Assembly: GCA_015062285.1 (NCBI GenBank)
Contig: SUUY01000001.1
Location: 30,622 to 94,621, forward strand
Reading direction: 5' to 3'
Length of the DNA: 64,000 nucleotides
Origin: Alphaproteobacteria bacterium
GTDB lineage: Bacteria; Pseudomonadota; Alphaproteobacteria; RF32; CAG-239
Below, piece after piece: positions 1 through 64,000 of this stretch; the first letter of the stretch is position 1; each line of letters begins with the position of its first letter. Both the position numbers and the translations under genes were made by a program. A model generated the notes under the pieces. It worked only from the letters and a program-made list of their open reading frames with translations, made no database searches and was not told where the DNA came from.

Positions 1-56
1 GTTGGCTTTTTGAATATTTGGGAAAGTCAACCAATTAAGAAAAGGAAATAAATATA

Positions 57-785
57 ATGCGTACGGGTCTAATCGCAAAAAAACTTGGAATGTCTCGCGT
101 ATTTGAAATGGACGGAACTCATGTTCCTGTTACCGTTTTGCACGTGGACGGTCTTGAGGTTGTTAGCGTCAGAACCAAAGAGAAAGACGGTTATACCGCC
201 GTTCAGCTGGGCTGTGGCAACGTTAAGGCCAAGAACCTTTCTAAACCGTTGAAAGGTCATTTCGCCAAGGCTAATGTTGAACCAAAGCAGAAATTGGCAG
301 AATTCAGAGTTTCTGATGATTGCTTGTTGTCTGTTGGTGATAAATTATCTGTAGAACATTTTGTTCCAGGGCAATTTGTTGATGTTTGCGGAACATCTAT
401 CGGTAAAGGTTTTGCCGGTGTTATGAAGCGTCACAACTTTGCCGGTTTGGAAGCTTCTCACGGTGTGTCTATTTCTCACCGTTCTCATGGTTCTACAGGA
501 CAAAGACAGGATCCCGGTAAGGTATTTAAAGGCAAAAAAATGGCCGGACATATGGGTGATGAACGTGTTACTGTTCAAAACCTGAAGGTTATTTCGGTTG
601 ATGCTGATAAAGGCTTGATTATGGTTAAAGGTGCTGTTCCCGGTTCTGAAAACGGCTGGGTATATGTAACCGATGCTATTAAGAAAGTTGCCAGCGTTGC
701 TTTGCCAATGCCAGCCGGTTTGAAAAAAGTTGATGAACCTGTTGCAGTTAAAGCCGATGCTGAAGTTGCGGCTGATAATGCATAA
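57..785 (+). CDS. rplC: 50S ribosomal protein L3
   Basis: N-terminus [16 protein letters not shown] typical of L3; first gene of the conserved L3-L4-L23-L2 order. Confidence 0.93.
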
Positions 786-804
786 GATATAAGGATTTGA
801 AATT

Positions 805-1425
805 ATGAAACAGGACATCTTAAATTTAGAAAATAAAAATGTTGGTTCTATTGAACTTGACGAATCTATCTTCGGTTTGGAAGTTCGTGCTGACATTTTA
901 CATAGAGTTGTAGTTTGGCAATTGGCCAGATTGCAATCTGGAAATCATAAGACCAAAGGTCGTTCAGAGGTTGCTTTGACTCCTGCAAAACCATTCAAGC
1001 AAAAAGGTGGTGGTAGAGCTCGTCAAGGTTCTCGTAAAGGAACACAATTTAGAAAAGGCGGTATCGTGTTTGGTCCGGTTGTTCGTGATCATTCTCATGA
1101 ATTGACCAAGAAATTTAGAAAACTTGGTTTGAAAACCGCTCTTTCTGCAAAAGCAAAAGAAGGTAACTTAGTTATTATCGATGAAGCTAAACTTGCTGCT
1201 CCAAAGACTAAAGATCTCCAAGCTAAATTAGCTGCTTGCGGTTTGTCTAACAGCTTGTTCATTGATGGTAAGGAAGTTGATATGAACTTTGCTCTTGCTA
1301 CAAGAAACATTAACGGTGTTGATGTTTTGCCGACCATTGGTGCCAATGTTTATGACATCTTGAGAAAAGACAAATTAGTTTTGACTAAAGATGCTGTTGT
1401 TTGCTTAGGAGAAAGATTGAAATGA
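805..1425 (+). CDS. rplD: 50S ribosomal protein L4
   Basis: Follows rplC; length and [10 protein letters not shown] region fit L4; ATGA overlap with next gene. Confidence 0.9.
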
Positions 1426-1739
1426 GTAAGTCCAGCAAAACAAACAATGTAACTGCAAAAATGTATGACACTCTCGTACGTCCGGTTATTACTGAGAAGT
1501 CTATGATTTCTTCTGAAGCCGGTAAGGTTACTTTTTTGGTTCCTTTGTCTGCCAGCAAAGATGATGTTAAAGCTGCTGTTGAAGCAATCTTTAATGTTAA
1601 GGTAAACAAAGTTAATACTATTCGTCAATTCGGTAAAGAGAAACGCTTTAGAGGTTATGTCGGTACACGTTCTGACTTCAAGAAGGCTGTTGTTACTTTG
1701 GCCGAAGGTCAAAACATTGATGTTACTACAGGAATTTAG
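1422..1739 (+). CDS. rplW: 50S ribosomal protein L23
   Basis: Position between L4 and L2; start moved to ATG 1422 (RBS ggagaaag upstream, ATGA overlap with rplD stop); ORF track start 1401 probably too early. Confidence 0.85.
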
Positions 1740-1741
1740 AA

Positions 1742-2578
1742 ATGGCATTGAAAAATTATAAGCCCACATCTCCTGGACTTCGTCAGCTCGTTATCGTTGA
1801 TAGAAGCGAGTTGTACAAAGGTAAACCCGAAAAAACTTTGACTGTCGGTCTTACAAAGACAGGTGGTCGTGATAACTTCGGTCATGTTACCAGTCGCAGA
1901 ATTGGTGGCGGTCATAAACGCAAATTACGCGTGATTGACTTCAAACGTAATAAGTTCGATTTAGAGGCTACTGTTGAGAGAATCGAATATGATCCTAACC
2001 GCTCAGCTTTCATTGCTTTGATTAGCTATGAAGATGGCGAGAAGGCTTATATTTTGGCTCCTCAAAGATTAAAAGCCGGTGATAAGGTTGTGTCTTCTGC
2101 AAAAGCAGACATTAAACCAGGAAACGCTATGCCTTTGAAGAGTATGCCTGTCGGTACTATTATTCATAACGTTGAACTCAAAGCAGGAAAAGGCGGACAG
2201 TTGGTTCGTTCTGCCGGTTGCTATGCTCAGTTGGTTGGTAAAGACGCCGGCTATGCTCAGCTTAAGCTTTCCAGCGGTGAGTTGCGTGTTGTTCGTGAAG
2301 AGTGCTTGGCTACTGTAGGTGCTGTTTCGAACCCGGATAACCAGAACAAATCTCTTGGTAAGGCCGGCCGCAATCGTTGGTTGGGTAACCGTCCGGTTTC
2401 TCGTGGTGTTGCCATGAACCCGGTTGATCACCCGCACGGTGGTGGTGAAGGTCGTACCTCTGGTGGTCGTCACCCAGTGACACCTTGGGGTAAACCAACT
2501 AAGGGATATAGAACTCGTACTAACAAAAAGACGGATAAATTCATTATGAGAAGCCGTCATGAAAACAAAAAGAAATAA
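1742..2578 (+). CDS. rplB: 50S ribosomal protein L2
   Basis: 278 aa, C-terminal HPHGGGEGR motif characteristic of L2. Confidence 0.95.
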
Positions 2579-2590
2579 GGAGATTTGCAT

Positions 2591-2869
2591 ATGACACGTT
2601 CCGTATGGAAAGGGCCGTTTGTTGATGGCTATCTTCTGAAAAAAGCAGAAGCTGCTAGAGCTTCCGGCCGTAATGAAGTGATTAAAATCTGGTCCCGTCG
2701 TTCTACAATGTTGCCACAGTTTGTTGGTTTAACATTCGGTGTCCACAATGGTCACAAGTTTATTCCAGTATTGGTTACTGAGGATATGATTGGTCACAAA
2801 TTTGGTGAATTTGCTCCGACACGTACATTCTACGGTCACGCAGCAGATAAGAAAGCTAAGAGAGGTTAA
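2591..2869 (+). CDS. rpsS: 30S ribosomal protein S19
   Basis: [13 protein letters not shown]-terminus; RBS aaggag upstream; start chosen at second ATG. Confidence 0.9.
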
Positions 2870-3246
2870 TGATGAGCAAATCTAAAGATGCTAGAAGAGT
2901 TGCTGCAAACGAGGCTTTGGCCGTTTGCCACTCTATTCGTACTTCTCCTCGCAAGCTGAATTTGGTTGCTGAGTCAATTCGTGGCAAAAGTGCTTCAAAA
3001 GCTGTTGCTGAATTGAGCTTTTCGAAGAAGAGAATCGCAAAAGTTGCTTTGGCTGTTTTGCGTTCTGCAATCGCAAATGCTGAGAATAACCACCAATTGA
3101 ACATTGATAAGCTTTTTGTTAAAGAAGCTTTCGTGGGCAAAGGTTTAGTAATGAAACGTATGCACGCAAGAGGTCGTGGTAGAGGTGCTAGAGTATTGAA
3201 GCCTTTCTCTAACATGACTGTTGTTGTTGCTGAGCGTGGGGAGTAA
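2869..3246 (+). CDS. rplV: 50S ribosomal protein L22
   Basis: Conserved position and size; AIANAENN-like L22 motif. Confidence 0.9.
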
Positions 3247-3250
3247 ACTA

Positions 3251-3919
3251 ATGGGACAAAAAGTAAATCCTACCAGTCTTCGTCTCGGAGTTAACCGTAC
3301 TTGGGACTCTCGTTGGTACGCAGATGAAAAATATGCTGATTACCTCCACGAAGATGTAAAAATAAAAGAATTTCTTAAAGAAAAATTGGCTCAAGCCGGT
3401 ATTAGCAAAATCGTGATTGAACGCCCTGCTAAAAAAGCTCGTGTTACTATTCACTCTGCTCGTCCGGGTGTAGTAATCGGCAAAAAAGGTCAAGATATCG
3501 AAGTTTTGCGTAAAGAAATTCAAAAAATGACTGATTCCGAAGTTCAATTGAACATTTTGGAAGTTAGAAAACCTGAACTAGATGCTCAGCTTGTAGCTGA
3601 TAGCGTTGCTCAGCAGTTGGAGCGCCGTGTGGCTTTCCGTCGTGCTATGAAGCGCGTTATGCAGTCTGCTTTGCGTTTGGGTGCTGAAGGTATAAAGGTT
3701 AGCTGCTCTGGCCGTTTGGGTGGCGCAGAAATTGCTAGAACCGAACATTACCGTGAGGGTCGTGTTCCTTTGCACACATTGCGTGCTGACATTGATTATG
3801 CAACCTCAACAGCTCACACCACATATGGTGCCTGTGGCATTAAAGTTTGGATCTATAAGGGTGATATTATGGCTCATGATCCAATGGCTCAGGACAAAAA
3901 GCTGGCTGAACAGAAATAA
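3251..3919 (+). CDS. rpsC: 30S ribosomal protein S3
   Basis: [14 protein letters not shown]-terminus; KH domain; start trimmed from ORF-track 3221 to 3251. Confidence 0.92.
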
Positions 3920-3931
3920 GGTGAATAAGAA

Positions 3932-4357
3932 ATGTTAAGTCCTAAAAGATTAAAATTCCGCAAACAGCATAAAGGTCGTATTCACGGCTTGGCCAAAGGC
4001 GGATCAACCTTAAGTTTCGGTTCATTCGGTTTGAAGGCTTTGTCTCCAGAGCGCATTACTGCTCGTCAAATAGAGGCAGCTCGTCGTGCTATTACTCGTG
4101 AGATGAGAAGAGCCGGAAGACTATGGATCCGTATTTTCCCAGATGTGCCGGTTACAGATAAACCAGCCGAAGTTCGTATGGGTAAAGGTAAGGGCTCTGT
4201 AGAGTTCTGGGTTGCTAGAGTTAAACCTGGTCGTATTCTGTTTGAAGCAGAAGGAATCGACGAAGAAACAGCTCGTTCTGCATTTGCATTGGGTGCTGCT
4301 AAATTGCCGGTTAAGACCAAGTTCGTTAAAAAACTTAATTCAGAGCAAGGAGCTTAA
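3932..4357 (+). CDS. rplP: 50S ribosomal protein L16
   Basis: [17 protein letters not shown]-terminus. Confidence 0.93.
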
Positions 4358-4359
4358 TT

Positions 4360-4557
4360 ATGGTAAAAACTAAAGATCTTCGTGCGATGAGTATTGATGA
4401 ACTCGAAGCTAAATTGTTGGAATGCAAAAAAGAACAATTTAATTTGAGAGTGCAACAATCTACTGGACAATTACAAAATACTGCTGTATTAAGAAGTGTC
4501 CGTCGTGAAGTGGCAAAAATCAACACGCTCCTCGCTGAGCGCAAGAAGAACAGTTAG
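4360..4557 (+). CDS. rpmC: 50S ribosomal protein L29
   Basis: 65 aa, position between L16 and S17. Confidence 0.88.
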
Positions 4558-4568
4558 GAGAAGTAAAT

Positions 4569-4817
4569 ATGCCTAAAAGAATTCTTCAAGGTGTTGTTGT
4601 TAGTGATAAACAGGACAAGACAGTTACTGTTTTGGTAGAACGTCAAGTTATGCACCCTGTTTATAAAAAATTCATCAAAAAGAGCAAAAAATATGCTGCT
4701 CATGATGAAAACAATCAGTATAAAGTTGGCGACACTGTTCGTATTATCGAATCTGTGCCTTATTCAAAAACTAAGTGCTGGACTGTTATGTCTTCTGAGG
4801 AAGGCAACAACGCCTAA
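4569..4817 (+). CDS. rpsQ: 30S ribosomal protein S17
   Basis: 82 aa, last gene of S10 operon. Confidence 0.9.
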
Positions 4818-4960
4818 GATGATTTGGCCGAATAGAGCGTCATCAAAATAGATTATTTGTGGTGGCGGGAGTCGTTTGCTTTCGCTACCACGTATAAATC
4901 TTTAAGATTGAGGTTCGTGGCCGAATATAAAAAAACAAAAAAAAGAAAAGGAATTGAAAA

Positions 4961-5329
4961 ATGATTCAAATGCAAACCAACCTTGATGTAGCCGACAACT
5001 CAGGCGCTCGTCAGGTGCAGTGCATTAAGGTGCTTGGCGGCTCCAAAAGAATGCATGCTTCTGTTGGCGACGTTATTGTGGTAGCTATTAAAGATGCTAT
5101 TCCTAAGGGTCGTGTTAAGAAGGGTGATGTTATGAAAGCTGTTATTGTTCGTACAGCTTCTGATATCAGACGCAAGGACGGATCTGTAATCCGTTTCGAC
5201 AAGAATGCTGCCGTTTTGATTAACAAAGACGGTGAGCCGATCGGTACTCGTATCTTTGGTCCTGTTACCAGAGAATTACGTGCCAAGAAATTTATGAAAA
5301 TTATTTCATTAGCACCGGAGGTATTATAA
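4961..5329 (+). CDS. rplN: 50S ribosomal protein L14
   Basis: [18 protein letters not shown]-terminus, 122 aa; first gene of spc operon. Confidence 0.95.
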
Positions 5330-5637
5330 TGCCTAAATTAAAAATTAAAAAGGGTGACCAAGTTGTAATTTTGTCAGGTGATGACAAAGGCAAGACTGGT
5401 GAAGTAGTAAAATCTATGCCTAAAGAGAACAAAGTTGTTGTTCAAGGTGTTAACTTGGTGAAGCGTCACACAAAGCCAAGTCAAACAAACCCGGGCGGAA
5501 TTGTTACTAAAGAAGCACCGATCCATGTTTCTAACGTGGCTTTGGCTAAAGACGGAAAACCTACTAAAGTAGGATACAAGTTCGTTGATGGCAAAAAAGT
5601 GCGTGTTGCTCGTAAAACCGGTGACGTAATCGATTAA
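5329..5637 (+). CDS. rplX: 50S ribosomal protein L24
   Basis: KOW-domain protein in conserved position. Confidence 0.9.
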
Positions 5638-6191
5638 TGGGAGAAAAATTTATGGCTAATTTTGAAACATTGTACAATGATGTCATAAAAAAATCTCTTG
5701 TGGAGAAATTCGGTTACACCAACCCACATGAGATTCCAAAGCTGACTAAAATTGTATTGAATATCGGTGTCGGCGATGCTGTTACCGATAAGAAAAAGCT
5801 CAACAACGCAATGGAAGAGCTTGCTTTGATCGCAGGCCAAAAGCCAGTTATGACAAAGGCTCGCAAATCTATTGCTACTTTTAAGTTGAGAGAAGGTATG
5901 CCAATTGGCTGCAAAGTGACTTTGCGTTCTACCAGAATGTATGAGTTTCTTGAAAGACTGATTAATATGGCTTTGCCTCGCGTTAGAGACTTTCATGGTA
6001 TTACCGGAAAGAATTTTGACGGACGTGGCAACTTTTCTTTCGGTATTAAAGAGCAAATCATTTTCCCCGAAATCAACTATGATAAAGTTGAAAATATTCG
6101 TGGTATGGATATTTGCATTTGCACTACCGCAAAGACAGATGAAGAAGCTAAGGCTCTTCTGACCGGCTTTAACCTTCCTTACAAGAAATAA
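5637..6191 (+). CDS. rplE: 50S ribosomal protein L5
   Basis: Conserved position and size; true start may be ATG 5652. Confidence 0.9.
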
Positions 6192-6203
6192 GGGGAAAAC
6201 AGA

Positions 6204-6509
6204 ATGGCAAAAACAAGTTCAGTTTTCAGAAACGAAAAAAGAGCTAAATTGGCTGAGAAATATGCTGCTCGCCGTGCAAAGCTCAAAAAGATAGTTATGG
6301 ATAGAACAATCTCTCCGGAAGAGAGATTCCAAGCTACTTTAAAATTGGCTGAGATGCCTCGTAACTCTGCAAAAATTCGTTATCGCAATCGTTGCAAGAT
6401 TACAGGTCGTTCTCGTGGTGTTTACCGGAAATTCGGTTTGTCTCGTAACGAGTTACGTGATATGGCAAGCTTTGGTGAAATTCCCGGTTTGGTTAAATCT
6501 AGCTGGTAG
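6204..6509 (+). CDS. rpsN: 30S ribosomal protein S14 (long form)
   Basis: 101 aa, C-terminal RYRNRC motif. Confidence 0.9.
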
Positions 6510-6523
6510 AGGAGATACGAGAT

Positions 6524-6922
6524 ATGTCTATGTCTGATCCTTTGGGCGATATGCTCACACGCATTAGAAACGCACAAAGAGCGAAGAAGAGTGAAGTCGT
6601 ATCACCTGCTTCTCGCTTGCGTGAAAATGTTTTGGAAGTTCTCAAAAAGGAAGGCTATATCTTAGGTTATGAAAGATATAATGTTCGTCCGGGTATTGAT
6701 GAACTCCGTATTAAGTTGAAGTATCATGAGGGTGCTTCTGTAATTACTGAAATTTACCGTGTATCTACTCCGGGTCGTAGAGTTTATTCTTCGGTTAAAG
6801 ATTTGCCCAGAGTATATAACGGTCTTGGTATTTCTATTATTTCTACACCAGCCGGTGTTATGAGCGACAACGATGCTCGTAAGGCTAATGTTGGTGGTGA
6901 AATTTTGTGCCAAGTGTTTTAA
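6524..6922 (+). CDS. rpsH: 30S ribosomal protein S8
   Basis: [16 protein letters not shown]-terminus. Confidence 0.93.
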
Positions 6923-6934
6923 GGGAGAAATAGG

Positions 6935-7474
6935 ATGTCTAGAATTGGTAAATATCCGGTTATCGTCCCTGAAGGCGTTAAAGTTGCTATTGAAGGAAAT
7001 GTTGTTAAGGCCAGCGGTAAGCTTGGTGAATTGACACAATCTTTTGATGCAGATCATGTTGCCGTTGAAATCAAAGACAACACAGTTGTGGTTTCTCCGA
7101 AATCTGAGACAAAACAGTCTCGTGCTTTGTGGGGAACAACCAGAGCAAACATCAATGTTATTGTTAAAGGTGTTAGCGAAGGTTATAGCAAGAATTTGGA
7201 ATTAGTTGGTGTGGGTTATAAGGCTCGCGTTGAGGGTTCTAACAAATTGGTTCTTTCTTTGGGATTTTCTCATGATGTTCCTGTTGTTGCTCCTGCAGGC
7301 ATTAAGGTTGCTTGCCCAAGCGCAACCCAAATCACTGTATCTGGTGCTGATAAGCAACTTGTTGGTCAGTTTGCTGCGGAAATTCGCAAATTTAGAAAAC
7401 CTGAACCATATAAAGGAAAAGGTGTGAAGTATGAAGGCGAATACATCCGTCGTAAAGAAGGCAAGAAGAAATAA
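6935..7474 (+). CDS. rplF: 50S ribosomal protein L6
   Basis: MSRIGKYPV N-terminus, 179 aa. Confidence 0.93.
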   Translation: MSRIGKYPVIVPEGVKVAIEGNVVKASGKLGELTQSFDADHVAVEIKDNTVVVSPKSETKQSRALWGTTRANINVIVKGVSEGYSKNLELVGVGYKARVEGSNKLVLSLGFSHDVPVVAPAGIKVACPSATQITVSGADKQLVGQFAAEIRKFRKPEPYKGKGVKYEGEYIRRKEGKKK

Positions 7475-7486
7475 GGAAAAAAATAA

Positions 7487-7849
7487 ATGAGTACACCAAG
7501 AGAATTGTTTGAAAAGAGAAGAGGTCGCGTTAGATCTGCTCTTAAAAAGGCTGCAAATGGCAAAATGAGATTGTCTGTTTTTCGCAGCAACATGCACGTT
7601 TATGCTCAAATCATTGACGATGCTAAAGGTGTTACCGTTGCTTCTGCCTCCACACTGGAAAAAGAAGTTCGTGATAACATTAAAAAGTCTTCTAACATTG
7701 AAGCTGCAAGCTTTATCGGAAAATTAGTTGCTGAAAGAGCAATCAAGTCCGGTGTTAGTGAAGTAGTTTTTGATCGTGGCGGATATATCTATCATGGTCG
7801 TGTTAAGGCTTTGGCTGATGCAGCTCGTGAAGCTGGTTTGAAATTCTAG
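7487..7849 (+). CDS. rplR: 50S ribosomal protein L18
   Basis: Conserved position and size. Confidence 0.9.
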
Positions 7850-7860
7850 GAGTTTGAAAA

Positions 7861-8424
7861 ATGGCACAACAAGCTGATCGTCATAATAAGACAGAAAAAA
7901 GAGAAGAATTGGTTGAAAAACTGGTTCATGTTAATCGTGTAGCTAAGACTGTTAAAGGTGGTCGTACCATGTCTTTTGCTGCTATCGTTGTTGTCGGTGA
8001 CCAAAAAGGTCGCGTTGGTTTTGGTTCAGGCAAAGCTAGTGAGGTTCCTGAAGCTATTACCAAAGCTACTAACGAAGCTAAGAAAAATATGGTTCGTATC
8101 CCATTGCGTGAAGGTAGAACTTTGCACCACGATGTTGCAGGTCGCTTTGGCGCCGGAAAAGTGTTCTTAAGAACAGCTCCTGCCGGTACCGGTGTGATTG
8201 CAGGTGGCTCAATGCGTGCAATCTTTGAAGCTTTGGGCGTACAAGACGTAGTTGCTAAATCTTTGGGTTCTAATAACCCATACAATATGATTAAAGCTAC
8301 CTTTAATGCTTTGCAGGCTATTAATTCTCCTCGTATGATTGCTGCAAAACGCGGTAAGAAAGTTGGAGACATTGTTAGCCGTCGTGAAAATACTAACGCT
8401 AAACTTAGCGTAGAGGAGGCTTAA
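7861..8424 (+). CDS. rpsE: 30S ribosomal protein S5
   Basis: [13 protein letters not shown] motif. Confidence 0.93.
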
Positions 8425-8426
8425 TC

Positions 8427-8612
8427 ATGGCAAGCAAAAAGACAATTAAAGTTACCCAAATTAAAAGCCCTATCGGTCGTCCGGAATCTCAGAGAGCAAC
8501 CTTGATTGGTTTGGGATTGAACAAGATGAACAAAACTTCTGAGCTAGAAGATACTCCATCTGTTCGCGGTATGATTAGAAAAGTGGCTCACTTGGTAAAA
8601 GTCGAAGAGTAG
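8427..8612 (+). CDS. rpmD: 50S ribosomal protein L30
   Basis: 61 aa, conserved position. Confidence 0.88.
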
Positions 8613-8623
8613 TAAATTTGCAA

Positions 8624-8705
8624 AGGAGGTGTCATACTGGGAATTTTTTCTCTTATGTACTGGTTTGTACACTGCGTTCAAAAATTCCTTCGTAGCACAC
8701 CTCCT
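8624..8705. promoter_or_regulatory. Long imperfect hairpin between rpmD and rplO pairing an SD-like AAGGAGGTG with an anti-SD-like CACCTCCTT
   Basis: aggaggtgt (8624-8632) pairs with acacctcct (8697-8705); inner ggaattttt (8640-8648) pairs with aaaaattcc (8680-8688); sits in a 140-bp spacer that is normally absent between these genes. Confidence 0.5.
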
Positions 8706-8752
8706 TATCAAATTTTTCTAAATCGTGCTTTATTTTATTTAGGATAAGAAAA

Positions 8753-9205
8753 ATGAAACTTAACGAAATTAAAGATAACCAAGGTGCAAGAAAAGATCGT
8801 AAGCGTGTTGCACGTGGAATGGGTTGTGGTTCCGGTAAAACAGCCGGCCATGGTCAAAAAGGTCAGAAATCTCGTTCCGGTGTAGCTATCAACGGTTTTG
8901 AAGGCGGTCAAATGCCTATTTACCGTCGTTTGCCAAAACGTGGTTTTAATAATCCTTTTGCTAAGGAATATGCCGTTGTTAACTTGGATACTATTCAAAA
9001 GGCTGTTGATGCAGGTAAATTGAATGCAGAAGAAATTTCTGTTGAGGCTTTGAAATCTGCCGGCATTATCAACAAGACTTTGGACGGTGTTCGTTTGTTG
9101 GCTCGTGGCGCTATTACATCTAAAGTTAATGTTACTGTTAACTCTGCTTCTAAAGCTGCTGTTGCAGCCGTTGAAAAAGCAGGTGGTAAAGTTACCTTGG
9201 CTTAA
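8753..9205 (+). CDS. rplO: 50S ribosomal protein L15
   Basis: 150 aa, conserved position, Gly-rich N-terminal region. Confidence 0.92.
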
Positions 9206-9228
9206 TTAGCTTTAAAGCGTATGAGAAA

Positions 9229-9257
9229 AGCTGTCTCAATTTGAGACAGCTTTTTTT
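9229..9257 (+). terminator. Rho-independent terminator after rplO
   Basis: agctgtctcaa-tt-tgagacagct followed by a run of 7 T. Confidence 0.8.
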
Positions 9258-9315
9258 GTTGCAATAGATATTTTTTTTATTAAAATGGAGCAAATTTTAT
9301 ACATCTTAAATTAGT

Positions 9316-9726
9316 ATGTTTATTGAAAAAGAATTATTAGTAGAAGCACAAGAATGGTTTGCCAAGACGTTTGGCGGTTCTTGTAAAGAAAAAGGGTTTC
9401 CTTGTGTAAGGGTTTGGTATCGGCCAATATTTTTTAAGAAGCAAGCCGAGGTCGTGTTTGGTATGAATGAAGAAGCGGTAGATGCTTTTGTTGAAATCCA
9501 ATCAAGGCTCTATAAAAGTTTGCGGTGGTTGATGTTTTATTTGATAATGGCTGTTCCGTTGGAATGTTTGGCTGTAAAGTGGTTTGGGGCTGTCGGCTTC
9601 TGGAGTATTTTGGCTTTGACAGTAGCAGTCGGAATGGCTTTTGTGATGTTTCCTCGTTATTTGAGGAGAAAAGAAAAGCTTTATCAAGGAAAGGTAATTG
9701 TTTATTCTGTTAGAGAATGGGAATAA
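9316..9726 (+). CDS. Hypothetical small membrane protein (two predicted TM segments)
   Basis: ORF inserted between rplO and secY; hydrophobic stretches LMFYLIMAVPLECLAV and FWSILALTVAVGMAFVMF; followed by a terminator. Confidence 0.45.
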   Translation: MFIEKELLVEAQEWFAKTFGGSCKEKGFPCVRVWYRPIFFKKQAEVVFGMNEEAVDAFVEIQSRLYKSLRWLMFYLIMAVPLECLAVKWFGAVGFWSILALTVAVGMAFVMFPRYLRRKEKLYQGKVIVYSVREWE

Positions 9727-9748
9727 CAATTTGTCAGAAGAAAGTTAA

Positions 9749-9770
9749 GGCGCCTTTGTGGCGCCTTTTC
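9749..9770 (+). terminator. Rho-independent terminator
   Basis: ggcgcc-tttgt-ggcgcc followed by tttt. Confidence 0.7.
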
Positions 9771-9895
9771 TGTATTTACTTAATCTTAAAAATATGGTAG
9801 TATAGAACATATATTAACAAAACCAAGAGTTTAGTGATATGTGTAACAGTGTACAAAAACAACCAGCAAAATATGATGTGAAAGTGGCAAAAATC

Positions 9896-9942
<47 letters not shown>

Positions 9943-9992
9943 TTAAACTCTGCTGAGAAAAAGTTTTTTTATAAATATAAATGGAGGAAAAA

Positions 9993-10874
9993 ATGTTTGA
10001 TTGGCTGAAAAAGAAAACTAAATCGGAAGTTGAGGTGGATAAAAAAGTTGAAGCTTCGTTTGTTGAAAATAAGGTTAATGATACTTTTATTGATAATGAA
10101 GAATGGAAAGTTGGTAAAAAGGAAACTGTTGAAACTAGCGATAAAAAAGAAAAAAGAAAAAGAAATTATAAAATAGAAGCAAAAACAAGTGATTTAGTAT
10201 TTGATTTGTCGATAGAAGAAATATTTGATGAAATAACGAATAAAGGTAGCCTAAAGGCTGTTTTGCGAACAGGTAAAAAAGGTGGTGATTTTGAGGATGT
10301 TATGGAATTTGAGCATAACGGAAAATTGCCAGAACATGGGGATAAAAGGTTTTCTTTACGTAAAGATTTTTTGCATTCGTTAAAAATGAAAATTAAACGC
10401 AAAAGAGTCGAATCTGCTCAAAAGCTAATTAGAGATGCAGAAGAAGCGGCTCTTCAAAAGTCAATTAGAGATGCAAAAGGTGCGGCTCTTCAAAAGTCAA
10501 TTAGAGATGCAAAAGGTGCGGCTCGTCAAAAGCTAATTAAAGATGCAAAAGTTGCGGCTCGTCAAAAGCTAATTAGAGATGCAAAAGGTGAAAAGCTAAT
10601 TAGAGATGCAGAAGGTGCGGATTTGGATATCCGAAGAACAGAAATATTAATGAGTGTTTTGACGCTCGTAAAAGATGATGTTTTTAATAAAAATGAAAAG
10701 CCTAATGCAAAGTCTTTGGCACGTGAGGAAAAGAGAGCTTCTGCAAGAAATAAATTTCAACATGAAGAAGTTGCAAGAAAAGAAGATGAGAAAGCAAAGC
10801 GAAAAGGAAATGGTTTGCAAAAAGAGGCTTTACAACAATTGTTGCTAGGCAAAAAAGCAAAAAGCCAAGGATAG
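9993..10874 (+). CDS. Lys/Glu-rich low-complexity protein with 12-aa tandem repeats (consensus QKSIRDAKGAAL)
   Basis: RBS ggagg 6 nt before ATG 9993 (ORF-track start 9981 is an upstream in-frame ATG); 5.5 copies of a 36-nt unit at 10420-10620. Confidence 0.6.
   Translation: MFDWLKKKTKSEVEVDKKVEASFVENKVNDTFIDNEEWKVGKKETVETSDKKEKRKRNYKIEAKTSDLVFDLSIEEIFDEITNKGSLKAVLRTGKKGGDFEDVMEFEHNGKLPEHGDKRFSLRKDFLHSLKMKIKRKRVESAQKLIRDAEEAALQKSIRDAKGAALQKSIRDAKGAARQKLIKDAKVAARQKLIRDAKGEKLIRDAEGADLDIRRTEILMSVLTLVKDDVFNKNEKPNAKSLAREEKRASARNKFQHEEVARKEDEKAKRKGNGLQKEALQQLLLGKKAKSQG
10420..10620 (+). repeat. 36-nt in-frame tandem repeat, ~5.5 copies
   Basis: Unit caaaag(t/c)(c/t)aattagagatgca(a/g)aaggtgcggctc(t/g)t repeated head to tail. 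Confidence 0.9.
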
Positions 10875-10901
10875 CAGATTTTTTGTTGAAGTTACTGTAA
10901 T

Positions 10902-10936
10902 AAAACCCGTTAATATGTTTGGTGACGGGTTTTATT
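10902..10936 (+). terminator. Rho-independent terminator
   Basis: aaaacccgt with a 14-nt loop, then acgggtttt and a T-rich tail. Confidence 0.65.
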
Positions 10937-11063
10937 AATTTTAAAATCTTATGGATAAAGATAAATTAGTTGAATAAAAAATTTTTTAGTGTATTAATAT
11001 CTTAGCTAAAAGGGATATATTTATCCCTAATTGTTTGTTTTAAATAATGATAAGGAAGTAAAA

Positions 11064-12413
11064 ATGGTTTCGTTGGCAGAAAAAATGGCTGCAAATGTTG
11101 ATATGTCGGCTTTTGGCAAAGCAGAAGAACTTAAGAAAAGATTGTGGTTTACTGTTTTGGCTTTGATTGTTTTCAGATTGGGAACATTTATTCCGTTGCC
11201 GGGTATTGATTCTGCAATTTTGGCTGAAATTTTTGAGCGTAATTCCGGCGGTATTTTGGGTATGTTTAATATGTTTGCCGGTGGTGCGTTAGAACGTATG
11301 ACTATTTTTGCTCTTAATATTATGCCTTATATTTCGGCATCTATTATAATTCAATTGGGGCAATCTGTTGTTCCGTCTTTGCAGGCTTTGAAGAAAGAAG
11401 GTGAGGCAGGACATCGTAAGGTTACTCAATATACTCGCTATCTGACAGTGTTGATTACTATTATTCAAGGCTATGGAATCGCAGTAGGATTAGAAAGTAT
11501 GGTTGGTGCTGCCGGTATGTCCGCTGTGGTTATGCCTGGTTTTATTTTCCGCTTTACGACAATAGTTTCCTTGGTCGGCGGTACAATGTTCATTGTGTGG
11601 TTGGGAGAGCAAATTACGGCCCGTGGTGTGGGTAACGGTTCGTCTCTTATCATTACGGTTGGTATTATTGCCAATATTCCGGCTGCTTTGGCTCAGACAT
11701 TTGAGTTGGGTAGAGTTGGCTCTATGTCTGCTCCGGTGATTTTGATGTTGTTGGCAATGGTTTTGGGTTTGATTTATTTGATTGTTTTGGTTGAAAGAGC
11801 TCAACGCAAAATTATTATCCAATATCCGAAACGTCAAGCAATGGGGCCGATGTCTTCAGCATCAAGTTCTCATTTGCCATTGAAGATTAACCCGACAGGT
11901 GTTATCCCTCCGATTTTTGCAAGCTCTTTGTTGCTATTGCCGATTACAATTGCAAATTTGAGTGCAAATAATGGACCTGCCTGGGTGCAAAGCTTGAGTC
12001 AGATGCTTGGCCATGGGCAGCCGTTGTACTTGGCTTTGTATGCCTTTTTAATTGCATTCTTTGCTTTCTTCTATACTGCTATTGTATTTAATCCTGAAGA
12101 GACAGCGGATAATCTGAAAAGGCATGGCGGTTTTGTGGCCGGTATTCGTCCGGGGAAAAATACGGCCGAATATTTGGATTATGTTCTTACTCGTTTGACT
12201 GTTTTGGGAGCCGTATATTTGGTTGGTTTGTGTATTTTGCCTGAAGTTTTGATCAGTAAGCTTTCTGTTCCGTTTGTGTTGGGTGGAACAACATTGCTTA
12301 TCGTGGTTCAGGTAACAATGGATTTTGTAACACAAGTTCAATCTCACTTGATTGCTTATCAGTATGAATCCTTGATTAAAAAAGCTTCTTTGGCTAATAG
12401 AAAGCGTCGCTAA
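11064..12413 (+). CDS. secY: Preprotein translocase subunit SecY
   Basis: Ten-TM protein with SecY family signatures; start moved to ATG 11064 (RBS aaggaag). Confidence 0.93.
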   Translation: MVSLAEKMAANVDMSAFGKAEELKKRLWFTVLALIVFRLGTFIPLPGIDSAILAEIFERNSGGILGMFNMFAGGALERMTIFALNIMPYISASIIIQLGQSVVPSLQALKKEGEAGHRKVTQYTRYLTVLITIIQGYGIAVGLESMVGAAGMSAVVMPGFIFRFTTIVSLVGGTMFIVWLGEQITARGVGNGSSLIITVGIIANIPAALAQTFELGRVGSMSAPVILMLLAMVLGLIYLIVLVERAQRKIIIQYPKRQAMGPMSSASSSHLPLKINPTGVIPPIFASSLLLLPITIANLSANNGPAWVQSLSQMLGHGQPLYLALYAFLIAFFAFFYTAIVFNPEETADNLKRHGGFVAGIRPGKNTAEYLDYVLTRLTVLGAVYLVGLCILPEVLISKLSVPFVLGGTTLLIVVQVTMDFVTQVQSHLIAYQYESLIKKASLANRKRR

Positions 12414-12414
12414 T

Positions 12415-13086
12415 ATGAACAGCAACGGTTTGGGTTTACATATAGTTTTGACCGGAGCTCCCGGTTGCGGTAAGGGTACGCAAGCACGAATCTTAAAAGA
12501 AAAGATTGCTATCCCGCATCTTTCTACCGGAGAAATGTTGAGAGCCGAGGCCGCTAAAGGAACAGCCTTGGGACTCGAGATTAAGGCCTTAATCGACGGA
12601 GGGAATTTGGTTCCCGATGAAATGATTGTTGAGATGCTTTCGGGCAGAATAGATGAAGACGATTGTAAAAACGGATTTATTTTGGACGGGTTTCCGCGAA
12701 CCTTACCTCAGGCAGAGGTTTTGGAGAATATGCTGAAGCAAAAGGGTATAACCCTTGATGCTGCAGTGGAAATTCAGGTTCCTGATGAAATTATTATGGA
12801 GCGTATTTTGGGTCGCTATGCATGCATGAAATGTGGGCATGGTTACCATGACAAATATCAGAAGCCTAATATTTATGGCGTGTGTGATGATTGCGGTGGC
12901 ACGGAATTTTATCGTCGAATCGATGATAATAGAGCTACCGTACAAAATCGACTCGTTAATTATCGTGCATTGACATATCCGACAATTCCTTATTTTGAGA
13001 AAAAAGGATTGTTGCGGTGTGTTGATGGAACAGGATCTATTGCTGCAGTATCTAAAAAAATAGATGATCTGTTGGCAATTAAATAA
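12415..13086 (+). CDS. adk: Adenylate kinase (zinc-binding LID)
   Basis: P-loop GAPGCGKGTQ; Cys4 LID CMKCG...CDDCG. Confidence 0.93.
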   Translation: MNSNGLGLHIVLTGAPGCGKGTQARILKEKIAIPHLSTGEMLRAEAAKGTALGLEIKALIDGGNLVPDEMIVEMLSGRIDEDDCKNGFILDGFPRTLPQAEVLENMLKQKGITLDAAVEIQVPDEIIMERILGRYACMKCGHGYHDKYQKPNIYGVCDDCGGTEFYRRIDDNRATVQNRLVNYRALTYPTIPYFEKKGLLRCVDGTGSIAAVSKKIDDLLAIK

Positions 13087-13145
13087 ATATTTGACAACTG
13101 ATTGCAAAAAAACAGAATTTTTTTAAAAGAATCTGTAAATCTTTG

Positions 13146-13173
13146 TTGACACAAACAAAATTTGTCATATAAT
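13146..13173 (+). promoter_or_regulatory. Near-consensus sigma70 promoter upstream of rpsM
   Basis: TTGACA (13146-13151), 16-nt spacer, TATAAT (13168-13173). Confidence 0.6.
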
Positions 13174-13245
13174 CCGGCTTAATTTTGAAAAGTGGTGATC
13201 AACTTTTTGAATGTAATAATAATATCTAGATAATGGAGAGTTAAC

Positions 13246-13614
13246 TTGGCTCGTATAGCTGGTGTAAATATCCCGACTGCCAAAAAGATTGAGGTTGCTT
13301 TAACCTACATCTATGGAATCGGAAGAAAAACTGCTCAAGACATTTGTGCAAAATCCGGAGTTTCTGCTGATCGCCGTGTTCATGAGTTGAGCGATGAAGA
13401 AGTAGCTAAAATCCGCGAAGTTATTGACAACGATGTTGTTGTTGAAGGTGAGCTTCGTCGTGAAGTTGGTGTTAATATTAAAAGATTGATGGATCTAGGC
13501 TGCTATCGTGGTCTTCGTCATCGTAAAGGTTTGCCTGTTCGTGGTCAGAGCACAAAACAAAATGCTCGTACACGTAAGGGTAAACGTAAGACCGTAGCTA
13601 ATAAGAAGAAATAA
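13246..13614 (+). CDS. rpsM: 30S ribosomal protein S13
   Basis: [10 protein letters not shown]-terminus; probable TTG start. Confidence 0.92.
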
Positions 13615-13627
13615 GGTGGGTTGTTAA

Positions 13628-14017
13628 ATGGCAAAAGCAGTACAACGTGTTAAAAAGAAAGAAAAGAAGAATATTACGGCAGGTGTCGCACATATTAATT
13701 CTACTTTCAACAATACCCGTGTAACCATTACTGACGCTCAAGGCAATACCGTTGCTTGGTCTACCTCAGGTGCTCAGGGTTTTAAGGGTTCTCGTAAATC
13801 AACTCCGTATGCCGCTCAAGTTGCTGCTGAAGAAGCAGGCAAAAAGGCTCAGGAGCATGGTATGAAGACTTTAGAGGTTGAAGTTAAAGGCCCAGGTTCT
13901 GGTAGAGAATCTGCAATTAGAGCTTTGCAAGTTATAGGATTTACAATCACTACAATTCGTGATGTCACTCCTATTCCTCACAATGGCTGTCGTTTGAAAA
14001 AGAGACGTCGCGTCTAA
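13628..14017 (+). CDS. rpsK: 30S ribosomal protein S11
   Basis: 129 aa, conserved position and motifs. Confidence 0.92.
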
Positions 14018-14109
14018 TACATTTATTTTGGGTTATGGGGTCTTGCGACCTCATAACCTTGTAGTTTTTTCTGAACTTTGCATATGCAGTAAATTAAGAG
14101 GACATTCCC

Positions 14110-15120
14110 GTGATTCAAAAGAATTGGCAAGAACTTATTAAACCAACTACTTTGGAAGTTTCTCCTTTGGAAGGTGGAAACAAAGCTAAAATAGTGGTAG
14201 AACCTTTGGAGAGAGGTTTTGGCTTAACTTTGGGTAACGCTTTGAGAAGAGTTTTGCTTTCATCATTACAGGGCGGTGCTGTTACCAGCATCAAAATTGA
14301 TGGTGTTTTGCATGAATTCTCAGTTATTCCCGGTGTGAGAGAAGATGTAACCGACATCGTTTTGAATGTTAAGTGTTTGGCTGTTGCTCTTCATAGTGAA
14401 GGACAAAAAACAATGACATTGAAAGCAGAAGGACCTTGTGTGGTTACTGCAGCAATGATTGAACATGGCCATGATATTGAGATTATGAATCCTGATTTGG
14501 TTATTTGTAATCTTGATGCCGGTGCAAAAATCAATATGGAGATGACTGTAGGAACAGGCAAAGGCTATGTTCCGGCAGCCGCTAACAAACCTTCAGATGC
14601 TCCAATTGGTTTGATTGCAGTTGATTCTATCTATTCTCCGGTGCGTAAGGTTTCTTATAAAGTTGAAAATACTCGTGTCGGACAAGCAACAGACTATGAT
14701 AAATTGACAATGATTATAGAGACAAATGGCGTAGTTGTTCCTGAAGATGCAGTTGCTTTGGCAGCTCGTATCTTACAAGATCAATTAAAGCCGTTTATCA
14801 ATTTTGATGAGCCTGAAGTTGAAGTTGAGGCAGAAAAAGAAGAATTGCCATTCAACCGTAATCTTTTGAAGAAAGTTGAAGAGCTTGAGCTTTCTGTTCG
14901 TTCTGCTAACTGCTTGAAGAATGATAACATTGTATATATTGGTGATTTGGTACAGAAGACCGAGGCCGAGATGTTACGTACTCCAAACTTTGGTCGTAAA
15001 TCATTGAACGAAATTAAAGAAGTATTGGCTAAGATGGGCATTCATTTGGGTATGGATACTCCGGGTTGGCCGCCAGAGAATATTGAAGATTTGATTCGTC
15101 GTTGTGATGAACACTTCTAA
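14110..15120 (+). CDS. rpoA: DNA-directed RNA polymerase subunit alpha
   Basis: [13 protein letters not shown]-terminus typical of RpoA; GTG start; 336 aa. Confidence 0.95.
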
Positions 15121-15126
15121 TAAAAA

Positions 15127-15153
15127 AGCTCCGATAATTGTCGGAGCTTTTTT
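15127..15153 (+). terminator. Rho-independent terminator after rpoA
   Basis: agctccga-taattg-tcggagct followed by tttttt. Confidence 0.8.
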
Positions 15154-15279
15154 ATTAGTAAAAAGTTGATTATCTGTCGGTTTTTTCTCTGCTTTGCATA
15201 TTTAGTTATTGAATTTTGGTAAAAAAGACTTATGATAATATCAATATTTTATGTTTTATAAATTAAATTAAGTATAATT

Positions 15280-15633
15280 ATGGAAGATGAATTTGTAATG
15301 TGCGAAGAATATGCAAAAACATTGGAGCAATTAGCATCCTTATTAAGGCAGGTTTGCTATTCGAATAAATATACAGCAAAAGATATAAACGATCTTAAAT
15401 CCTTGGGAGATAGGTCTTTGTTGGTTGATGTATATTTAGATGTTTTTCTGCCGAACTTACATATAATTACCCCGCTAACTTCAGGTCAAGAATGTGAGTT
15501 TGTTGGGGCTGATGAGCAAGATGTGTTGTTGCTTAAAAGCTATGTTTCAGTGGTTGATAACTGCGAGATGCTGTTGCAAGCCATTGGTGCAAAAGGTGTA
15601 AAAGATGAGCAATCAACACTATTTTTTTCTTAG
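15280..15633 (+). CDS. Hypothetical protein
   Basis: 117-aa ORF with own terminator; no recognisable motif. Confidence 0.4.
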   Translation: MEDEFVMCEEYAKTLEQLASLLRQVCYSNKYTAKDINDLKSLGDRSLLVDVYLDVFLPNLHIITPLTSGQECEFVGADEQDVLLLKSYVSVVDNCEMLLQAIGAKGVKDEQSTLFFS

Positions 15634-15669
15634 AAAAAACACGCAACTTTTAAAGTTGCGTGTTTTTTT
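15634..15669. terminator. Bidirectional rho-independent terminator
   Basis: A-run, aacacgcaacttt-t-aaagttgcgtgtt, T-run. Confidence 0.75.
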
Positions 15670-15670
15670 G

Positions 15671-16462
15671 CTATTTGTAGACGACACGGTAAATCGGCTG
15701 GTTCAAGTTTTTCTGTTTTTTGGTGCGTATTACAGTATTAAGCCATTCCTTTTTGATGGGGATTTTTTGTCCTTTACCATCGTAACATTCCCAAGTTGTG
15801 CCTTTGCGAGCAAGTGTTATGACCGTGTTGTATTGCGTAAGATCTAAGACATCGGCTAATTCATCGAACTCACAAGGAAGAACTTGTTTATAAGGCTCAT
15901 CGTCTCCGATATTCCAGAATTCATAGTCTCGAACGAAACCCCATTTGCCATTTTCTTTTATTGCATAACCGTAGTAACTAATGCAGATGTCTTCATGAGG
16001 GCCGGCTGATTTGGTGTATATGCCTTTTTCTGTATAAAACTTAAAGTCATGAGTATGACCAAAGCAATAATATCTTGAAGAATCACCCATGTATTCGATC
16101 TTAGTTACAGGGTTGCCACCTGCATGGATAGCTCCTTTTTGCGAATAATAATATGTTTGTCCGTCTTTTTGGCAAACAAACATATATTCTTTTTCGCAGA
16201 TCATTTTGAGTGAGATGGAGTCATAAATACACGGAATAACACCACTTGATAAGGGATCAAACTTTGTCTCTTCTTCAAGAAAGGCATATTCTCCAAGCAT
16301 AAATTTTATGCTATTTTTGAAAATTACGCCATAGCGTTTTTTGCCGTCTACCTTTTTTTCATACTGACAAAACTCGAAGTCGTCAGAAGCATCAAATTTG
16401 GTTATTCTTACACAGCTACATGCGAGCAGGGCAAGAAACGAAATTAAAAGAATTTTTTTCAT
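15671..16462 (-). CDS. Putative lipoprotein with WG-repeat-like segments
   Basis: Signal peptide with lipobox LLACSC; motifs GKWGFVRDYEF and KRYGVIFKN resemble WG/KWG repeats. Confidence 0.55.
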   Translation of the reverse strand: MKKILLISFLALLACSCVRITKFDASDDFEFCQYEKKVDGKKRYGVIFKNSIKFMLGEYAFLEEETKFDPLSSGVIPCIYDSISLKMICEKEYMFVCQKDGQTYYYSQKGAIHAGGNPVTKIEYMGDSSRYYCFGHTHDFKFYTEKGIYTKSAGPHEDICISYYGYAIKENGKWGFVRDYEFWNIGDDEPYKQVLPCEFDELADVLDLTQYNTVITLARKGTTWECYDGKGQKIPIKKEWLNTVIRTKKQKNLNQPIYRVVYK

Positions 16463-16530
16463 AACACAGTAATTTAGAGTTAATAATTATTATTTATTTT
16501 TTGTTTAGCACGATTAATAAAAATTGCAAC

Positions 16531-16561
16531 AAAAAAAGGGAAGGATTTTCCTTCCCTTTTT
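16531..16561. terminator. Bidirectional terminator (3' of hppA on the minus strand)
   Basis: aaaaaaa-gggaagga-ttt-tccttccc-ttttt. Confidence 0.75.
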
Positions 16562-16574
16562 AGTATATAAAATC

Positions 16575-18989
16575 TTATAGTTTTTCGATGCGCATGCGAT
16601 AGAAAGACCGCCATACGAATAGAAGTCCTAATAAGAAAAATGCGATACCGAGGCCCATAGCTACACAACGTGGAGCTGACACAGCCATTTCAACAGCTAA
16701 CAAACCAAACAACGTGGTAAACTTGATGATTGGATTAAGTGCTACTGAAGAAGTGTCTTTGTATGGATCTCCTACTGTATCTCCGACAACAGAAGCTGCG
16801 TGGAGAGGGGTTCCTTTTTCGTTTAGGTCAACCTCAACTACTTTTTTGGCATTGTCCCAAGAGCCTCCGGCATTGGCCATGTATAAGGCTTGGAAAAGAC
16901 CAAAAACAGCAATCGAAATTAAGTAGCTGGCAAACAAGTTTGCATCAAAGCAAGCAAAAGCTATTGTGAACGAGAATATCACAATAAAGATATTGAACAT
17001 ACCTTTTTGAGCATACAATGTGCAAATTTGAACTACTTTTTTGGAGTCATCAATTGAGGCGGCTTTGGAAGTGTCTAAATTGATGTGCTGTTTGATGTAG
17101 TTTACGGCTCTATATGCACCGGTAGAAACTGCTTGCATAGAGGCACCGGAAAACCAGAAAATTACAGCTCCGCCCAAGATAATTCCGAACAGAACTTCAG
17201 GATCTAGTAGGTTGAGTTGCAAATTGAGCAACAAAATGATTGAAAAAATCATAGTGGTTGCACCAATTACGGCTGTACCGATAAGAACAGGTTTGGCTGT
17301 TGCCTTAAAGGTGTTGCCGGCACTGTCGTTTTCTTCTAAGAAGTGTTTGCCTTTTTCAAAGTCTGGCTTAAAACCGTATTCTTTTTCAATCTCTTTTGAA
17401 ATGCCTTTTTGGCTTTCAATTTGAGAAAGTTCAAATACAGATTGAGCATTGTCTGTTACCGGACCATAAGAGTCAACAGCGATAGTTACCGGACCCATGC
17501 CCAACATTCCAAATGCCACTAAACCAAAGGCAAATACACTCGGGTATACCATGTAGGCGTCTAAACCATTGCGAGCAGTAAAGAAGGCAACGGCCATAAG
17601 ACCTACCATAACTAGACCTTGCCAAAAGGCAGAGAAGTTTCCTGCAACCATACCGGAAATGATATTAAGTGATGCTCCGGCTTCGCGGCTGGCATTTACA
17701 ACTTCTTCAACATGCTTTGATTTAGAAGAGGTAAATATTTTGGTAAACTCCGGAATTAAAGCTGCGGCTAATGTACCGCAAGAAATAATAACCGAAAGTT
17801 TCCACCACAAATCACCAAAGTCTGCTAGCATAACTTTAGAAACGCCGAATGTGACCAAAATAGACACGATTGATGTGAGCCAAATCAGAGATGTTAACGG
17901 AGTTTCAAAGTTAAACGATTTTTTGTTGCCGAACAACCATGATGATACTCTGGCGTTTATCCAGTAAGATAAAACAGACGTTAAAATCATTAATACACGC
18001 ATTGCAAATATCCAAACGATAAGACGAGCTTGGAAGTCAATGCCGTTTTTCATTAAAACTAAGTTGCCGTCCGGGGCGTACATCATGCCGGCACCTAGTA
18101 CAATGAAACTGATTAAGGCAACACCTGTTACGCCGTATGTTTCAAAACCATCGGCTGTAGGACCAACAGAATCGCCGGCATTATCACCTGTACAGTCAGC
18201 AATAACACCAGGATTCCGGGCATCATCTTCATCTATTTTGAAAATGATTTTCATGAGATCTGCACCAATATCGGCAATTTTGGTAAAGATACCGCCACAA
18301 ATACGCAAGGCAGCAGCACCTAATGATTCACCAATAGCAAAACCTACAAAGCAAGCTCCGGCACTATCTTTGGGCACAAAGAGCAAAATTGCAATCATCA
18401 TAATGAGTTCTACGCAAATTAATAACACGCCGATAGACATGCCTGATTTGAGTGGAAGGCTCATTACGGGAAACGGTTTGCCTTTTAGTGATAAAAATGC
18501 AGTGCGAGAATTGGCGTAAGTGTTTATTCTCATGCCAAACCAAGCAACACAGAACGAACCCAATATACCAAAAATAGACCACATTAAAATAGTCATTACT
18601 TTGGGCAATGGAGTTGCGTTTAGATAGAAGAAATAATAAAAAATGCAAACAGCAATGAACAACTCTAAAATTACCAATAATTTAGCTTGTTGTTTCATAT
18701 ATGTTTTGCAAGTTTCATAGATAGTGTTAGAAACATCTAACATTAGTTTATGAGCCGGAAGTTTTTTGATTGAGCAAAATTCTACTAATCCGAAAATCAT
18801 TCCGAAAATACATATTCCCATGCCATATAGCAATAATTGTGATCCGGTTACATTCCATCCGAAAATGTTATATGCAACGTCTAAAGATGGAACTTTAAGG
18901 TCAATTTCTGAAGCAAAGCAGCTTGCAGAAAAAGCAATGTTTAAGATCAAGGTTAAAGCTATAAGGCTAAATCTTTTTAAGTTTATCAT
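16575..18989 (-). CDS. hppA: Membrane-bound proton-translocating pyrophosphatase
   Basis: Multi-TM protein with H+-PPase signatures (GGG-FTKAADVGADL-like GGIFTKIADIGADL, DNVGDNVGD-like DCTGDNAGDSVGP, GDTVGDPYKD); N-terminal signal-like extension. Confidence 0.9.
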   Translation of the reverse strand: MINLKRFSLIALTLILNIAFSASCFASEIDLKVPSLDVAYNIFGWNVTGSQLLLYGMGICIFGMIFGLVEFCSIKKLPAHKLMLDVSNTIYETCKTYMKQQAKLLVILELFIAVCIFYYFFYLNATPLPKVMTILMWSIFGILGSFCVAWFGMRINTYANSRTAFLSLKGKPFPVMSLPLKSGMSIGVLLICVELIMMIAILLFVPKDSAGACFVGFAIGESLGAAALRICGGIFTKIADIGADLMKIIFKIDEDDARNPGVIADCTGDNAGDSVGPTADGFETYGVTGVALISFIVLGAGMMYAPDGNLVLMKNGIDFQARLIVWIFAMRVLMILTSVLSYWINARVSSWLFGNKKSFNFETPLTSLIWLTSIVSILVTFGVSKVMLADFGDLWWKLSVIISCGTLAAALIPEFTKIFTSSKSKHVEEVVNASREAGASLNIISGMVAGNFSAFWQGLVMVGLMAVAFFTARNGLDAYMVYPSVFAFGLVAFGMLGMGPVTIAVDSYGPVTDNAQSVFELSQIESQKGISKEIEKEYGFKPDFEKGKHFLEENDSAGNTFKATAKPVLIGTAVIGATTMIFSIILLLNLQLNLLDPEVLFGIILGGAVIFWFSGASMQAVSTGAYRAVNYIKQHINLDTSKAASIDDSKKVVQICTLYAQKGMFNIFIVIFSFTIAFACFDANLFASYLISIAVFGLFQALYMANAGGSWDNAKKVVEVDLNEKGTPLHAASVVGDTVGDPYKDTSSVALNPIIKFTTLFGLLAVEMAVSAPRCVAMGLGIAFFLLGLLFVWRSFYRMRIEKL

Positions 18990-19143
18990 GTCTGATTCCT
19001 AAAAATGATTAATCCAATAAATTTCAAAATTATAACATTACAGTTCCCTTAAAAGGAATCGTAATTAAGCGTTATGGCTAAAGCTTAAACTTTGTTTCTA
19101 AATATTCAATTAACATTATATAGGTTGTGAAAAGATTATATGC

Positions 19144-21177
19144 CTATATATGTCCAAATTGTAAAAGATTGTGATATTTGCTTAGCGAGCCGTCTTCAAC
19201 ATCCCAACTGAAGTCTTTATGTATGGCATTTTTTTGCATTGCGGAAAATAAGTTTGGAGTGTTGTAAAATACAGATAAGGCTTTATCTAGTGTTTCTGTG
19301 TAGGCCTTTTCATTGTTTTTGAGACGTTGAGCAGTTAAGTTGTTGCCATAGACTCTGCGTCCGTCTGAGAAGAATACTTCTGTTCTAAATCCGTCTTTGC
19401 CATCGTCTATGGTGTCAACTAACCCTCCGGTAGACATTGCAACAGGAAGAGCACCTTTGGCCATGGCTTCCATTTGAGTTAAACCGCAAGGCTCAAAACG
19501 GCAAGGCATCATATAAAAATCTGATGCAAGCTGTATGGCATAGGCGAATTCATCTCGGTAACCTCTAAATACAAAAATGCGGGCTGCCGCTTCAGGATTT
19601 ATTTTTGATACATTGTCTTTTAGTTTGGTGAGAATCTTGAAATAGTTGATATCACCGGCACCACCCAGTACAAAAACAGGTTGCTCTATGGAGCTATCTT
19701 TGTATTTCTTAGAAAGGCTTAAAATCGCGTGTGCTGCAATATCATATCCTTTTTGTTCAACCATACGACTGGTTGCACAAATAATAGGGGTTCTAGAAAT
19801 ATCTTTTACAGAATTTAATATATCATCAAACTTGTAAGTATCAATCAGAGGAATAACTTTTTGTTTGTATGCCGCATCATTAGCTATTTTAGAAATTAAT
19901 TTGATAAATTCTTTTTTATTGTGAAGTTTGTTTTCCAAACTGTTTTCACTAAAACTTTTGAAATCAGTACAAGTGAAATATTTGTTTACCATATCAATTT
20001 TTTGTTGGTTTGGTGAAATTAATTTTTTTTCATATCCATTAACAATACCAAAAAAATTACGGTGATCTTTGCGAATTTTTAAGATGTCGCGAAAATCGAA
20101 TCCAAAGCCTAATTCCTTAGATACTTCTTCAAGGTAGTTTTTGGATACTGTGACAATTCTATCTGCTAAATGAAAGTTGCAGGAAGCTTGATTGTAACAA
20201 TCGTGCACAATAAGAGTATTCGTTGCTCTAGGGTTGCTGTTTTTGATTGCTTTTGCATTTTTGAAAACGGTAGAAGCTGTTTGTTCATAAAGAGAGTTTA
20301 AAATTTTAGCTGTGTTTTCATAGTCCCAACCTTGGTATCCAAGATGGTGGGCAATATGAATAACAGGAATATTTCTAATCTTTTCTGCCAAATTTTTAGG
20401 CATTGTTTGGATGTTTTCTTGAGCCAGTGTAAAGTATTTTAATAGTCCGGATAAGGCGCCACTGTGCCAATCATTGGCGATTAATACATTTGGTAAGGAT
20501 ATATTCGTAATTCTATTTTCGCAAAGATATTTGATAAGGGTATATACGGCTTTAGAAAAGAAAGCAAAACGCTCTACCTCGTTTATGCCGTTTTTGTTCA
20601 TAATATAGCAACCATCTTGCGCTGACGGATTCTCAGCATGAGGGTCTATATTGAAGAAACGATCATTACCTAAAAATATGTATTTGCAATCTTGAAATGT
20701 TGCTTCATATATATCTACACTATTTGTGTCGATAGATGTTTTATCCCCAATAAAAGGAACATCAATAGAGGCTATTTTTTTGATATCTGTATTTTGATGT
20801 TCGGCGCCAAAATACGTATGATTTTTTAGTTCTGCTTTCTTTTTTCCGGTGTTACCGATATATAGAGGTGTAATGATAACAATTTCTTCATCAGGGCCAT
20901 ATTTGTGATTAAAGGCTTCCGGAAGTTCTGATGCTATCATGCCAAGTCCGCCACATTTCATGAAAGTTGCTGTTTCTGCAGATATCATCCAGCCGTGAAT
21001 TTTTTCTATTTTGGGCCATGGATTTTTGCTTAAACATTGATTTTTAGATAAATTTTGGATTTCTTGAATGTACGGATTGGTGCTTACCGTATATTTGTGT
21101 GTGATTTTCTTTTTATTAAACCACTTAGGAAGCAGTTTAGAGGAGGAAATCTCCGTTGGCTGGTTTGGAGTTGTCAT
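19144..21177 (-). CDS. GT5-family glycogen/starch-synthase-like glycosyltransferase with N-terminal extension
   Basis: KCGGLGMI (cf. GlgA KTGGLGDV), ANDWHSGALSGLL, IVNGYE, C-terminal GT-B E-x7-E region RFEPCGLTQMEAMAKGALPVAMSTGGLVDTI. Confidence 0.7.
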   Translation of the reverse strand: MTTPNQPTEISSSKLLPKWFNKKKITHKYTVSTNPYIQEIQNLSKNQCLSKNPWPKIEKIHGWMISAETATFMKCGGLGMIASELPEAFNHKYGPDEEIVIITPLYIGNTGKKKAELKNHTYFGAEHQNTDIKKIASIDVPFIGDKTSIDTNSVDIYEATFQDCKYIFLGNDRFFNIDPHAENPSAQDGCYIMNKNGINEVERFAFFSKAVYTLIKYLCENRITNISLPNVLIANDWHSGALSGLLKYFTLAQENIQTMPKNLAEKIRNIPVIHIAHHLGYQGWDYENTAKILNSLYEQTASTVFKNAKAIKNSNPRATNTLIVHDCYNQASCNFHLADRIVTVSKNYLEEVSKELGFGFDFRDILKIRKDHRNFFGIVNGYEKKLISPNQQKIDMVNKYFTCTDFKSFSENSLENKLHNKKEFIKLISKIANDAAYKQKVIPLIDTYKFDDILNSVKDISRTPIICATSRMVEQKGYDIAAHAILSLSKKYKDSSIEQPVFVLGGAGDINYFKILTKLKDNVSKINPEAAARIFVFRGYRDEFAYAIQLASDFYMMPCRFEPCGLTQMEAMAKGALPVAMSTGGLVDTIDDGKDGFRTEVFFSDGRRVYGNNLTAQRLKNNEKAYTETLDKALSVFYNTPNLFSAMQKNAIHKDFSWDVEDGSLSKYHNLLQFGHI

Positions 21178-21314
21178 TATATATCTTTCGATGCTTCAAA
21201 AATAATTAGAAATTTTATAAGTTTATTAAAAGACCATAACTCTTGACTTGTCAAGTAATAGTCACTAAATTTCTTATATATGCACATAATTTAATAGTTT
21301 TTTAGAGAGAAACA

Positions 21315-21875
21315 ATGAGTAGAAAAGAAAAACAAAACCAAAACCAAGAAGAAATTATTGAAAAAGAAAAAGCTGAAGAATCTGTAGAGGTAGAAACAGA
21401 AAATGCTGTTTTGGAAGAAGATGATCCTGAATTATTGAAGATCCAAATAGATAAGCTAAAAACAGATTATTTGCGGGCGTATGCTGATGCCGAAAATACT
21501 AAAAGACGTTGTGCGCAAGAAATTGAAAAAAATAATAAGTATGCGATAGCAGATTTTGCTAAAAACCTATTGTCTGTAGCCGACAATTTACATAGAGCTA
21601 TTGATGCGGTTCAGAAAAGTGAAGATAACGAAAACTGTGAGGCTTTGCTTAAAGGGGTTGAGCTTACCGAAAATGAGTTGATGAAAGTTTTTGCAAAATT
21701 CGGAATCTCTAAAATGGATATAATAGGAACAGTATTTGATCCGAATTTTCATCAGGTGATTCAAGAGGTGGAAGACGAAGAAAAACCCGCAGGAACAATT
21801 ATTGCAGAATTACAAACAGGGTATATGATTAACGGGAGAATTTTGCGCGAAGCAATGGTTGTTGTTACAAAATAA
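21315..21875 (+). CDS. grpE: Nucleotide exchange factor GrpE
   Basis: Acidic N-terminus, coiled coil, and YLRAYADAENTKRR GrpE signature. Confidence 0.88.
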   Translation: MSRKEKQNQNQEEIIEKEKAEESVEVETENAVLEEDDPELLKIQIDKLKTDYLRAYADAENTKRRCAQEIEKNNKYAIADFAKNLLSVADNLHRAIDAVQKSEDNENCEALLKGVELTENELMKVFAKFGISKMDIIGTVFDPNFHQVIQEVEDEEKPAGTIIAELQTGYMINGRILREAMVVVTK

Positions 21876-21889
21876 GTGTGTGTAGGCAC

Positions 21890-21922
21890 AAAAAAAGAAC
21901 GGAAATTTTCCGTTCTTTTTTT
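21890..21922. terminator. Bidirectional terminator between grpE and trxA
   Basis: aaaaaaa-gaacgga-aattt-tccgttc-ttttttt. Confidence 0.8.
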
Positions 21923-21933
21923 GGTTTAATCTT

Positions 21934-22248
21934 TTATGCGTTTGAATTTATCCAATTTTCTAAAGTTGTCTTGGAATTGAGACCGACTTTAACATCAATT
22001 TGTTTGCCGTCTTTGAATAAGAACATAGTTGGGATGCTGCGAATGCCATATTGTGCAGCAGTATTTGGAGATTCATCAACATTCATTTTACAAATTTCTA
22101 CCTTATCTGCCATTTCATTTGATACTTCTTCTAATACCGGAAGAAGTTGGCGGCAAGGGCCACACCATTCTGCCCAAAAGTCTACTAAAACAAGACCTTT
22201 GGCTTGTAGGACTTCTGTTTCAAATTGAGCATCTGTAATTGCTTTCAT
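21934..22248 (-). CDS. trxA: Thioredoxin
   Basis: WAEWCGPCRQL active site, 104 aa. Confidence 0.92.
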   Translation of the reverse strand: MKAITDAQFETEVLQAKGLVLVDFWAEWCGPCRQLLPVLEEVSNEMADKVEICKMNVDESPNTAAQYGIRSIPTMFLFKDGKQIDVKVGLNSKTTLENWINSNA

Positions 22249-22346
22249 AATATTTCCTTTCCGGTTTAAAATTGTTTAGTTAATATCTCTAATATAAGTG
22301 CTTTTTTGCGGAAATCAAAGTTTATTTTTAATTTGTTTGTACTTTT

Positions 22347-25300
22347 TTATTTAATTTCCATAATTGATGCGGTGTTAGTCCACAAAATGTAAGTGCTAAT
22401 GATTTTTTGCGGGTATATTTTTTGGATCAGTGATTTATATGCGCGGAGCTGTTTGATGTATGCAACAGGTACATCTTTTGGGCTTGATGCGGCAGGACGG
22501 TTGGTTTTGTAATCAAGAATTTTTACTTCTTGTGGAGTTACAACCAAGCGATCTATTTGTCCGGAAATGATTTGTCCTTCTACTTCTCCCATAATAGGAA
22601 CTTCCGGCCTTGAATTAGGACCGAAAAATATAGAGAATCGAGAATCTGATAGTAGAGAAGTTACTTCGAAAACAATTTGATTTTGCGCAGCTTCTGAAAG
22701 CATAGAGCCATGATATGAAACAAATTTTTTCGCCAGCTCAAGATGTTTTGATGCATTTGTTTCGGGCAATATTTGCAAAAGTTTATGAATAATTATTCCA
22801 CGCCGAAAATATTCAGGATGGTTAGTATCTAAGGGAGATGATATTTGTTCATTGTCGTCATCTATTTTTGAGGCAGCCAATGGCTTTGACAAAGGTGTTT
22901 CTTGAGGTAACGGGTGGTTTATCCAAGAAAAATCGATGTTGTTTTGCGCAATGCTTTGATGTGTTTCTTTAGGCGGAAGAGGAGCCTCTTGAGGGGTTTC
23001 ATATATTAATTTATCTTGGTGTTTTTCACAAATATTGCTAAGAGATGATTTGCATAGTTCATACCAAGAATCCGAATTTAAGCCTCCTTTTTGATAGCCA
23101 CATATGTACAATCGTTCTTCGGCTCTAGTCAGAGCTACATATAACAAGCGATGATATTCCTCTAAAGAAAGTTCTTTTTGTTTGCTTTTTATTTTTTTAC
23201 AATTGTTTTCATATTCGTTAGAGTTAAAAGGATAAAATAGCATATTTTCATCGATTAAAAGTTCAGCTTCGTTGCGTATGGATTTTACTCTGGCCGTGTC
23301 AGGAAGTATAACAACAGGAGCTTGCAATCCTTTGGATCCATGCACGGTCATGATTCTTACGGCATCTGTTTGATTTTGCTCGAGCTCTCTTTTTATTTCA
23401 ACGTCGTCTCGCTCTATCCAATCAATAAATATTTGCAATGATGGAATGTGATCTCTTTCAAATGAGATGGTTAGGTTTATGAATTCATCTATGCCATCTT
23501 CAACTTCATGTCCTAGGCGAGATATAAATTTTTTACGTCCGGCTAGCGAGCTTAAGATATAGGCATAAAACTCAAAGGGGCGAAGATTAGAAAGATTAAG
23601 AAGGTTTTGTAAGATTTGATTTATGCCATTATATGCAGAATTTTTTTTCATGCTTTGCCACAGGCTTTGAGAACCTCTATTGCAACAAAGTATTTGCAGG
23701 TCCGTATCCGCAAGATTAAACAATGGGGATTTTAGAACCTCTGCTAAGCTTAGATCATCTTCTGGGAGCAAAACAAACTTGCCTAGAGAAACTAGATCTT
23801 GAATTGCTATTTGTTCTAAAAGTTTAATTTTGTCTGCGCCGGCAATATTGACTCCGATTTGCTTACATTCTCGAACCAATTCTTCAACAAAACTATTGCG
23901 GCGCTGAACAAGAATCATAAAATCCTGATATTTTAATGGGCGATTTTGTGATACTAGAAATTCTTGCGATGAGACCATTTTGTGGATGTTTTCGGCAATC
24001 ATTTTTGCCAGACGGGCACTGGTTGATTCTGCGGTGATTTTTTCAACCGGAGGAAGCCAAATTGATGGTGCATCGTCTTTTTGGGCTTCTATCAAAGGCC
24101 AAATTTCTATTTTTCCTGCTTCTCCTATACGAGATGGAATATGGCAAACTTGGTGTTCTTCTGAAACAACACCCTTACTTGCTTCTAATGTAGAGAACAC
24201 TTGATTTACTGTGTCTAAAATGGCGGAGGAAGATCGAAACGAAACATCCAGATTGATTTGTTTGAACGGAGCTTCTTTGGTAGATTTTTTTGCAAAATAT
24301 AAACGAGATTTTTCAAATTCTTGAGGATCGGCACCTTGAAACGAGTATATTGATTGTTTGCGGTCGCCTACGACAAATACGGTGTTGCTATTGTTTTTTG
24401 CTCCTGAACCGTAAAAAAATTCGCTTGTTATAGCTTTGATTATTGCCCATTGATCAGGAGCAGTATCTTGTGCTTCATCAATAAGAACATGATCTATGCC
24501 ACCGTCTAACTTATATAAAACCCATTGGGCAATGCCAGGATCTTCCAGCAGATTTCTTGTTTGGACGATAAGGTCTTCATAATCAACTTTGGAATGAATT
24601 TGCTTGAATTTGTTATAATTATCAAGCAAATCTTGAGCAACATGTAATACAGCTGTAGTTGATTCAAGAAGTTGAATCGAGCAAATAAGATTATCTGTAA
24701 ACAAAATACGTTCGACTTCTTGTTGAGCTAAAGTTGATGCAAGGGGAAATAATGATATAACTTTTTGGGTTGCAACAGTTTTTCTAGGTTCGTTTTTGTC
24801 AGTTAGAAATACTTTTCTATATAAATTATAGTCATTGTTTTTTAGGGCTGAGGAAACAATTTGAGCTTTTTCTAAATCACTTTTACTACCTTGTTTTAGG
24901 GCATTTGCAAATTCTAAAATTTTTGTTTTAGGAGTATTGTTCCAAAATTTATTTACAATATCTTCTGTTTTACAATTACATGGGATTTGCAGTTTATCAG
25001 CAAGTTTATAAATTAAATCTTGTACAGAAGGATACTGATTGAGAACTCTTATTATTTTGTTACGGTTTTGTGTGAGTGAGTTCATTAATTTCGGGAAGGT
25101 AAATTCGCTTATTTTGGTAGTAATAAAAGCTAATGATTTTGCGGTTTGACAATTAGGATCTGTCTCTATTTTTTGCAGTAAATCAGATTTTATGTTTTCT
25201 AGGGCCTCTTTAGCGGTGCGGTCATCCATAACCTCAAAATAGGGAGATATTTTAGCCTCAAGAGGAAATCGTTTCAAAATTTCTTGACAGAAACTGTGTA

Positions 25301-25697
25301 TTGTTTGAATCTTCATCCCTCCCGGAGTATCTAGCAAAATAGCAAAAAGGCGGCGAGATTGAGAAAGTGTTTTTTGATCTATTTTGCTTTGTCCTAAAAG
25401 TTTTTGCAAATCAGAAATTAGTTCTGCATCATGAGAAATAGCCCATTTGCTGAGTCGATTTGCAATACGATTATTCATTTCTACGGCTGCAGCTTTGGTA
25501 TATGTAAGACACAAAATTCTAGAAGGTTTTGTTCCATTTAGAAGTAGGCGAAGAACGCGATCTGATAGAACTTTGGTTTTTCCTGTTCCGGCAGATGCTT
25601 CTACCCATACGGAAAGATTTGGATCTGATGCCTGGCGTTGTTGATCAGAAGCAAGGGATATGCGTTTTTGTTTTTCAGTTTTTATGTCAGTCATCAC
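22347..25697 (-). CDS. addA: ATP-dependent helicase/nuclease AddA (UvrD-like)
   Basis: Walker A AGTGKTKVL; UvrD helicase motifs; C-terminal RecB-type nuclease motif GQIDRLV...ILDYKT. Confidence 0.88.
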   Translation of the reverse strand: MMTDIKTEKQKRISLASDQQRQASDPNLSVWVEASAGTGKTKVLSDRVLRLLLNGTKPSRILCLTYTKAAAVEMNNRIANRLSKWAISHDAELISDLQKLLGQSKIDQKTLSQSRRLFAILLDTPGGMKIQTIHSFCQEILKRFPLEAKISPYFEVMDDRTAKEALENIKSDLLQKIETDPNCQTAKSLAFITTKISEFTFPKLMNSLTQNRNKIIRVLNQYPSVQDLIYKLADKLQIPCNCKTEDIVNKFWNNTPKTKILEFANALKQGSKSDLEKAQIVSSALKNNDYNLYRKVFLTDKNEPRKTVATQKVISLFPLASTLAQQEVERILFTDNLICSIQLLESTTAVLHVAQDLLDNYNKFKQIHSKVDYEDLIVQTRNLLEDPGIAQWVLYKLDGGIDHVLIDEAQDTAPDQWAIIKAITSEFFYGSGAKNNSNTVFVVGDRKQSIYSFQGADPQEFEKSRLYFAKKSTKEAPFKQINLDVSFRSSSAILDTVNQVFSTLEASKGVVSEEHQVCHIPSRIGEAGKIEIWPLIEAQKDDAPSIWLPPVEKITAESTSARLAKMIAENIHKMVSSQEFLVSQNRPLKYQDFMILVQRRNSFVEELVRECKQIGVNIAGADKIKLLEQIAIQDLVSLGKFVLLPEDDLSLAEVLKSPLFNLADTDLQILCCNRGSQSLWQSMKKNSAYNGINQILQNLLNLSNLRPFEFYAYILSSLAGRKKFISRLGHEVEDGIDEFINLTISFERDHIPSLQIFIDWIERDDVEIKRELEQNQTDAVRIMTVHGSKGLQAPVVILPDTARVKSIRNEAELLIDENMLFYPFNSNEYENNCKKIKSKQKELSLEEYHRLLYVALTRAEERLYICGYQKGGLNSDSWYELCKSSLSNICEKHQDKLIYETPQEAPLPPKETHQSIAQNNIDFSWINHPLPQETPLSKPLAASKIDDDNEQISSPLDTNHPEYFRRGIIIHKLLQILPETNASKHLELAKKFVSYHGSMLSEAAQNQIVFEVTSLLSDSRFSIFFGPNSRPEVPIMGEVEGQIISGQIDRLVVTPQEVKILDYKTNRPAASSPKDVPVAYIKQLRAYKSLIQKIYPQKIISTYILWTNTASIMEIK

Positions 25698-28461
25698 TAT
25701 CCTCGCTTATATGCCATTCTTTGATGCGAGCAAGATGTTCGTAGTCAGAATATTCAGATGCTCGCCTAGGGTTTGGATTACAAATATAAGGAGTTGTCTC
25801 AAAGTCAAAAAGGTTTAATAATTTGGTTAGGTTTTGTTTGTTGGTTTCTAGGATATCCGCCAAATTATCGCTGACAACAGTATCTTTGTTGCCCAGTTGC
25901 CAATATATAAGTTGATTTATTTGAGCGGGTTTAATTTCTTTGAACCCTCTAGATTGGGCAATGAGACCTTCAATCGGAAGTTGAGGAGCATACCCCAAAG
26001 CTACTTCTTTTTTGCTTCGTGTTTTTCCTGTTTTGTAATCAATTATGTTTATGCTACCGTCAATTGTTTCATCTATGCGATCGGCTTTAGCTGTTATGGT
26101 AAAAGCTCCACCAGGGAGATCTTTTATTGTAAAAGACCCCTCAATTTCATTATGAACGAATTTAATACTTGGGCGGTATTCTTTTTCGAGCTTTGAGAGA
26201 TGGTCGATCATTTTTGCAAATTTTGGCCACCAAAATACTTTTTTTGATTGCAAAATGGGGTTTTGCGAGAATTTGCGGTACCCTATTTCAAGAAGTTTTT
26301 CTTTTCCATCGGCTGGAAAATCATGAGGATATAAGTTATTAAATTCTTCCAGAATTTCGTGTATAATACTACCAAAATCTGCGGAATTTGGTTCGGGGTC
26401 TATATCTTCTAATGGCTTTAATCGTAAGATATATTTGGCATATACACTATATGGATCTCGCATCAGAAGCTCTATTCCGCTAGCCGAAAGTTGGCGAGGA
26501 CGCAGAGCTAGTGGCGGGCATGGAGCGGGAGACGATGTTTTGCAATAAGTATCGGGAGTATCAATGTGTTTTGAAATAAGTAAATAAGGATCAGTTTCCA
26601 ACTGTTTGATATCAAACTCAAGAGCTTTGAGTACTGTTTCTAAACGCATGAGCCATCTTGATTTTATGGTTGGAGATCCCTCAGATTTTTCGGCGCGAGT
26701 CAGATAAATTTGCTTTGCGCCCAAAAAACAACTAAGATCTAACCCAGTTATTCCTATTGATTTTTCGGGTACGGGAAAACCAAAATCTTTTTTCATAGGG
26801 CGAGATAGCCAAGGGTCAGATGCTGTTTTTTGAGGCCAAATTCCCTCATTGAAGCCACCAAGTATCATAATATCGGAATGAATATGTCGAGCCTCAATCG
26901 GCCCCATTATTTTTAAGCGAGGGTGTGTTCCATATTTGGGACGAACAGGAACATTGGCTGCAAGAGCTTCAAAAAGATTTAAATATTCTTTCGGGTTAAA
27001 ATTGTCGAGTGTATTACCATAAGAGAGACATTGCTCTAACAGGGAGGATCCGACATTTCCGCTTTCTCCCTTCCAAAGAACTTGCGCTCCGTTTTGAGAG
27101 CTATTTGATGCTATATTTTGAGCGACAAGAATATGATTTTTTATAATTTCCGGCAGAGTTATAAAAGGTTTTAAGAGTGCTTGCGTTAAAGGTTGTAAAG
27201 CTTCTTGCAAACGAACTAATATTTCAGAAGTATTTTGATTTTGTTTTTTTCGCCAAATTTCTTTTTCTAAAAATTTAGTTTGCTCTCTAATTTGGTTTCG
27301 ATCCATTCCGAGGCAACATAAGGGGTTTTTGAGCAGACTTAAAAGAGTTGTGCGAGATGATTCAGGTGAAGCTGCCGCAATAACTAATCGCATAAACACT
27401 CCCCAAGGTGTTTGATGAAGAGGAATTCCTGCGGTATCGTCAATATTTATATTCCATCGTGCTAGCTCAGATGATACACGACGAGCTAAGTTTCTATCAG
27501 GAGTAATCAGAGAGGCGGCTTGGTTAGGGGTTTCTAAAGCATGGCGCATTATGATAGCAATACATAAAGCTTCATCTCTGTTATCTGCACAGTTTAGAAT
27601 TTTTATTCCTTCAGTGGCTGATTTATCAATGGGTTTATTTTTTATTTCTCGCCATAAGTCAGTTTGTGTGGCTGGACGCATAACCTCTGATATGAGAAGT
27701 TCTCGAGCCAGATTTTTGGGAGGGATAATATCTGTAACGCTGTAGCGATCGTATTTGAGAAAATCAAGAAGGCGTTTTAATTCATATTGAGGGTGTGTTT
27801 CGTCTATGTTTTGCCAAGATTCATCGTCTAAATATTTATCTAATCCGCAAAGAACAACTTCTCCTTGCGGAAGTTCTGTTATGGTTTTGACCAGCTGTTT
27901 GGTTGTGGGAAAAGCTGCGGTGGTTGCGGCAATGATTATTCTTCTGTTTGGCGGATTGTTTTTCCATATTTGGATTTGTTGTTCTAATAGTAATTTTTTG
28001 CGCAAACTTGAATCAATGGCATTTTTTTCTGATAAAATAAGAGGCCAGTTAGAAGTAATAATTTCCAAAAAATGCAAGGTTTTTTGCCAGTGTTCGGAAT
28101 ATTCTTCCGGAACCAAATCAGCCAAATTTGAAAAGTTGAGGCTTTCGTTATGAGCCATATCTATCAGGCAGCCTAGTTCAGATGCAAGAGCATAAGCTTG
28201 ATATAAAGATAAATGTTTTGAGCCGAATTCTTGGGGAAGAGAAGTTATTATCTTCATAAATAAAAATGTACGCTCTAAAGGGCTTATGCTTTGAGATATG
28301 TTATCTATACTGTTTTGAGCGTTTTCTCCATTGAGAATTAATTCGTCTTCATCTATATCGCCAACGGGAATCATTGTTGGAAGGAGAGTTGGCTTCATGC
28401 CCTGTTGTCTTATAAATGCCTCCGCCATGGTTTTGCAAGTTCTACGGTTTGGTAAAAGCAA
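25687..28461 (-). CDS. addB: Double-strand break repair protein AddB
   Basis: Overlaps and follows addA; C-terminal nuclease motif INIIDYKTGK; degenerate N-terminal P-loop typical of alphaproteobacterial AddB. Confidence 0.8.
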   Translation of the reverse strand: MLLPNRRTCKTMAEAFIRQQGMKPTLLPTMIPVGDIDEDELILNGENAQNSIDNISQSISPLERTFLFMKIITSLPQEFGSKHLSLYQAYALASELGCLIDMAHNESLNFSNLADLVPEEYSEHWQKTLHFLEIITSNWPLILSEKNAIDSSLRKKLLLEQQIQIWKNNPPNRRIIIAATTAAFPTTKQLVKTITELPQGEVVLCGLDKYLDDESWQNIDETHPQYELKRLLDFLKYDRYSVTDIIPPKNLARELLISEVMRPATQTDLWREIKNKPIDKSATEGIKILNCADNRDEALCIAIIMRHALETPNQAASLITPDRNLARRVSSELARWNINIDDTAGIPLHQTPWGVFMRLVIAAASPESSRTTLLSLLKNPLCCLGMDRNQIREQTKFLEKEIWRKKQNQNTSEILVRLQEALQPLTQALLKPFITLPEIIKNHILVAQNIASNSSQNGAQVLWKGESGNVGSSLLEQCLSYGNTLDNFNPKEYLNLFEALAANVPVRPKYGTHPRLKIMGPIEARHIHSDIMILGGFNEGIWPQKTASDPWLSRPMKKDFGFPVPEKSIGITGLDLSCFLGAKQIYLTRAEKSEGSPTIKSRWLMRLETVLKALEFDIKQLETDPYLLISKHIDTPDTYCKTSSPAPCPPLALRPRQLSASGIELLMRDPYSVYAKYILRLKPLEDIDPEPNSADFGSIIHEILEEFNNLYPHDFPADGKEKLLEIGYRKFSQNPILQSKKVFWWPKFAKMIDHLSKLEKEYRPSIKFVHNEIEGSFTIKDLPGGAFTITAKADRIDETIDGSINIIDYKTGKTRSKKEVALGYAPQLPIEGLIAQSRGFKEIKPAQINQLIYWQLGNKDTVVSDNLADILETNKQNLTKLLNLFDFETTPYICNPNPRRASEYSDYEHLARIKEWHISEDSDD

Positions 28462-28561
28462 AAGAATATTGGAAAGATCCAGTGGATTTTGCTCACAGTC
28501 AGAGAGCAGTTTGTTTGCTAAAACATCTGCAAAGCTATTTGTTAAGGGTATGTTGAAAATC

Positions 28562-29152
28562 TTATTCAGTTTGAAATACCTCTTTAATAAATTGTTGAAG
28601 AGCTTTGCCTCTATGAGATAATGTTGATTTTTGTTCCTTGCTCATTTCTGCAAAGGTTTGTTGATATCCGTTTGGTATAAAAATAGGGTCAAAACCAAAA
28701 CCTTTTGCTCCTTTTTTGGTAGAGATAATTGTTCCGTCAATACGTCCTTCAAACAGGCGAATGCTTTGTTCCGGAATCTTTAGAGCCAAAACGCAAGAGA
28801 AATGAGCAGACCAATCGTTGTTGCCGCTATCTTTAAGCTCTTTAATAAGCATATCCATGGCTGCATCAAAGTCTCGGTTGGGAGCATAACGAGCCGAATA
28901 TACTCCTGGGCGACCATCTAAAGCATCAACACATAGTCCGGAATCGTCAGCTAAGCAAGGGAGTCCGGAAATAGCTGATAATTCAGTTGCTTTTAAAATA
29001 GCATTTTCTGCAAAGGTTGTTCCGGTTTCTTCAATGTCAGGTAATTCTAAATCTAGCGCAGACAAAACCTCTATGTTGTATGGTGATAGCATAGATTTTA
29101 GTTCTGTAATTTTTCCTTGATTGTGTGTGGCCAAAAGAAGTTTATTGAACAT
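28562..29152 (-). CDS. rdgB: Non-canonical purine NTP pyrophosphatase (Ham1/RdgB)
   Basis: LLATHNQGKITELK N-terminus, SHRGKAL C-terminal motif; coupled with rph. Confidence 0.88.
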   Translation of the reverse strand: MFNKLLLATHNQGKITELKSMLSPYNIEVLSALDLELPDIEETGTTFAENAILKATELSAISGLPCLADDSGLCVDALDGRPGVYSARYAPNRDFDAAMDMLIKELKDSGNNDWSAHFSCVLALKIPEQSIRLFEGRIDGTIISTKKGAKGFGFDPIFIPNGYQQTFAEMSKEQKSTLSHRGKALQQFIKEVFQTE

Positions 29153-29865
29153 TATTTTATTCCTAGAGCTTGTTTTTGTTTAAGTATAATTTGCTTTATG
29201 CCTTCTTTACTTAAAGACAACATTTCTTGAAGTTGAGATTCGTCAAAAGGTTCCCCTTCAGCAGTTCCTTGTATTTCAACAAACTTTCCGCTTTCTGTCA
29301 TAACAAAGTTCATATCTACTTGAGAATTGGAGTCTTCTTCATAATCAACATCTAAAATTGCTTCACCATTATAAATATCACAAGAAACGGCAGCAACAAA
29401 TTCTTTTATAGGATTGTTTTTTATTCTTTTTTCGCTAATAAGCTTTTGTATTGCCAAATATAACGCAACAAAGCCTCCTGTGATGGAAGCAACTCGTGTT
29501 CCTCCATCAGCCTGAATAACATCACAGTCAACACAAATGGAAATATCTTTGAGCAAGTTTAAATCTACAACAGAACGAAGAGATCTTCCTATTAAACGTT
29601 GAATTTCTTGAGTGCGTCCAGATGGTTTTTTGCTTTCACGAGGAATACGGGTTTGAGCGGAGCGTGGAAGCATGGCGTATTCTGCGGTGATCCAACCTTG
29701 ATTCTGCCCTTTGAGCCATGTCGGCAGTTTTTCTTCAACACTAGCGGTGCAAATAACATGGGTATTACCATATTTTACAAGGCATGATCCTTCGGCATAT
29801 GGATTAAAGTTAGGTATCAGTTCGATGTCTCGAAGACAGTTGTTGTCACGTTTTGAGTTGCGCAT
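29152..29865 (-). CDS. rph: Ribonuclease PH
   Basis: RNase PH family sequence ([26 protein letters not shown]). Confidence 0.9.
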
Positions 29866-29885
29866 TTGAGTTTTCCTTTTATTAT

Positions 29886-31253
29886 TTAATGATATGATAG
29901 AGCTTGGTTGGTTTTTGCAATGCTATTTGTTAAGCGCTGGGAATCTTTAGAAAAGTTCATGTTTTCAAAAATATAAAGGGAATCATGAAAATACTCTAAA
30001 GCTTCTTCAAAATAAACTCTATCTGCACTTTTTTTGCCAAGTCGATAATATATATCTCCAATGCTTTCTTGGATTTTTGCCCATAGCAAGGGCTCTCTTT
30101 TTTCGGTGATGATTTTTTGCTGATTTTTATATGCAGCAATTGCCAGTTCTGCAATTTCATAACTTGAAGTTGTTTGGCTTAATAAGGACAAATAGTATCC
30201 CAAGTTGCCTTCTATTTGAGCCCATAAGCCGGGGAATAGAGCGTATGTAAATATCTTTTCGGCTTCTCTAAGGTGAAAAACAGAATCTCGCAAAGCTTGT
30301 AAATCTTCTTTTTGTTTCCAATAATTGTAAAATAGTGATGATAACCGGTATGAAATCAATCCATATTCATAAGGGTAAGTGTATTTGCCGAAATATTTTT
30401 GTGCCAACTGATAATTGTATATTGCATTGCGATATGAATTAATGGGACGTTTTGAGTTGCTTTGTGATATGCAAGAATATAATTGTCCCAAATGAGCATG
30501 CAAACACCCTAAGTGCAAAGGATTTTTAACGGCATCTTTGTGGCTAAGAGCTGTATCAAACAGACTTTTAACAATTTTAAAATCTTGCTCTGTTTCGGAT
30601 TTTGCACAGTAACTTAAATAGATTAATCCCAAAAAATTCATGATGTATGGCATGTACTCAAATGATATTGACTTTGTTGAGGTGTCGGAAGACAACTTTG
30701 CTATGATTTTCTTTAAGAGATATTTTTTTTGAATTTGTTTAGTTTTGTCTTCGGTATTGATTGAAGCAATAACTGCGCCATAAAGAAGATTTATTAAAGG
30801 TGTCGGAAAAGAAGATGCGTTTGTAAAGAAAGACGCAGGAAAGTATAAGCTATCCATTAGCGTTACAAAGCTATCGTTAGTGACTTCATATTGAGATGAG
30901 GTTTGGAAGTTTAGACGAATTTTATCTCCCTCGCGGCATCCCCAGATAAGGACATCGGCAGAGGAATCATCTAAAATGCTCTGACCTTTATCAACGAGAT
31001 CAAACAAGGTTCGGCTTTCTAAATTTAAAAAGCTTTTATCAAAGGGTTTATCATAATAAATTACAGAAAGTCCTTCGCATTTTTTTAGTAATGATGATGC
31101 TGTTTCTCCGCCTGTACTTTCAACAATATCTAAAAATTCGGCAACAACTATGTTGAAATTTATATTTAAATGATTTTCCATCATTAAATCGTCGTCACTT
31201 TGCGGACGAGGGCGTAAAAAAGTCTTTTTTAAAAATTCTAAAATTTGTGCCAT
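29886..31253 (-). CDS. Hypothetical protein, possibly TPR-like helical repeats at C-terminus
   Basis: 455 aa, Tyr/Leu-rich repetitive helical C-terminal half; no specific motif recognised. Confidence 0.4.
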
Positions 31254-31261
31254 CGATTTTT

Positions 31262-32305
31262 TTATTGGTCCTTATGTTTGAAGAGGTTAGATATTTTCTG
31301 CGTGTTTTCTTTTAAAGATGAAATTGTTGCTGCTGTGGTGTTTACCAGGTTATAAGGCTCTTCTTGCCAATTTGTTATGCGATGCTGTTGCCATAAAATT
31401 ACGAAAGAACAAAAGATAAATAAAGAATAATTATTGGGCGCAAACGCTTGGAAACAGCCTAAAAGCAACGCCATTAAGCCGTTTCTTGTCCAAAAATGTT
31501 CAAGAATAATGACCGGACAATTTGTTGATTTGGCTAATCCAAAAGCGGTATAATGTTTTATTTGCTTTTTGGGCGTTTTTTTAAATATCATTTTTATTAG
31601 AGCATAAACGCTTTCGCAAAAAAATGGTAATAGAAAAATGAGTAACGAAGATAAAGATGCTTCTGCGGTGCCACATACAGTGAAGGCGCCGATCAGAACT
31701 CCGGTAGCTTCTGTCTCAATATCTGATAAAGGTTTTGTTTGATATCGTCTGTTAGAAACAAAAGGTAGTGTTGTTGCGCATAAAACGCCGCCTGCAATAC
31801 CTAAAGCAAAAGGTGTCGCTCCAATTATGGATAAAATGAAAATGCCAAGCCCAAAAACATTGATTATGCGGTATATTTGAGTTGGAAAAACATTAATTAT
31901 TTTTAGGCCATAAATTAAAAATAACCATAGACCAATTAAAGATAATTGTTCGATTGTTTTAGGTATATTTATATGTGAATGGCTTGAATAATCGAAGTAA
32001 AATATAAGAAATGATATTGTTGCAAAAGTGGTTATAAAACGGATAAATGCAGGTGTCTTTATGAAGAAAAATACCAAATACAACAAGGCAAAACCAAATG
32101 GTGTATAAAATGACCATATATCAGAAGAAGATATTATATCTGTTGTGTTGTTAGCATATAATGCGTAAAAAAATATTGATCCGTAGAGTAAGGCAAAAAT
32201 ACCGAGCGACGGATATGTTTTTGTAGAACAAAAATGCTTAATAATCAGAGATCCGGCAAAACATATCAAGAAAACGGATGCGATAATTATGTGTTGAAGT
32301 GTCAT
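31262..32305 (-). CDS. Hypothetical polytopic membrane protein
   Basis: 347 aa, ~10 hydrophobic segments. Confidence 0.5.
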   Translation of the reverse strand: MTLQHIIIASVFLICFAGSLIIKHFCSTKTYPSLGIFALLYGSIFFYALYANNTTDIISSSDIWSFYTPFGFALLYLVFFFIKTPAFIRFITTFATISFLIFYFDYSSHSHINIPKTIEQLSLIGLWLFLIYGLKIINVFPTQIYRIINVFGLGIFILSIIGATPFALGIAGGVLCATTLPFVSNRRYQTKPLSDIETEATGVLIGAFTVCGTAEASLSSLLIFLLPFFCESVYALIKMIFKKTPKKQIKHYTAFGLAKSTNCPVIILEHFWTRNGLMALLLGCFQAFAPNNYSLFIFCSFVILWQQHRITNWQEEPYNLVNTTAATISSLKENTQKISNLFKHKDQ

Positions 32306-32386
32306 GTTTTTTACCCTTAAGGTTTGGCTTATGCTGAAAGTATAAGCTTTGTTGTGTTTATCTTCAAGAATGAATGCAATGTTATT

Positions 32387-33295
32387 CTATATATTATTAA
32401 ATATCATTTTTAATGTGGGAAATCTCTTTTCATCTAAAGCAACACCTTGAAAAATTATGTTAAATAGTCTTTCCGTATAAATGTTGAAAGATTTTGAATC
32501 TTGCGGAATGGGTGTGTTGAGGTTATTTGGTGTGTTTTGTAAAATGTTTATAACTTTGTTGGTGTCTATGGTTTGAGATTTTAGGTTTGCTATATGTGAA
32601 ATTTCCTTTAGGCAATTATCTGTTTGGAGGCGAATGCTATCGTTTTTATACAGTAACTGTGGGTGCTGCTTTAAGCACAAGCAAAGCAAAAATAAAACTC
32701 TTATGGCAATCCATTCCCAATGGCAAGAATCAAAAGAATCTGATAATTCTATGTTTATTTTGCTATTTTTGAATATTTCTTGAAGGATGTTAACATGGAT
32801 ATCTTTGGTATCGGATGGTAAATATAAAGTAACGCCAAGATCGGAATTTGAAATGGTGTTTTTGTGCTTCCATAATAAGGAAAGATTACGAGCTTCAATA
32901 GGAGCTGATTCTAAAATTTCCTTGAGCATGGTTTGAGGAGAGTAGGGGGTTAAATTTAAGATTAGAGAATTTTGTAGTTTTGCTGTAGAAATAAGCAGCA
33001 GATCATTGCGTAGTGAAGTGATATCAGAAGCTATTATCAGTAAATCTGAGACGTCATTTTGTTCAAATGAAAAGAAAAATTTAGCTTGGTGATGTTGCAA
33101 AAAATGAGAATCCTTAAAAATAAAGTCAGTAGCATTATATTCATCAGACAGTTGAGGTGAGCATATGATTTTTACTGTATGTCCAATATTTTGAAGATCG
33201 TTTGCTATGGTCAGACTTAAGGCGCTATCACCTAAAATGCTGATTTTTTTAGGATTAGGATTTTTTTGAGGAGTTAAAACTTTTGAAAAAAACAT
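32387..33295 (-). CDS. Hypothetical protein with degenerate Rossmann-like N-terminus
   Basis: KISILGDSALSLTIANDL resembles a degraded dinucleotide-binding fold (ApbA/PanE-like?), weak. Confidence 0.35.
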   Translation of the reverse strand: MFFSKVLTPQKNPNPKKISILGDSALSLTIANDLQNIGHTVKIICSPQLSDEYNATDFIFKDSHFLQHHQAKFFFSFEQNDVSDLLIIASDITSLRNDLLLISTAKLQNSLILNLTPYSPQTMLKEILESAPIEARNLSLLWKHKNTISNSDLGVTLYLPSDTKDIHVNILQEIFKNSKINIELSDSFDSCHWEWIAIRVLFLLCLCLKQHPQLLYKNDSIRLQTDNCLKEISHIANLKSQTIDTNKVINILQNTPNNLNTPIPQDSKSFNIYTERLFNIIFQGVALDEKRFPTLKMIFNNI

Positions 33296-33297
33296 TG

Positions 33298-34557
33298 TTA
33301 TTCCTTAGTCAAAAAAGCAATAAAGAATCCATCGGCTCCCCCTTGTTTGCTGAGATGTGATGGTAAAACTCTGATCCAACCTTCAGAAGTTTGCATCGAT
33401 TTGAGTTCATCAGGAAGGGGTGTTTGTTTTGTTTTGAATTCCGGATGAAGCTTGAGAAATTGGCGTATTTGTTCTTCTCCTTCTGTTCTAGACAACGAGC
33501 AAGTGCAATAAATTAGGGTTCCTTTGCTCTTTAGGGCTCTCGGCACAAGGTTCAGTAATTGATGCTGTACATCGGCCATTTTGTTTACATCGGATAAGGT
33601 CTTTATATGCACAAGTTCCGGATGACGACGGAGTGTTCCTGTTGCAGAACACGGAGCATCAAGCAAAACCATGTCATAGGGTTCTTGGTGGAAGTTTTTT
33701 AGCCAATCGATAGCGTCAGCACAAATAATTTCTTGAGCTTCCAGTTTTAATCTTTTGAGGTTTTCTTTTAGCCTGTCTAATCTTTGTGACGATATATCTA
33801 AGGAGGTTACTAATGCGCCTCTTTCAATGAGCTGGGCTGTTTTTCCTCCCGGGGCAGCGCATACATCTAAGATTTTTTTGTTTTTGACGTTGTCAAGCAG
33901 ATTGACTGCTAATGATGATGAAAAGTCTTGTACCCACCAATGTCCTTCGGAGAATCCTGATATTTTGGTGATGTTCCCGTTGTTTTTTAGGCGATATGAT
34001 CCCAAGGGAAGAATTATTGCATCCTCTATGGATTTGCCTGATTTTGCAGTGATATCCAAAAGTGGTTCATTGGAGAATGAAGCTTCTATTAGTGCGCTTT
34101 GTTTTTTATTGTAGGAAGCGTTGATAATACGACGAAATTCAGGAGGAAAAAATTCCGTTGTCGGTTGTTTGTTAAAAGCATCTTTATTGTTGCAAATTTT
34201 TCGTAAAACGGCATTTACAAAGCCGGCAACATATTTGTCCAGACGTTTTTTTGCAATATCAACATAGGAGTTGATAACAGCGTAGTCCGGTGTGCTAAGA
34301 TATAAGATTTCCGTTGTTCCCAAAATAAGCAGATACAAAGCTAGTTTTGCGTTTGTAGGGAGTTTCTTTTTTATATAAGTTTTTAGAAGCTTTTTTATGG
34401 GAACTAAGTTTCTTAGAGATGTTTGCAAAAGCATATTAGAAAACGAAAGATCATTGTTTGCAACAGGGTCGAAGTGTTGTTTAGCTTCGCTGGCAATAAT
34501 TTTATTTTCTAAAATATCTTGTAATATTAATGCTGTTTGCAAACGAGGGTCGATCAT
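33298..34557 (-). CDS. rsmB: 16S rRNA (cytosine967-C5)-methyltransferase RsmB/Sun
   Basis: SAM-binding motif ILDVCAAPGGKT; NusB-like N-terminal domain. Confidence 0.85.
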   Translation of the reverse strand: MIDPRLQTALILQDILENKIIASEAKQHFDPVANNDLSFSNMLLQTSLRNLVPIKKLLKTYIKKKLPTNAKLALYLLILGTTEILYLSTPDYAVINSYVDIAKKRLDKYVAGFVNAVLRKICNNKDAFNKQPTTEFFPPEFRRIINASYNKKQSALIEASFSNEPLLDITAKSGKSIEDAIILPLGSYRLKNNGNITKISGFSEGHWWVQDFSSSLAVNLLDNVKNKKILDVCAAPGGKTAQLIERGALVTSLDISSQRLDRLKENLKRLKLEAQEIICADAIDWLKNFHQEPYDMVLLDAPCSATGTLRRHPELVHIKTLSDVNKMADVQHQLLNLVPRALKSKGTLIYCTCSLSRTEGEEQIRQFLKLHPEFKTKQTPLPDELKSMQTSEGWIRVLPSHLSKQGGADGFFIAFLTKE

Positions 34558-34787
34558 TTAAAGCGCCTTATAATATGTTTTATGACATGGATATTGTATT
34601 TAATTACGGTTATAAAAACAAGATGCTATTTTTGCTTTTGGTGCGTAAAAAAGACTTGATTTTGAAATGTTTGTATGTTAGAGAGTTTTTCGATTGATAA
34701 GCTTTTGTGTATGAGATTCGTAGCAAGAGCTATTGTTTTGATTTAGTCTGCCCTTGCAGGCTTGTAGAAAAAAGAAAGGAAAATGTC

Positions 34788-35240
34788 ATGAGACATGGTG
34801 TGAAACACGTAAAACTTAACATGGATACAAATGCACGCAAGGCTTTGTTTTCTAACTTGACAGCAGCTGTTTTAATGCATGAGCAAATTAAAGTTACTGT
34901 TCAAAGAGCAAAGGCTTTGAGAACTTTTGTTGATAATATGATCACATTGGGTAAAAAAGGTGGTTTGGCAAATCGTCGTCAGGCATTGTCTTTTTTGCGT
35001 GATAAAGAAGTTGTTGCAAAATTGTTTTCTACACTGGCAGATCGCTATAAAGAACGCAATGGTGGTTATACTCGCGTTTTGAAAGCAGGTTTTCGTTACG
35101 GTGATGCCGCTGATATGGCAATCATTGAATTGGTTGATCGCGATGTAAAAGCTAAAGGAGCTAAGGATTTAGCTCGAGTTGCTGCTGAAAAAGCTGCTGC
35201 AAATGAAGCTGCCAAAGCAGAAGCTTCTGAAAGCAAATAA
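34788..35240 (+). CDS. rplQ: 50S ribosomal protein L17
   Basis: MRHGVKH N-terminus (start trimmed from ORF-track 34707); detached from rpoA. Confidence 0.88.
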   Translation: MRHGVKHVKLNMDTNARKALFSNLTAAVLMHEQIKVTVQRAKALRTFVDNMITLGKKGGLANRRQALSFLRDKEVVAKLFSTLADRYKERNGGYTRVLKAGFRYGDAADMAIIELVDRDVKAKGAKDLARVAAEKAAANEAAKAEASESK

Positions 35241-35255
35241 GTTTGTATTATAAGT

Positions 35256-35288
35256 AAAAAAACACCGCAAATATGCGGTGTTTTTTTT
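35256..35288. terminator. Bidirectional rho-independent terminator after rplQ
   Basis: aaaaaaa-caccgca-aata-tgcggtg-tttttttt. Confidence 0.8.
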
Positions 35289-35312
35289 GTAAGGTATAGA
35301 ATTAAAGTGGTA

Positions 35313-35612
35313 TTAATCTGTTATTTCAGCTTCATATGCGTATACAATTTGGGTGTCTTCTTCATTTTCTTCGATGCTTAGTTCGCATATCAAAAGTTTG
35401 TCTGTTTCTTTTAAGCTGTCAATCGCTTCGTTGGGAATGTCGTTGAGAGTTATGGTGTCATCCGGACGGCGATGAAGAATTGCGGTTTTATGTTCTTCGT
35501 TAAGTTCAATACTTGAATCCTTAGGTTCGTTTTCTCTTTCGTATAAGAGAAGCATAACCTCTTCTTCATCGTTAATTAAAAAATCATAGGAAGAAAATTC
35601 TTCATTATTCAT
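35313..35612 (-). CDS. Hypothetical highly acidic small protein
   Basis: 99 aa, ~30% Asp/Glu. Confidence 0.45.
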   Translation of the reverse strand: MNNEEFSSYDFLINDEEEVMLLLYERENEPKDSSIELNEEHKTAILHRRPDDTITLNDIPNEAIDSLKETDKLLICELSIEENEEDTQIVYAYEAEITD

Positions 35613-35643
35613 GATTCTACCCTTTATATTAAATTTTTCAGTG

Positions 35644-35690
35644 AGGATTGCAAAGTCGTGTTTTTTTGGGGGAACCGCCTTTGCAATCCT
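35644..35690. promoter_or_regulatory. Perfect 12-bp inverted repeat in divergent promoter region (candidate operator)
   Basis: aggattgcaaag (35644-35655) and ctttgcaatcct (35679-35690) with a 23-nt spacer. Confidence 0.4.
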
Positions 35691-35782
35691 ATAAACTTCG
35701 CAGTTTATATTCGGATTGTAAATAATATTAGTTGAAGAAATGTTAATATCATATAGATAGATTGTGACTTTTTTTTATTTGT

Positions 35783-36493
35783 TTGTATATTGATAAAAGA
35801 GGTGTTGAAATGCATAGATTGATGGATAGGTTTATTGAATTGCTTAAATGGCCAGTGGCTGTTTATATGCTTGTTTCTTTGCCGGCATATATTCAGTCTT
35901 TGGCGTATTTTAAGTTTGCTTCTTTGCAGTATTTGGTTTTGGGTGGTGGCTTTTTCTTATTCTTTATTGCCAGAAGTATGATGGACTCAAGTGTGAAAGT
36001 AAACATGGAAATACTGGCTCATGAGATGACGCATGCTTTTTTTGCATTTATTACGTTTCATAGAGTAAAAGGAATTAGGATTGAGGGTGACAATTCCGGT
36101 GGAGAAATGGCTTTTGAAGGCGAAGGAAATTGGCTTATAATTATTGCTCCATACTTTTTTCCGTTGTTTGGACTTGTTTATTTAATTATTTTCTCGCTTT
36201 ATACTTCTTTTGTTTCTACCAGTTTGTTTTTGAATGGAATTTTAGGCTATTTTATAGGGTATCATCTTGATACGGTTGGTTCTCAGATTCATGAAAAACA
36301 AACTGATTTGCCCAAAGTTTCTTATAAATTTTGTGCTATGTTTTTACCTTCGGCCAATTTGTGGGCGGTGGGATCAATGTTAGCTTTTAACTCTAAAGGA
36401 TGGGCAGGGATATGGACATATCAAAAATTAATTGCATATTTAAATGCCAAAAATTTTGATTTTGTTTTGGATTTTATTCGTCAGTTTTTTTGA
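35783..36493 (+). CDS. Membrane protein with HExxH motif (putative zinc metalloprotease)
   Basis: Several TM segments; ILAHEMTHAFFAF contains HEMTH. Confidence 0.5.
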   Translation: MYIDKRGVEMHRLMDRFIELLKWPVAVYMLVSLPAYIQSLAYFKFASLQYLVLGGGFFLFFIARSMMDSSVKVNMEILAHEMTHAFFAFITFHRVKGIRIEGDNSGGEMAFEGEGNWLIIIAPYFFPLFGLVYLIIFSLYTSFVSTSLFLNGILGYFIGYHLDTVGSQIHEKQTDLPKVSYKFCAMFLPSANLWAVGSMLAFNSKGWAGIWTYQKLIAYLNAKNFDFVLDFIRQFF

Positions 36494-37341
36494 TCTAATG
36501 CTTTAGTAAGTGCTAAAAATTGTACAGGTGATATTTCTTCTGGTCGGTGCGAACATTCTATGCCGGCGGCCTTGCATGCAGAATCTAAATTTAGCATGTT
36601 TTTTAAACTTTGGCGTATCATTTTGCGACGAGAGTTAAAGGTTAACGCTGTTAATTTTTCAATTTTATTTATTTCTTCAAAGCTCAAAGTTTTTTCCCTG
36701 GGTTGAAACAATAGTACGGTTGACCATATTTTGGGCGCAGGAACAAAACATTCTGGATTAAGGTCAAAAAGTTTTGTGATTTTGCATTGAAGCTGGGATA
36801 GAACAGATATTCTTCCGTAGCTTTTGCATGATGTTGGGGCTAAAATACGGTCAGCTACTTCTTTTTGAAACATTAAAGTGAGGCTTTGGTAGTTGTTTAT
36901 TTGATATAGCCATTTTATAAGCAAAGGTACAGATATGTTGTAAGGTAGATTAGATACAATATGCGTTGGTTCTGTTTGTTTTGGGAAGTCATATTTTAGA
37001 GCATCGCCATCAATAATCTCCATAACATTTCCTGTTTTTGATCGGAGCTCCTCCATGATAGAAATACATCTCTTATCCATCTCTATTACAGTTAATTTTT
37101 TGGGGTTTGTTTTAAGGATAGCTCGGGTTAAGCCTCCGGGGCCGGGGCCTATTTCAAACACATGGCTTTTGTTAAAATTTTCCAGATTTTGTTTTATTAG
37201 AGATGATCGTATGATTTTATCTGTTATATTTTGATCCAGCAAAAAATTTTGCCCAAGATTTTTATTTGCAAAAAGATTATGGGCTTCCACCGTGGTGCGT
37301 AAAGAAGGGAAGGACGCAATTATTTCTTTTAAATCCGACAT
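36481..37341 (-). CDS. rsmA: 16S rRNA (adenine1518/1519-N6)-dimethyltransferase RsmA/KsgA
   Basis: GQNFLLDQNI motif; SAM site EIGPGPGGLT. Confidence 0.9.
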   Translation of the reverse strand: MSDLKEIIASFPSLRTTVEAHNLFANKNLGQNFLLDQNITDKIIRSSLIKQNLENFNKSHVFEIGPGPGGLTRAILKTNPKKLTVIEMDKRCISIMEELRSKTGNVMEIIDGDALKYDFPKQTEPTHIVSNLPYNISVPLLIKWLYQINNYQSLTLMFQKEVADRILAPTSCKSYGRISVLSQLQCKITKLFDLNPECFVPAPKIWSTVLLFQPREKTLSFEEINKIEKLTALTFNSRRKMIRQSLKNMLNLDSACKAAGIECSHRPEEISPVQFLALTKALDQKN

Positions 37342-37344
37342 CTG

Positions 37345-38259
37345 CTAATTCCTGATTTCGATTACAGCTTTTTGATGTAAATCTTGAAGCAGTTGTCGAG
37401 ATAAACTTTCCATTTTTTGATTTTCAAGCAAAATGCGGATATCATCTTCTGTGGGAATTTGCGGTTTGTCTTGTTTAGGGTCAAAAGTTTGCAGTAGTTT
37501 TATTATGTAATATCCGTCATTTAAGAAAATAGGATCACTGACATCGCCTTCAGACATTTTTTGTAATCGCATTTCGATGGAGGACGGAAGTTTTCCTGTG
37601 TTGACCCAGCCTAAATTTCCTCCGTTGGCAGCACTTGGTGCTTCAGAAAATTGCATAGCGTATAATTCAAAACGCTCATCTTTGCGAAGATTTGACACCA
37701 GAAGATGAATGTCTTTTGCGTTTTCTTTTTTAATAAATATTTCAGATATTAAATATTTTGGTGTATTTAAATCTTTTTTTGCTTCTTCGAGCATGGTGTT
37801 AATTTCTTTTTGTGTAATTGTGCCGTTTCCATAATGTCTTTTTCGAATTAAACGTAACCATGCCAAATCAGCTTGAAGCTGTTCCTTAAAACTATCTTCA
37901 CTTATTTTTGCTTGTTTTAATATAGTGGATAGCTGTCCCTTAGGGATGTTGTTGTTTTTTTCGAATCTTTTCATTTGTTCATCAACTTCTGCTTCTGAGA
38001 TTGTAATTCCTTCGTTTTGTGCTGCTTGAAGTTTTATTTTTTCATCGATGGTGTTGTTTAAAACTTTTTGTTTAATCAAGCTTTGAGTTTGTGAATTCAT
38101 AGGAATCTTAGAACTTAATAAAAAAAGATTTGTTTTATTGTTTATGTCTTCTGAAGATATAATTTCACCGTTAACCAGAGCATGAATTTTTAATTCTGTT
38201 CCAAAAGAGAGGTTTGTGTTTATGAGGATAAATGAAATTATTAAAAAAATCTTTTTCAT
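37345..38259 (-). CDS. surA: SurA-like periplasmic chaperone/peptidyl-prolyl isomerase
   Basis: Signal peptide; position between rsmA and lptD as in the proteobacterial lptD-surA-(pdxA)-ksgA cluster. Confidence 0.7.
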   Translation of the reverse strand: MKKIFLIISFILINTNLSFGTELKIHALVNGEIISSEDINNKTNLFLLSSKIPMNSQTQSLIKQKVLNNTIDEKIKLQAAQNEGITISEAEVDEQMKRFEKNNNIPKGQLSTILKQAKISEDSFKEQLQADLAWLRLIRKRHYGNGTITQKEINTMLEEAKKDLNTPKYLISEIFIKKENAKDIHLLVSNLRKDERFELYAMQFSEAPSAANGGNLGWVNTGKLPSSIEMRLQKMSEGDVSDPIFLNDGYYIIKLLQTFDPKQDKPQIPTEDDIRILLENQKMESLSRQLLQDLHQKAVIEIRN

Positions 38260-38270
38260 CTTTGTTCTCC

Positions 38271-40514
38271 TTATTTTGTTCCTACGCCGCCAAGAGTTTT
38301 GAGGAAGAATGTTGCTCCAAATTTAAAGTCTCCTTCATAGTTGGGATCGTTGGAGTTTTCTTTTTCTATATTGAATATAACTTTGGTACATTCATCTTCA
38401 TAAGTAAGAAATGCTCCTTTTTCAAGGGATCCACCGTTTTTGGCCATGTCTTGCCTGTTATATAAACTTAAAGCCCAATTCTTTGTTACATTAGCTCGCA
38501 GCATTGTATATAATTCTTCTCGTTCGGAGTTTGCAATAGATGATGTTTTGTTTGCCTGAAAGAAAATATATGATACATAAAGTTTGAGTATTTTAGGTCC
38601 GATATTAGAAGATAATTCGCTGTATGTTAATTTATAGTCGTCCTTGTCTAATTTAAAGCGATAGTTAAGATCAAAATATTCTGTTGGAGAAGCATATATT
38701 CTTCCTGCGTAATCAGTAAAGTCTCCGTGTTCTCCATCTGCTGCAGCAAAGCTTTCGTTCTTACTGAACTCATAGCTTTGAGCTAACATAGCTGATGTTC
38801 TTCCCCATTTTTTTCCGTAGGAACTCCAGTTCAATCCATAGCTTATGCGGCTTCCGGTATCATTACGATCATAACCTGAATAGCGATCTAAATTTAAGAT
38901 GTTAGTGTCGTTTAGTTCTACGTCTTGACTATCTTCGTTTGGTATTTCGTCAGCCTTATTACTTTGATTGGGAGCCAAAGCAGCAACAATTATCGGTTCT
39001 ATAATTTGGCTTGATTCTTCTGTGTTGCGAATAAACGGCAAACGCCATTCTAAACCGACTTGCGGGAATATACGTCCGACAACGCCATCGTATACATCGG
39101 TTTTATTATAACGGTAGTCGTTCACATAATATAAATCAGATTTTAATGATGCTACCAATTTATATTTTTCACCATAAGGACTTGTGTATGGTAAATTCCA
39201 TGAGTTTATCATAGAAAGGCGTTGGCTGGAATTATCTTCTTCATGTGTAACAGAAGCCAAACTAAAGGTGTTTTTATTATATGCACCAAACTTGGTTGGA
39301 TCGCTAATGTTCTCATAAACAAAAAGAGGCATAACATAAGGACGATTTGCATAACGCAGATCATAACTTAGTATTTTATAGTAATATGCTTCTAAAGCCG
39401 CATAGTTGCGATTATCAAAGCCTTGCAAACTTGCTCTTGATGTTAACCAGGTATCATCTTTTTTGGGTAAAGATAAATCTTTTAAGTAGGCATTATCTGA
39501 TGCATAGTTGATATCGGCATCAGCTACCCAAAAATCATTTACCTCATATCTTCCATAAGCAAAAAGGTTTCCTCTATTTTCTTTTGTATCCGGATCTCTT
39601 AAAAAAGTTCCGCTTGCAGAAATGTTGCCTCTGGTGAAGTAACGATTGTATGTTCCTCCATATACAATACCTTTATCGCTACTTATTATGGGGTTGAATA
39701 AAATGTCTTCGTGGTCAGATATATCCCAAAAATATTGCCCTTGAATAGCCCCTCCTAAGTATGAGTTGCTGGAAATTTTGGGAAATAGAAATCCGGATCT
39801 TCTTTTTACAGTAGGATCGGGGTGTGAAAGGAAAGGGGTGTAAAATACAGGAACGCCTTTTATCTCAACGGTAGCATTTTGATAGTGCATGTCTTGATCT
39901 TCGGCATCGTGTTCTACTTTTCGAGCTTTTATTTGCCACAACGGATTAGAATTACGACAGGTATCGCAAGGAGTATAAACAACATTGGTCATTATTTTTT
40001 TGTCTTTTTCTAAACGACGAAATTTTTTGGCGGCAATTCGTGTTTTATCTGCCATTATGATCTTGATGTTTTCCATTTCACCTTTGCTCATTTTATCGGT
40101 GAGTTCAACTCGATCCGAAAAAACAACATTGCCGGTTTCTTCAAGGATTACAACATTGCCCAGAGCTGTAATGGTATCTTCTTTTTGGTTGTATATGACT
40201 TTATCTGCTTTGACTGTTATATTATCTCGAATAATTTCAACATTTCCAATAGCCGTTATGACACTAAGCTCTTGGTTGTTTTCCAACTCGTCGGCGCTGA
40301 AATATATTTCCGGATTATCGCCGTTTTCAGGTGCTTTAGGTGTCACAACATTTGTGATGTTTACTTCTGGAGAAATGCGTGGAGCTTTAAGGCGAGTAAT
40401 TTGGTGAATGGTTTTTTGAGTGTCGGGTCTAACAATGCTATCGGCAAAAAGAGGAAAAGCATAGCATGTTGAAGCAAGCAGAACTACGATTTTTAATAGT
40501 TTTGATTTATGCAT
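38271..40514 (-). CDS. lptD: LPS-assembly outer membrane protein LptD
   Basis: Large beta-rich OMP; signal peptide MHKSKLLKIVVLLASTCYAFPLFA (start trimmed from ORF-track 40592); conserved neighbourhood. Confidence 0.85.
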   Translation of the reverse strand: MHKSKLLKIVVLLASTCYAFPLFADSIVRPDTQKTIHQITRLKAPRISPEVNITNVVTPKAPENGDNPEIYFSADELENNQELSVITAIGNVEIIRDNITVKADKVIYNQKEDTITALGNVVILEETGNVVFSDRVELTDKMSKGEMENIKIIMADKTRIAAKKFRRLEKDKKIMTNVVYTPCDTCRNSNPLWQIKARKVEHDAEDQDMHYQNATVEIKGVPVFYTPFLSHPDPTVKRRSGFLFPKISSNSYLGGAIQGQYFWDISDHEDILFNPIISSDKGIVYGGTYNRYFTRGNISASGTFLRDPDTKENRGNLFAYGRYEVNDFWVADADINYASDNAYLKDLSLPKKDDTWLTSRASLQGFDNRNYAALEAYYYKILSYDLRYANRPYVMPLFVYENISDPTKFGAYNKNTFSLASVTHEEDNSSQRLSMINSWNLPYTSPYGEKYKLVASLKSDLYYVNDYRYNKTDVYDGVVGRIFPQVGLEWRLPFIRNTEESSQIIEPIIVAALAPNQSNKADEIPNEDSQDVELNDTNILNLDRYSGYDRNDTGSRISYGLNWSSYGKKWGRTSAMLAQSYEFSKNESFAAADGEHGDFTDYAGRIYASPTEYFDLNYRFKLDKDDYKLTYSELSSNIGPKILKLYVSYIFFQANKTSSIANSEREELYTMLRANVTKNWALSLYNRQDMAKNGGSLEKGAFLTYEDECTKVIFNIEKENSNDPNYEGDFKFGATFFLKTLGGVGTK

Positions 40515-41634
40515 CGTGAGCTCCCTCAAATGCTGTTTTTCTTCTGAACAACGAAGGTCTGTAAAAATGTAAAAGGTATACGCAAATAACAAAAGGTGTT
40601 GTAACGTTTAGATATACGGCGCAAAGCCAACATAAGTTCTTTACGGCTAAATTGCATAAAGCTAAGTCCAGAGCCTGAATAATAACCATTGTTCCTACGG
40701 AAATAGAAACAATCTTGGCTTGGCCTCTACGATTGAAATTTCCGATCAATAGTCCGGTACAGGCTATTAAAGCATAAATTAAATTTAGAAGAGGGGTTAT
40801 AAACCTCTTGTTACCTTCCACAAACCACCGTCTGGCTTCTTTGGCCTCCAAATTAGGATTTGACATTGCACTAAGCAAGTCGTGGAGACTTTGTTCTCTT
40901 GCTCCGGCAGCTTTGCGAGCTTTTGTTCCTTTTGCTCCAAAATCAACAGAGTATCTGTCAAACAAAATAGAGCTGAATTGTCCGCTTTTGTTGTTGATTT
41001 CTTGGCGGTTGCCATTAACAAGAATGATGCGTGGACCCTTATCGGTATGAATTATACGGCCAAGTTCGGCAGAAATGGTTGATTTTGTTTGGGGATTGCG
41101 TTCATCATTTATAAGAACTCCTCCAACTGAGCCGTCAGGTTCATGAGATCCGATGAATACTGTTAGTTTGGGCTGAAGAGTGGTAAATTCCCCTTCGCGG
41201 AACATTAAGTGAGATACATCATTTTTGATTTGCCATTGAAGGTCGTGAAAAGCATCTTCGGCTGCAGGGATAACAATATTCATGACGTAGATATTGAACA
41301 CTGTCATGATCAGGCCAAACATCATGGCCGGTTTGGCGTTCTGCCAAGGGCTGATGCCTGCTGCTTTCATCACAACAAGTTCACGGTCGGAAAGCATACG
41401 ATTATATACAAATAAAATAGCAGCAAACAGAGATATTGGGGATAAGATCGTAAAAATACGAGGCATTAGAAGCGATGTCAGCTCGGCAAAAAGGCCGACA
41501 GAAATGCCTTTGTTGGTAATAAGGTCTACGAATCGCAAAGACTGTGTCAGCCAAATGATTGACATCAGCGAAAAGGAAACCAGCAAAAATCCTACTAAAA
41601 TTTGCTTTATTATGTATAGGTTTAATTTTTTCAT
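40507..41634 (-). CDS. LptF/LptG-family LPS export permease (YjgP/YjgQ)
   Basis: N-terminus MKKLNLYIIKQILVGFLLVSF typical of YjgP/YjgQ permeases (start trimmed from 41802); adjacent to lptD. Confidence 0.8.
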   Translation of the reverse strand: MKKLNLYIIKQILVGFLLVSFSLMSIIWLTQSLRFVDLITNKGISVGLFAELTSLLMPRIFTILSPISLFAAILFVYNRMLSDRELVVMKAAGISPWQNAKPAMMFGLIMTVFNIYVMNIVIPAAEDAFHDLQWQIKNDVSHLMFREGEFTTLQPKLTVFIGSHEPDGSVGGVLINDERNPQTKSTISAELGRIIHTDKGPRIILVNGNRQEINNKSGQFSSILFDRYSVDFGAKGTKARKAAGAREQSLHDLLSAMSNPNLEAKEARRWFVEGNKRFITPLLNLIYALIACTGLLIGNFNRRGQAKIVSISVGTMVIIQALDLALCNLAVKNLCWLCAVYLNVTTPFVICVYLLHFYRPSLFRRKTAFEGAHDA

Positions 41635-41825
41635 AAAAGGGATTATAACTAAATTATCTGATTTAGAAACAAAAATTTTGCAGATAGTACAAGAAATATG
41701 TAAATTTTTGCTTACCAATATGTTTTTTTTATCAAAAATTGAGGAAGTGACAGAATCTTCTTGAATGGCAAATTTTTTGACTCTAAGATGTTGCCAGAAC
41801 AAACATAATTATACAGGAGATGTGT

Positions 41826-42302
41826 ATGGATAATAATTCTTTGGCGGCTCAAACAGCCACCAAGTGGCATAAAAAGCGTGGTTCGCTGATTATGGCTTTG
41901 CATGAAATTCAAGGCGTTAAAGGTTATATTCCTTGGGAAGATGCTGTTGCTGTTGCTGAAGGAATGAATATTCCTTTGGCAAGAATTTATGAGGTTTTAA
42001 CATTTTATAATTTCTTTAAGCTCGATGCTCCGGGTAAGGCTGTTATTTCGGTTTGTACCGGAACAGCGTGCTATTTGAAGGGAAATGACAAAGTTTTAGA
42101 AGAGTTTAAAAAGGAATTGGGAATCGGCGAAGGCGAAAGTACGTCTGATAGAATGTTCCATTTACAAAGTGTGCGTTGTGTGGGGTGTTGCGGTTTGGCT
42201 CCCGTTTGTGTTGTTAACGGCAAGACATATGGTCGTGTTACTCCGGGAGATGTGCGTAATATCTTAGATGAATGGCGTAAAAAACTTAGTGAGGAGGAAT
42301 AA
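41826..42302 (+). CDS. hydC: [FeFe]-hydrogenase NuoE-like subunit (HydC/HndA), [2Fe-2S]
   Basis: Thioredoxin-like ferredoxin with CTGTACYLKG...CVGCCGLAPV cysteine pattern; RBS aggag 6 nt before ATG 41826. Confidence 0.85.
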   Translation: MDNNSLAAQTATKWHKKRGSLIMALHEIQGVKGYIPWEDAVAVAEGMNIPLARIYEVLTFYNFFKLDAPGKAVISVCTGTACYLKGNDKVLEEFKKELGIGEGESTSDRMFHLQSVRCVGCCGLAPVCVVNGKTYGRVTPGDVRNILDEWRKKLSEEE

Positions 42303-42304
42303 AT

Positions 42305-43996
42305 ATGGCTGATGTAAATTTGGATAAAAGGTTTGATATTCACGAAATCGCTAAAAATAAAAACGCAGAACTAGAAAAATATCGCTGCAGTATTTATTGT
42401 TGCCATTCAACCGGATGTAAGTCTTCAGGAAGTGATAGTATTATTGAAATTTTGAAAAATGCTATTGTTGAACACGGAATCGAAGATCAGGTTAGAATCG
42501 TTGCCACCGGATGTATGGGACTTTGTGCACAAGGTCCGTTGATTAGAGTGGAAGTAAAAGGGCAAAAAGATGTTTTGTATAAACGGATCGAGCCATTGGT
42601 AGCAAGACTTGTGGTTACAGAACACGTTGTTCCGGCATTAAAGATAGCTGAAGGCGAATCGTATGAGTTGCCGGCATTCTTACAAGAACATGTTTTGTCT
42701 TTGGATTTGCCGTTCTTTACAAAACAAGAAAAAGTTGTGTTAAGAGATGCAGGTCATATGGATCCGGAAGATATTCAAGAATATATTGCACGCGGCGGAT
42801 ATTTGGCTTTGGAAAAAGTTTTAAAAACCATGAAGCCTTCTGATGTTGTGGAAGAAATTAAAAAGTCTGGTTTGCGTGGCCGTGGTGGCGGTGGTTTTTC
42901 TACCGGTATGAAGTGGGAATTGGCCGCTAAAGTTCCTACTATTGATGAGAAATTTATTATCTGTAACGGTGATGAAGGAGACCCCGGTGCATATATGGAT
43001 CGTTCTATTTTGGAAGGTGATCCGCATTCGGTTATTGAAGGTATGATGATTGCGGCATATGCAATCGGTGCTACTCAAGGTTGGTTCTATGTTCGTGCTG
43101 AATATCCTTTGGCAGTAGAACGTTTGGATAAGGCTATTAAGGCTTGTAAAAAGAATCGCCTGTTGGGTAATAATATTATGGGTACAGATTTTAGCTTTAA
43201 TATTGAAATTAGGCTTGGTGCCGGCGCATTTGTTTGTGGTGAGGAAACCGCGTTGATTCATTCTATTGAAGGCAAAAGAGGTACTCCGCGTCCTCGTCCG
43301 CCATATCCGACAAATAAAGGTTTATGGGGTAAACCTTCTTGCGTGAATAACGTGGAAACACTCGGTAACATCACAAAGATTATCTTAAAAGGTGCTGATT
43401 GGTTTGCTTCTTATGGAACTGAGACCTCTAAGGGTACAAAAGTGTTTGCTTTAACCGGCCAAGTAGAGCATTCAGGTTTGATTGAAGTACCGATGGGTAC
43501 AACAATTAATGAAATTGTGAATGAAATCGGCGGTGGTGTTCCTAATGGTAAAAAGCTTAAAGCTGTTCAAACCGGCGGACCTTCAGGAGGTGTGATCCCG
43601 ACAGAATATTTGGATATGCCGGTGTGCTATGAAGAACTCAAAAAGCTTGGTTCTATTATGGGTTCGGGAGGTATGATTGTTATGGATGATACCTCGGACA
43701 TGGTAAATATTGCCAACTTCTATCTTGATTTTACGGTAGATGAATCTTGTGGTAAGTGTGCTCCATGTAGAATCGGCGGAAAACAAATGCTTTTGTTGCT
43801 TGAAAAGATTAATAAAGGAAAGGCGACAAAACAGGATTTGCAAGACTTAAAGAGAATTGCAACAGCTATGCAAAAAGCATCGCTTTGCGGATTAGGACAA
43901 ACAGCTCCGAATCCGGTGCTCTCTACCTTGAAGTTTTTTGAAAATGAATATTTGGAGAAACTTGTAGATAATAAACCTGCCGGTGAGGAGAAGTAA
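42305..43996 (+). CDS. hydB: [FeFe]-hydrogenase NuoF-like NAD(P)-binding flavoprotein subunit (HydB/HndC)
   Basis: N-terminal [2Fe-2S] domain (CCHSTGC, GCMGLCAQGP); GLRGRGGGGFSTGMKW NADH site; GAGAFVCGEETALIHSIEGKRG FMN site; C-terminal CGKCAPCR [4Fe-4S]. Confidence 0.88.
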   Translation: MADVNLDKRFDIHEIAKNKNAELEKYRCSIYCCHSTGCKSSGSDSIIEILKNAIVEHGIEDQVRIVATGCMGLCAQGPLIRVEVKGQKDVLYKRIEPLVARLVVTEHVVPALKIAEGESYELPAFLQEHVLSLDLPFFTKQEKVVLRDAGHMDPEDIQEYIARGGYLALEKVLKTMKPSDVVEEIKKSGLRGRGGGGFSTGMKWELAAKVPTIDEKFIICNGDEGDPGAYMDRSILEGDPHSVIEGMMIAAYAIGATQGWFYVRAEYPLAVERLDKAIKACKKNRLLGNNIMGTDFSFNIEIRLGAGAFVCGEETALIHSIEGKRGTPRPRPPYPTNKGLWGKPSCVNNVETLGNITKIILKGADWFASYGTETSKGTKVFALTGQVEHSGLIEVPMGTTINEIVNEIGGGVPNGKKLKAVQTGGPSGGVIPTEYLDMPVCYEELKKLGSIMGSGGMIVMDDTSDMVNIANFYLDFTVDESCGKCAPCRIGGKQMLLLLEKINKGKATKQDLQDLKRIATAMQKASLCGLGQTAPNPVLSTLKFFENEYLEKLVDNKPAGEEK

Positions 43997-43998
43997 TC

Positions 43999-45768
43999 AT
44001 GGTTAAGTTAAAAATTGATAATTTTGAAGTAAATGTTCCTGCCGGTACAACTATTTTGGAGGCAGCTCGTAAAGCTCATATTGATATTCCGACTTTGTGT
44101 AAGCATCCAGATGTGGATCCGAGTGCCGGTTGCGGAATGTGTATTGTGAAGGTTAACGGAAGAATCTTGCGTTCTTGTTGTACTCCGGTTGCCGAAGGTA
44201 TGGAAGTTATAACCGGTGACGCAGAAATAGTAGCTGTTCGTCGTACAGTATTGGAATTAATTTTGAGTAATCACCCTAACGAGTGTTTAACTTGTATTCG
44301 TTCCGGTCATTGTGAGTTGCAAGATTTGGCCAATACATTTGCAATCGAATCGTCTCGTTTGCCCAGTTTGAATAAAAAATTGGATAAGGACGAATCGACT
44401 AAATCTATTGTACTCGATCCTTCTAAGTGCGTGGTTTGCGGACGTTGTGTGGAAGTATGTCAAAACCAACAAAATGTTTGGGCCTTAAGCTATCTTAATC
44501 GTGGCTTGGCAACAAGAATTACTGCTGCCGGCGGAATCGATTTGGCAGATAGTCCGTGTATTAAGTGCGGTCAGTGTTCTGCTCATTGTCCGACAGGAGC
44601 TATTGTCGAGTATGATGAAACGCAAAAAGTTTGGGATATGCTTTGTGATCCGGAAATTGTTACCGTGGTTCAGATTGCTCCTGCTGTGAGAGTGGCTATA
44701 GGTGAAGAATTTGGCTATGATTTTGGTAAAAATTTGACCGGTAAAACATATGCTGCTTTGCGTAGATTAGGTTTTAACAAAGTATTTGATACAAACTTTG
44801 GTGCCGATTTGACAATTATTGAAGAGGCAACAGAATTTGTAAAACGCTTTACTGAGAATCCGGAAAGCTTGCCGATGTTTACATCTTGTTGTCCGGCTTG
44901 GGTTGATATGTTGGAAAAATATCATCATGATATGATAGATAATTTCTCAACCTGTAAGTCTCCGCAATCTATGGTGGGAGCTTTGGCAAAAACATATTAT
45001 GCGGAAAAAATGGCTATTAATCCGGCAAAAATTAAAGTTGTTTCCATTATGCCTTGTACGGCTAAAAAATGGGAAATTACCAGAAGCAAGGATATGAGCA
45101 GTTCAGGATATCAAGATGTTGATGTTTCTTTGACTACTCGTGAGCTTTGTCGAATGATTAAACAATCTGGAATTGATTTCCGTAATCTTCCGGAAGAAGA
45201 AGCAGATAATCCGCTTGGCGAATATTCAGGTGCCGGAACAATTTTTGGTGTTACCGGCGGTGTGATGACAGCGGCTTTACGTACGGCATATTTCTATATT
45301 ACCGGAAAAGAGCTGGGTGATTTGGAATTTAAGGAGATCGAAGGTCTGGAAGGTGTTAAGGAAGCCGAAGTTGATATTAAGGGTAACAAGGTGAAAATTG
45401 CAGTAGCTCATGGTTGCGGTAATATTGAGATAATTCTTAACAAGATTAGAGCTGCACGTGAAGCTGGTGAGCCAATGCCATATCACTTTGTAGAAGTTAT
45501 GGCTTGTCGTGGCGGTTGTATATCTGGCGGCGGTCAGCCTAGAGTTATGCTTCCGGGGCAACCTAAACCTCGTGGCATTACTGATGATATTCGTAAGAAA
45601 CGTGCGAAGGGCTTAATGAATGAAGACTTGAAAGCTGCAAATCGTTTGTCTCACCACAATGAGTCTGTAAAGACTCTTTATAAAGAATATTTGGGTGAAG
45701 CAGGCGGACATAGGGCACATGAGTTGTTGCATACAACATATGTGGCTCGTCCTAAGTACAAAAAATAA
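43999..45768 (+). CDS. hydA: [FeFe]-hydrogenase catalytic subunit HydA (H-cluster)
   Basis: N-terminal 2Fe-2S ferredoxin fold; two CxxCxxCxxxCP [4Fe-4S] motifs; H-cluster signatures L1 FTSCCPAW, L2 MPCTAKKWE, L3 EVMACRGGCISGGGQP. Confidence 0.92.
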   Translation: MVKLKIDNFEVNVPAGTTILEAARKAHIDIPTLCKHPDVDPSAGCGMCIVKVNGRILRSCCTPVAEGMEVITGDAEIVAVRRTVLELILSNHPNECLTCIRSGHCELQDLANTFAIESSRLPSLNKKLDKDESTKSIVLDPSKCVVCGRCVEVCQNQQNVWALSYLNRGLATRITAAGGIDLADSPCIKCGQCSAHCPTGAIVEYDETQKVWDMLCDPEIVTVVQIAPAVRVAIGEEFGYDFGKNLTGKTYAALRRLGFNKVFDTNFGADLTIIEEATEFVKRFTENPESLPMFTSCCPAWVDMLEKYHHDMIDNFSTCKSPQSMVGALAKTYYAEKMAINPAKIKVVSIMPCTAKKWEITRSKDMSSSGYQDVDVSLTTRELCRMIKQSGIDFRNLPEEEADNPLGEYSGAGTIFGVTGGVMTAALRTAYFYITGKELGDLEFKEIEGLEGVKEAEVDIKGNKVKIAVAHGCGNIEIILNKIRAAREAGEPMPYHFVEVMACRGGCISGGGQPRVMLPGQPKPRGITDDIRKKRAKGLMNEDLKAANRLSHHNESVKTLYKEYLGEAGGHRAHELLHTTYVARPKYKK

Positions 45769-45790
45769 GTTTTTATTAGCTTAAGATAAA

Positions 45791-45822
45791 AAGCAAGAGC
45801 AAAAAATGCTCTTGCTTCTTTG
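45791..45822 (+). terminator. Rho-independent terminator after hydA
   Basis: agcaagagc-aaaaaat-gctcttgct followed by tctttgt. Confidence 0.7.
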
Positions 45823-45984
45823 TATGTTAATTGAAGCCTTAAAAGAAGGTGTTTGATGATATTTAGAAAAAATGAAAGGCTGAAAATAATAAAATTATAG
45901 GCGAAAGCATATAATGCAAAAGAATTTTGTTGCAAAAAAAATTATTTATCATAAGCTGATTTCAGATATGTATGAAAGCATATT

Positions 45985-46156
45985 GAGGGCGTCGAAAACC
46001 CTTTATTACACTAGTCGTAAGCATAACGACTTAAATATTTATGCCGATTTCTGTCTTGGACGGATGTCGGTGAATAAGGCTCGATCCAAATAAGCCGAGC
46101 CGTTTAGTGTAATACGGTTTTCGAACATCCGCCCGCCTTTTTAGAGCGGGTTTTTT
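45985..46156 (+). ncRNA. Candidate ~170-nt structured RNA (6S-like sRNA or riboswitch-like leader) or MITE with imperfect 26-bp terminal inverted repeats, ending in an intrinsic terminator
   Basis: 5' gggcgtcgaaaaccctttattacact pairs with 3' agtgtaatacggttttcgaacatccgccc; internal hairpins agtcgt..acgact and ggctcg..cgagcc; then cccgc-ctttttaga-gcggg-tttttt. Confidence 0.35.
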
Positions 46157-46187
46157 CTTGGCAAATTATAGTGAAGGATGTTTGGTT

Positions 46188-46763
46188 ATGAAAAAGTTTT
46201 TGTTGGCGAGTGTTTTTGCTTTGAATGCATGTGGAACAATATTTAAGGGAACAACGCAGGAGATTGTTTTTGACTCAAGTGTAAGCAATACAAAAATATA
46301 TATAGATGGAATAGAGGTTTGCACAACTCCGTGTAAGGCTTTTGTTGATAGATCTTCTGATGCAATTCAAGTGGTAGGTAAGAAAAAAGGATATGAAAAC
46401 AAGGTAATAACTTTGCGTTCAACAATCAATAGAACATCTTATTGGAACCTTATAGGCATATATAGTTGGTCAACTGATGCCATAACAGGAGGGGTTTGGG
46501 AATACAAAAACAATCATGTATATTTGCAAATGGAGCCTAAGGGTATGAATGCATCTGAGCAGCAAATTTTTGATAAATTGAGTGAAGCGAAACATTTTGC
46601 ATTGTTTAACTTTGATAATTTGCGTTTGGAAGCAGCCAAAGGGATGTTTGGAGAATATACCAACGCTCTCAGTGAACTTAGTGCAATTGAGAATAAAAAA
46701 TTACAACAAATTGTGAGTAATTCGGATTCTGAAATAGAATTAGCCAATGCTTTGGGTAATTAG
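46188..46763 (+). CDS. Hypothetical lipoprotein
   Basis: MKKFLLASVFALNACGT signal/lipobox; start trimmed from 46158 to 46188 (RBS gaagga). Confidence 0.55.
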   Translation: MKKFLLASVFALNACGTIFKGTTQEIVFDSSVSNTKIYIDGIEVCTTPCKAFVDRSSDAIQVVGKKKGYENKVITLRSTINRTSYWNLIGIYSWSTDAITGGVWEYKNNHVYLQMEPKGMNASEQQIFDKLSEAKHFALFNFDNLRLEAAKGMFGEYTNALSELSAIENKKLQQIVSNSDSEIELANALGN

Positions 46764-47866
46764 CCATCTTCAAGATGCAAAAGTAAAGATACGGAAATAA
46801 GTGTTGCAATTAGGGTGGGGGTTGATACGGCAAGTCCTACCGGAATATAGCCGTTTATGCCAAAAGCATACACTAATTGGGTGAGAAAATAAACAATGAA
46901 TCCGGTAGTAATTCCACCTACAATTAAAAACATAACACCACCACGGCGATTGTTGGGGCGAAGAGCAAAAACGGCGGCAACTAATACCATTGAACATAGT
47001 AAAAATGGTGAAACTAATAAGGACAAATATCTCAATCTGTGTCTTATGGCTGAGAATCCTGATGTTTCGTAAAATTTGATGGTGTCAGGCAGATCCCAAA
47101 AAGAAATAGATTCCGGAGCAACAAAGTTTTCTTTGATTCTGTCTGCATCCAAAGATGTCTTATAGCTAAGAGAGTTTTTTGTTTCAATTGCTTGACCTGA
47201 GATATATATCTTTACGTCTTTAAGCTCAAAGTGTCCGTCTTTGAGAGTGCCAACAAAGGCTTCTAATCGACGACTTGGCTGAGATTTTCTATCCATTTCA
47301 AGAATTGTAACGTTGCGTAGGAGTAAGTCTTCTTTTTCTTGACGAAGGGATTTTGCCTGCAAAACCATGATATTATCTTCATCAAGGGCCTCTCTGATCC
47401 AAAGACCTTGATCAGAAAAAAGAACTGCTTTAGGGTTTTTTGTTTTTAAGCGATATTCTAGGGTTTCATACATGTCGTACATGTCGGCTGCGACCGGATT
47501 TATCAGTGTTACATTGATAATTCCTACCACAAAGGTTGCGGTTAAGACGGGGAGGAGAAAACCCCAAATGGAAACTCCGGCTGCTCGCATAATAACAAAT
47601 TCGTTTGTTTTGCTCAGTTTCCAAAAAGTTGCCATAGCGGCAATCATCATAACAAACGGAAAAACCATTTCGATGGTTTTAGGCATTTTGGTTATGGCCA
47701 TTTGAAGGATAAACCAAAAGCTTGCGTCATATTTGCTTGATGCCCTACGGAGTAATTCTACAATTTCGAACAACATAACAACACTTAAAACCATGAAAAG
47801 AACGGCAAAAAAATTGAGTAAAATTTGTTTAGTAAGATAGCGTCCTAAAATTGATGTGGGTTTCAT
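46760..47866 (-). CDS. LptF/LptG-family LPS export permease (YjgP/YjgQ)
   Basis: MKPTSILGRYLTKQILLNFFAVLFMVLS N-terminus and six-TM topology typical of the family; paralog of 40507-41634. Confidence 0.8.
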   Translation of the reverse strand: MKPTSILGRYLTKQILLNFFAVLFMVLSVVMLFEIVELLRRASSKYDASFWFILQMAITKMPKTIEMVFPFVMMIAAMATFWKLSKTNEFVIMRAAGVSIWGFLLPVLTATFVVGIINVTLINPVAADMYDMYETLEYRLKTKNPKAVLFSDQGLWIREALDEDNIMVLQAKSLRQEKEDLLLRNVTILEMDRKSQPSRRLEAFVGTLKDGHFELKDVKIYISGQAIETKNSLSYKTSLDADRIKENFVAPESISFWDLPDTIKFYETSGFSAIRHRLRYLSLLVSPFLLCSMVLVAAVFALRPNNRRGGVMFLIVGGITTGFIVYFLTQLVYAFGINGYIPVGLAVSTPTLIATLISVSLLLHLEDG

Positions 47867-48001
47867 GGTAATTGTTCTTTATATGGTTTTACGATAAACC
47901 TTAAGTTATCCGTATTTTTTTTACTTGGCAACTGTTTTATCAAATTTAGGCTTTTTTTAATGTTATTAGTATATGAATAAGTCTGATGAAAGAGGTTTTT
48001 T

Positions 48002-49300
48002 ATGTTTAAAAGTTGGCTAAATGCATCAAAAATATACTTTGATCGTCGGATGATCAAAATGTTGTTGTTAGGATTTTCAAGCGGTTTCCCGTATCTGTTG
48101 GTTTTTGGGACATTTAGCTTATGGCTTAAGGAAGCGGGGGTGTCTCTGGCGGCAATAGGTTTGTTTTCTCTAGCAAAAACACCTTTTAGCTTTAAATGGA
48201 TGTGGTCGCCGATTGTTGATAAAGTTTCGTTGCCCTTGTTTTGTCGCTTGGGGCGAAGACGCGGTTGGGCTTTGTTTTCGCAAATATGTTTGTTGTTTGC
48301 TGTTTTAGGAATGTCAGTGACTAATCCGGCTATAAATCCTTGGCATATGGCGGCTTTTGCTTTTTTGACTACGGTTGCAGCGGCAACTCAAGATATAGTT
48401 TTAGATGCATATCGAATTGAGAGTTTTAATAGTAGAGAACAAGGAGCAGGTGTTGCGATATTTGTTTTGGGGTATAGATTAGGAACAGTTTTTTCCGGAG
48501 CAGGAGCTTTGTTTATGGCCGCAATTATGGATTGGCAAGATGTGTATAAAATTATGTCGTTGGGAGCATTTGTCGGTATATTTACAATTTTAGGTTCAAA
48601 GGAAAATAAAGAATATGGTAAGTGTATAAAAAAACATGAGAATATTTCTTTTAAGAACAGAGTAATCAGATTTGTTAAAAATGCGGTGTACAATCCATTG
48701 GCTGATTTTGCTTACAGAGCAAATTGGTTTTGGATTTTGTTATTTGTATTTTTATATCGAATGAGTGATGCTTATATTGCTCCAATGGCGTATCCTTTTT
48801 ATGATGATATGGGATTTAGCAAGATTGAGATAGCATCAATTATTAAGGTGTATGGTGTAATTGCCACAATAGCTGGTACGTTGCTTGGTGGATTGATAGT
48901 AAGTAAGTTTGGAGTGATAAGGTCCTTGTTCATTTGCGGAATATTGCAGGGCTTTTCTAATTTGGTTTTTGTTTGGTTGGCATATTGCGGACATGATCTT
49001 TATGTTTTGATGGCAACCATATCTATAGAGAATATTTCCGGAGGAATGGGAACGGCGGCATTTGTGGCATATTTATCATCGCTTTGTAATAAATCATATA
49101 CGGCAACACAATATGCATTGTTGTCATCGTTTATGAGTTTGGCAAGAGATATTTTTGCCGCTACTTCCGGTTTTGTGGCGGCAAAAATATCTTGGGCAAT
49201 GTTCTTTTTTGCAACAAGCTTAATGTCTATGCCTGCACTGCTTATTTTGCTCTATTTGAATTGTAAAGCTAAACCTTATAAGGAAGTTTTGAGTAAATAA
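48002..49300 (+). CDS. ampG: AmpG-family MFS muropeptide permease
   Basis: LLGFSSGFPYLLV motif near N-terminus, 12+ TM segments. Confidence 0.75.
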   Translation: MFKSWLNASKIYFDRRMIKMLLLGFSSGFPYLLVFGTFSLWLKEAGVSLAAIGLFSLAKTPFSFKWMWSPIVDKVSLPLFCRLGRRRGWALFSQICLLFAVLGMSVTNPAINPWHMAAFAFLTTVAAATQDIVLDAYRIESFNSREQGAGVAIFVLGYRLGTVFSGAGALFMAAIMDWQDVYKIMSLGAFVGIFTILGSKENKEYGKCIKKHENISFKNRVIRFVKNAVYNPLADFAYRANWFWILLFVFLYRMSDAYIAPMAYPFYDDMGFSKIEIASIIKVYGVIATIAGTLLGGLIVSKFGVIRSLFICGILQGFSNLVFVWLAYCGHDLYVLMATISIENISGGMGTAAFVAYLSSLCNKSYTATQYALLSSFMSLARDIFAATSGFVAAKISWAMFFFATSLMSMPALLILLYLNCKAKPYKEVLSK

Positions 49301-50045
49301 ATTCGCTAAGCCAGTTGGGCAAAATTGATCCGAGCCATGCAGCAAAACGCATCGGCCAAGGAAATGTGATGAGCCCTATATTGCGTCTGATGCGGTCGCC
49401 GATGATTTCGGCAGCTTCTTCAGCTTCCATAAAGAAGGGCATGGGACAGTTGTTTTTATCGGTAATACGAGATCGAACAAATCCGGGGCAGATGACATTT
49501 ACTTGAATATCGTTAGGCAGTAAAGACAGCCTTAAGGCTTCACCCCATGCCTTGACGCAAGATTTACTGGCACTGTAAGACGGGCAAGTCATAAGTCCAT
49601 GATATCCGGCAATGGAGCTGGTGATGGCAATAGCTTTTGTGGAGTTATCTGAACGTTCTTTGTATATATCAATTGCAGGCAATACGGTATTTACAACACC
49701 CATTACATTAGTGTTAAAAGTGTTGTATGCATTTTCGGAGTTTTCTTCTCCGGTTGAGATACCAGCGTTGGCAAAAACTAAATTTAAAGGAGCTTTGTTG
49801 TTGCACTCTTTTATCCATTCGGAGACAGTATCTTTATTTGTAACATCTATTTTTTTTGTGTATACTTTGGTGTTTTTGTATTCTTGGCAGGCTTTGGCGG
49901 TTTCGGTGAGCCTCTTAGTGTTTCTGCCGCATAGAAATAAATTTTCTGCTCCGTGAGATGCGTAGTACAAAGCTAAGGCCTCTCCAATTCCGCTTGAGGC
50001 ACCGGTTATCAGTATGTTTTTAAATCCAGACATTTTTTTCTCCAA
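49269..50045 (-). CDS. Short-chain dehydrogenase/reductase (SDR)
   Basis: ILITGASSGIGEAL Rossmann motif; YSASK catalytic motif. Confidence 0.8.
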   Translation of the reverse strand: MEKKMSGFKNILITGASSGIGEALALYYASHGAENLFLCGRNTKRLTETAKACQEYKNTKVYTKKIDVTNKDTVSEWIKECNNKAPLNLVFANAGISTGEENSENAYNTFNTNVMGVVNTVLPAIDIYKERSDNSTKAIAITSSIAGYHGLMTCPSYSASKSCVKAWGEALRLSLLPNDIQVNVICPGFVRSRITDKNNCPMPFFMEAEEAAEIIGDRIRRNIGLITFPWPMRFAAWLGSILPNWLSEFIYSKLPYKV

Positions 50046-50106
50046 AGTAAAAACTTTTTAAATATTTTGTTATAAAACAGATGTAAACCAATGAAGGAGT
50101 TTTGAG

Positions 50107-51009
50107 GTGAGTATAGCAAGTATGACCGGTTTTGCAAGATCTGCCGGTGAATTTAATACAGATTTGCACAATATTTGTTGGCAGTTTGAAATTAAAAGCG
50201 TTAATGGAAAAGTTTTGGATATTAAAACAAAACTTCCGCTCCAATATGATGATTTATCTTTTGAATTGAAAAGAATTGCTGCAAAATATTTACAAAGGGG
50301 AAATGTTAGTGTTTTTTTAGAGCTAAAAAATACAAAGAGCGAAGCAACCCCACAAATCAATCAGGAATTTCTGTATGAGCTGACAAATAAAGCTCTGGAT
50401 TTGTATCGTAGTTATTCCGGTGAAGTAGAGAAACCTCGCAGCAGTGAATTATTGGCAATGCGGGGTGTTGTAGAGATTATTGAAACGCCACTCTCTGATG
50501 AAGAAGAATGTAAATTAAGAACAGCATTGTTGGAAGATTTTGAGAACTTATGTGAAAAACTTTGTGAAGACAGGCAGAAAGAAGGCGAGAAAATAAAGCA
50601 GGCATTGATTGATATTTTACAACAGATAAATACTATTGTGTCTAAGGTTGAAAAAATTGCAGAGACACTGCCGGAAAAAATTAAAGCCAAACTTGAAGAA
50701 CAGTTAAAGCTATGGTTGGGAGATGCCTCTATTAGTGAAGATCGTCTAGCGCAGGAAGTTGTGTTTTATGTTACAAAAGCAGATATTAAAGAAGAAATAG
50801 ATAGGCTTAAAGCACATTTAAAAAGTGCGCGAGAGTTTTTGGATGGTTCCGATGCTGTGGGAAGAAGACTGGATTTTTTGTGTCAGGAATTAAACAGAGA
50901 AGCCAATACCACATGTTCAAAGTCTTCAGATATTGTATTAACAGCATGTGGAATGGAGCTGAAAGCTCTTATTGAACAATTTAGAGAACAGGTCCAAAAT
51001 ATTGAGTAA
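50107..51009 (+). CDS. yicC: YicC-family protein
   Basis: N-terminal SMTGFAR...W..E.KSVN pattern; conserved adjacency to gmk. Confidence 0.75.
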   Translation: MSIASMTGFARSAGEFNTDLHNICWQFEIKSVNGKVLDIKTKLPLQYDDLSFELKRIAAKYLQRGNVSVFLELKNTKSEATPQINQEFLYELTNKALDLYRSYSGEVEKPRSSELLAMRGVVEIIETPLSDEEECKLRTALLEDFENLCEKLCEDRQKEGEKIKQALIDILQQINTIVSKVEKIAETLPEKIKAKLEEQLKLWLGDASISEDRLAQEVVFYVTKADIKEEIDRLKAHLKSAREFLDGSDAVGRRLDFLCQELNREANTTCSKSSDIVLTACGMELKALIEQFREQVQNIE

Positions 51010-51020
51010 GGAAGAGTGCT

Positions 51021-51686
51021 ATGAATAAGATCATTAACAGACTAAGAAAAGTGCGTAAAGGTGCAATGTTTATTATCGAGGCTCCTTCCGGAACCGGTAA
51101 GGGTACGGTAATTAAAGAGTTGCTTAAGAATGATTCTAATATAAAATTTTCTGTTTCAGTGACGACCCGTCCCCCACGAGAAGGTGAAGTTGATGGTGTT
51201 GATTACTATTTTGTGACTAATGAACAATATGATGAATTTTTAGCTAAAGATGCTTTTTATGAATATGTTGATTCTCAATATGGTTCAAGGTATGGAACAC
51301 TTCGATCGGAAGTAGATAGCTTTATTAATGTCGGACAAGATGTGATGTTTGATATGGATTGGGCCGGTGCCAGACAAATGAAAGAAAAAGCAGGATCTGA
51401 TGTAGTAACAATTTATCTGCTTCCTCCTTCAATAAAAGAATTGCGTCAACGTCTTGAAAACAGAGGCACGGATTCCAAAGAAGTGATAGAACAGCGCATG
51501 GGAATTATTTTAGACAAGATGAGTCATTGGGACGAGTTTGATTATGTGATTGTAAATGTGGATCTGCAAGAAACAGTGACCAAAATTCAAAAAATTATAT
51601 CGGGCGAAAGAATGAAGAGGGTTCGTCAAGTCGGGCTTAAAAAGTTTGTAAAAGAATTAGTAAATGAAGTAAAGCAAGAAGCTTAG
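51021..51686 (+). CDS. gmk: Guanylate kinase
   Basis: P-loop APSGTGKGT; GMP-binding region. Confidence 0.88.
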   Translation: MNKIINRLRKVRKGAMFIIEAPSGTGKGTVIKELLKNDSNIKFSVSVTTRPPREGEVDGVDYYFVTNEQYDEFLAKDAFYEYVDSQYGSRYGTLRSEVDSFINVGQDVMFDMDWAGARQMKEKAGSDVVTIYLLPPSIKELRQRLENRGTDSKEVIEQRMGIILDKMSHWDEFDYVIVNVDLQETVTKIQKIISGERMKRVRQVGLKKFVKELVNEVKQEA

Positions 51687-52243
51687 TTTTTTACCATAGA
51701 TCGTTGTTCTGCAGACATAGCCTTGTATACTTTTATGGCATTTTCTTTTGCTTGAGGAACTTTTAGGTTTTCGGCTTTTCGGTATAAAATGAAAGCTGTT
51801 GGTAGGTCTTGAGATACCCCGATACCATTGGTGTACATCCAAGCTAATATTTCGGTGGCTTTTCCATCGTTGTTTCCGGCTCTTGTATTTAGTTCTTCCA
51901 AATCTAGCGGTGAAACGTTGTTTTCTTGTACGGCTTTGATTGTTTTTTCCCATTTTTCTTGACGGGCTTTTTCTTGGGCCAGTTTTAATTGTGTGTCGTT
52001 AGTCAGGTTTATTGTTTTGCCGGATTGTTGTTTTTCTGATACGGGGGGGTGTTTGATCTTATCCAGAGGAGCATCTTGGATGATTTCAGGCTCTTGGCGG
52101 TTTTTTACAAATAAAGGAAGGTATCCTTGATTGTCAGAACGAATGATGTCACGATACAAATCATCAAGGCTTGCCGCTTTGGCTGTCTGTGGAAGAATGT
52201 TCGTCAATATAAAAGACGCTATGATTAAAGCAAAATATTTCAT
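51683..52243 (-). CDS. Secreted Sel1-like repeat protein
   Basis: Signal peptide ending AKA; Sel1/TPR-like segment AWMYTNGIGVSQDLPTAFILYRKAAE. Confidence 0.6.
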   Translation of the reverse strand: MKYFALIIASFILTNILPQTAKAASLDDLYRDIIRSDNQGYLPLFVKNRQEPEIIQDAPLDKIKHPPVSEKQQSGKTINLTNDTQLKLAQEKARQEKWEKTIKAVQENNVSPLDLEELNTRAGNNDGKATEILAWMYTNGIGVSQDLPTAFILYRKAENLKVPQAKENAIKVYKAMSAEQRSMVKN

Positions 52244-52339
52244 TTCTTTATTGTAAGTTAATAAAACATAGTAATAATATCAACTAAGAGGTTTTGTGCC
52301 AGTATAATTTGTTTCTTATGAACAGATAGGATTGTAAAA

Positions 52340-53263
52340 ATGAAAAAAATTTATTCAGGTATAGAAGAATTGGTAGGGCAAACGCCATTGGTTCATTTGC
52401 AAAAGTGGGAAAAGAAAAATAATCTTAAAGCAAATATTGTGGCAAAATGTGAGTTTTATAATCCTTTGTTTTCAATAAAGGATAGGGTATCTCTTAGTAT
52501 GCTTGAAAAGTTAGAACAAGAGGGAAGAATATCTGAGGATACAATTTTTGTAGAGGCAACCAGTGGAAATACAGGAATTGCTCTTGCCGCATTTATGGCA
52601 TCAAAAGGATATAAGTTGGTTATTGTGATGCCTGAAAATATGAGCAAAGAGAGAGTATCTTTAATAAAATATTTTGGAGCAGAAGTAATTCTAACTCCGA
52701 AAGAAGATGGAATGCAAGGAGCGATTACTAAAGTAAATCTGCTAAAAGATAAGAATCCTAATGTGATTGTACTGGATCAATTTAGTAATGAGGCTAATAC
52801 AGATGCTCATAGGTTTGGCACCAGCATCGAGATTTTGGAGGCAACTAAAGGAAATGTTGATGTCTTGATAGCCGGTATAGGCACTGCCGGAACATTGTGT
52901 GGAGTTGCATCAACCCTTAAAAGCAATAATCCCGATTTGTATGTTGTGGGGGTAGAGCCGAAAGCTTCAGCTGTTTTGAACGGAAAAAAGGCAGGAGTTC
53001 ATAATATTCCGGGAATAGGAGCCGGAATTGTTCCGCCATTATACGACAAATCATTAGTTGATGAAATCGTTGATGTCGCTGACGATGATGCTTGGGAAAC
53101 CGCTAAAAAACTCTCTCAAACGGAGGGCTTGCCTATTGGAATTTCTTCTGGAGCAGCACTTTGGGCGGCAACTCAAATAGCTAAAAATCAGAAATTTGTC
53201 GGAAAGCAAATTGTGGTTATTTTTCCGGATGCAATTAATAATTATTTATCAATGTTAAAGTAA
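52340..53263 (+). CDS. cysK: Cysteine synthase (PLP-dependent, CysK/CysM family)
   Basis: PLP-lysine region PLFSIKDR; SGNTGIALA motif. Confidence 0.88.
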   Translation: MKKIYSGIEELVGQTPLVHLQKWEKKNNLKANIVAKCEFYNPLFSIKDRVSLSMLEKLEQEGRISEDTIFVEATSGNTGIALAAFMASKGYKLVIVMPENMSKERVSLIKYFGAEVILTPKEDGMQGAITKVNLLKDKNPNVIVLDQFSNEANTDAHRFGTSIEILEATKGNVDVLIAGIGTAGTLCGVASTLKSNNPDLYVVGVEPKASAVLNGKKAGVHNIPGIGAGIVPPLYDKSLVDEIVDVADDDAWETAKKLSQTEGLPIGISSGAALWAATQIAKNQKFVGKQIVVIFPDAINNYLSMLK

Positions 53264-53327
53264 CAGGCTCTTTAAGTTTTATTTGTAAAGCATATTTAAA
53301 AAACTATAATATTTGAGATTTTAAAGC

Positions 53328-54230
53328 ATGCTTTGGATAATAGATAGTTTAGTTTACGGTTTTTTTACCGCTTTATATACATTAGTGAATCAGAAACATA
53401 AGTTTAATGGTTATGTTTTGGGTATTTGGCGCGGTTTTGGCATTTCATTGTTATTTTTACCGTTTTTATTTTTTATTCCGCTTCAAAAGTCTATTGATAA
53501 TTGGGCTTTGTTGATTTTTCAGGGAATAATGATTGGAATTTATGATTCTCATTTGTTTTTTTCTTCAGCAAAATATGGGGCAGGCGCAACTTCAAGAGTG
53601 CTGAGTGTTGCTGTGTTGATTACAACAATTATATGGTGGATATTAACGCCTCAGTTGTTTTTTGTTCTGGTGCAAAATGAAAATGTATTTATTACATTGT
53701 TGTTAGCGCTTAGCGGTTTTAGTATAAGCTATTGGTATATGATAAAAGAGCCAATAACTAAGAGTTGTGTCGAGTACATGGCTCCGGCAATTTTTTCTTT
53801 GGCAGGAATGAGCGCTGCAACCAAAGAGATTGCTATGATGGGGCAAGATGTTTGGCATAATATTTTATATTATCTGGTGGTGGCAACATTTGTGAGTGGA
53901 ATATATAATACCATATTATATGTGAAGACGTCATCGGTAAGCAGAAAAGAGTTATTTGCCAATGTCTTTGCGCCGGAAGTGGTTAAAGTTGGTATTTATA
54001 TTGTCGGATTTTCGGCAATTTTGATTGCTTCAAAAACTATGGCAATGCGATTATCTCCAAACCCCGGATATGTTGTTGCTTTGATGTTGACAGCTCCGAT
54101 ATTTGTTTTTTTCTTAAACAAATACAATAAAATTCCTGACAATGTTTCTATAAAAGTAGGTTTTTGTATGGTGTTTTTTTTAGTGTTGTTAATGTTGATT
54201 GTGAACATGGGAGCAAATGTTATTGATTGA
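53328..54230 (+). CDS. Hypothetical polytopic membrane protein (possibly DMT/EamA-like)
   Basis: 300 aa, ~10 TM segments. Confidence 0.45.
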   Translation: MLWIIDSLVYGFFTALYTLVNQKHKFNGYVLGIWRGFGISLLFLPFLFFIPLQKSIDNWALLIFQGIMIGIYDSHLFFSSAKYGAGATSRVLSVAVLITTIIWWILTPQLFFVLVQNENVFITLLLALSGFSISYWYMIKEPITKSCVEYMAPAIFSLAGMSAATKEIAMMGQDVWHNILYYLVVATFVSGIYNTILYVKTSSVSRKELFANVFAPEVVKVGIYIVGFSAILIASKTMAMRLSPNPGYVVALMLTAPIFVFFLNKYNKIPDNVSIKVGFCMVFFLVLLMLIVNMGANVID

Positions 54231-54296
54231 AAAAAATGCTGGATTTTTAAAATTTTTTCTGATATACACGAAAACATAATTATAAATATATTAAAT

Positions 54297-54322
54297 GAGC
54301 GGGGCAAAAGCCTCGCTCTTTT
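54297..54322 (+). terminator. Rho-independent terminator upstream of rimP
   Basis: gagcggggc-aaaa-gcctcgctc-ttttatt. Confidence 0.6.
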
Positions 54323-54338
54323 ATTAGGAGAATCGATA

Positions 54339-54836
54339 ATGGCTGGAATGTCTGAACTGGAAGAAATATTAACGCCTGTGATAGATAATTTGGGTTTTGA
54401 ACTGGTCAGAATCATGACTATTGGCGTTAAGAGCCCAACGTTGCAGATAATGATAGAGAGAAAAGACCGTGAGAATTTGGTGGTAGATGATTGCGCTTTG
54501 GTTAGCAGAGCTATCTCTGAATTGTTGGATGAGGTTGATCCGATAGAAGGCGAATATTCTTTAGAGGTTAGCTCTCCGGGGTTGGACAGGCCACTAACTA
54601 AGTTGGAAAATTTTGAACGTTTTGTAGGTTATGAAGCGAAAGTTGAGACAAAAGCAGAAGTGGAAGGACGCAAACGTTTTAAAGGTCGAATCGTGAAGGT
54701 TGACGACCAACAGCAAATTATTTTTGAAATGGAAGGTAGGGAATATATAATTCCTTATGATGCGGTTTCAAAAGCAAAATTAGTGCTGAATGATGAGCTT
54801 TTAGCGGAAGCTGTGGCTGATCAGGAAGGTGAATAA
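54339..54836 (+). CDS. rimP: Ribosome maturation factor RimP
   Basis: Conserved rimP-nusA-infB operon position; typical size. Confidence 0.8.
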   Translation: MAGMSELEEILTPVIDNLGFELVRIMTIGVKSPTLQIMIERKDRENLVVDDCALVSRAISELLDEVDPIEGEYSLEVSSPGLDRPLTKLENFERFVGYEAKVETKAEVEGRKRFKGRIVKVDDQQQIIFEMEGREYIIPYDAVSKAKLVLNDELLAEAVADQEGE

Positions 54837-54868
54837 TTAACTTAAATTCTATAATATTGAGGGTAAAA

Positions 54869-56380
54869 ATGGAAACTATCGAAAATATGCCTAGACCGGA
54901 AATTGTTTTGGTTGCAGACACTGTAGCCAGAGAGAAAAACATTGACCGTGATGATGTATTGGTTGCAATGGAAATTGCTATTCAAAAAGCAGCTCGTTCT
55001 AAATATGGTTTTGAACATGATATTAGGGCTCACATTGATCGTAAAACCGGTGCAATCAGCATGGCTCGCTATCGTGAGGTTGTTGAAAACGGCGTAGAGT
55101 TGGAAAATGAGTCAGCTCAACTTTGGTTAGATGATGCTTTGGCTTATGATCCAAATATTAAAGTTGGTGAGTTTTTAATTGATCAGCTTCCTCCAATTGA
55201 TTTTGGGCGTATTGCAGCACAAACAGCTAAACAAGTGATTGTTCAAAAAGTGCGCGAAGCTGAAAGAAACAAGCAATTTGAAGAATATAAAGAAAAGATT
55301 GGTACGATTATTAACGGCACAGTTAAACGTGTTGAATTTGGTAATGTGGTATTGGATATAGGTAAAACGGAAGCTATTTTGCGTCGTGATGAAATTATTC
55401 CTCGTGAAAAATTTAAGAATGGCGACAGAGTTCGTGCTTATGTTCTTGATGTGCGTCGTGAGAACAAAGGTCCGCAAATCTTTTTATCTCGTACTTGTCC
55501 TGAATTTTTGAGTAAGTTATTTACTTCTGAGGTTCCGGAAATTTATGATGGAATCGTGAAGATTGTCAGCGTTGCCCGCGACCCTGGTTCAAAAGCAAAA
55601 ATATCTGTTAGGACCGATGATGTGACAATTGATCCGGTTGGAGCTTGTGTCGGTTTAAGAGGTATTCGCGTGCAGGCTGTTGTAACTGAGTTGCAGGGCG
55701 AAAAAATTGATATAGTGCCTTATTCTGAAGATAGAGCTCAATATATTGTCAGCGCTTTGGCTCCGTCAGAAGTTAGCAAGGTTGTGATTGATGAAGAGAA
55801 TAATCGTATTGAGGTTGTTGTTCCGCAAGAACAATTTTCAATAGCTATTGGCCGTAGAGGTCAAAATGTTAAACTTGCTTCTCAGTTGCTTGGCTGTGAT
55901 ATTGACGTTTTGACAGAAGAACAAGAGCAAGAGCGCCGTTCTAATGAAAACAAAGTTCGTTCTCAACGCTTTATGGAAGCATTGGATGTTGATGAAATGA
56001 TCGCACACTTATTGATTGCTGAAGGCTTCTCTAAGGTAGATGAAATTGCTATGGTCGACTTGAGCGAATTGGCAGAGATTGAAGGTTTTGACGAAGAAGT
56101 TGCTAGTGAGCTTCAGTCAAGAGCTAAAGAATATGTTACTAAACGTGATCAAGAATTTGAGAAACAAAGTAAATCTTTAGGGCTTGATGAAAAATTGCAA
56201 ACGGTTGACGGGTTGGATAGAGATATGCTTTTGACCTTAGCTAATAATGGCATTAAGACAATTGATGACTTAGCAGATTTGGCTGCTGATGAGTTGATTG
56301 AAATTTTAGGTGAAGATACTGTTTCTATTCAAGAAGCAAACAGAATAATTATGGGTGCTCGTGAACACTGGTTTGAATAG
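54869..56380 (+). CDS. nusA: Transcription termination/antitermination factor NusA
   Basis: S1 and two KH domains (GRRGQNVKLASQL); C-terminal acidic repeat domains; start trimmed to ATG 54869. Confidence 0.92.
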   Translation: METIENMPRPEIVLVADTVAREKNIDRDDVLVAMEIAIQKAARSKYGFEHDIRAHIDRKTGAISMARYREVVENGVELENESAQLWLDDALAYDPNIKVGEFLIDQLPPIDFGRIAAQTAKQVIVQKVREAERNKQFEEYKEKIGTIINGTVKRVEFGNVVLDIGKTEAILRRDEIIPREKFKNGDRVRAYVLDVRRENKGPQIFLSRTCPEFLSKLFTSEVPEIYDGIVKIVSVARDPGSKAKISVRTDDVTIDPVGACVGLRGIRVQAVVTELQGEKIDIVPYSEDRAQYIVSALAPSEVSKVVIDEENNRIEVVVPQEQFSIAIGRRGQNVKLASQLLGCDIDVLTEEQEQERRSNENKVRSQRFMEALDVDEMIAHLLIAEGFSKVDEIAMVDLSELAEIEGFDEEVASELQSRAKEYVTKRDQEFEKQSKSLGLDEKLQTVDGLDRDMLLTLANNGIKTIDDLADLAADELIEILGEDTVSIQEANRIIMGAREHWFE

Positions 56381-56386
56381 AATGAA

Positions 56387-56420
56387 ATGAGAGAGCCAAT
56401 TTTGCTTGGCTCTCTCTCAT
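56387..56420. other. Stem-loop between nusA and ylxR-like gene (no T-run)
   Basis: atgagagagcc-aattttgctt-ggctctctctcat. Confidence 0.5.
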
Positions 56421-56439
56421 TAAAGAAAGTAATTAATAA

Positions 56440-57012
56440 ATGAAACAAAATGAAGTAACAAGAAAATGTATTGTCAGCGGAAAGATCTTAACCAAAGATC
56501 AGTTGCTTCGTTTTGTTCTTGGGCCAAATAATGAAATTATTCCTGATTTTAAGAAAAAGCTCCCAGGCAAAGGTATTTATGTTTCTAATTCGAAAGTTGA
56601 TTTGCATAAGGCTATAGAAAAAAATTTATTTGCAAAAGCTTTGAAAAAGAATGTAAAAGTTGTTGAGAATATGGAAGTTATGGTAGAGCGGATTTTGTAT
56701 AATTCTGCTTTGCAGGCAATTTCATTATCTCGAAAAGGGGGAGCTTTTATTACCGGAATGGAAAAAGTTCTAGAAGCCCTAAAAAAAGGTAATGTTGATT
56801 TTTTGCTTGAGGCTTCTGATGCCGGCGCAGACGGCAAAGAAAAGATATTGCGTGCAGCAAAGCATATTGAAATTTTTAGTTTTTTTACTAGTGAGGAGTT
56901 GGACAAGGCACTTGATAGGATAAACACGGTTCATTGCGCTTTTACTAAAAGCGAAATTTCTAAACTAGTCAGCCATGAATTTAGAAAATTGGCTGATTTT
57001 CTAAATTCATAA
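56440..57012 (+). CDS. YlxR/DUF448-like RNA-binding protein plus L7Ae-like domain
   Basis: CIVSGK...L.RFV N-terminal DUF448 signature; position between nusA and infB. Confidence 0.7.
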
Positions 57013-57043
57013 AACACATGTTAAAATACGGAGACTTATATAT

Positions 57044-59539
57044 ATGACAGAAGAAAATACCAAAGGCAAGTTGACATTATCAGGAAAATCGACACTTACC
57101 TTGAAATTGGGAGCTTCTAAGAGTGGCGGCCATGATGGTAAAAAAATGGTACAAGTTGAGGTGCGCAAAAAGAGAGTTATTGTTGCCGGATCAACAAAAA
57201 CAGAGCCTAAAATGCAAATTGATGAGGCTACAGCAGCCAAATTAAAACTTATTGCAGAAGCGAAAGAATTTGATAATAAACGTAGACAGGAAGAAGAAGA
57301 AAAAAATGCATTACGCCAAAAACAGCGTGAGGAAGAAGAAGTAAAACGTAGAGAAAATGAAGCTAAAGAAGCTGCAAAAATGGCAGAAAAAGCAAAAAAA
57401 GAGGCTGAAGAAAAAGCTATAAAAGAAGAACAGGCAAGAAGCAAGCCGGTAAACACGGAAAGTGAATCAGATAATTGGAGCAAACAGAAGGATAAGAAGT
57501 TTTCTCGTGATTATGATGATGACGATGATGAGGAGGAAAACAGTCGATCTTCTTCAAAGAAATATTCTCGTCCTGCAAGCAAAGAAGAAGTTTTTGAACA
57601 AGAACGTAAGAAAATTATGAAGAGAAGCTTTGAGCCACAACGTAGAGGCGGAAAAGTAAATCTTTATAATATCGGTTCCGGTGATGATGACGATGATGAT
57701 TATGGTTTTGGAGGTCCGCGTCGCAGATTTAAGAAAAAACAACCTAAACCCCAACAAGTTGTGCAACAACCACAAGAAAAAGTAATTAAGGAAGTTATTA
57801 TTCCTGAAGTAATTACCGTACAAGAGCTTGCCAATCGTATGGCTGAAAAAAGCTCTGATGTAATTAAAAAGTTGATGGGTTTGGGTGTTATGGCTACAAT
57901 CAACCAGCCGATTGATGCTGATACAGCTCAGTTGATTGTGGAGGATTTTGGTCATAAATATAAACGTGTAGCCGAAAGTGATGTGGAACAAGTTTTGCAA
58001 AATGAAGAGGATACTGCAGAACAATTGTTGCCACGTGCTCCGGTTGTGACAGTTATGGGACACGTTGACCATGGTAAAACCTCTTTGCTTGATGCGTTGC
58101 GTGAAACTAACGTAGTAGCCAGAGAGGCTGGTGGAATTACTCAACATATCGGCGCATATCAAATTACAGTGCCGACCGGTGATAAAATTACATTTATTGA
58201 TACTCCGGGGCACGAGGCATTTTCTGAAATGCGTGCCAGAGGTGCAAAGGTTACGGATATTGTAGTTTTGGTGGTGGCTGCAAATGACGGTATTATGCCA
58301 CAAACGGTTGAGGCTATTCGTCATGCTCAGGCTGCCGATGTTCCTATTGTTGTGGCTATTAATAAAATAGATCTTCCGGGTGCTGATCCGATGAAGGTTA
58401 AAACAGCATTGCTTCAACATGGAATCGGTATTGAAGAAATGGGTGGCGAATGCTTGTGTGCAGAAGTTTCAGCTAAGAAGAGAATCAATATTGATAAATT
58501 GGTTGAGGCAATTTTGTTGCAAGCAGAAATGCTTGATTTGAAAGCTAATCCGAATCGTAAGGCCGAAGGTGCTGTGGTTGAGGCAAAAATGGAAAAAGGC
58601 CGTGGTACGGTGGTAACCGCTTTGGTACAAAGAGGAACTCTCCGAGTTGGTGATATTTGTATTGCCGGTAAAGAGTGGGGACGTGTTCGTGCAATGTTTA
58701 ATGAACTCGGTCAAAAAGTGCAAGAAGCTAATCCGGCAACTCCGGTAGAAGTTTTGGGATTGCAAGGTACTCCTTCTGCCGGTGATGATTTTGTTGTGGT
58801 TGCTGATGAAAACCAAGCTAAGGAAATTACCGGATATCGTATCAGAAAAGAGCGTGAAGCTAAGCTTGTAAAATCAGCTAAGTCTGCAATGGAGATGATG
58901 CTTGATAAGATTAAATCCGGTGAAGTTAAACATTTGCCATTGATTATAAAAGCTGACGTACAAGGTTCTATTGAGGCTATTGAAGGTACGGTTAACAAGC
59001 TTTCTAACGAAGAAGTTAGCGTGCAAATATTGCACTCTGCTGTCGGTGCTATTTCAGAATCGGATATTTCCTTGGCAAAAGCGTCACATGCTTTGGTAAT
59101 CGGATTTAACGTTCGTGCAACTCCAACAGCCAGAGATGTTGCTCGTCGTGATGGCGTAGAAATTAAATACTACTCAATTATTTACGATGTATTAGATGAT
59201 GTGAAAAAAGGACTTGAAGGAATGCTTTCGCCAGAACTCAAAGAGAAACTATTGGGTTATGCCGAAATTAGAGAAGTATACAATATTACCGGCGTTGGAA
59301 AAGTCGGAGGTTGTATGGTTACTGAAGGCATGGTTAAGCGTGGTGCTAAGATCCGCTTATTACGTGATAACGTAGTTATTCATGATGGTTCTATCGGACA
59401 ACTAAAACGCTTTAAAGAAGACGTAAAAGAAGTTAAAGAAGGTTATGAGTGCGGTATATCCTTTGAAAATTATAATGACATTCAAAAAGGTGATTTCATT
59501 GAGTGTTATGAGATAGAGGAAATCGCCGCCAAACTGTAA
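57044..59539 (+). CDS. infB: Translation initiation factor IF-2
   Basis: GTPase G-domain [28 protein letters not shown]; long charged N-terminal region. Confidence 0.95.
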
Positions 59540-59545
59540 AAGATT

Positions 59546-59736
59546 GTATAATGGCTTATCTAGAGCGGTTTGTTCCGGTCAAAAGTTTCCTCACGTACTT
59601 CTATGTACGCTCCGGTACTTTTGCCGTTCAAGCCACTCTATTTAAACCATTCTCCAAGCTTTTATGGTGTTAAGTATAATGGCTCATTTAGAGCAGTTTG
59701 TTCCGGCCAAAGGTTTCCTCACGTACCTCTATGTAC
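59546..59736 (+). repeat. Two copies of a 63-bp direct repeat (~90% identical, period 128 bp), each beginning with gtataatgg
   Basis: 59546-59608 and 59674-59736 align with 6 mismatches. Confidence 0.85.
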
Positions 59737-59852
59737 AATAAAATTTCAAAATCCCTTGACGCCTACTATTCTATTTACTTATAAAGTTGGGTAGTTAATT
59801 GCAAAGATTTTAATATTAATTTTTATGTTTTATCATTTAATTTCTATTTATT

Positions 59853-60767
59853 ATGAAGAAGTTTTTTTTAGAACAGAGTGATGATAAAAAACATCATCTG
59901 TTTGTATGGGATTCTGCAACGGGGCAGATGTCTTTACTGGCTGTGAGTGATTTTGCAAAACAGATAGATTTTTCTTCGTTTATTATTAAAAACGAAAAAG
60001 AATCTTATAATGTTTTTACTTTATCTGAAGGTTGTATCGAAAAATTTGTGGTGCCAAATGCAAATATCGAGATATATAATAAATGTTTTATATGGCAAGA
60101 TGAAGGTGTTTGGTTTGGCGGTCATACACAAAATGATATAGTACGCTTAGGAGAACGTTTTGCCGCTCGAATGAGTATTACAGCTTGTGTGATGTGTAAC
60201 ACTAATAAATGGCTTTATTTTATTGATGAGCAAGATGATGGAAGAATGTATCTTACTTTTATCAGAAAAAATGGTTTTTATCGGTGCGGACCATATAAAA
60301 AGCTAGAACACGGCTGTGCGGATAAACTAATTGCCTATAAGGATGATATATATTGTGATATATATATTCCTTATTCACCGTATCTTGAATGTCCTAAAAA
60401 AGACGACAAATCGTTTAGCTCTTTTTTTATGCCGGATAAAGCATTTTATTGGCAAGATAAAGAAAGAGCGTGGCTGTGTATGGGAAAAGGAGTAGCATTG
60501 GCAGCAAATGCATTTCAGGAACATTATCTGAAAGATGATAAACCATATGCCAGGTTGTACGAGGTTGTTGGTAAAGAGAAGAAGCTTGTTACTGAGGGTA
60601 GATTTGATGCTACAAGAAATGGAGATAAATATGATGATCACCATTTTATAGTGACATGCGTTGATGGTTTCTTATATCCTTATCGAGAGAGTGACAGAAA
60701 AATAGATTTTTCTAGTCCGAAACCGACATTATCACGAAAACTAAAAAAGATTTTTACCGGAAAATAG
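59853..60767 (+). CDS. Cys/Trp-rich WG-repeat-like protein with basic C-terminal tail (paralog family member 1)
   Basis: 304 aa; NKWLYFIDEQDDGRMY WG-like motif; C-terminus RKIDFSSPKPTLSRKLKKIFTGK shared with 61899-62759. Confidence 0.6.
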   Translation: MKKFFLEQSDDKKHHLFVWDSATGQMSLLAVSDFAKQIDFSSFIIKNEKESYNVFTLSEGCIEKFVVPNANIEIYNKCFIWQDEGVWFGGHTQNDIVRLGERFAARMSITACVMCNTNKWLYFIDEQDDGRMYLTFIRKNGFYRCGPYKKLEHGCADKLIAYKDDIYCDIYIPYSPYLECPKKDDKSFSSFFMPDKAFYWQDKERAWLCMGKGVALAANAFQEHYLKDDKPYARLYEVVGKEKKLVTEGRFDATRNGDKYDDHHFIVTCVDGFLYPYRESDRKIDFSSPKPTLSRKLKKIFTGK

Positions 60768-60771
60768 AAGA

Positions 60772-60803
60772 AAATCCTTCTGCTTTTGCAGAGGGATTTT
60801 TTT
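60772..60803 (+). terminator. Rho-independent terminator
   Basis: aaatccttctgc-tttt-gcagagggattt-ttttt. Confidence 0.75.
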
Positions 60804-60872
60804 GTTGCAAAATAGTGAGCAGTGTTGTATTTGATTCTTTAATATCATTATTATTAATTAAAATACGTTTAT

Positions 60873-61778
60873 ATGAAAAAGTTTATTATTAAAAAAATTT
60901 TGACAGCAAAAGAACTATCTAAGCTGGGCAGAAAGATTTTGGAAAAAGTAAGTGCTTCTACTTTGTCCAGAATTGTTGCTGAATGTGCAGATTCATTTGG
61001 CGAGGCACAAGAGTATATTGTAGCCAGCAAGTGCTATGAAGAAGCTATCTTAAAATGTACAACCATGTTGGGGTGTCCATCTAGTGAAATTCTTCGGGTA
61101 TTGGTTGAACGGGGAAAGTATCATGCATTGTATGCAGCCAATCTGGAAGAAATGGATTCTTTTTGTGTATCTAAGATTTTGGAAATCTCTGAGGTGAATG
61201 ATAGACTTCGTCTTAAAGTCCTTACGGAGTGTTGTTTAGACTTAGCTGCTTGGGACCGCATTTTACGCCAAAAAAACAATCATTTAGAGTTGTTATTGGC
61301 GTTGAGAAATAAAAAAGCGGAAAAACTGAACAGTAATTTTGTGAGCGGTATTCTAGCTCGAGAAAATGAAGAAGAAATTGCCGCTATGATTGAAAAAGGA
61401 GTTTCGCCAAAAGCGTGGTCTCTCTTGTTGAAAATTCCGAAATGGAAGCAAAAGACATTTGAGCGTCTGGAAAAAGAGCCTTTGAACGAATGGGCCGAGG
61501 AAATTGGTAAATACGCGTTTACTGAGGGTTCTGACTCGGATCGCCGGTCTTTCATGTGCATTTTCTGTAAAAAGTATGCCACGGAAAAGTTTACAATCCC
61601 TCACGTGATTGTGGAATTGCTTGTTGCCAATAACGAAAACAAGTATTTGATTGAGTATTTTGAAGCCGGCGGACTTTTAGATCAGAGGTCTTATGCTTTA
61701 GTGACGTTGGATAATAATCCGAAAGTTATTAAAGCAATGAAGACTTGGCCGGTACAGCGAAGGTTGGTAAAAGAGTAG
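60873..61778 (+). CDS. Hypothetical alpha-helical protein
   Basis: 301 aa, own promoter-like AT-rich upstream region and terminator; no motif recognised. Confidence 0.45.
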   Translation: MKKFIIKKILTAKELSKLGRKILEKVSASTLSRIVAECADSFGEAQEYIVASKCYEEAILKCTTMLGCPSSEILRVLVERGKYHALYAANLEEMDSFCVSKILEISEVNDRLRLKVLTECCLDLAAWDRILRQKNNHLELLLALRNKKAEKLNSNFVSGILARENEEEIAAMIEKGVSPKAWSLLLKIPKWKQKTFERLEKEPLNEWAEEIGKYAFTEGSDSDRRSFMCIFCKKYATEKFTIPHVIVELLVANNENKYLIEYFEAGGLLDQRSYALVTLDNNPKVIKAMKTWPVQRRLVKE

Positions 61779-61782
61779 TAGA

Positions 61783-61811
61783 AAAAGCAGTCTGATAAGA
61801 CTGCTTTTTCT
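61783..61811 (+). terminator. Rho-independent terminator
   Basis: aaaaa-gcagtc-tgataa-gactgc-ttttt. Confidence 0.8.
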
Positions 61812-61898
61812 ATATTTAGGGGTCTTGATTTTAATTGGAATTATCAATATACTGTGCTTCAGATTGAAATTATGTTGTTATATTAAATTGTTATAATT

Positions 61899-64000: not shown

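Follow-up and report, generated by a model that had tools for sequence, protein, structure and literature searches.

Sequence analysis of the window (the whole stretch of DNA studied here, 64,000 nucleotides long) confirmed hydCBA as an operon predicted to encode an intact trimeric NADH-linked [FeFe]-hydrogenase of the HydABC/Hnd type. We consider it more likely than not that the product is a functional cytoplasmic heterotrimer working as a non-bifurcating NADH:H2 oxidoreductase of the HydABC/Bfu lineage, vertically inherited within a gut clade. The enzyme is probably non-bifurcating because HydB lacks both the hinge metal site and the C-terminal domain. One new detail is that HydB, judged by its sequence, clusters with bifurcating BfuB subunits yet lacks the ferredoxin-branch sites throughout the clade. 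The features of the locus are summarized in Table 1.

Table 1. Features of the hydCBA locus and its surroundings, in window coordinates.
Feature	Coordinates	Strand	Description	Basis
hydC	41826..42302	+	NuoE-like [2Fe-2S] subunit, 158 aa	PF01257, E 4e-47
hydB	42305..43996	+	NuoF-like FMN/NAD(H) subunit, 563 aa	Pfam domains
hydA	43999..45768	+	M3-type [FeFe]-hydrogenase catalytic subunit, 589 aa	Pfam, NCBIfam, motifs
Intrinsic-terminator-like hairpin	45791..45817	+	11-bp stem, then T-tract CTTTGTATGT	
Divergent intergenic region lptF/hydC	41635..41825	.	Promoters presumably here	
lptF-lptD-surA-ksgA	36481..41634	-	Housekeeping block, divergent from hydCBA	Pfam and NCBIfam, JGI annotation
lptF	40507-41634/41802	-		NCBIfam
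PEGA-domain lipoprotein-like ORF	46158..46763	+	Between hydA and lptG	PF08308, E 2.6e-4
lptG	46760..47866	-		TIGR04408, 253.8 bits (cutoff 240)

The three genes are co-directional and separated by only 2 nt each, forming a tight operon, and their coordinates and Pfam/NCBIfam domains agree with the NuoE-like, NuoF-like and HydA subunits named in the original prediction. An alternative start of the hydC ORF at 41820 would give 160 aa instead of 158 aa; AGGAG at 41815-41819 lies 6 nt 5' of the ATG at 41826, and JGI likewise calls a gene of 158 aa. The terminator-like hairpin, located 23 nt past the hydA stop and one of only two such sites within 5.5 kb, is predicted to close the hydCBA transcription unit. 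Promoter scanning of the lptF-hydC intergenic region was uninformative, with no promoter confidently identified there. The lptF ORF can be extended to 41802, and its homologues begin near 41634. The PEGA-domain ORF is not part of the hydrogenase, and no homologue of it was found 3' of hydA in the related loci examined.

Domain analysis of HydA revealed Fer2_4, NADH-G_4Fe-4S_3, two Fer4, Fe_hyd_lg_C (E 7e-97) and Fe_hyd_SSU domains (Pfam), and the protein scored 786 bits, with a cutoff of 765, against the NCBIfam model NF040763 ('NADH-dependent [FeFe] hydrogenase, group A6'). The H-cluster motifs, defined as TSCCPxW (L1), MPCxxKxxE (L2) and ExMxCxxGCxxGGGQP (L3), are complete in the translation as FTSCCPAWV, IMPCTAKKWE and EVMACRGGCISGGGQP, in agreement with the earlier description of all three as intact. 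The F-domain clusters are likewise present: a [2Fe-2S] cluster, a His-ligated [4Fe-4S] cluster in NADH-G_4Fe-4S_3 (HPNECLTCIRSGHC) and two [4Fe-4S] clusters, for which two CxxCxxCxxxC motifs were found, followed by the C-terminal small-subunit-like domain. The best PDB matches of HydA were the T. kivui and A. woodii HydA1 chains (572-574 bits). HydC carries the single [2Fe-2S] domain (Pfam) of HydC in the Bfu/HydABC family.

HydB consists of a weak N-terminal PF01257 match at residues 27-100 followed by Complex1_51K, SLBB and NADH_4Fe-4S domains (Pfam). The extra N-terminal [2Fe-2S] domain that had been noticed in this subunit was borne out by its intact CxxxxC...CxxxC cysteines, and CCCC at this site is conserved in 76 of 77 orthologues. 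The FMN/NAD(H) site and the ligands of the core [4Fe-4S] and N-terminal [2Fe-2S] clusters of BfuB are all present. Against PDB chains, HydB gave 585-670 bits (E ~1e-200) with HydB of bifurcating HydABC and NiFe-HydABCSL; the score was 670 for bifurcating-type HydB, 391 for Thermus Nqo1 and ~285 for mitochondrial NDUFV1. The score against the NuoF equivalog TIGR01959 was 475.7, under the cutoff of 558.65, and NuoE models (NCBIfam) also scored under their cutoffs. These sub-cutoff equivalog scores and the PDB bit scores ruled out vertically inherited alphaproteobacterial complex-I paralogues of NuoE and NuoF, part of an outcome that would have overturned the original prediction; the nearest relatives of HydB among solved structures are bifurcating-type HydB subunits.

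The bifurcating beta-subunit signatures of Losey et al. 2020 (A/E232, M234, F367 and GGPSG in T. maritima numbering) are all found in HydB as A229, M231, F309 and GGPSG at 424-428, with A..M in PGAYMDR and F in GAGAFVCGEE, and are strictly conserved in 77/77 orthologues; the complex-I-like residues of the S. wolfei type (T/S232, K/S/A234, Y367, no GGPSG) are not those of HydB. Because all three residue signatures are conserved, the enzyme would be called bifurcating by the Losey 2020 criteria. The hinge site was sought at the A. mobile ligands C438, C476 (or T), H525 and C531, of which the His is near-invariant in BfuB. No Cys/His site was found at these positions in HydB, where C438/C476/H525/C531 correspond to D465/N503/K552/deleted, and the hinge columns of all alphaproteobacterial HydB orthologues read D/N/S-x-K/R. 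Just 8 of 1558 BfuB sequences are without the hinge His, which non-bifurcating homologues do not have. The C-terminal 2x[4Fe-4S] domain (~65 aa) was not found in HydB either: the core is followed by an 11-aa tail with no Cys, and the aligned part of the bifurcating HydB chains in the PDB (597/599 aa) runs only to residues ~530-536, ~65 residues short of their C-termini. This architecture is common to all 77 alphaproteobacterial orthologues, and the outgroup loci L076 and L079 retain C..H plus two ferredoxin motifs in HydB. Library-wide, a bifurcating-type core lacking the hinge and C-terminal features occurred in only 3 of 150 representatives. The earlier description of the enzyme as possibly electron-bifurcating thus held for the Hnd/HydABC type and failed for bifurcation, as the hinge ligands and C-terminal 2x[4Fe-4S] domain are missing.

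We propose that HydB derives from the electron-bifurcating type and that the ferredoxin branch, made up of the hinge metal site with its Cys/His ligands and the ferredoxin-like 2x[4Fe-4S] domain at the C-terminus, was lost in the common ancestor of the clade. Electrons would be exchanged between the HydA H-cluster and NAD(H) bound at the flavin of HydB, presumably by way of the core [4Fe-4S] cluster and the [2Fe-2S] cluster of HydB, the [2Fe-2S] cluster of HydC and the F-domain clusters of HydA. Given the loss of the ferredoxin branch, the enzyme would most likely couple NADH/NAD+ directly and reversibly to H+/H2, independently of ferredoxin. The Losey residues and the N-terminal [2Fe-2S] domain, both kept in HydB, count against a non-bifurcating enzyme. 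NADH-driven H2 evolution is feasible solely at very low H2 (2-40 Pa), which is hard to square with life in the gut unless the enzyme serves H2 uptake or syntrophy.

It is also conceivable, and in our view unlikely, that the enzyme is still an electron-bifurcating or confurcating HydABC that forms H2 from NADH and reduced ferredoxin supplied by PFOR, with ferredoxin docking elsewhere or a separate ferredoxin-like protein substituting for the lost domain. The strict conservation of bifurcating-type residues around the NAD/FMN site and the fact that HydA and HydB are overall most similar to proven bifurcating enzymes would fit such an activity, as would a 79-aa 2x[4Fe-4S] ferredoxin gene on the same contig as hydCBA and the PFO and small ferredoxins of related MAGs described by Degli Esposti et al. 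2016 (PMC4967309). Deletion of the C-terminal domain in T. kivui HydB left low bifurcation activity, and the paper does not claim abolition (PMC10021017). However, all characterised bifurcating enzymes, and almost all BfuB sequences, have the sites that are lost clade-wide here. Neither the window nor the relatives showed a ferredoxin-like gene within the operon or next to it, and for natural BfuB variants without such clusters a non-bifurcating activity has been predicted or shown.

HydA orthologues with 71-94% identity were found in ~77 species-level gut MAGs, including 'Azospirillum sp. 51_20', 'CAG:495' and Ca. Scatocola, the last placed in Rhodospirillales by NCBI. About 77 of 80 related loci come from alphaproteobacterial or gut-bin MAGs of animal and human gut metagenomes, and the nearest MAGs originate from human, deer, chicken, rabbit, mouse and buffalo guts. 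We take the ~77 MAGs to belong to GTDB RF32/CAG-239. In at least one relative, an ORF that is flagellin-like by sequence adjoins hydA. Contigs assembled independently match the window at 100% identity, with identical contigs in 23 metagenome assemblies. The window is therefore not chimeric, an artefact that had been raised as a possible refutation. Among the 80 related loci, the closest genomes are not endosymbionts of eukaryotic cells. The host is thus an uncultured, reduced-genome gut alphaproteobacterium, RF32/CAG-239-like in GTDB terms and not an endosymbiont; of the original assignment, the alphaproteobacterial genome stood, whereas the Rickettsiales/Holosporales-like, obligate-intracellular-looking character gave way to dozens of gut MAGs as nearest genomes.

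The operon is old in this clade and vertically inherited beside lptF, not recently acquired, as indicated by a conserved junction, co-varying distances and native codon usage. Of 80 related loci, 53 preserve the lptF|hydCBA junction. Across ~54 genomes, hyd distances co-vary with the distances measured for the adjacent housekeeping genes (Mantel r=0.889, p=0.001) and amount to 0.47x of them, pointing to purifying selection. GC3 of the operon genes is 0.305-0.333, compared with 0.311 +/- 0.045 for the window, so that the comparison of GC content and codon usage proposed earlier gave no foreign composition. It had been suggested that hydCBA splits a normally adjacent lptG/lptF pair and was acquired horizontally. 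The operon does lie between the two genes here, and its overall GC (0.40-0.41) is slightly higher than that of its immediate neighbours, but lptG adjoins hydA in this species only: in relatives it is found 6.5-8 kb off on one strand or the other, or the 10-kb flank does not contain it. Moreover, lptD directly follows lptF, in the order lptD-surA-ksgA, so the layout is no simple split of the pair. A recent horizontal gain of an H2-evolving operon by an obligate-intracellular Rickettsiales/Holosporales-like symbiont is therefore highly implausible. The closest non-alphaproteobacterial HydA sequences are just 58% identical and come from unrelated phyla, which makes an ancient transfer into the ancestor of the clade likely.

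The maturase search suggested with the original prediction was partly successful. HydF (TIGR03918-type) is encoded together with the operon on contigs of 189 kb and 615 kb, ~5.9-6 kb beyond the window end, and hydE and hydG were found neither in the window nor in the flanking sequence covered. Degli Esposti et al. 2016 (PMC4967309) report HydE/F/G and PFO for related gut MAGs, and maturation would proceed through HydF together with HydE and HydG presumably encoded elsewhere. The retained dedicated maturase also speaks against the operon being a decaying or non-functional relic, or HydA a redox-sensing or other non-catalytic homologue. Three metal sites are gone from HydB, and the NCBI annotation of HydA here goes no further than '2Fe-2S iron-sulfur cluster binding domain-containing protein'. 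The intact H-cluster motifs and F-domain cysteines, the rate of evolution about half that of neighbouring genes, the absence of frameshifts and the identical sequence on 23 contigs nevertheless make either reading very improbable.

Among known systems, Degli Esposti et al. 2016 (PMC4967309) describe a NuoE/NuoF/M3-type [FeFe]-hydrogenase cluster, called HymABC-like, in gut 'Azospirillum sp. CAG:239' and 'Acetobacter sp. CAG:977', which apparently share a lineage with the present host, given the 'Azospirillum sp.' and CAG names of related loci. It has the same three-gene organisation and gut habitat but comes from other species. With the cluster and its maturases already published for related gut MAGs, the operon is not unusual in the sense first proposed; the portions of that paper reached by a targeted term search make no mention of missing HydB clusters.

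The best structural matches were the A. woodii and T. kivui HydABC (PDB 7q4v, 8a6t) and the A. mobile NiFe-HydABCSL (7t2r). These enzymes share with hydCBA the HydC subunit, the HydB N-terminal [2Fe-2S] domain, the core [4Fe-4S] cluster and the A..M, F and GGPSG residues, whereas their HydB has a Cys/His hinge (Zn or [2Fe-2S]) and a ~65-aa C-terminal 2x[4Fe-4S] domain, the proposed ferredoxin entry point, both missing here. The T. kivui delta-Bc-term variant (HydB P565-G630 deleted) showed low bifurcation with methyl-viologen activity kept (Katsyv et al. 2023, PMC10021017). Its truncation point is essentially that of the present HydB, which stops 5 residues past the Pro corresponding to P565, but the variant keeps the hinge ligands, whereas in the natural HydB these are replaced as well, and the protein has been maintained by selection clade-wide.

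Sub-type II BfuABC of Hydrogenedentota, Acidobacteriota and Planctomycetota lack FeS clusters in BfuB and are predicted to be non-bifurcating (PMC11406978), and HydB of the Planctomycetota relative L075 is likewise truncated. Sub-type II BfuB lacks B3, B4 and the N-terminal B5, whereas HydB here lacks the hinge and B3/B4 and keeps the N-terminal [2Fe-2S] domain. S. wolfei Hyd1ABC and Syntrophus aciditrophicus HydAB are non-bifurcating, NADH-dependent enzymes (Losey et al. 2017, 2020); the S. wolfei type resembles hydCBA in its trimeric NuoE/NuoF/HydA composition and in a beta subunit without the C-terminal [4Fe-4S] pair. The beta subunits of these enzymes carry T/S..K/S/A and Y and no GGPSG, whereas HydB here carries the opposite, bifurcating-type residues, and its cluster loss therefore looks independent of the S. 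wolfei-type loss. The S. wolfei and S. aciditrophicus enzymes are the predicted functional analogues of hydCBA.

Domain analysis with Pfam and NCBIfam, together with the predicted ORFs, bore out the three-gene [FeFe]-hydrogenase operon of the original prediction in both content and extent, with hydC, hydB, and hydA arranged co-directionally and separated by gaps of 2 nt. The three H-cluster motifs quoted for HydA were all found in its translation, and HydA scored 786 bits (cutoff 765) against the NCBIfam model "NADH-dependent [FeFe] hydrogenase, group A6". This trimeric HydABC/Hnd kind of enzyme, group A3/A6, is well known. The enzyme type originally assigned therefore stood, whereas the readings of the host, of the recency of acquisition, and of bifurcation did not. 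A promoter scan returned 24 matches against 15.7 ± 3.7 expected, none of them convincingly placed. Relative to Thermoanaerobacter kivui HydA1, HydA carried an insertion of approximately 10 residues, RVMLPGQPKPRGI, directly after the GGGQP of motif L3 (residues ~508–521; window 45520–45560), and the insertion recurred in two relatives (L050 and L065).

Features of the hydCBA operon and its flanks (window coordinates)
Feature	Position	Strand	Description
AGGAG	6 nt upstream of the ATG at 41826		Upstream of hydC
hydC	41820/41826-42302	+	NuoE-like thioredoxin-type [2Fe-2S] subunit; PF01257, E 4e-47
hydB	42305-43996	+	NuoF-like FMN/NAD(H) subunit; Complex1_51K, SLBB, NADH_4Fe-4S; extra N-terminal [2Fe-2S] domain
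hydA	43999-45768	+	M3-type [FeFe]-hydrogenase; Fer2_4, NADH-G_4Fe-4S_3, two Fer4, Fe_hyd_lg_C (E 7e-97), Fe_hyd_SSU
Terminator-like hairpin	45791-45817		11-bp stem, after hydA
lptF-lptD-surA-ksgA	Left flank	-	
PEGA-domain ORF, then lptG	Right flank	- (lptG)	

Sequence comparison revealed that HydB scored 670 bits against the A. mobile NiFe-HydB and 668 bits against A. woodii HydB, with 391 bits against Thermus Nqo1 and approximately 285 bits against mitochondrial NDUFV1. HydA scored 574 bits against T. kivui HydA1, 572 bits against A. woodii HydA1, and 478 bits against CpI. By these scores, the closest resemblance of HydA and HydB is to subunits from enzymes in which electron bifurcation has been proven. 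The alternative that the genes are complex-I NuoE/F paralogues, named at the outset as a possible refutation, was therefore rejected, the bifurcating-type scores lying far above those for Nqo1 and NDUFV1. HydB and HydC are members of the electron-bifurcating Bfu/HydABC lineage rather than of the complex-I lineage common to mitochondria and hydrogenosomes.

The HydB alignments ended approximately 65 residues short of the C-termini of the solved chains; the protein terminates in ...DNKPAGEEK, and hydA begins 2 nt later. At the hinge, Asp, Asn, and Lys stood in place of the A. mobile HydB ligands C438, C476, and H525, and C531 was deleted. Thus HydB lacked both elements of the ferredoxin branch: the C-terminal 2x[4Fe-4S] domain and the Cys/His hinge metal site, into which the models place Zn for T. 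maritima and T. kivui and a [2Fe-2S] cluster for A. mobile. Published work regards both elements as indispensable for bifurcation. Every characterised bifurcating [FeFe] hydrogenase retains the C-terminal cysteines, and the hinge His is missing from only 8 of 1558 BfuB (HydB-type beta subunit) sequences and absent in non-bifurcating homologues. Ferredoxin docking has been modelled on the C-terminal domain, and deletion of P565-G630 from T. kivui HydB left methyl-viologen activity intact with low bifurcation activity (Katsyv et al. 2023, PMC10021017). The loss was clade-wide: in all 77 alphaproteobacterial HydB orthologues the ligand columns read D/N/S-x-K/R, the tail was no longer than 19 aa, and a ferredoxin motif was missing; the outgroup loci L076 and L079 retained C..H together with two CxxCxxCxxxC motifs. 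When 1.84 billion representatives were searched exhaustively, approximately 48 full-length best matches shared the core signature, and just 3 of these lacked all of the ferredoxin-branch features; the three include the window's own sequence (added as a reference) and the representative of its cluster.

The residue signatures proposed for bifurcating beta subunits (Losey et al. 2020) were all present in HydB and invariant in the clade: A..M (PGAYMDR), F (GAGAFVCGEE), and GGPSG. The N-terminal [2Fe-2S] was also retained. Residue-based predictors would thus appear to class this HydB as bifurcating, whereas cluster-based predictors would class it as not bifurcating; we gave greater weight to the cluster evidence because it has mutational support. 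Natural BfuB variants of a comparable kind are already on record, with a non-bifurcating mode predicted for them (PMC11406978). The suggestion that the enzyme is possibly electron-bifurcating is disfavoured by the clade-wide absence of the hinge ligands and the C-terminal domain, and we consider it reasonably probable that the enzyme is secondarily de-bifurcated and would couple NADH/NAD+ directly to H+/H2.

In a scan covering one genome per GTDB species, 80 loci with a HydA relative were found, approximately 77 of which encoded HydA proteins with 71–94% identity to that of the window. The related MAGs came from human, roe deer, water deer, sheep, buffalo, rabbit, chicken, and mouse guts and were titled "Alphaproteobacteria bacterium", "Azospirillum sp. 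51_20", "uncultured Azospirillum sp.", "Proteobacteria bacterium CAG:495", and "Candidatus Scatocola faecigallinarum" (Ca. Scatocola being placed in the Rhodospirillales in NCBI taxonomy), names that we take to correspond to GTDB order RF32, family CAG-239. A Rickettsiales/Holosporales-like, obligate-intracellular host had been proposed; the nearest relatives were instead gut-metagenome MAGs, and no tie to Rickettsiales or Holosporales endosymbionts was found in the identity or titles of relatives across the 80 HydA loci. Family CAG-239 has been described as an uncharacterised gut lineage missing many biosynthetic modules, which probably explains the earlier endosymbiont-like impression. A literature search on RF32 and hydrogenase matched only an unrelated MAG catalogue, and cluster look-ups of the HydA matches gave MAG accessions with no connection to CAG:239 accession numbers. 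In one relative, a flagellin-like ORF (by sequence alone, not a Pfam assignment) lay directly 3' of hydA.

The original prediction had also read the operon as splitting an lptG/lptF pair and hence as horizontally acquired. Synteny analysis revealed that the ksgA-surA-lptD-lptF block, divergent from hydCBA, was kept beside it in 53 of the 80 loci, throughout the 71–94% range of HydA identity. Across 54 genomes, pairwise distances of HydC+B+A and of KsgA+SurA+LptD+LptF were strongly correlated (Mantel Spearman r=0.889, permutation p=0.001), and the hyd genes evolved at 0.47x the rate of these neighbours, so that a pseudogene was rejected. GC3 of hydC, hydB, and hydA (0.305–0.333) was native to the window (mean 0.311, sd 0.045), and their codon-usage distances were ordinary within it; recent transfer was rejected, because the operon's small excess in overall GC does not extend to third codon positions. 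The conserved lptF side, the co-varying distances, and the native GC3 therefore show that hydCBA adjoined lptF in the ancestor of the clade and has since been inherited vertically under purifying selection, and the evidence is firm that the operon is ancestral and was selectively maintained over approximately 77 gut species.

On the other side, lptG adjoined hydCBA in the window's species only among the related loci. In the closest other species (L001–L014), the 10 kb 3' of hydA contained flagellin-like, RNase PH, rdgB, and addB genes, and in deeper clade members lptG lay 6.5–8 kb off, in either orientation, within a cysK / rimP-nusA-infB neighbourhood. Because this right-hand neighbourhood differs among relatives, the hydA end is a recurrent rearrangement breakpoint and the lptG/lptF "split" a lineage-specific coincidence; nor is the layout a simple interruption of an adjacent pair, since lptD directly follows lptF. 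In Alphaproteobacteria the ancestral gene order is presumably lptF-lptG-lptD. An ancient transfer of hydCBA into the clade's ancestor is likely. The next-best HydA proteins after the clade (58% identity) belonged to Planctomycetota, Dehalococcoidia, and Ca. Caenarcanum, and the nearest HydB representatives bore generic names (HndC, NuoF, and one Oscillospiraceae) from which no donor lineage could be named. Locus L016 contained an extra 562-aa ORF of no assigned function between lptF and hydC (5980–7668), and L017, L021, L024, and L027–L031 had a lptF-hydC gap of ~1.2–1.9 kb, presumably with the same ORF; the window lacked this gap.

Assembly chimerism, a further refutation raised beforehand, was checked and rejected: the HydA (NCBI MBE6444512.1) was called identically on 23 contigs of different assemblies with the same neighbours, and a 189-kb JGI contig showed 100% identity to window 33999–55768 and 59932–64000. 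Elsewhere in the window, two ORFs without a Pfam match (9316–10874, + strand) lay inside the spc ribosomal-protein operon between rplO (8753–9205) and secY (11031–12413), one of 136 aa and the other a Lys/Glu-rich ORF of 297 aa (GC 0.34, AT skew +0.22). In the rpoA region (14110–15633), rpoA was followed by a 117-aa ORF with no Pfam match (15280–15633) rather than by rplQ (L17), which was found ~19 kb away at 34707/34788–35240. Two runs of three consecutive ORFs also had no Pfam match (29886–33295, - strand, 455/347/302 aa; 59853–62759, + strand, 304/301/286 aa), those at 59853 and 61899 being weak paralogues (22% identity, E 4e-14). A membrane H+-translocating pyrophosphatase (16575–18989, - strand; PF03030, E 2e-182) adjoined a starch-synthase-like GT5/GT1 protein (19144–21177).

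Maturases were sought by motif and with Pfam/NCBIfam in the window and in each of the 83 fetched loci (1.55 Mb). HydE, HydF, and HydG were not found in the window; among the fetched loci, HydF occurred in L034 only (TIGR03918, 511 bits) and HydE, HydG, and HydF together in the Planctomycetota locus L075 only. The HydF of relative L034 retrieved an orthologue, P0321, which had the same longest contig (615,557 bp) as the window's HydA. The JGI contig that matches the window also carries P0321, at a position equivalent to window coordinates ~69,932–71,155, 5.9 kb beyond the window end. The proposed maturase search thus recovered hydF, whereas this genome's hydE and hydG were not found in the window or the 83 loci. 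In the contig flank L083 (10001–20432, ~6–16 kb past the window's 3' end), hydF was followed by a methyltransferase, the pntB/pntA proton-translocating transhydrogenase, chromate-transporter halves, hslVU-like genes, a HemN-like radical SAM protein, and a 79-aa 2x[4Fe-4S] ferredoxin, with a Na+/H+ exchanger upstream.

Degli Esposti et al. (2016, PMC4967309) described a gut-metagenome alphaproteobacterial HydABC-type cluster with NuoE/NuoF homologues and maturases, reported HydE/F/G, PFO, and small ferredoxins in the related gut MAGs CAG:239, CAG:977, CAG:260, and CAG:267, and made the eukaryote-origin argument to which the original prediction alluded. A hydrogenase in such a host is consequently less unusual than had been supposed. 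The suggested bearing of an endosymbiont-like host on mitochondrial origins also falls away, the host being a widespread gut lineage and HydB/HydC being of Bfu rather than complex-I descent; later work has treated the histories of eukaryotic [FeFe]-hydrogenases as complicated and rich in HGT. In the literature consulted, no published description was found of clade-wide ferredoxin-branch loss in an otherwise bifurcating-looking HydB.

With the ferredoxin branch absent from every member, the enzyme is now predicted to couple NADH and H2 directly, possibly taking up H2, instead of producing H2 by confurcation. Non-bifurcating NADH-linked enzymes can drive H2 formation from NADH to 2–40 Pa H2 at most, and gut H2 is usually much higher; the enzyme may therefore run mainly toward NAD+ reduction in the gut unless H2 is locally low, a direction of catalysis that we infer. 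The fuller proposal is tentative and, taken whole, rather doubtful: that the entire gut RF32/CAG-239-like clade has a naturally de-bifurcated Bfu hydrogenase that lost the ferredoxin branch independently, kept a bifurcation-type flavin pocket, and serves mainly as an H2-oxidising, NAD+-reducing uptake enzyme. If true, these abundant uncultured gut alphaproteobacteria would be hydrogenotrophs, not H2 producers, and their HydB a natural test case for the elements needed in bifurcation.

This clade's HydB would discriminate well between the residue-based and cluster-based predictors because they disagree on it. It is a natural counterpart of the truncation that was engineered to study how bifurcation works, ending five residues past the proline equivalent to the start of the T. 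kivui P565-G630 deletion. The Planctomycetota locus L075 (12–10252), from a different phylum, likewise encodes a HydB that lacks the C-terminal ferredoxin domain, with hydA and a neighbouring hydE-hydG-hydF cluster after it. The predicted function of the window's enzyme is analogous to that of Syntrophomonas wolfei Hyd1ABC, from which it probably arose independently.
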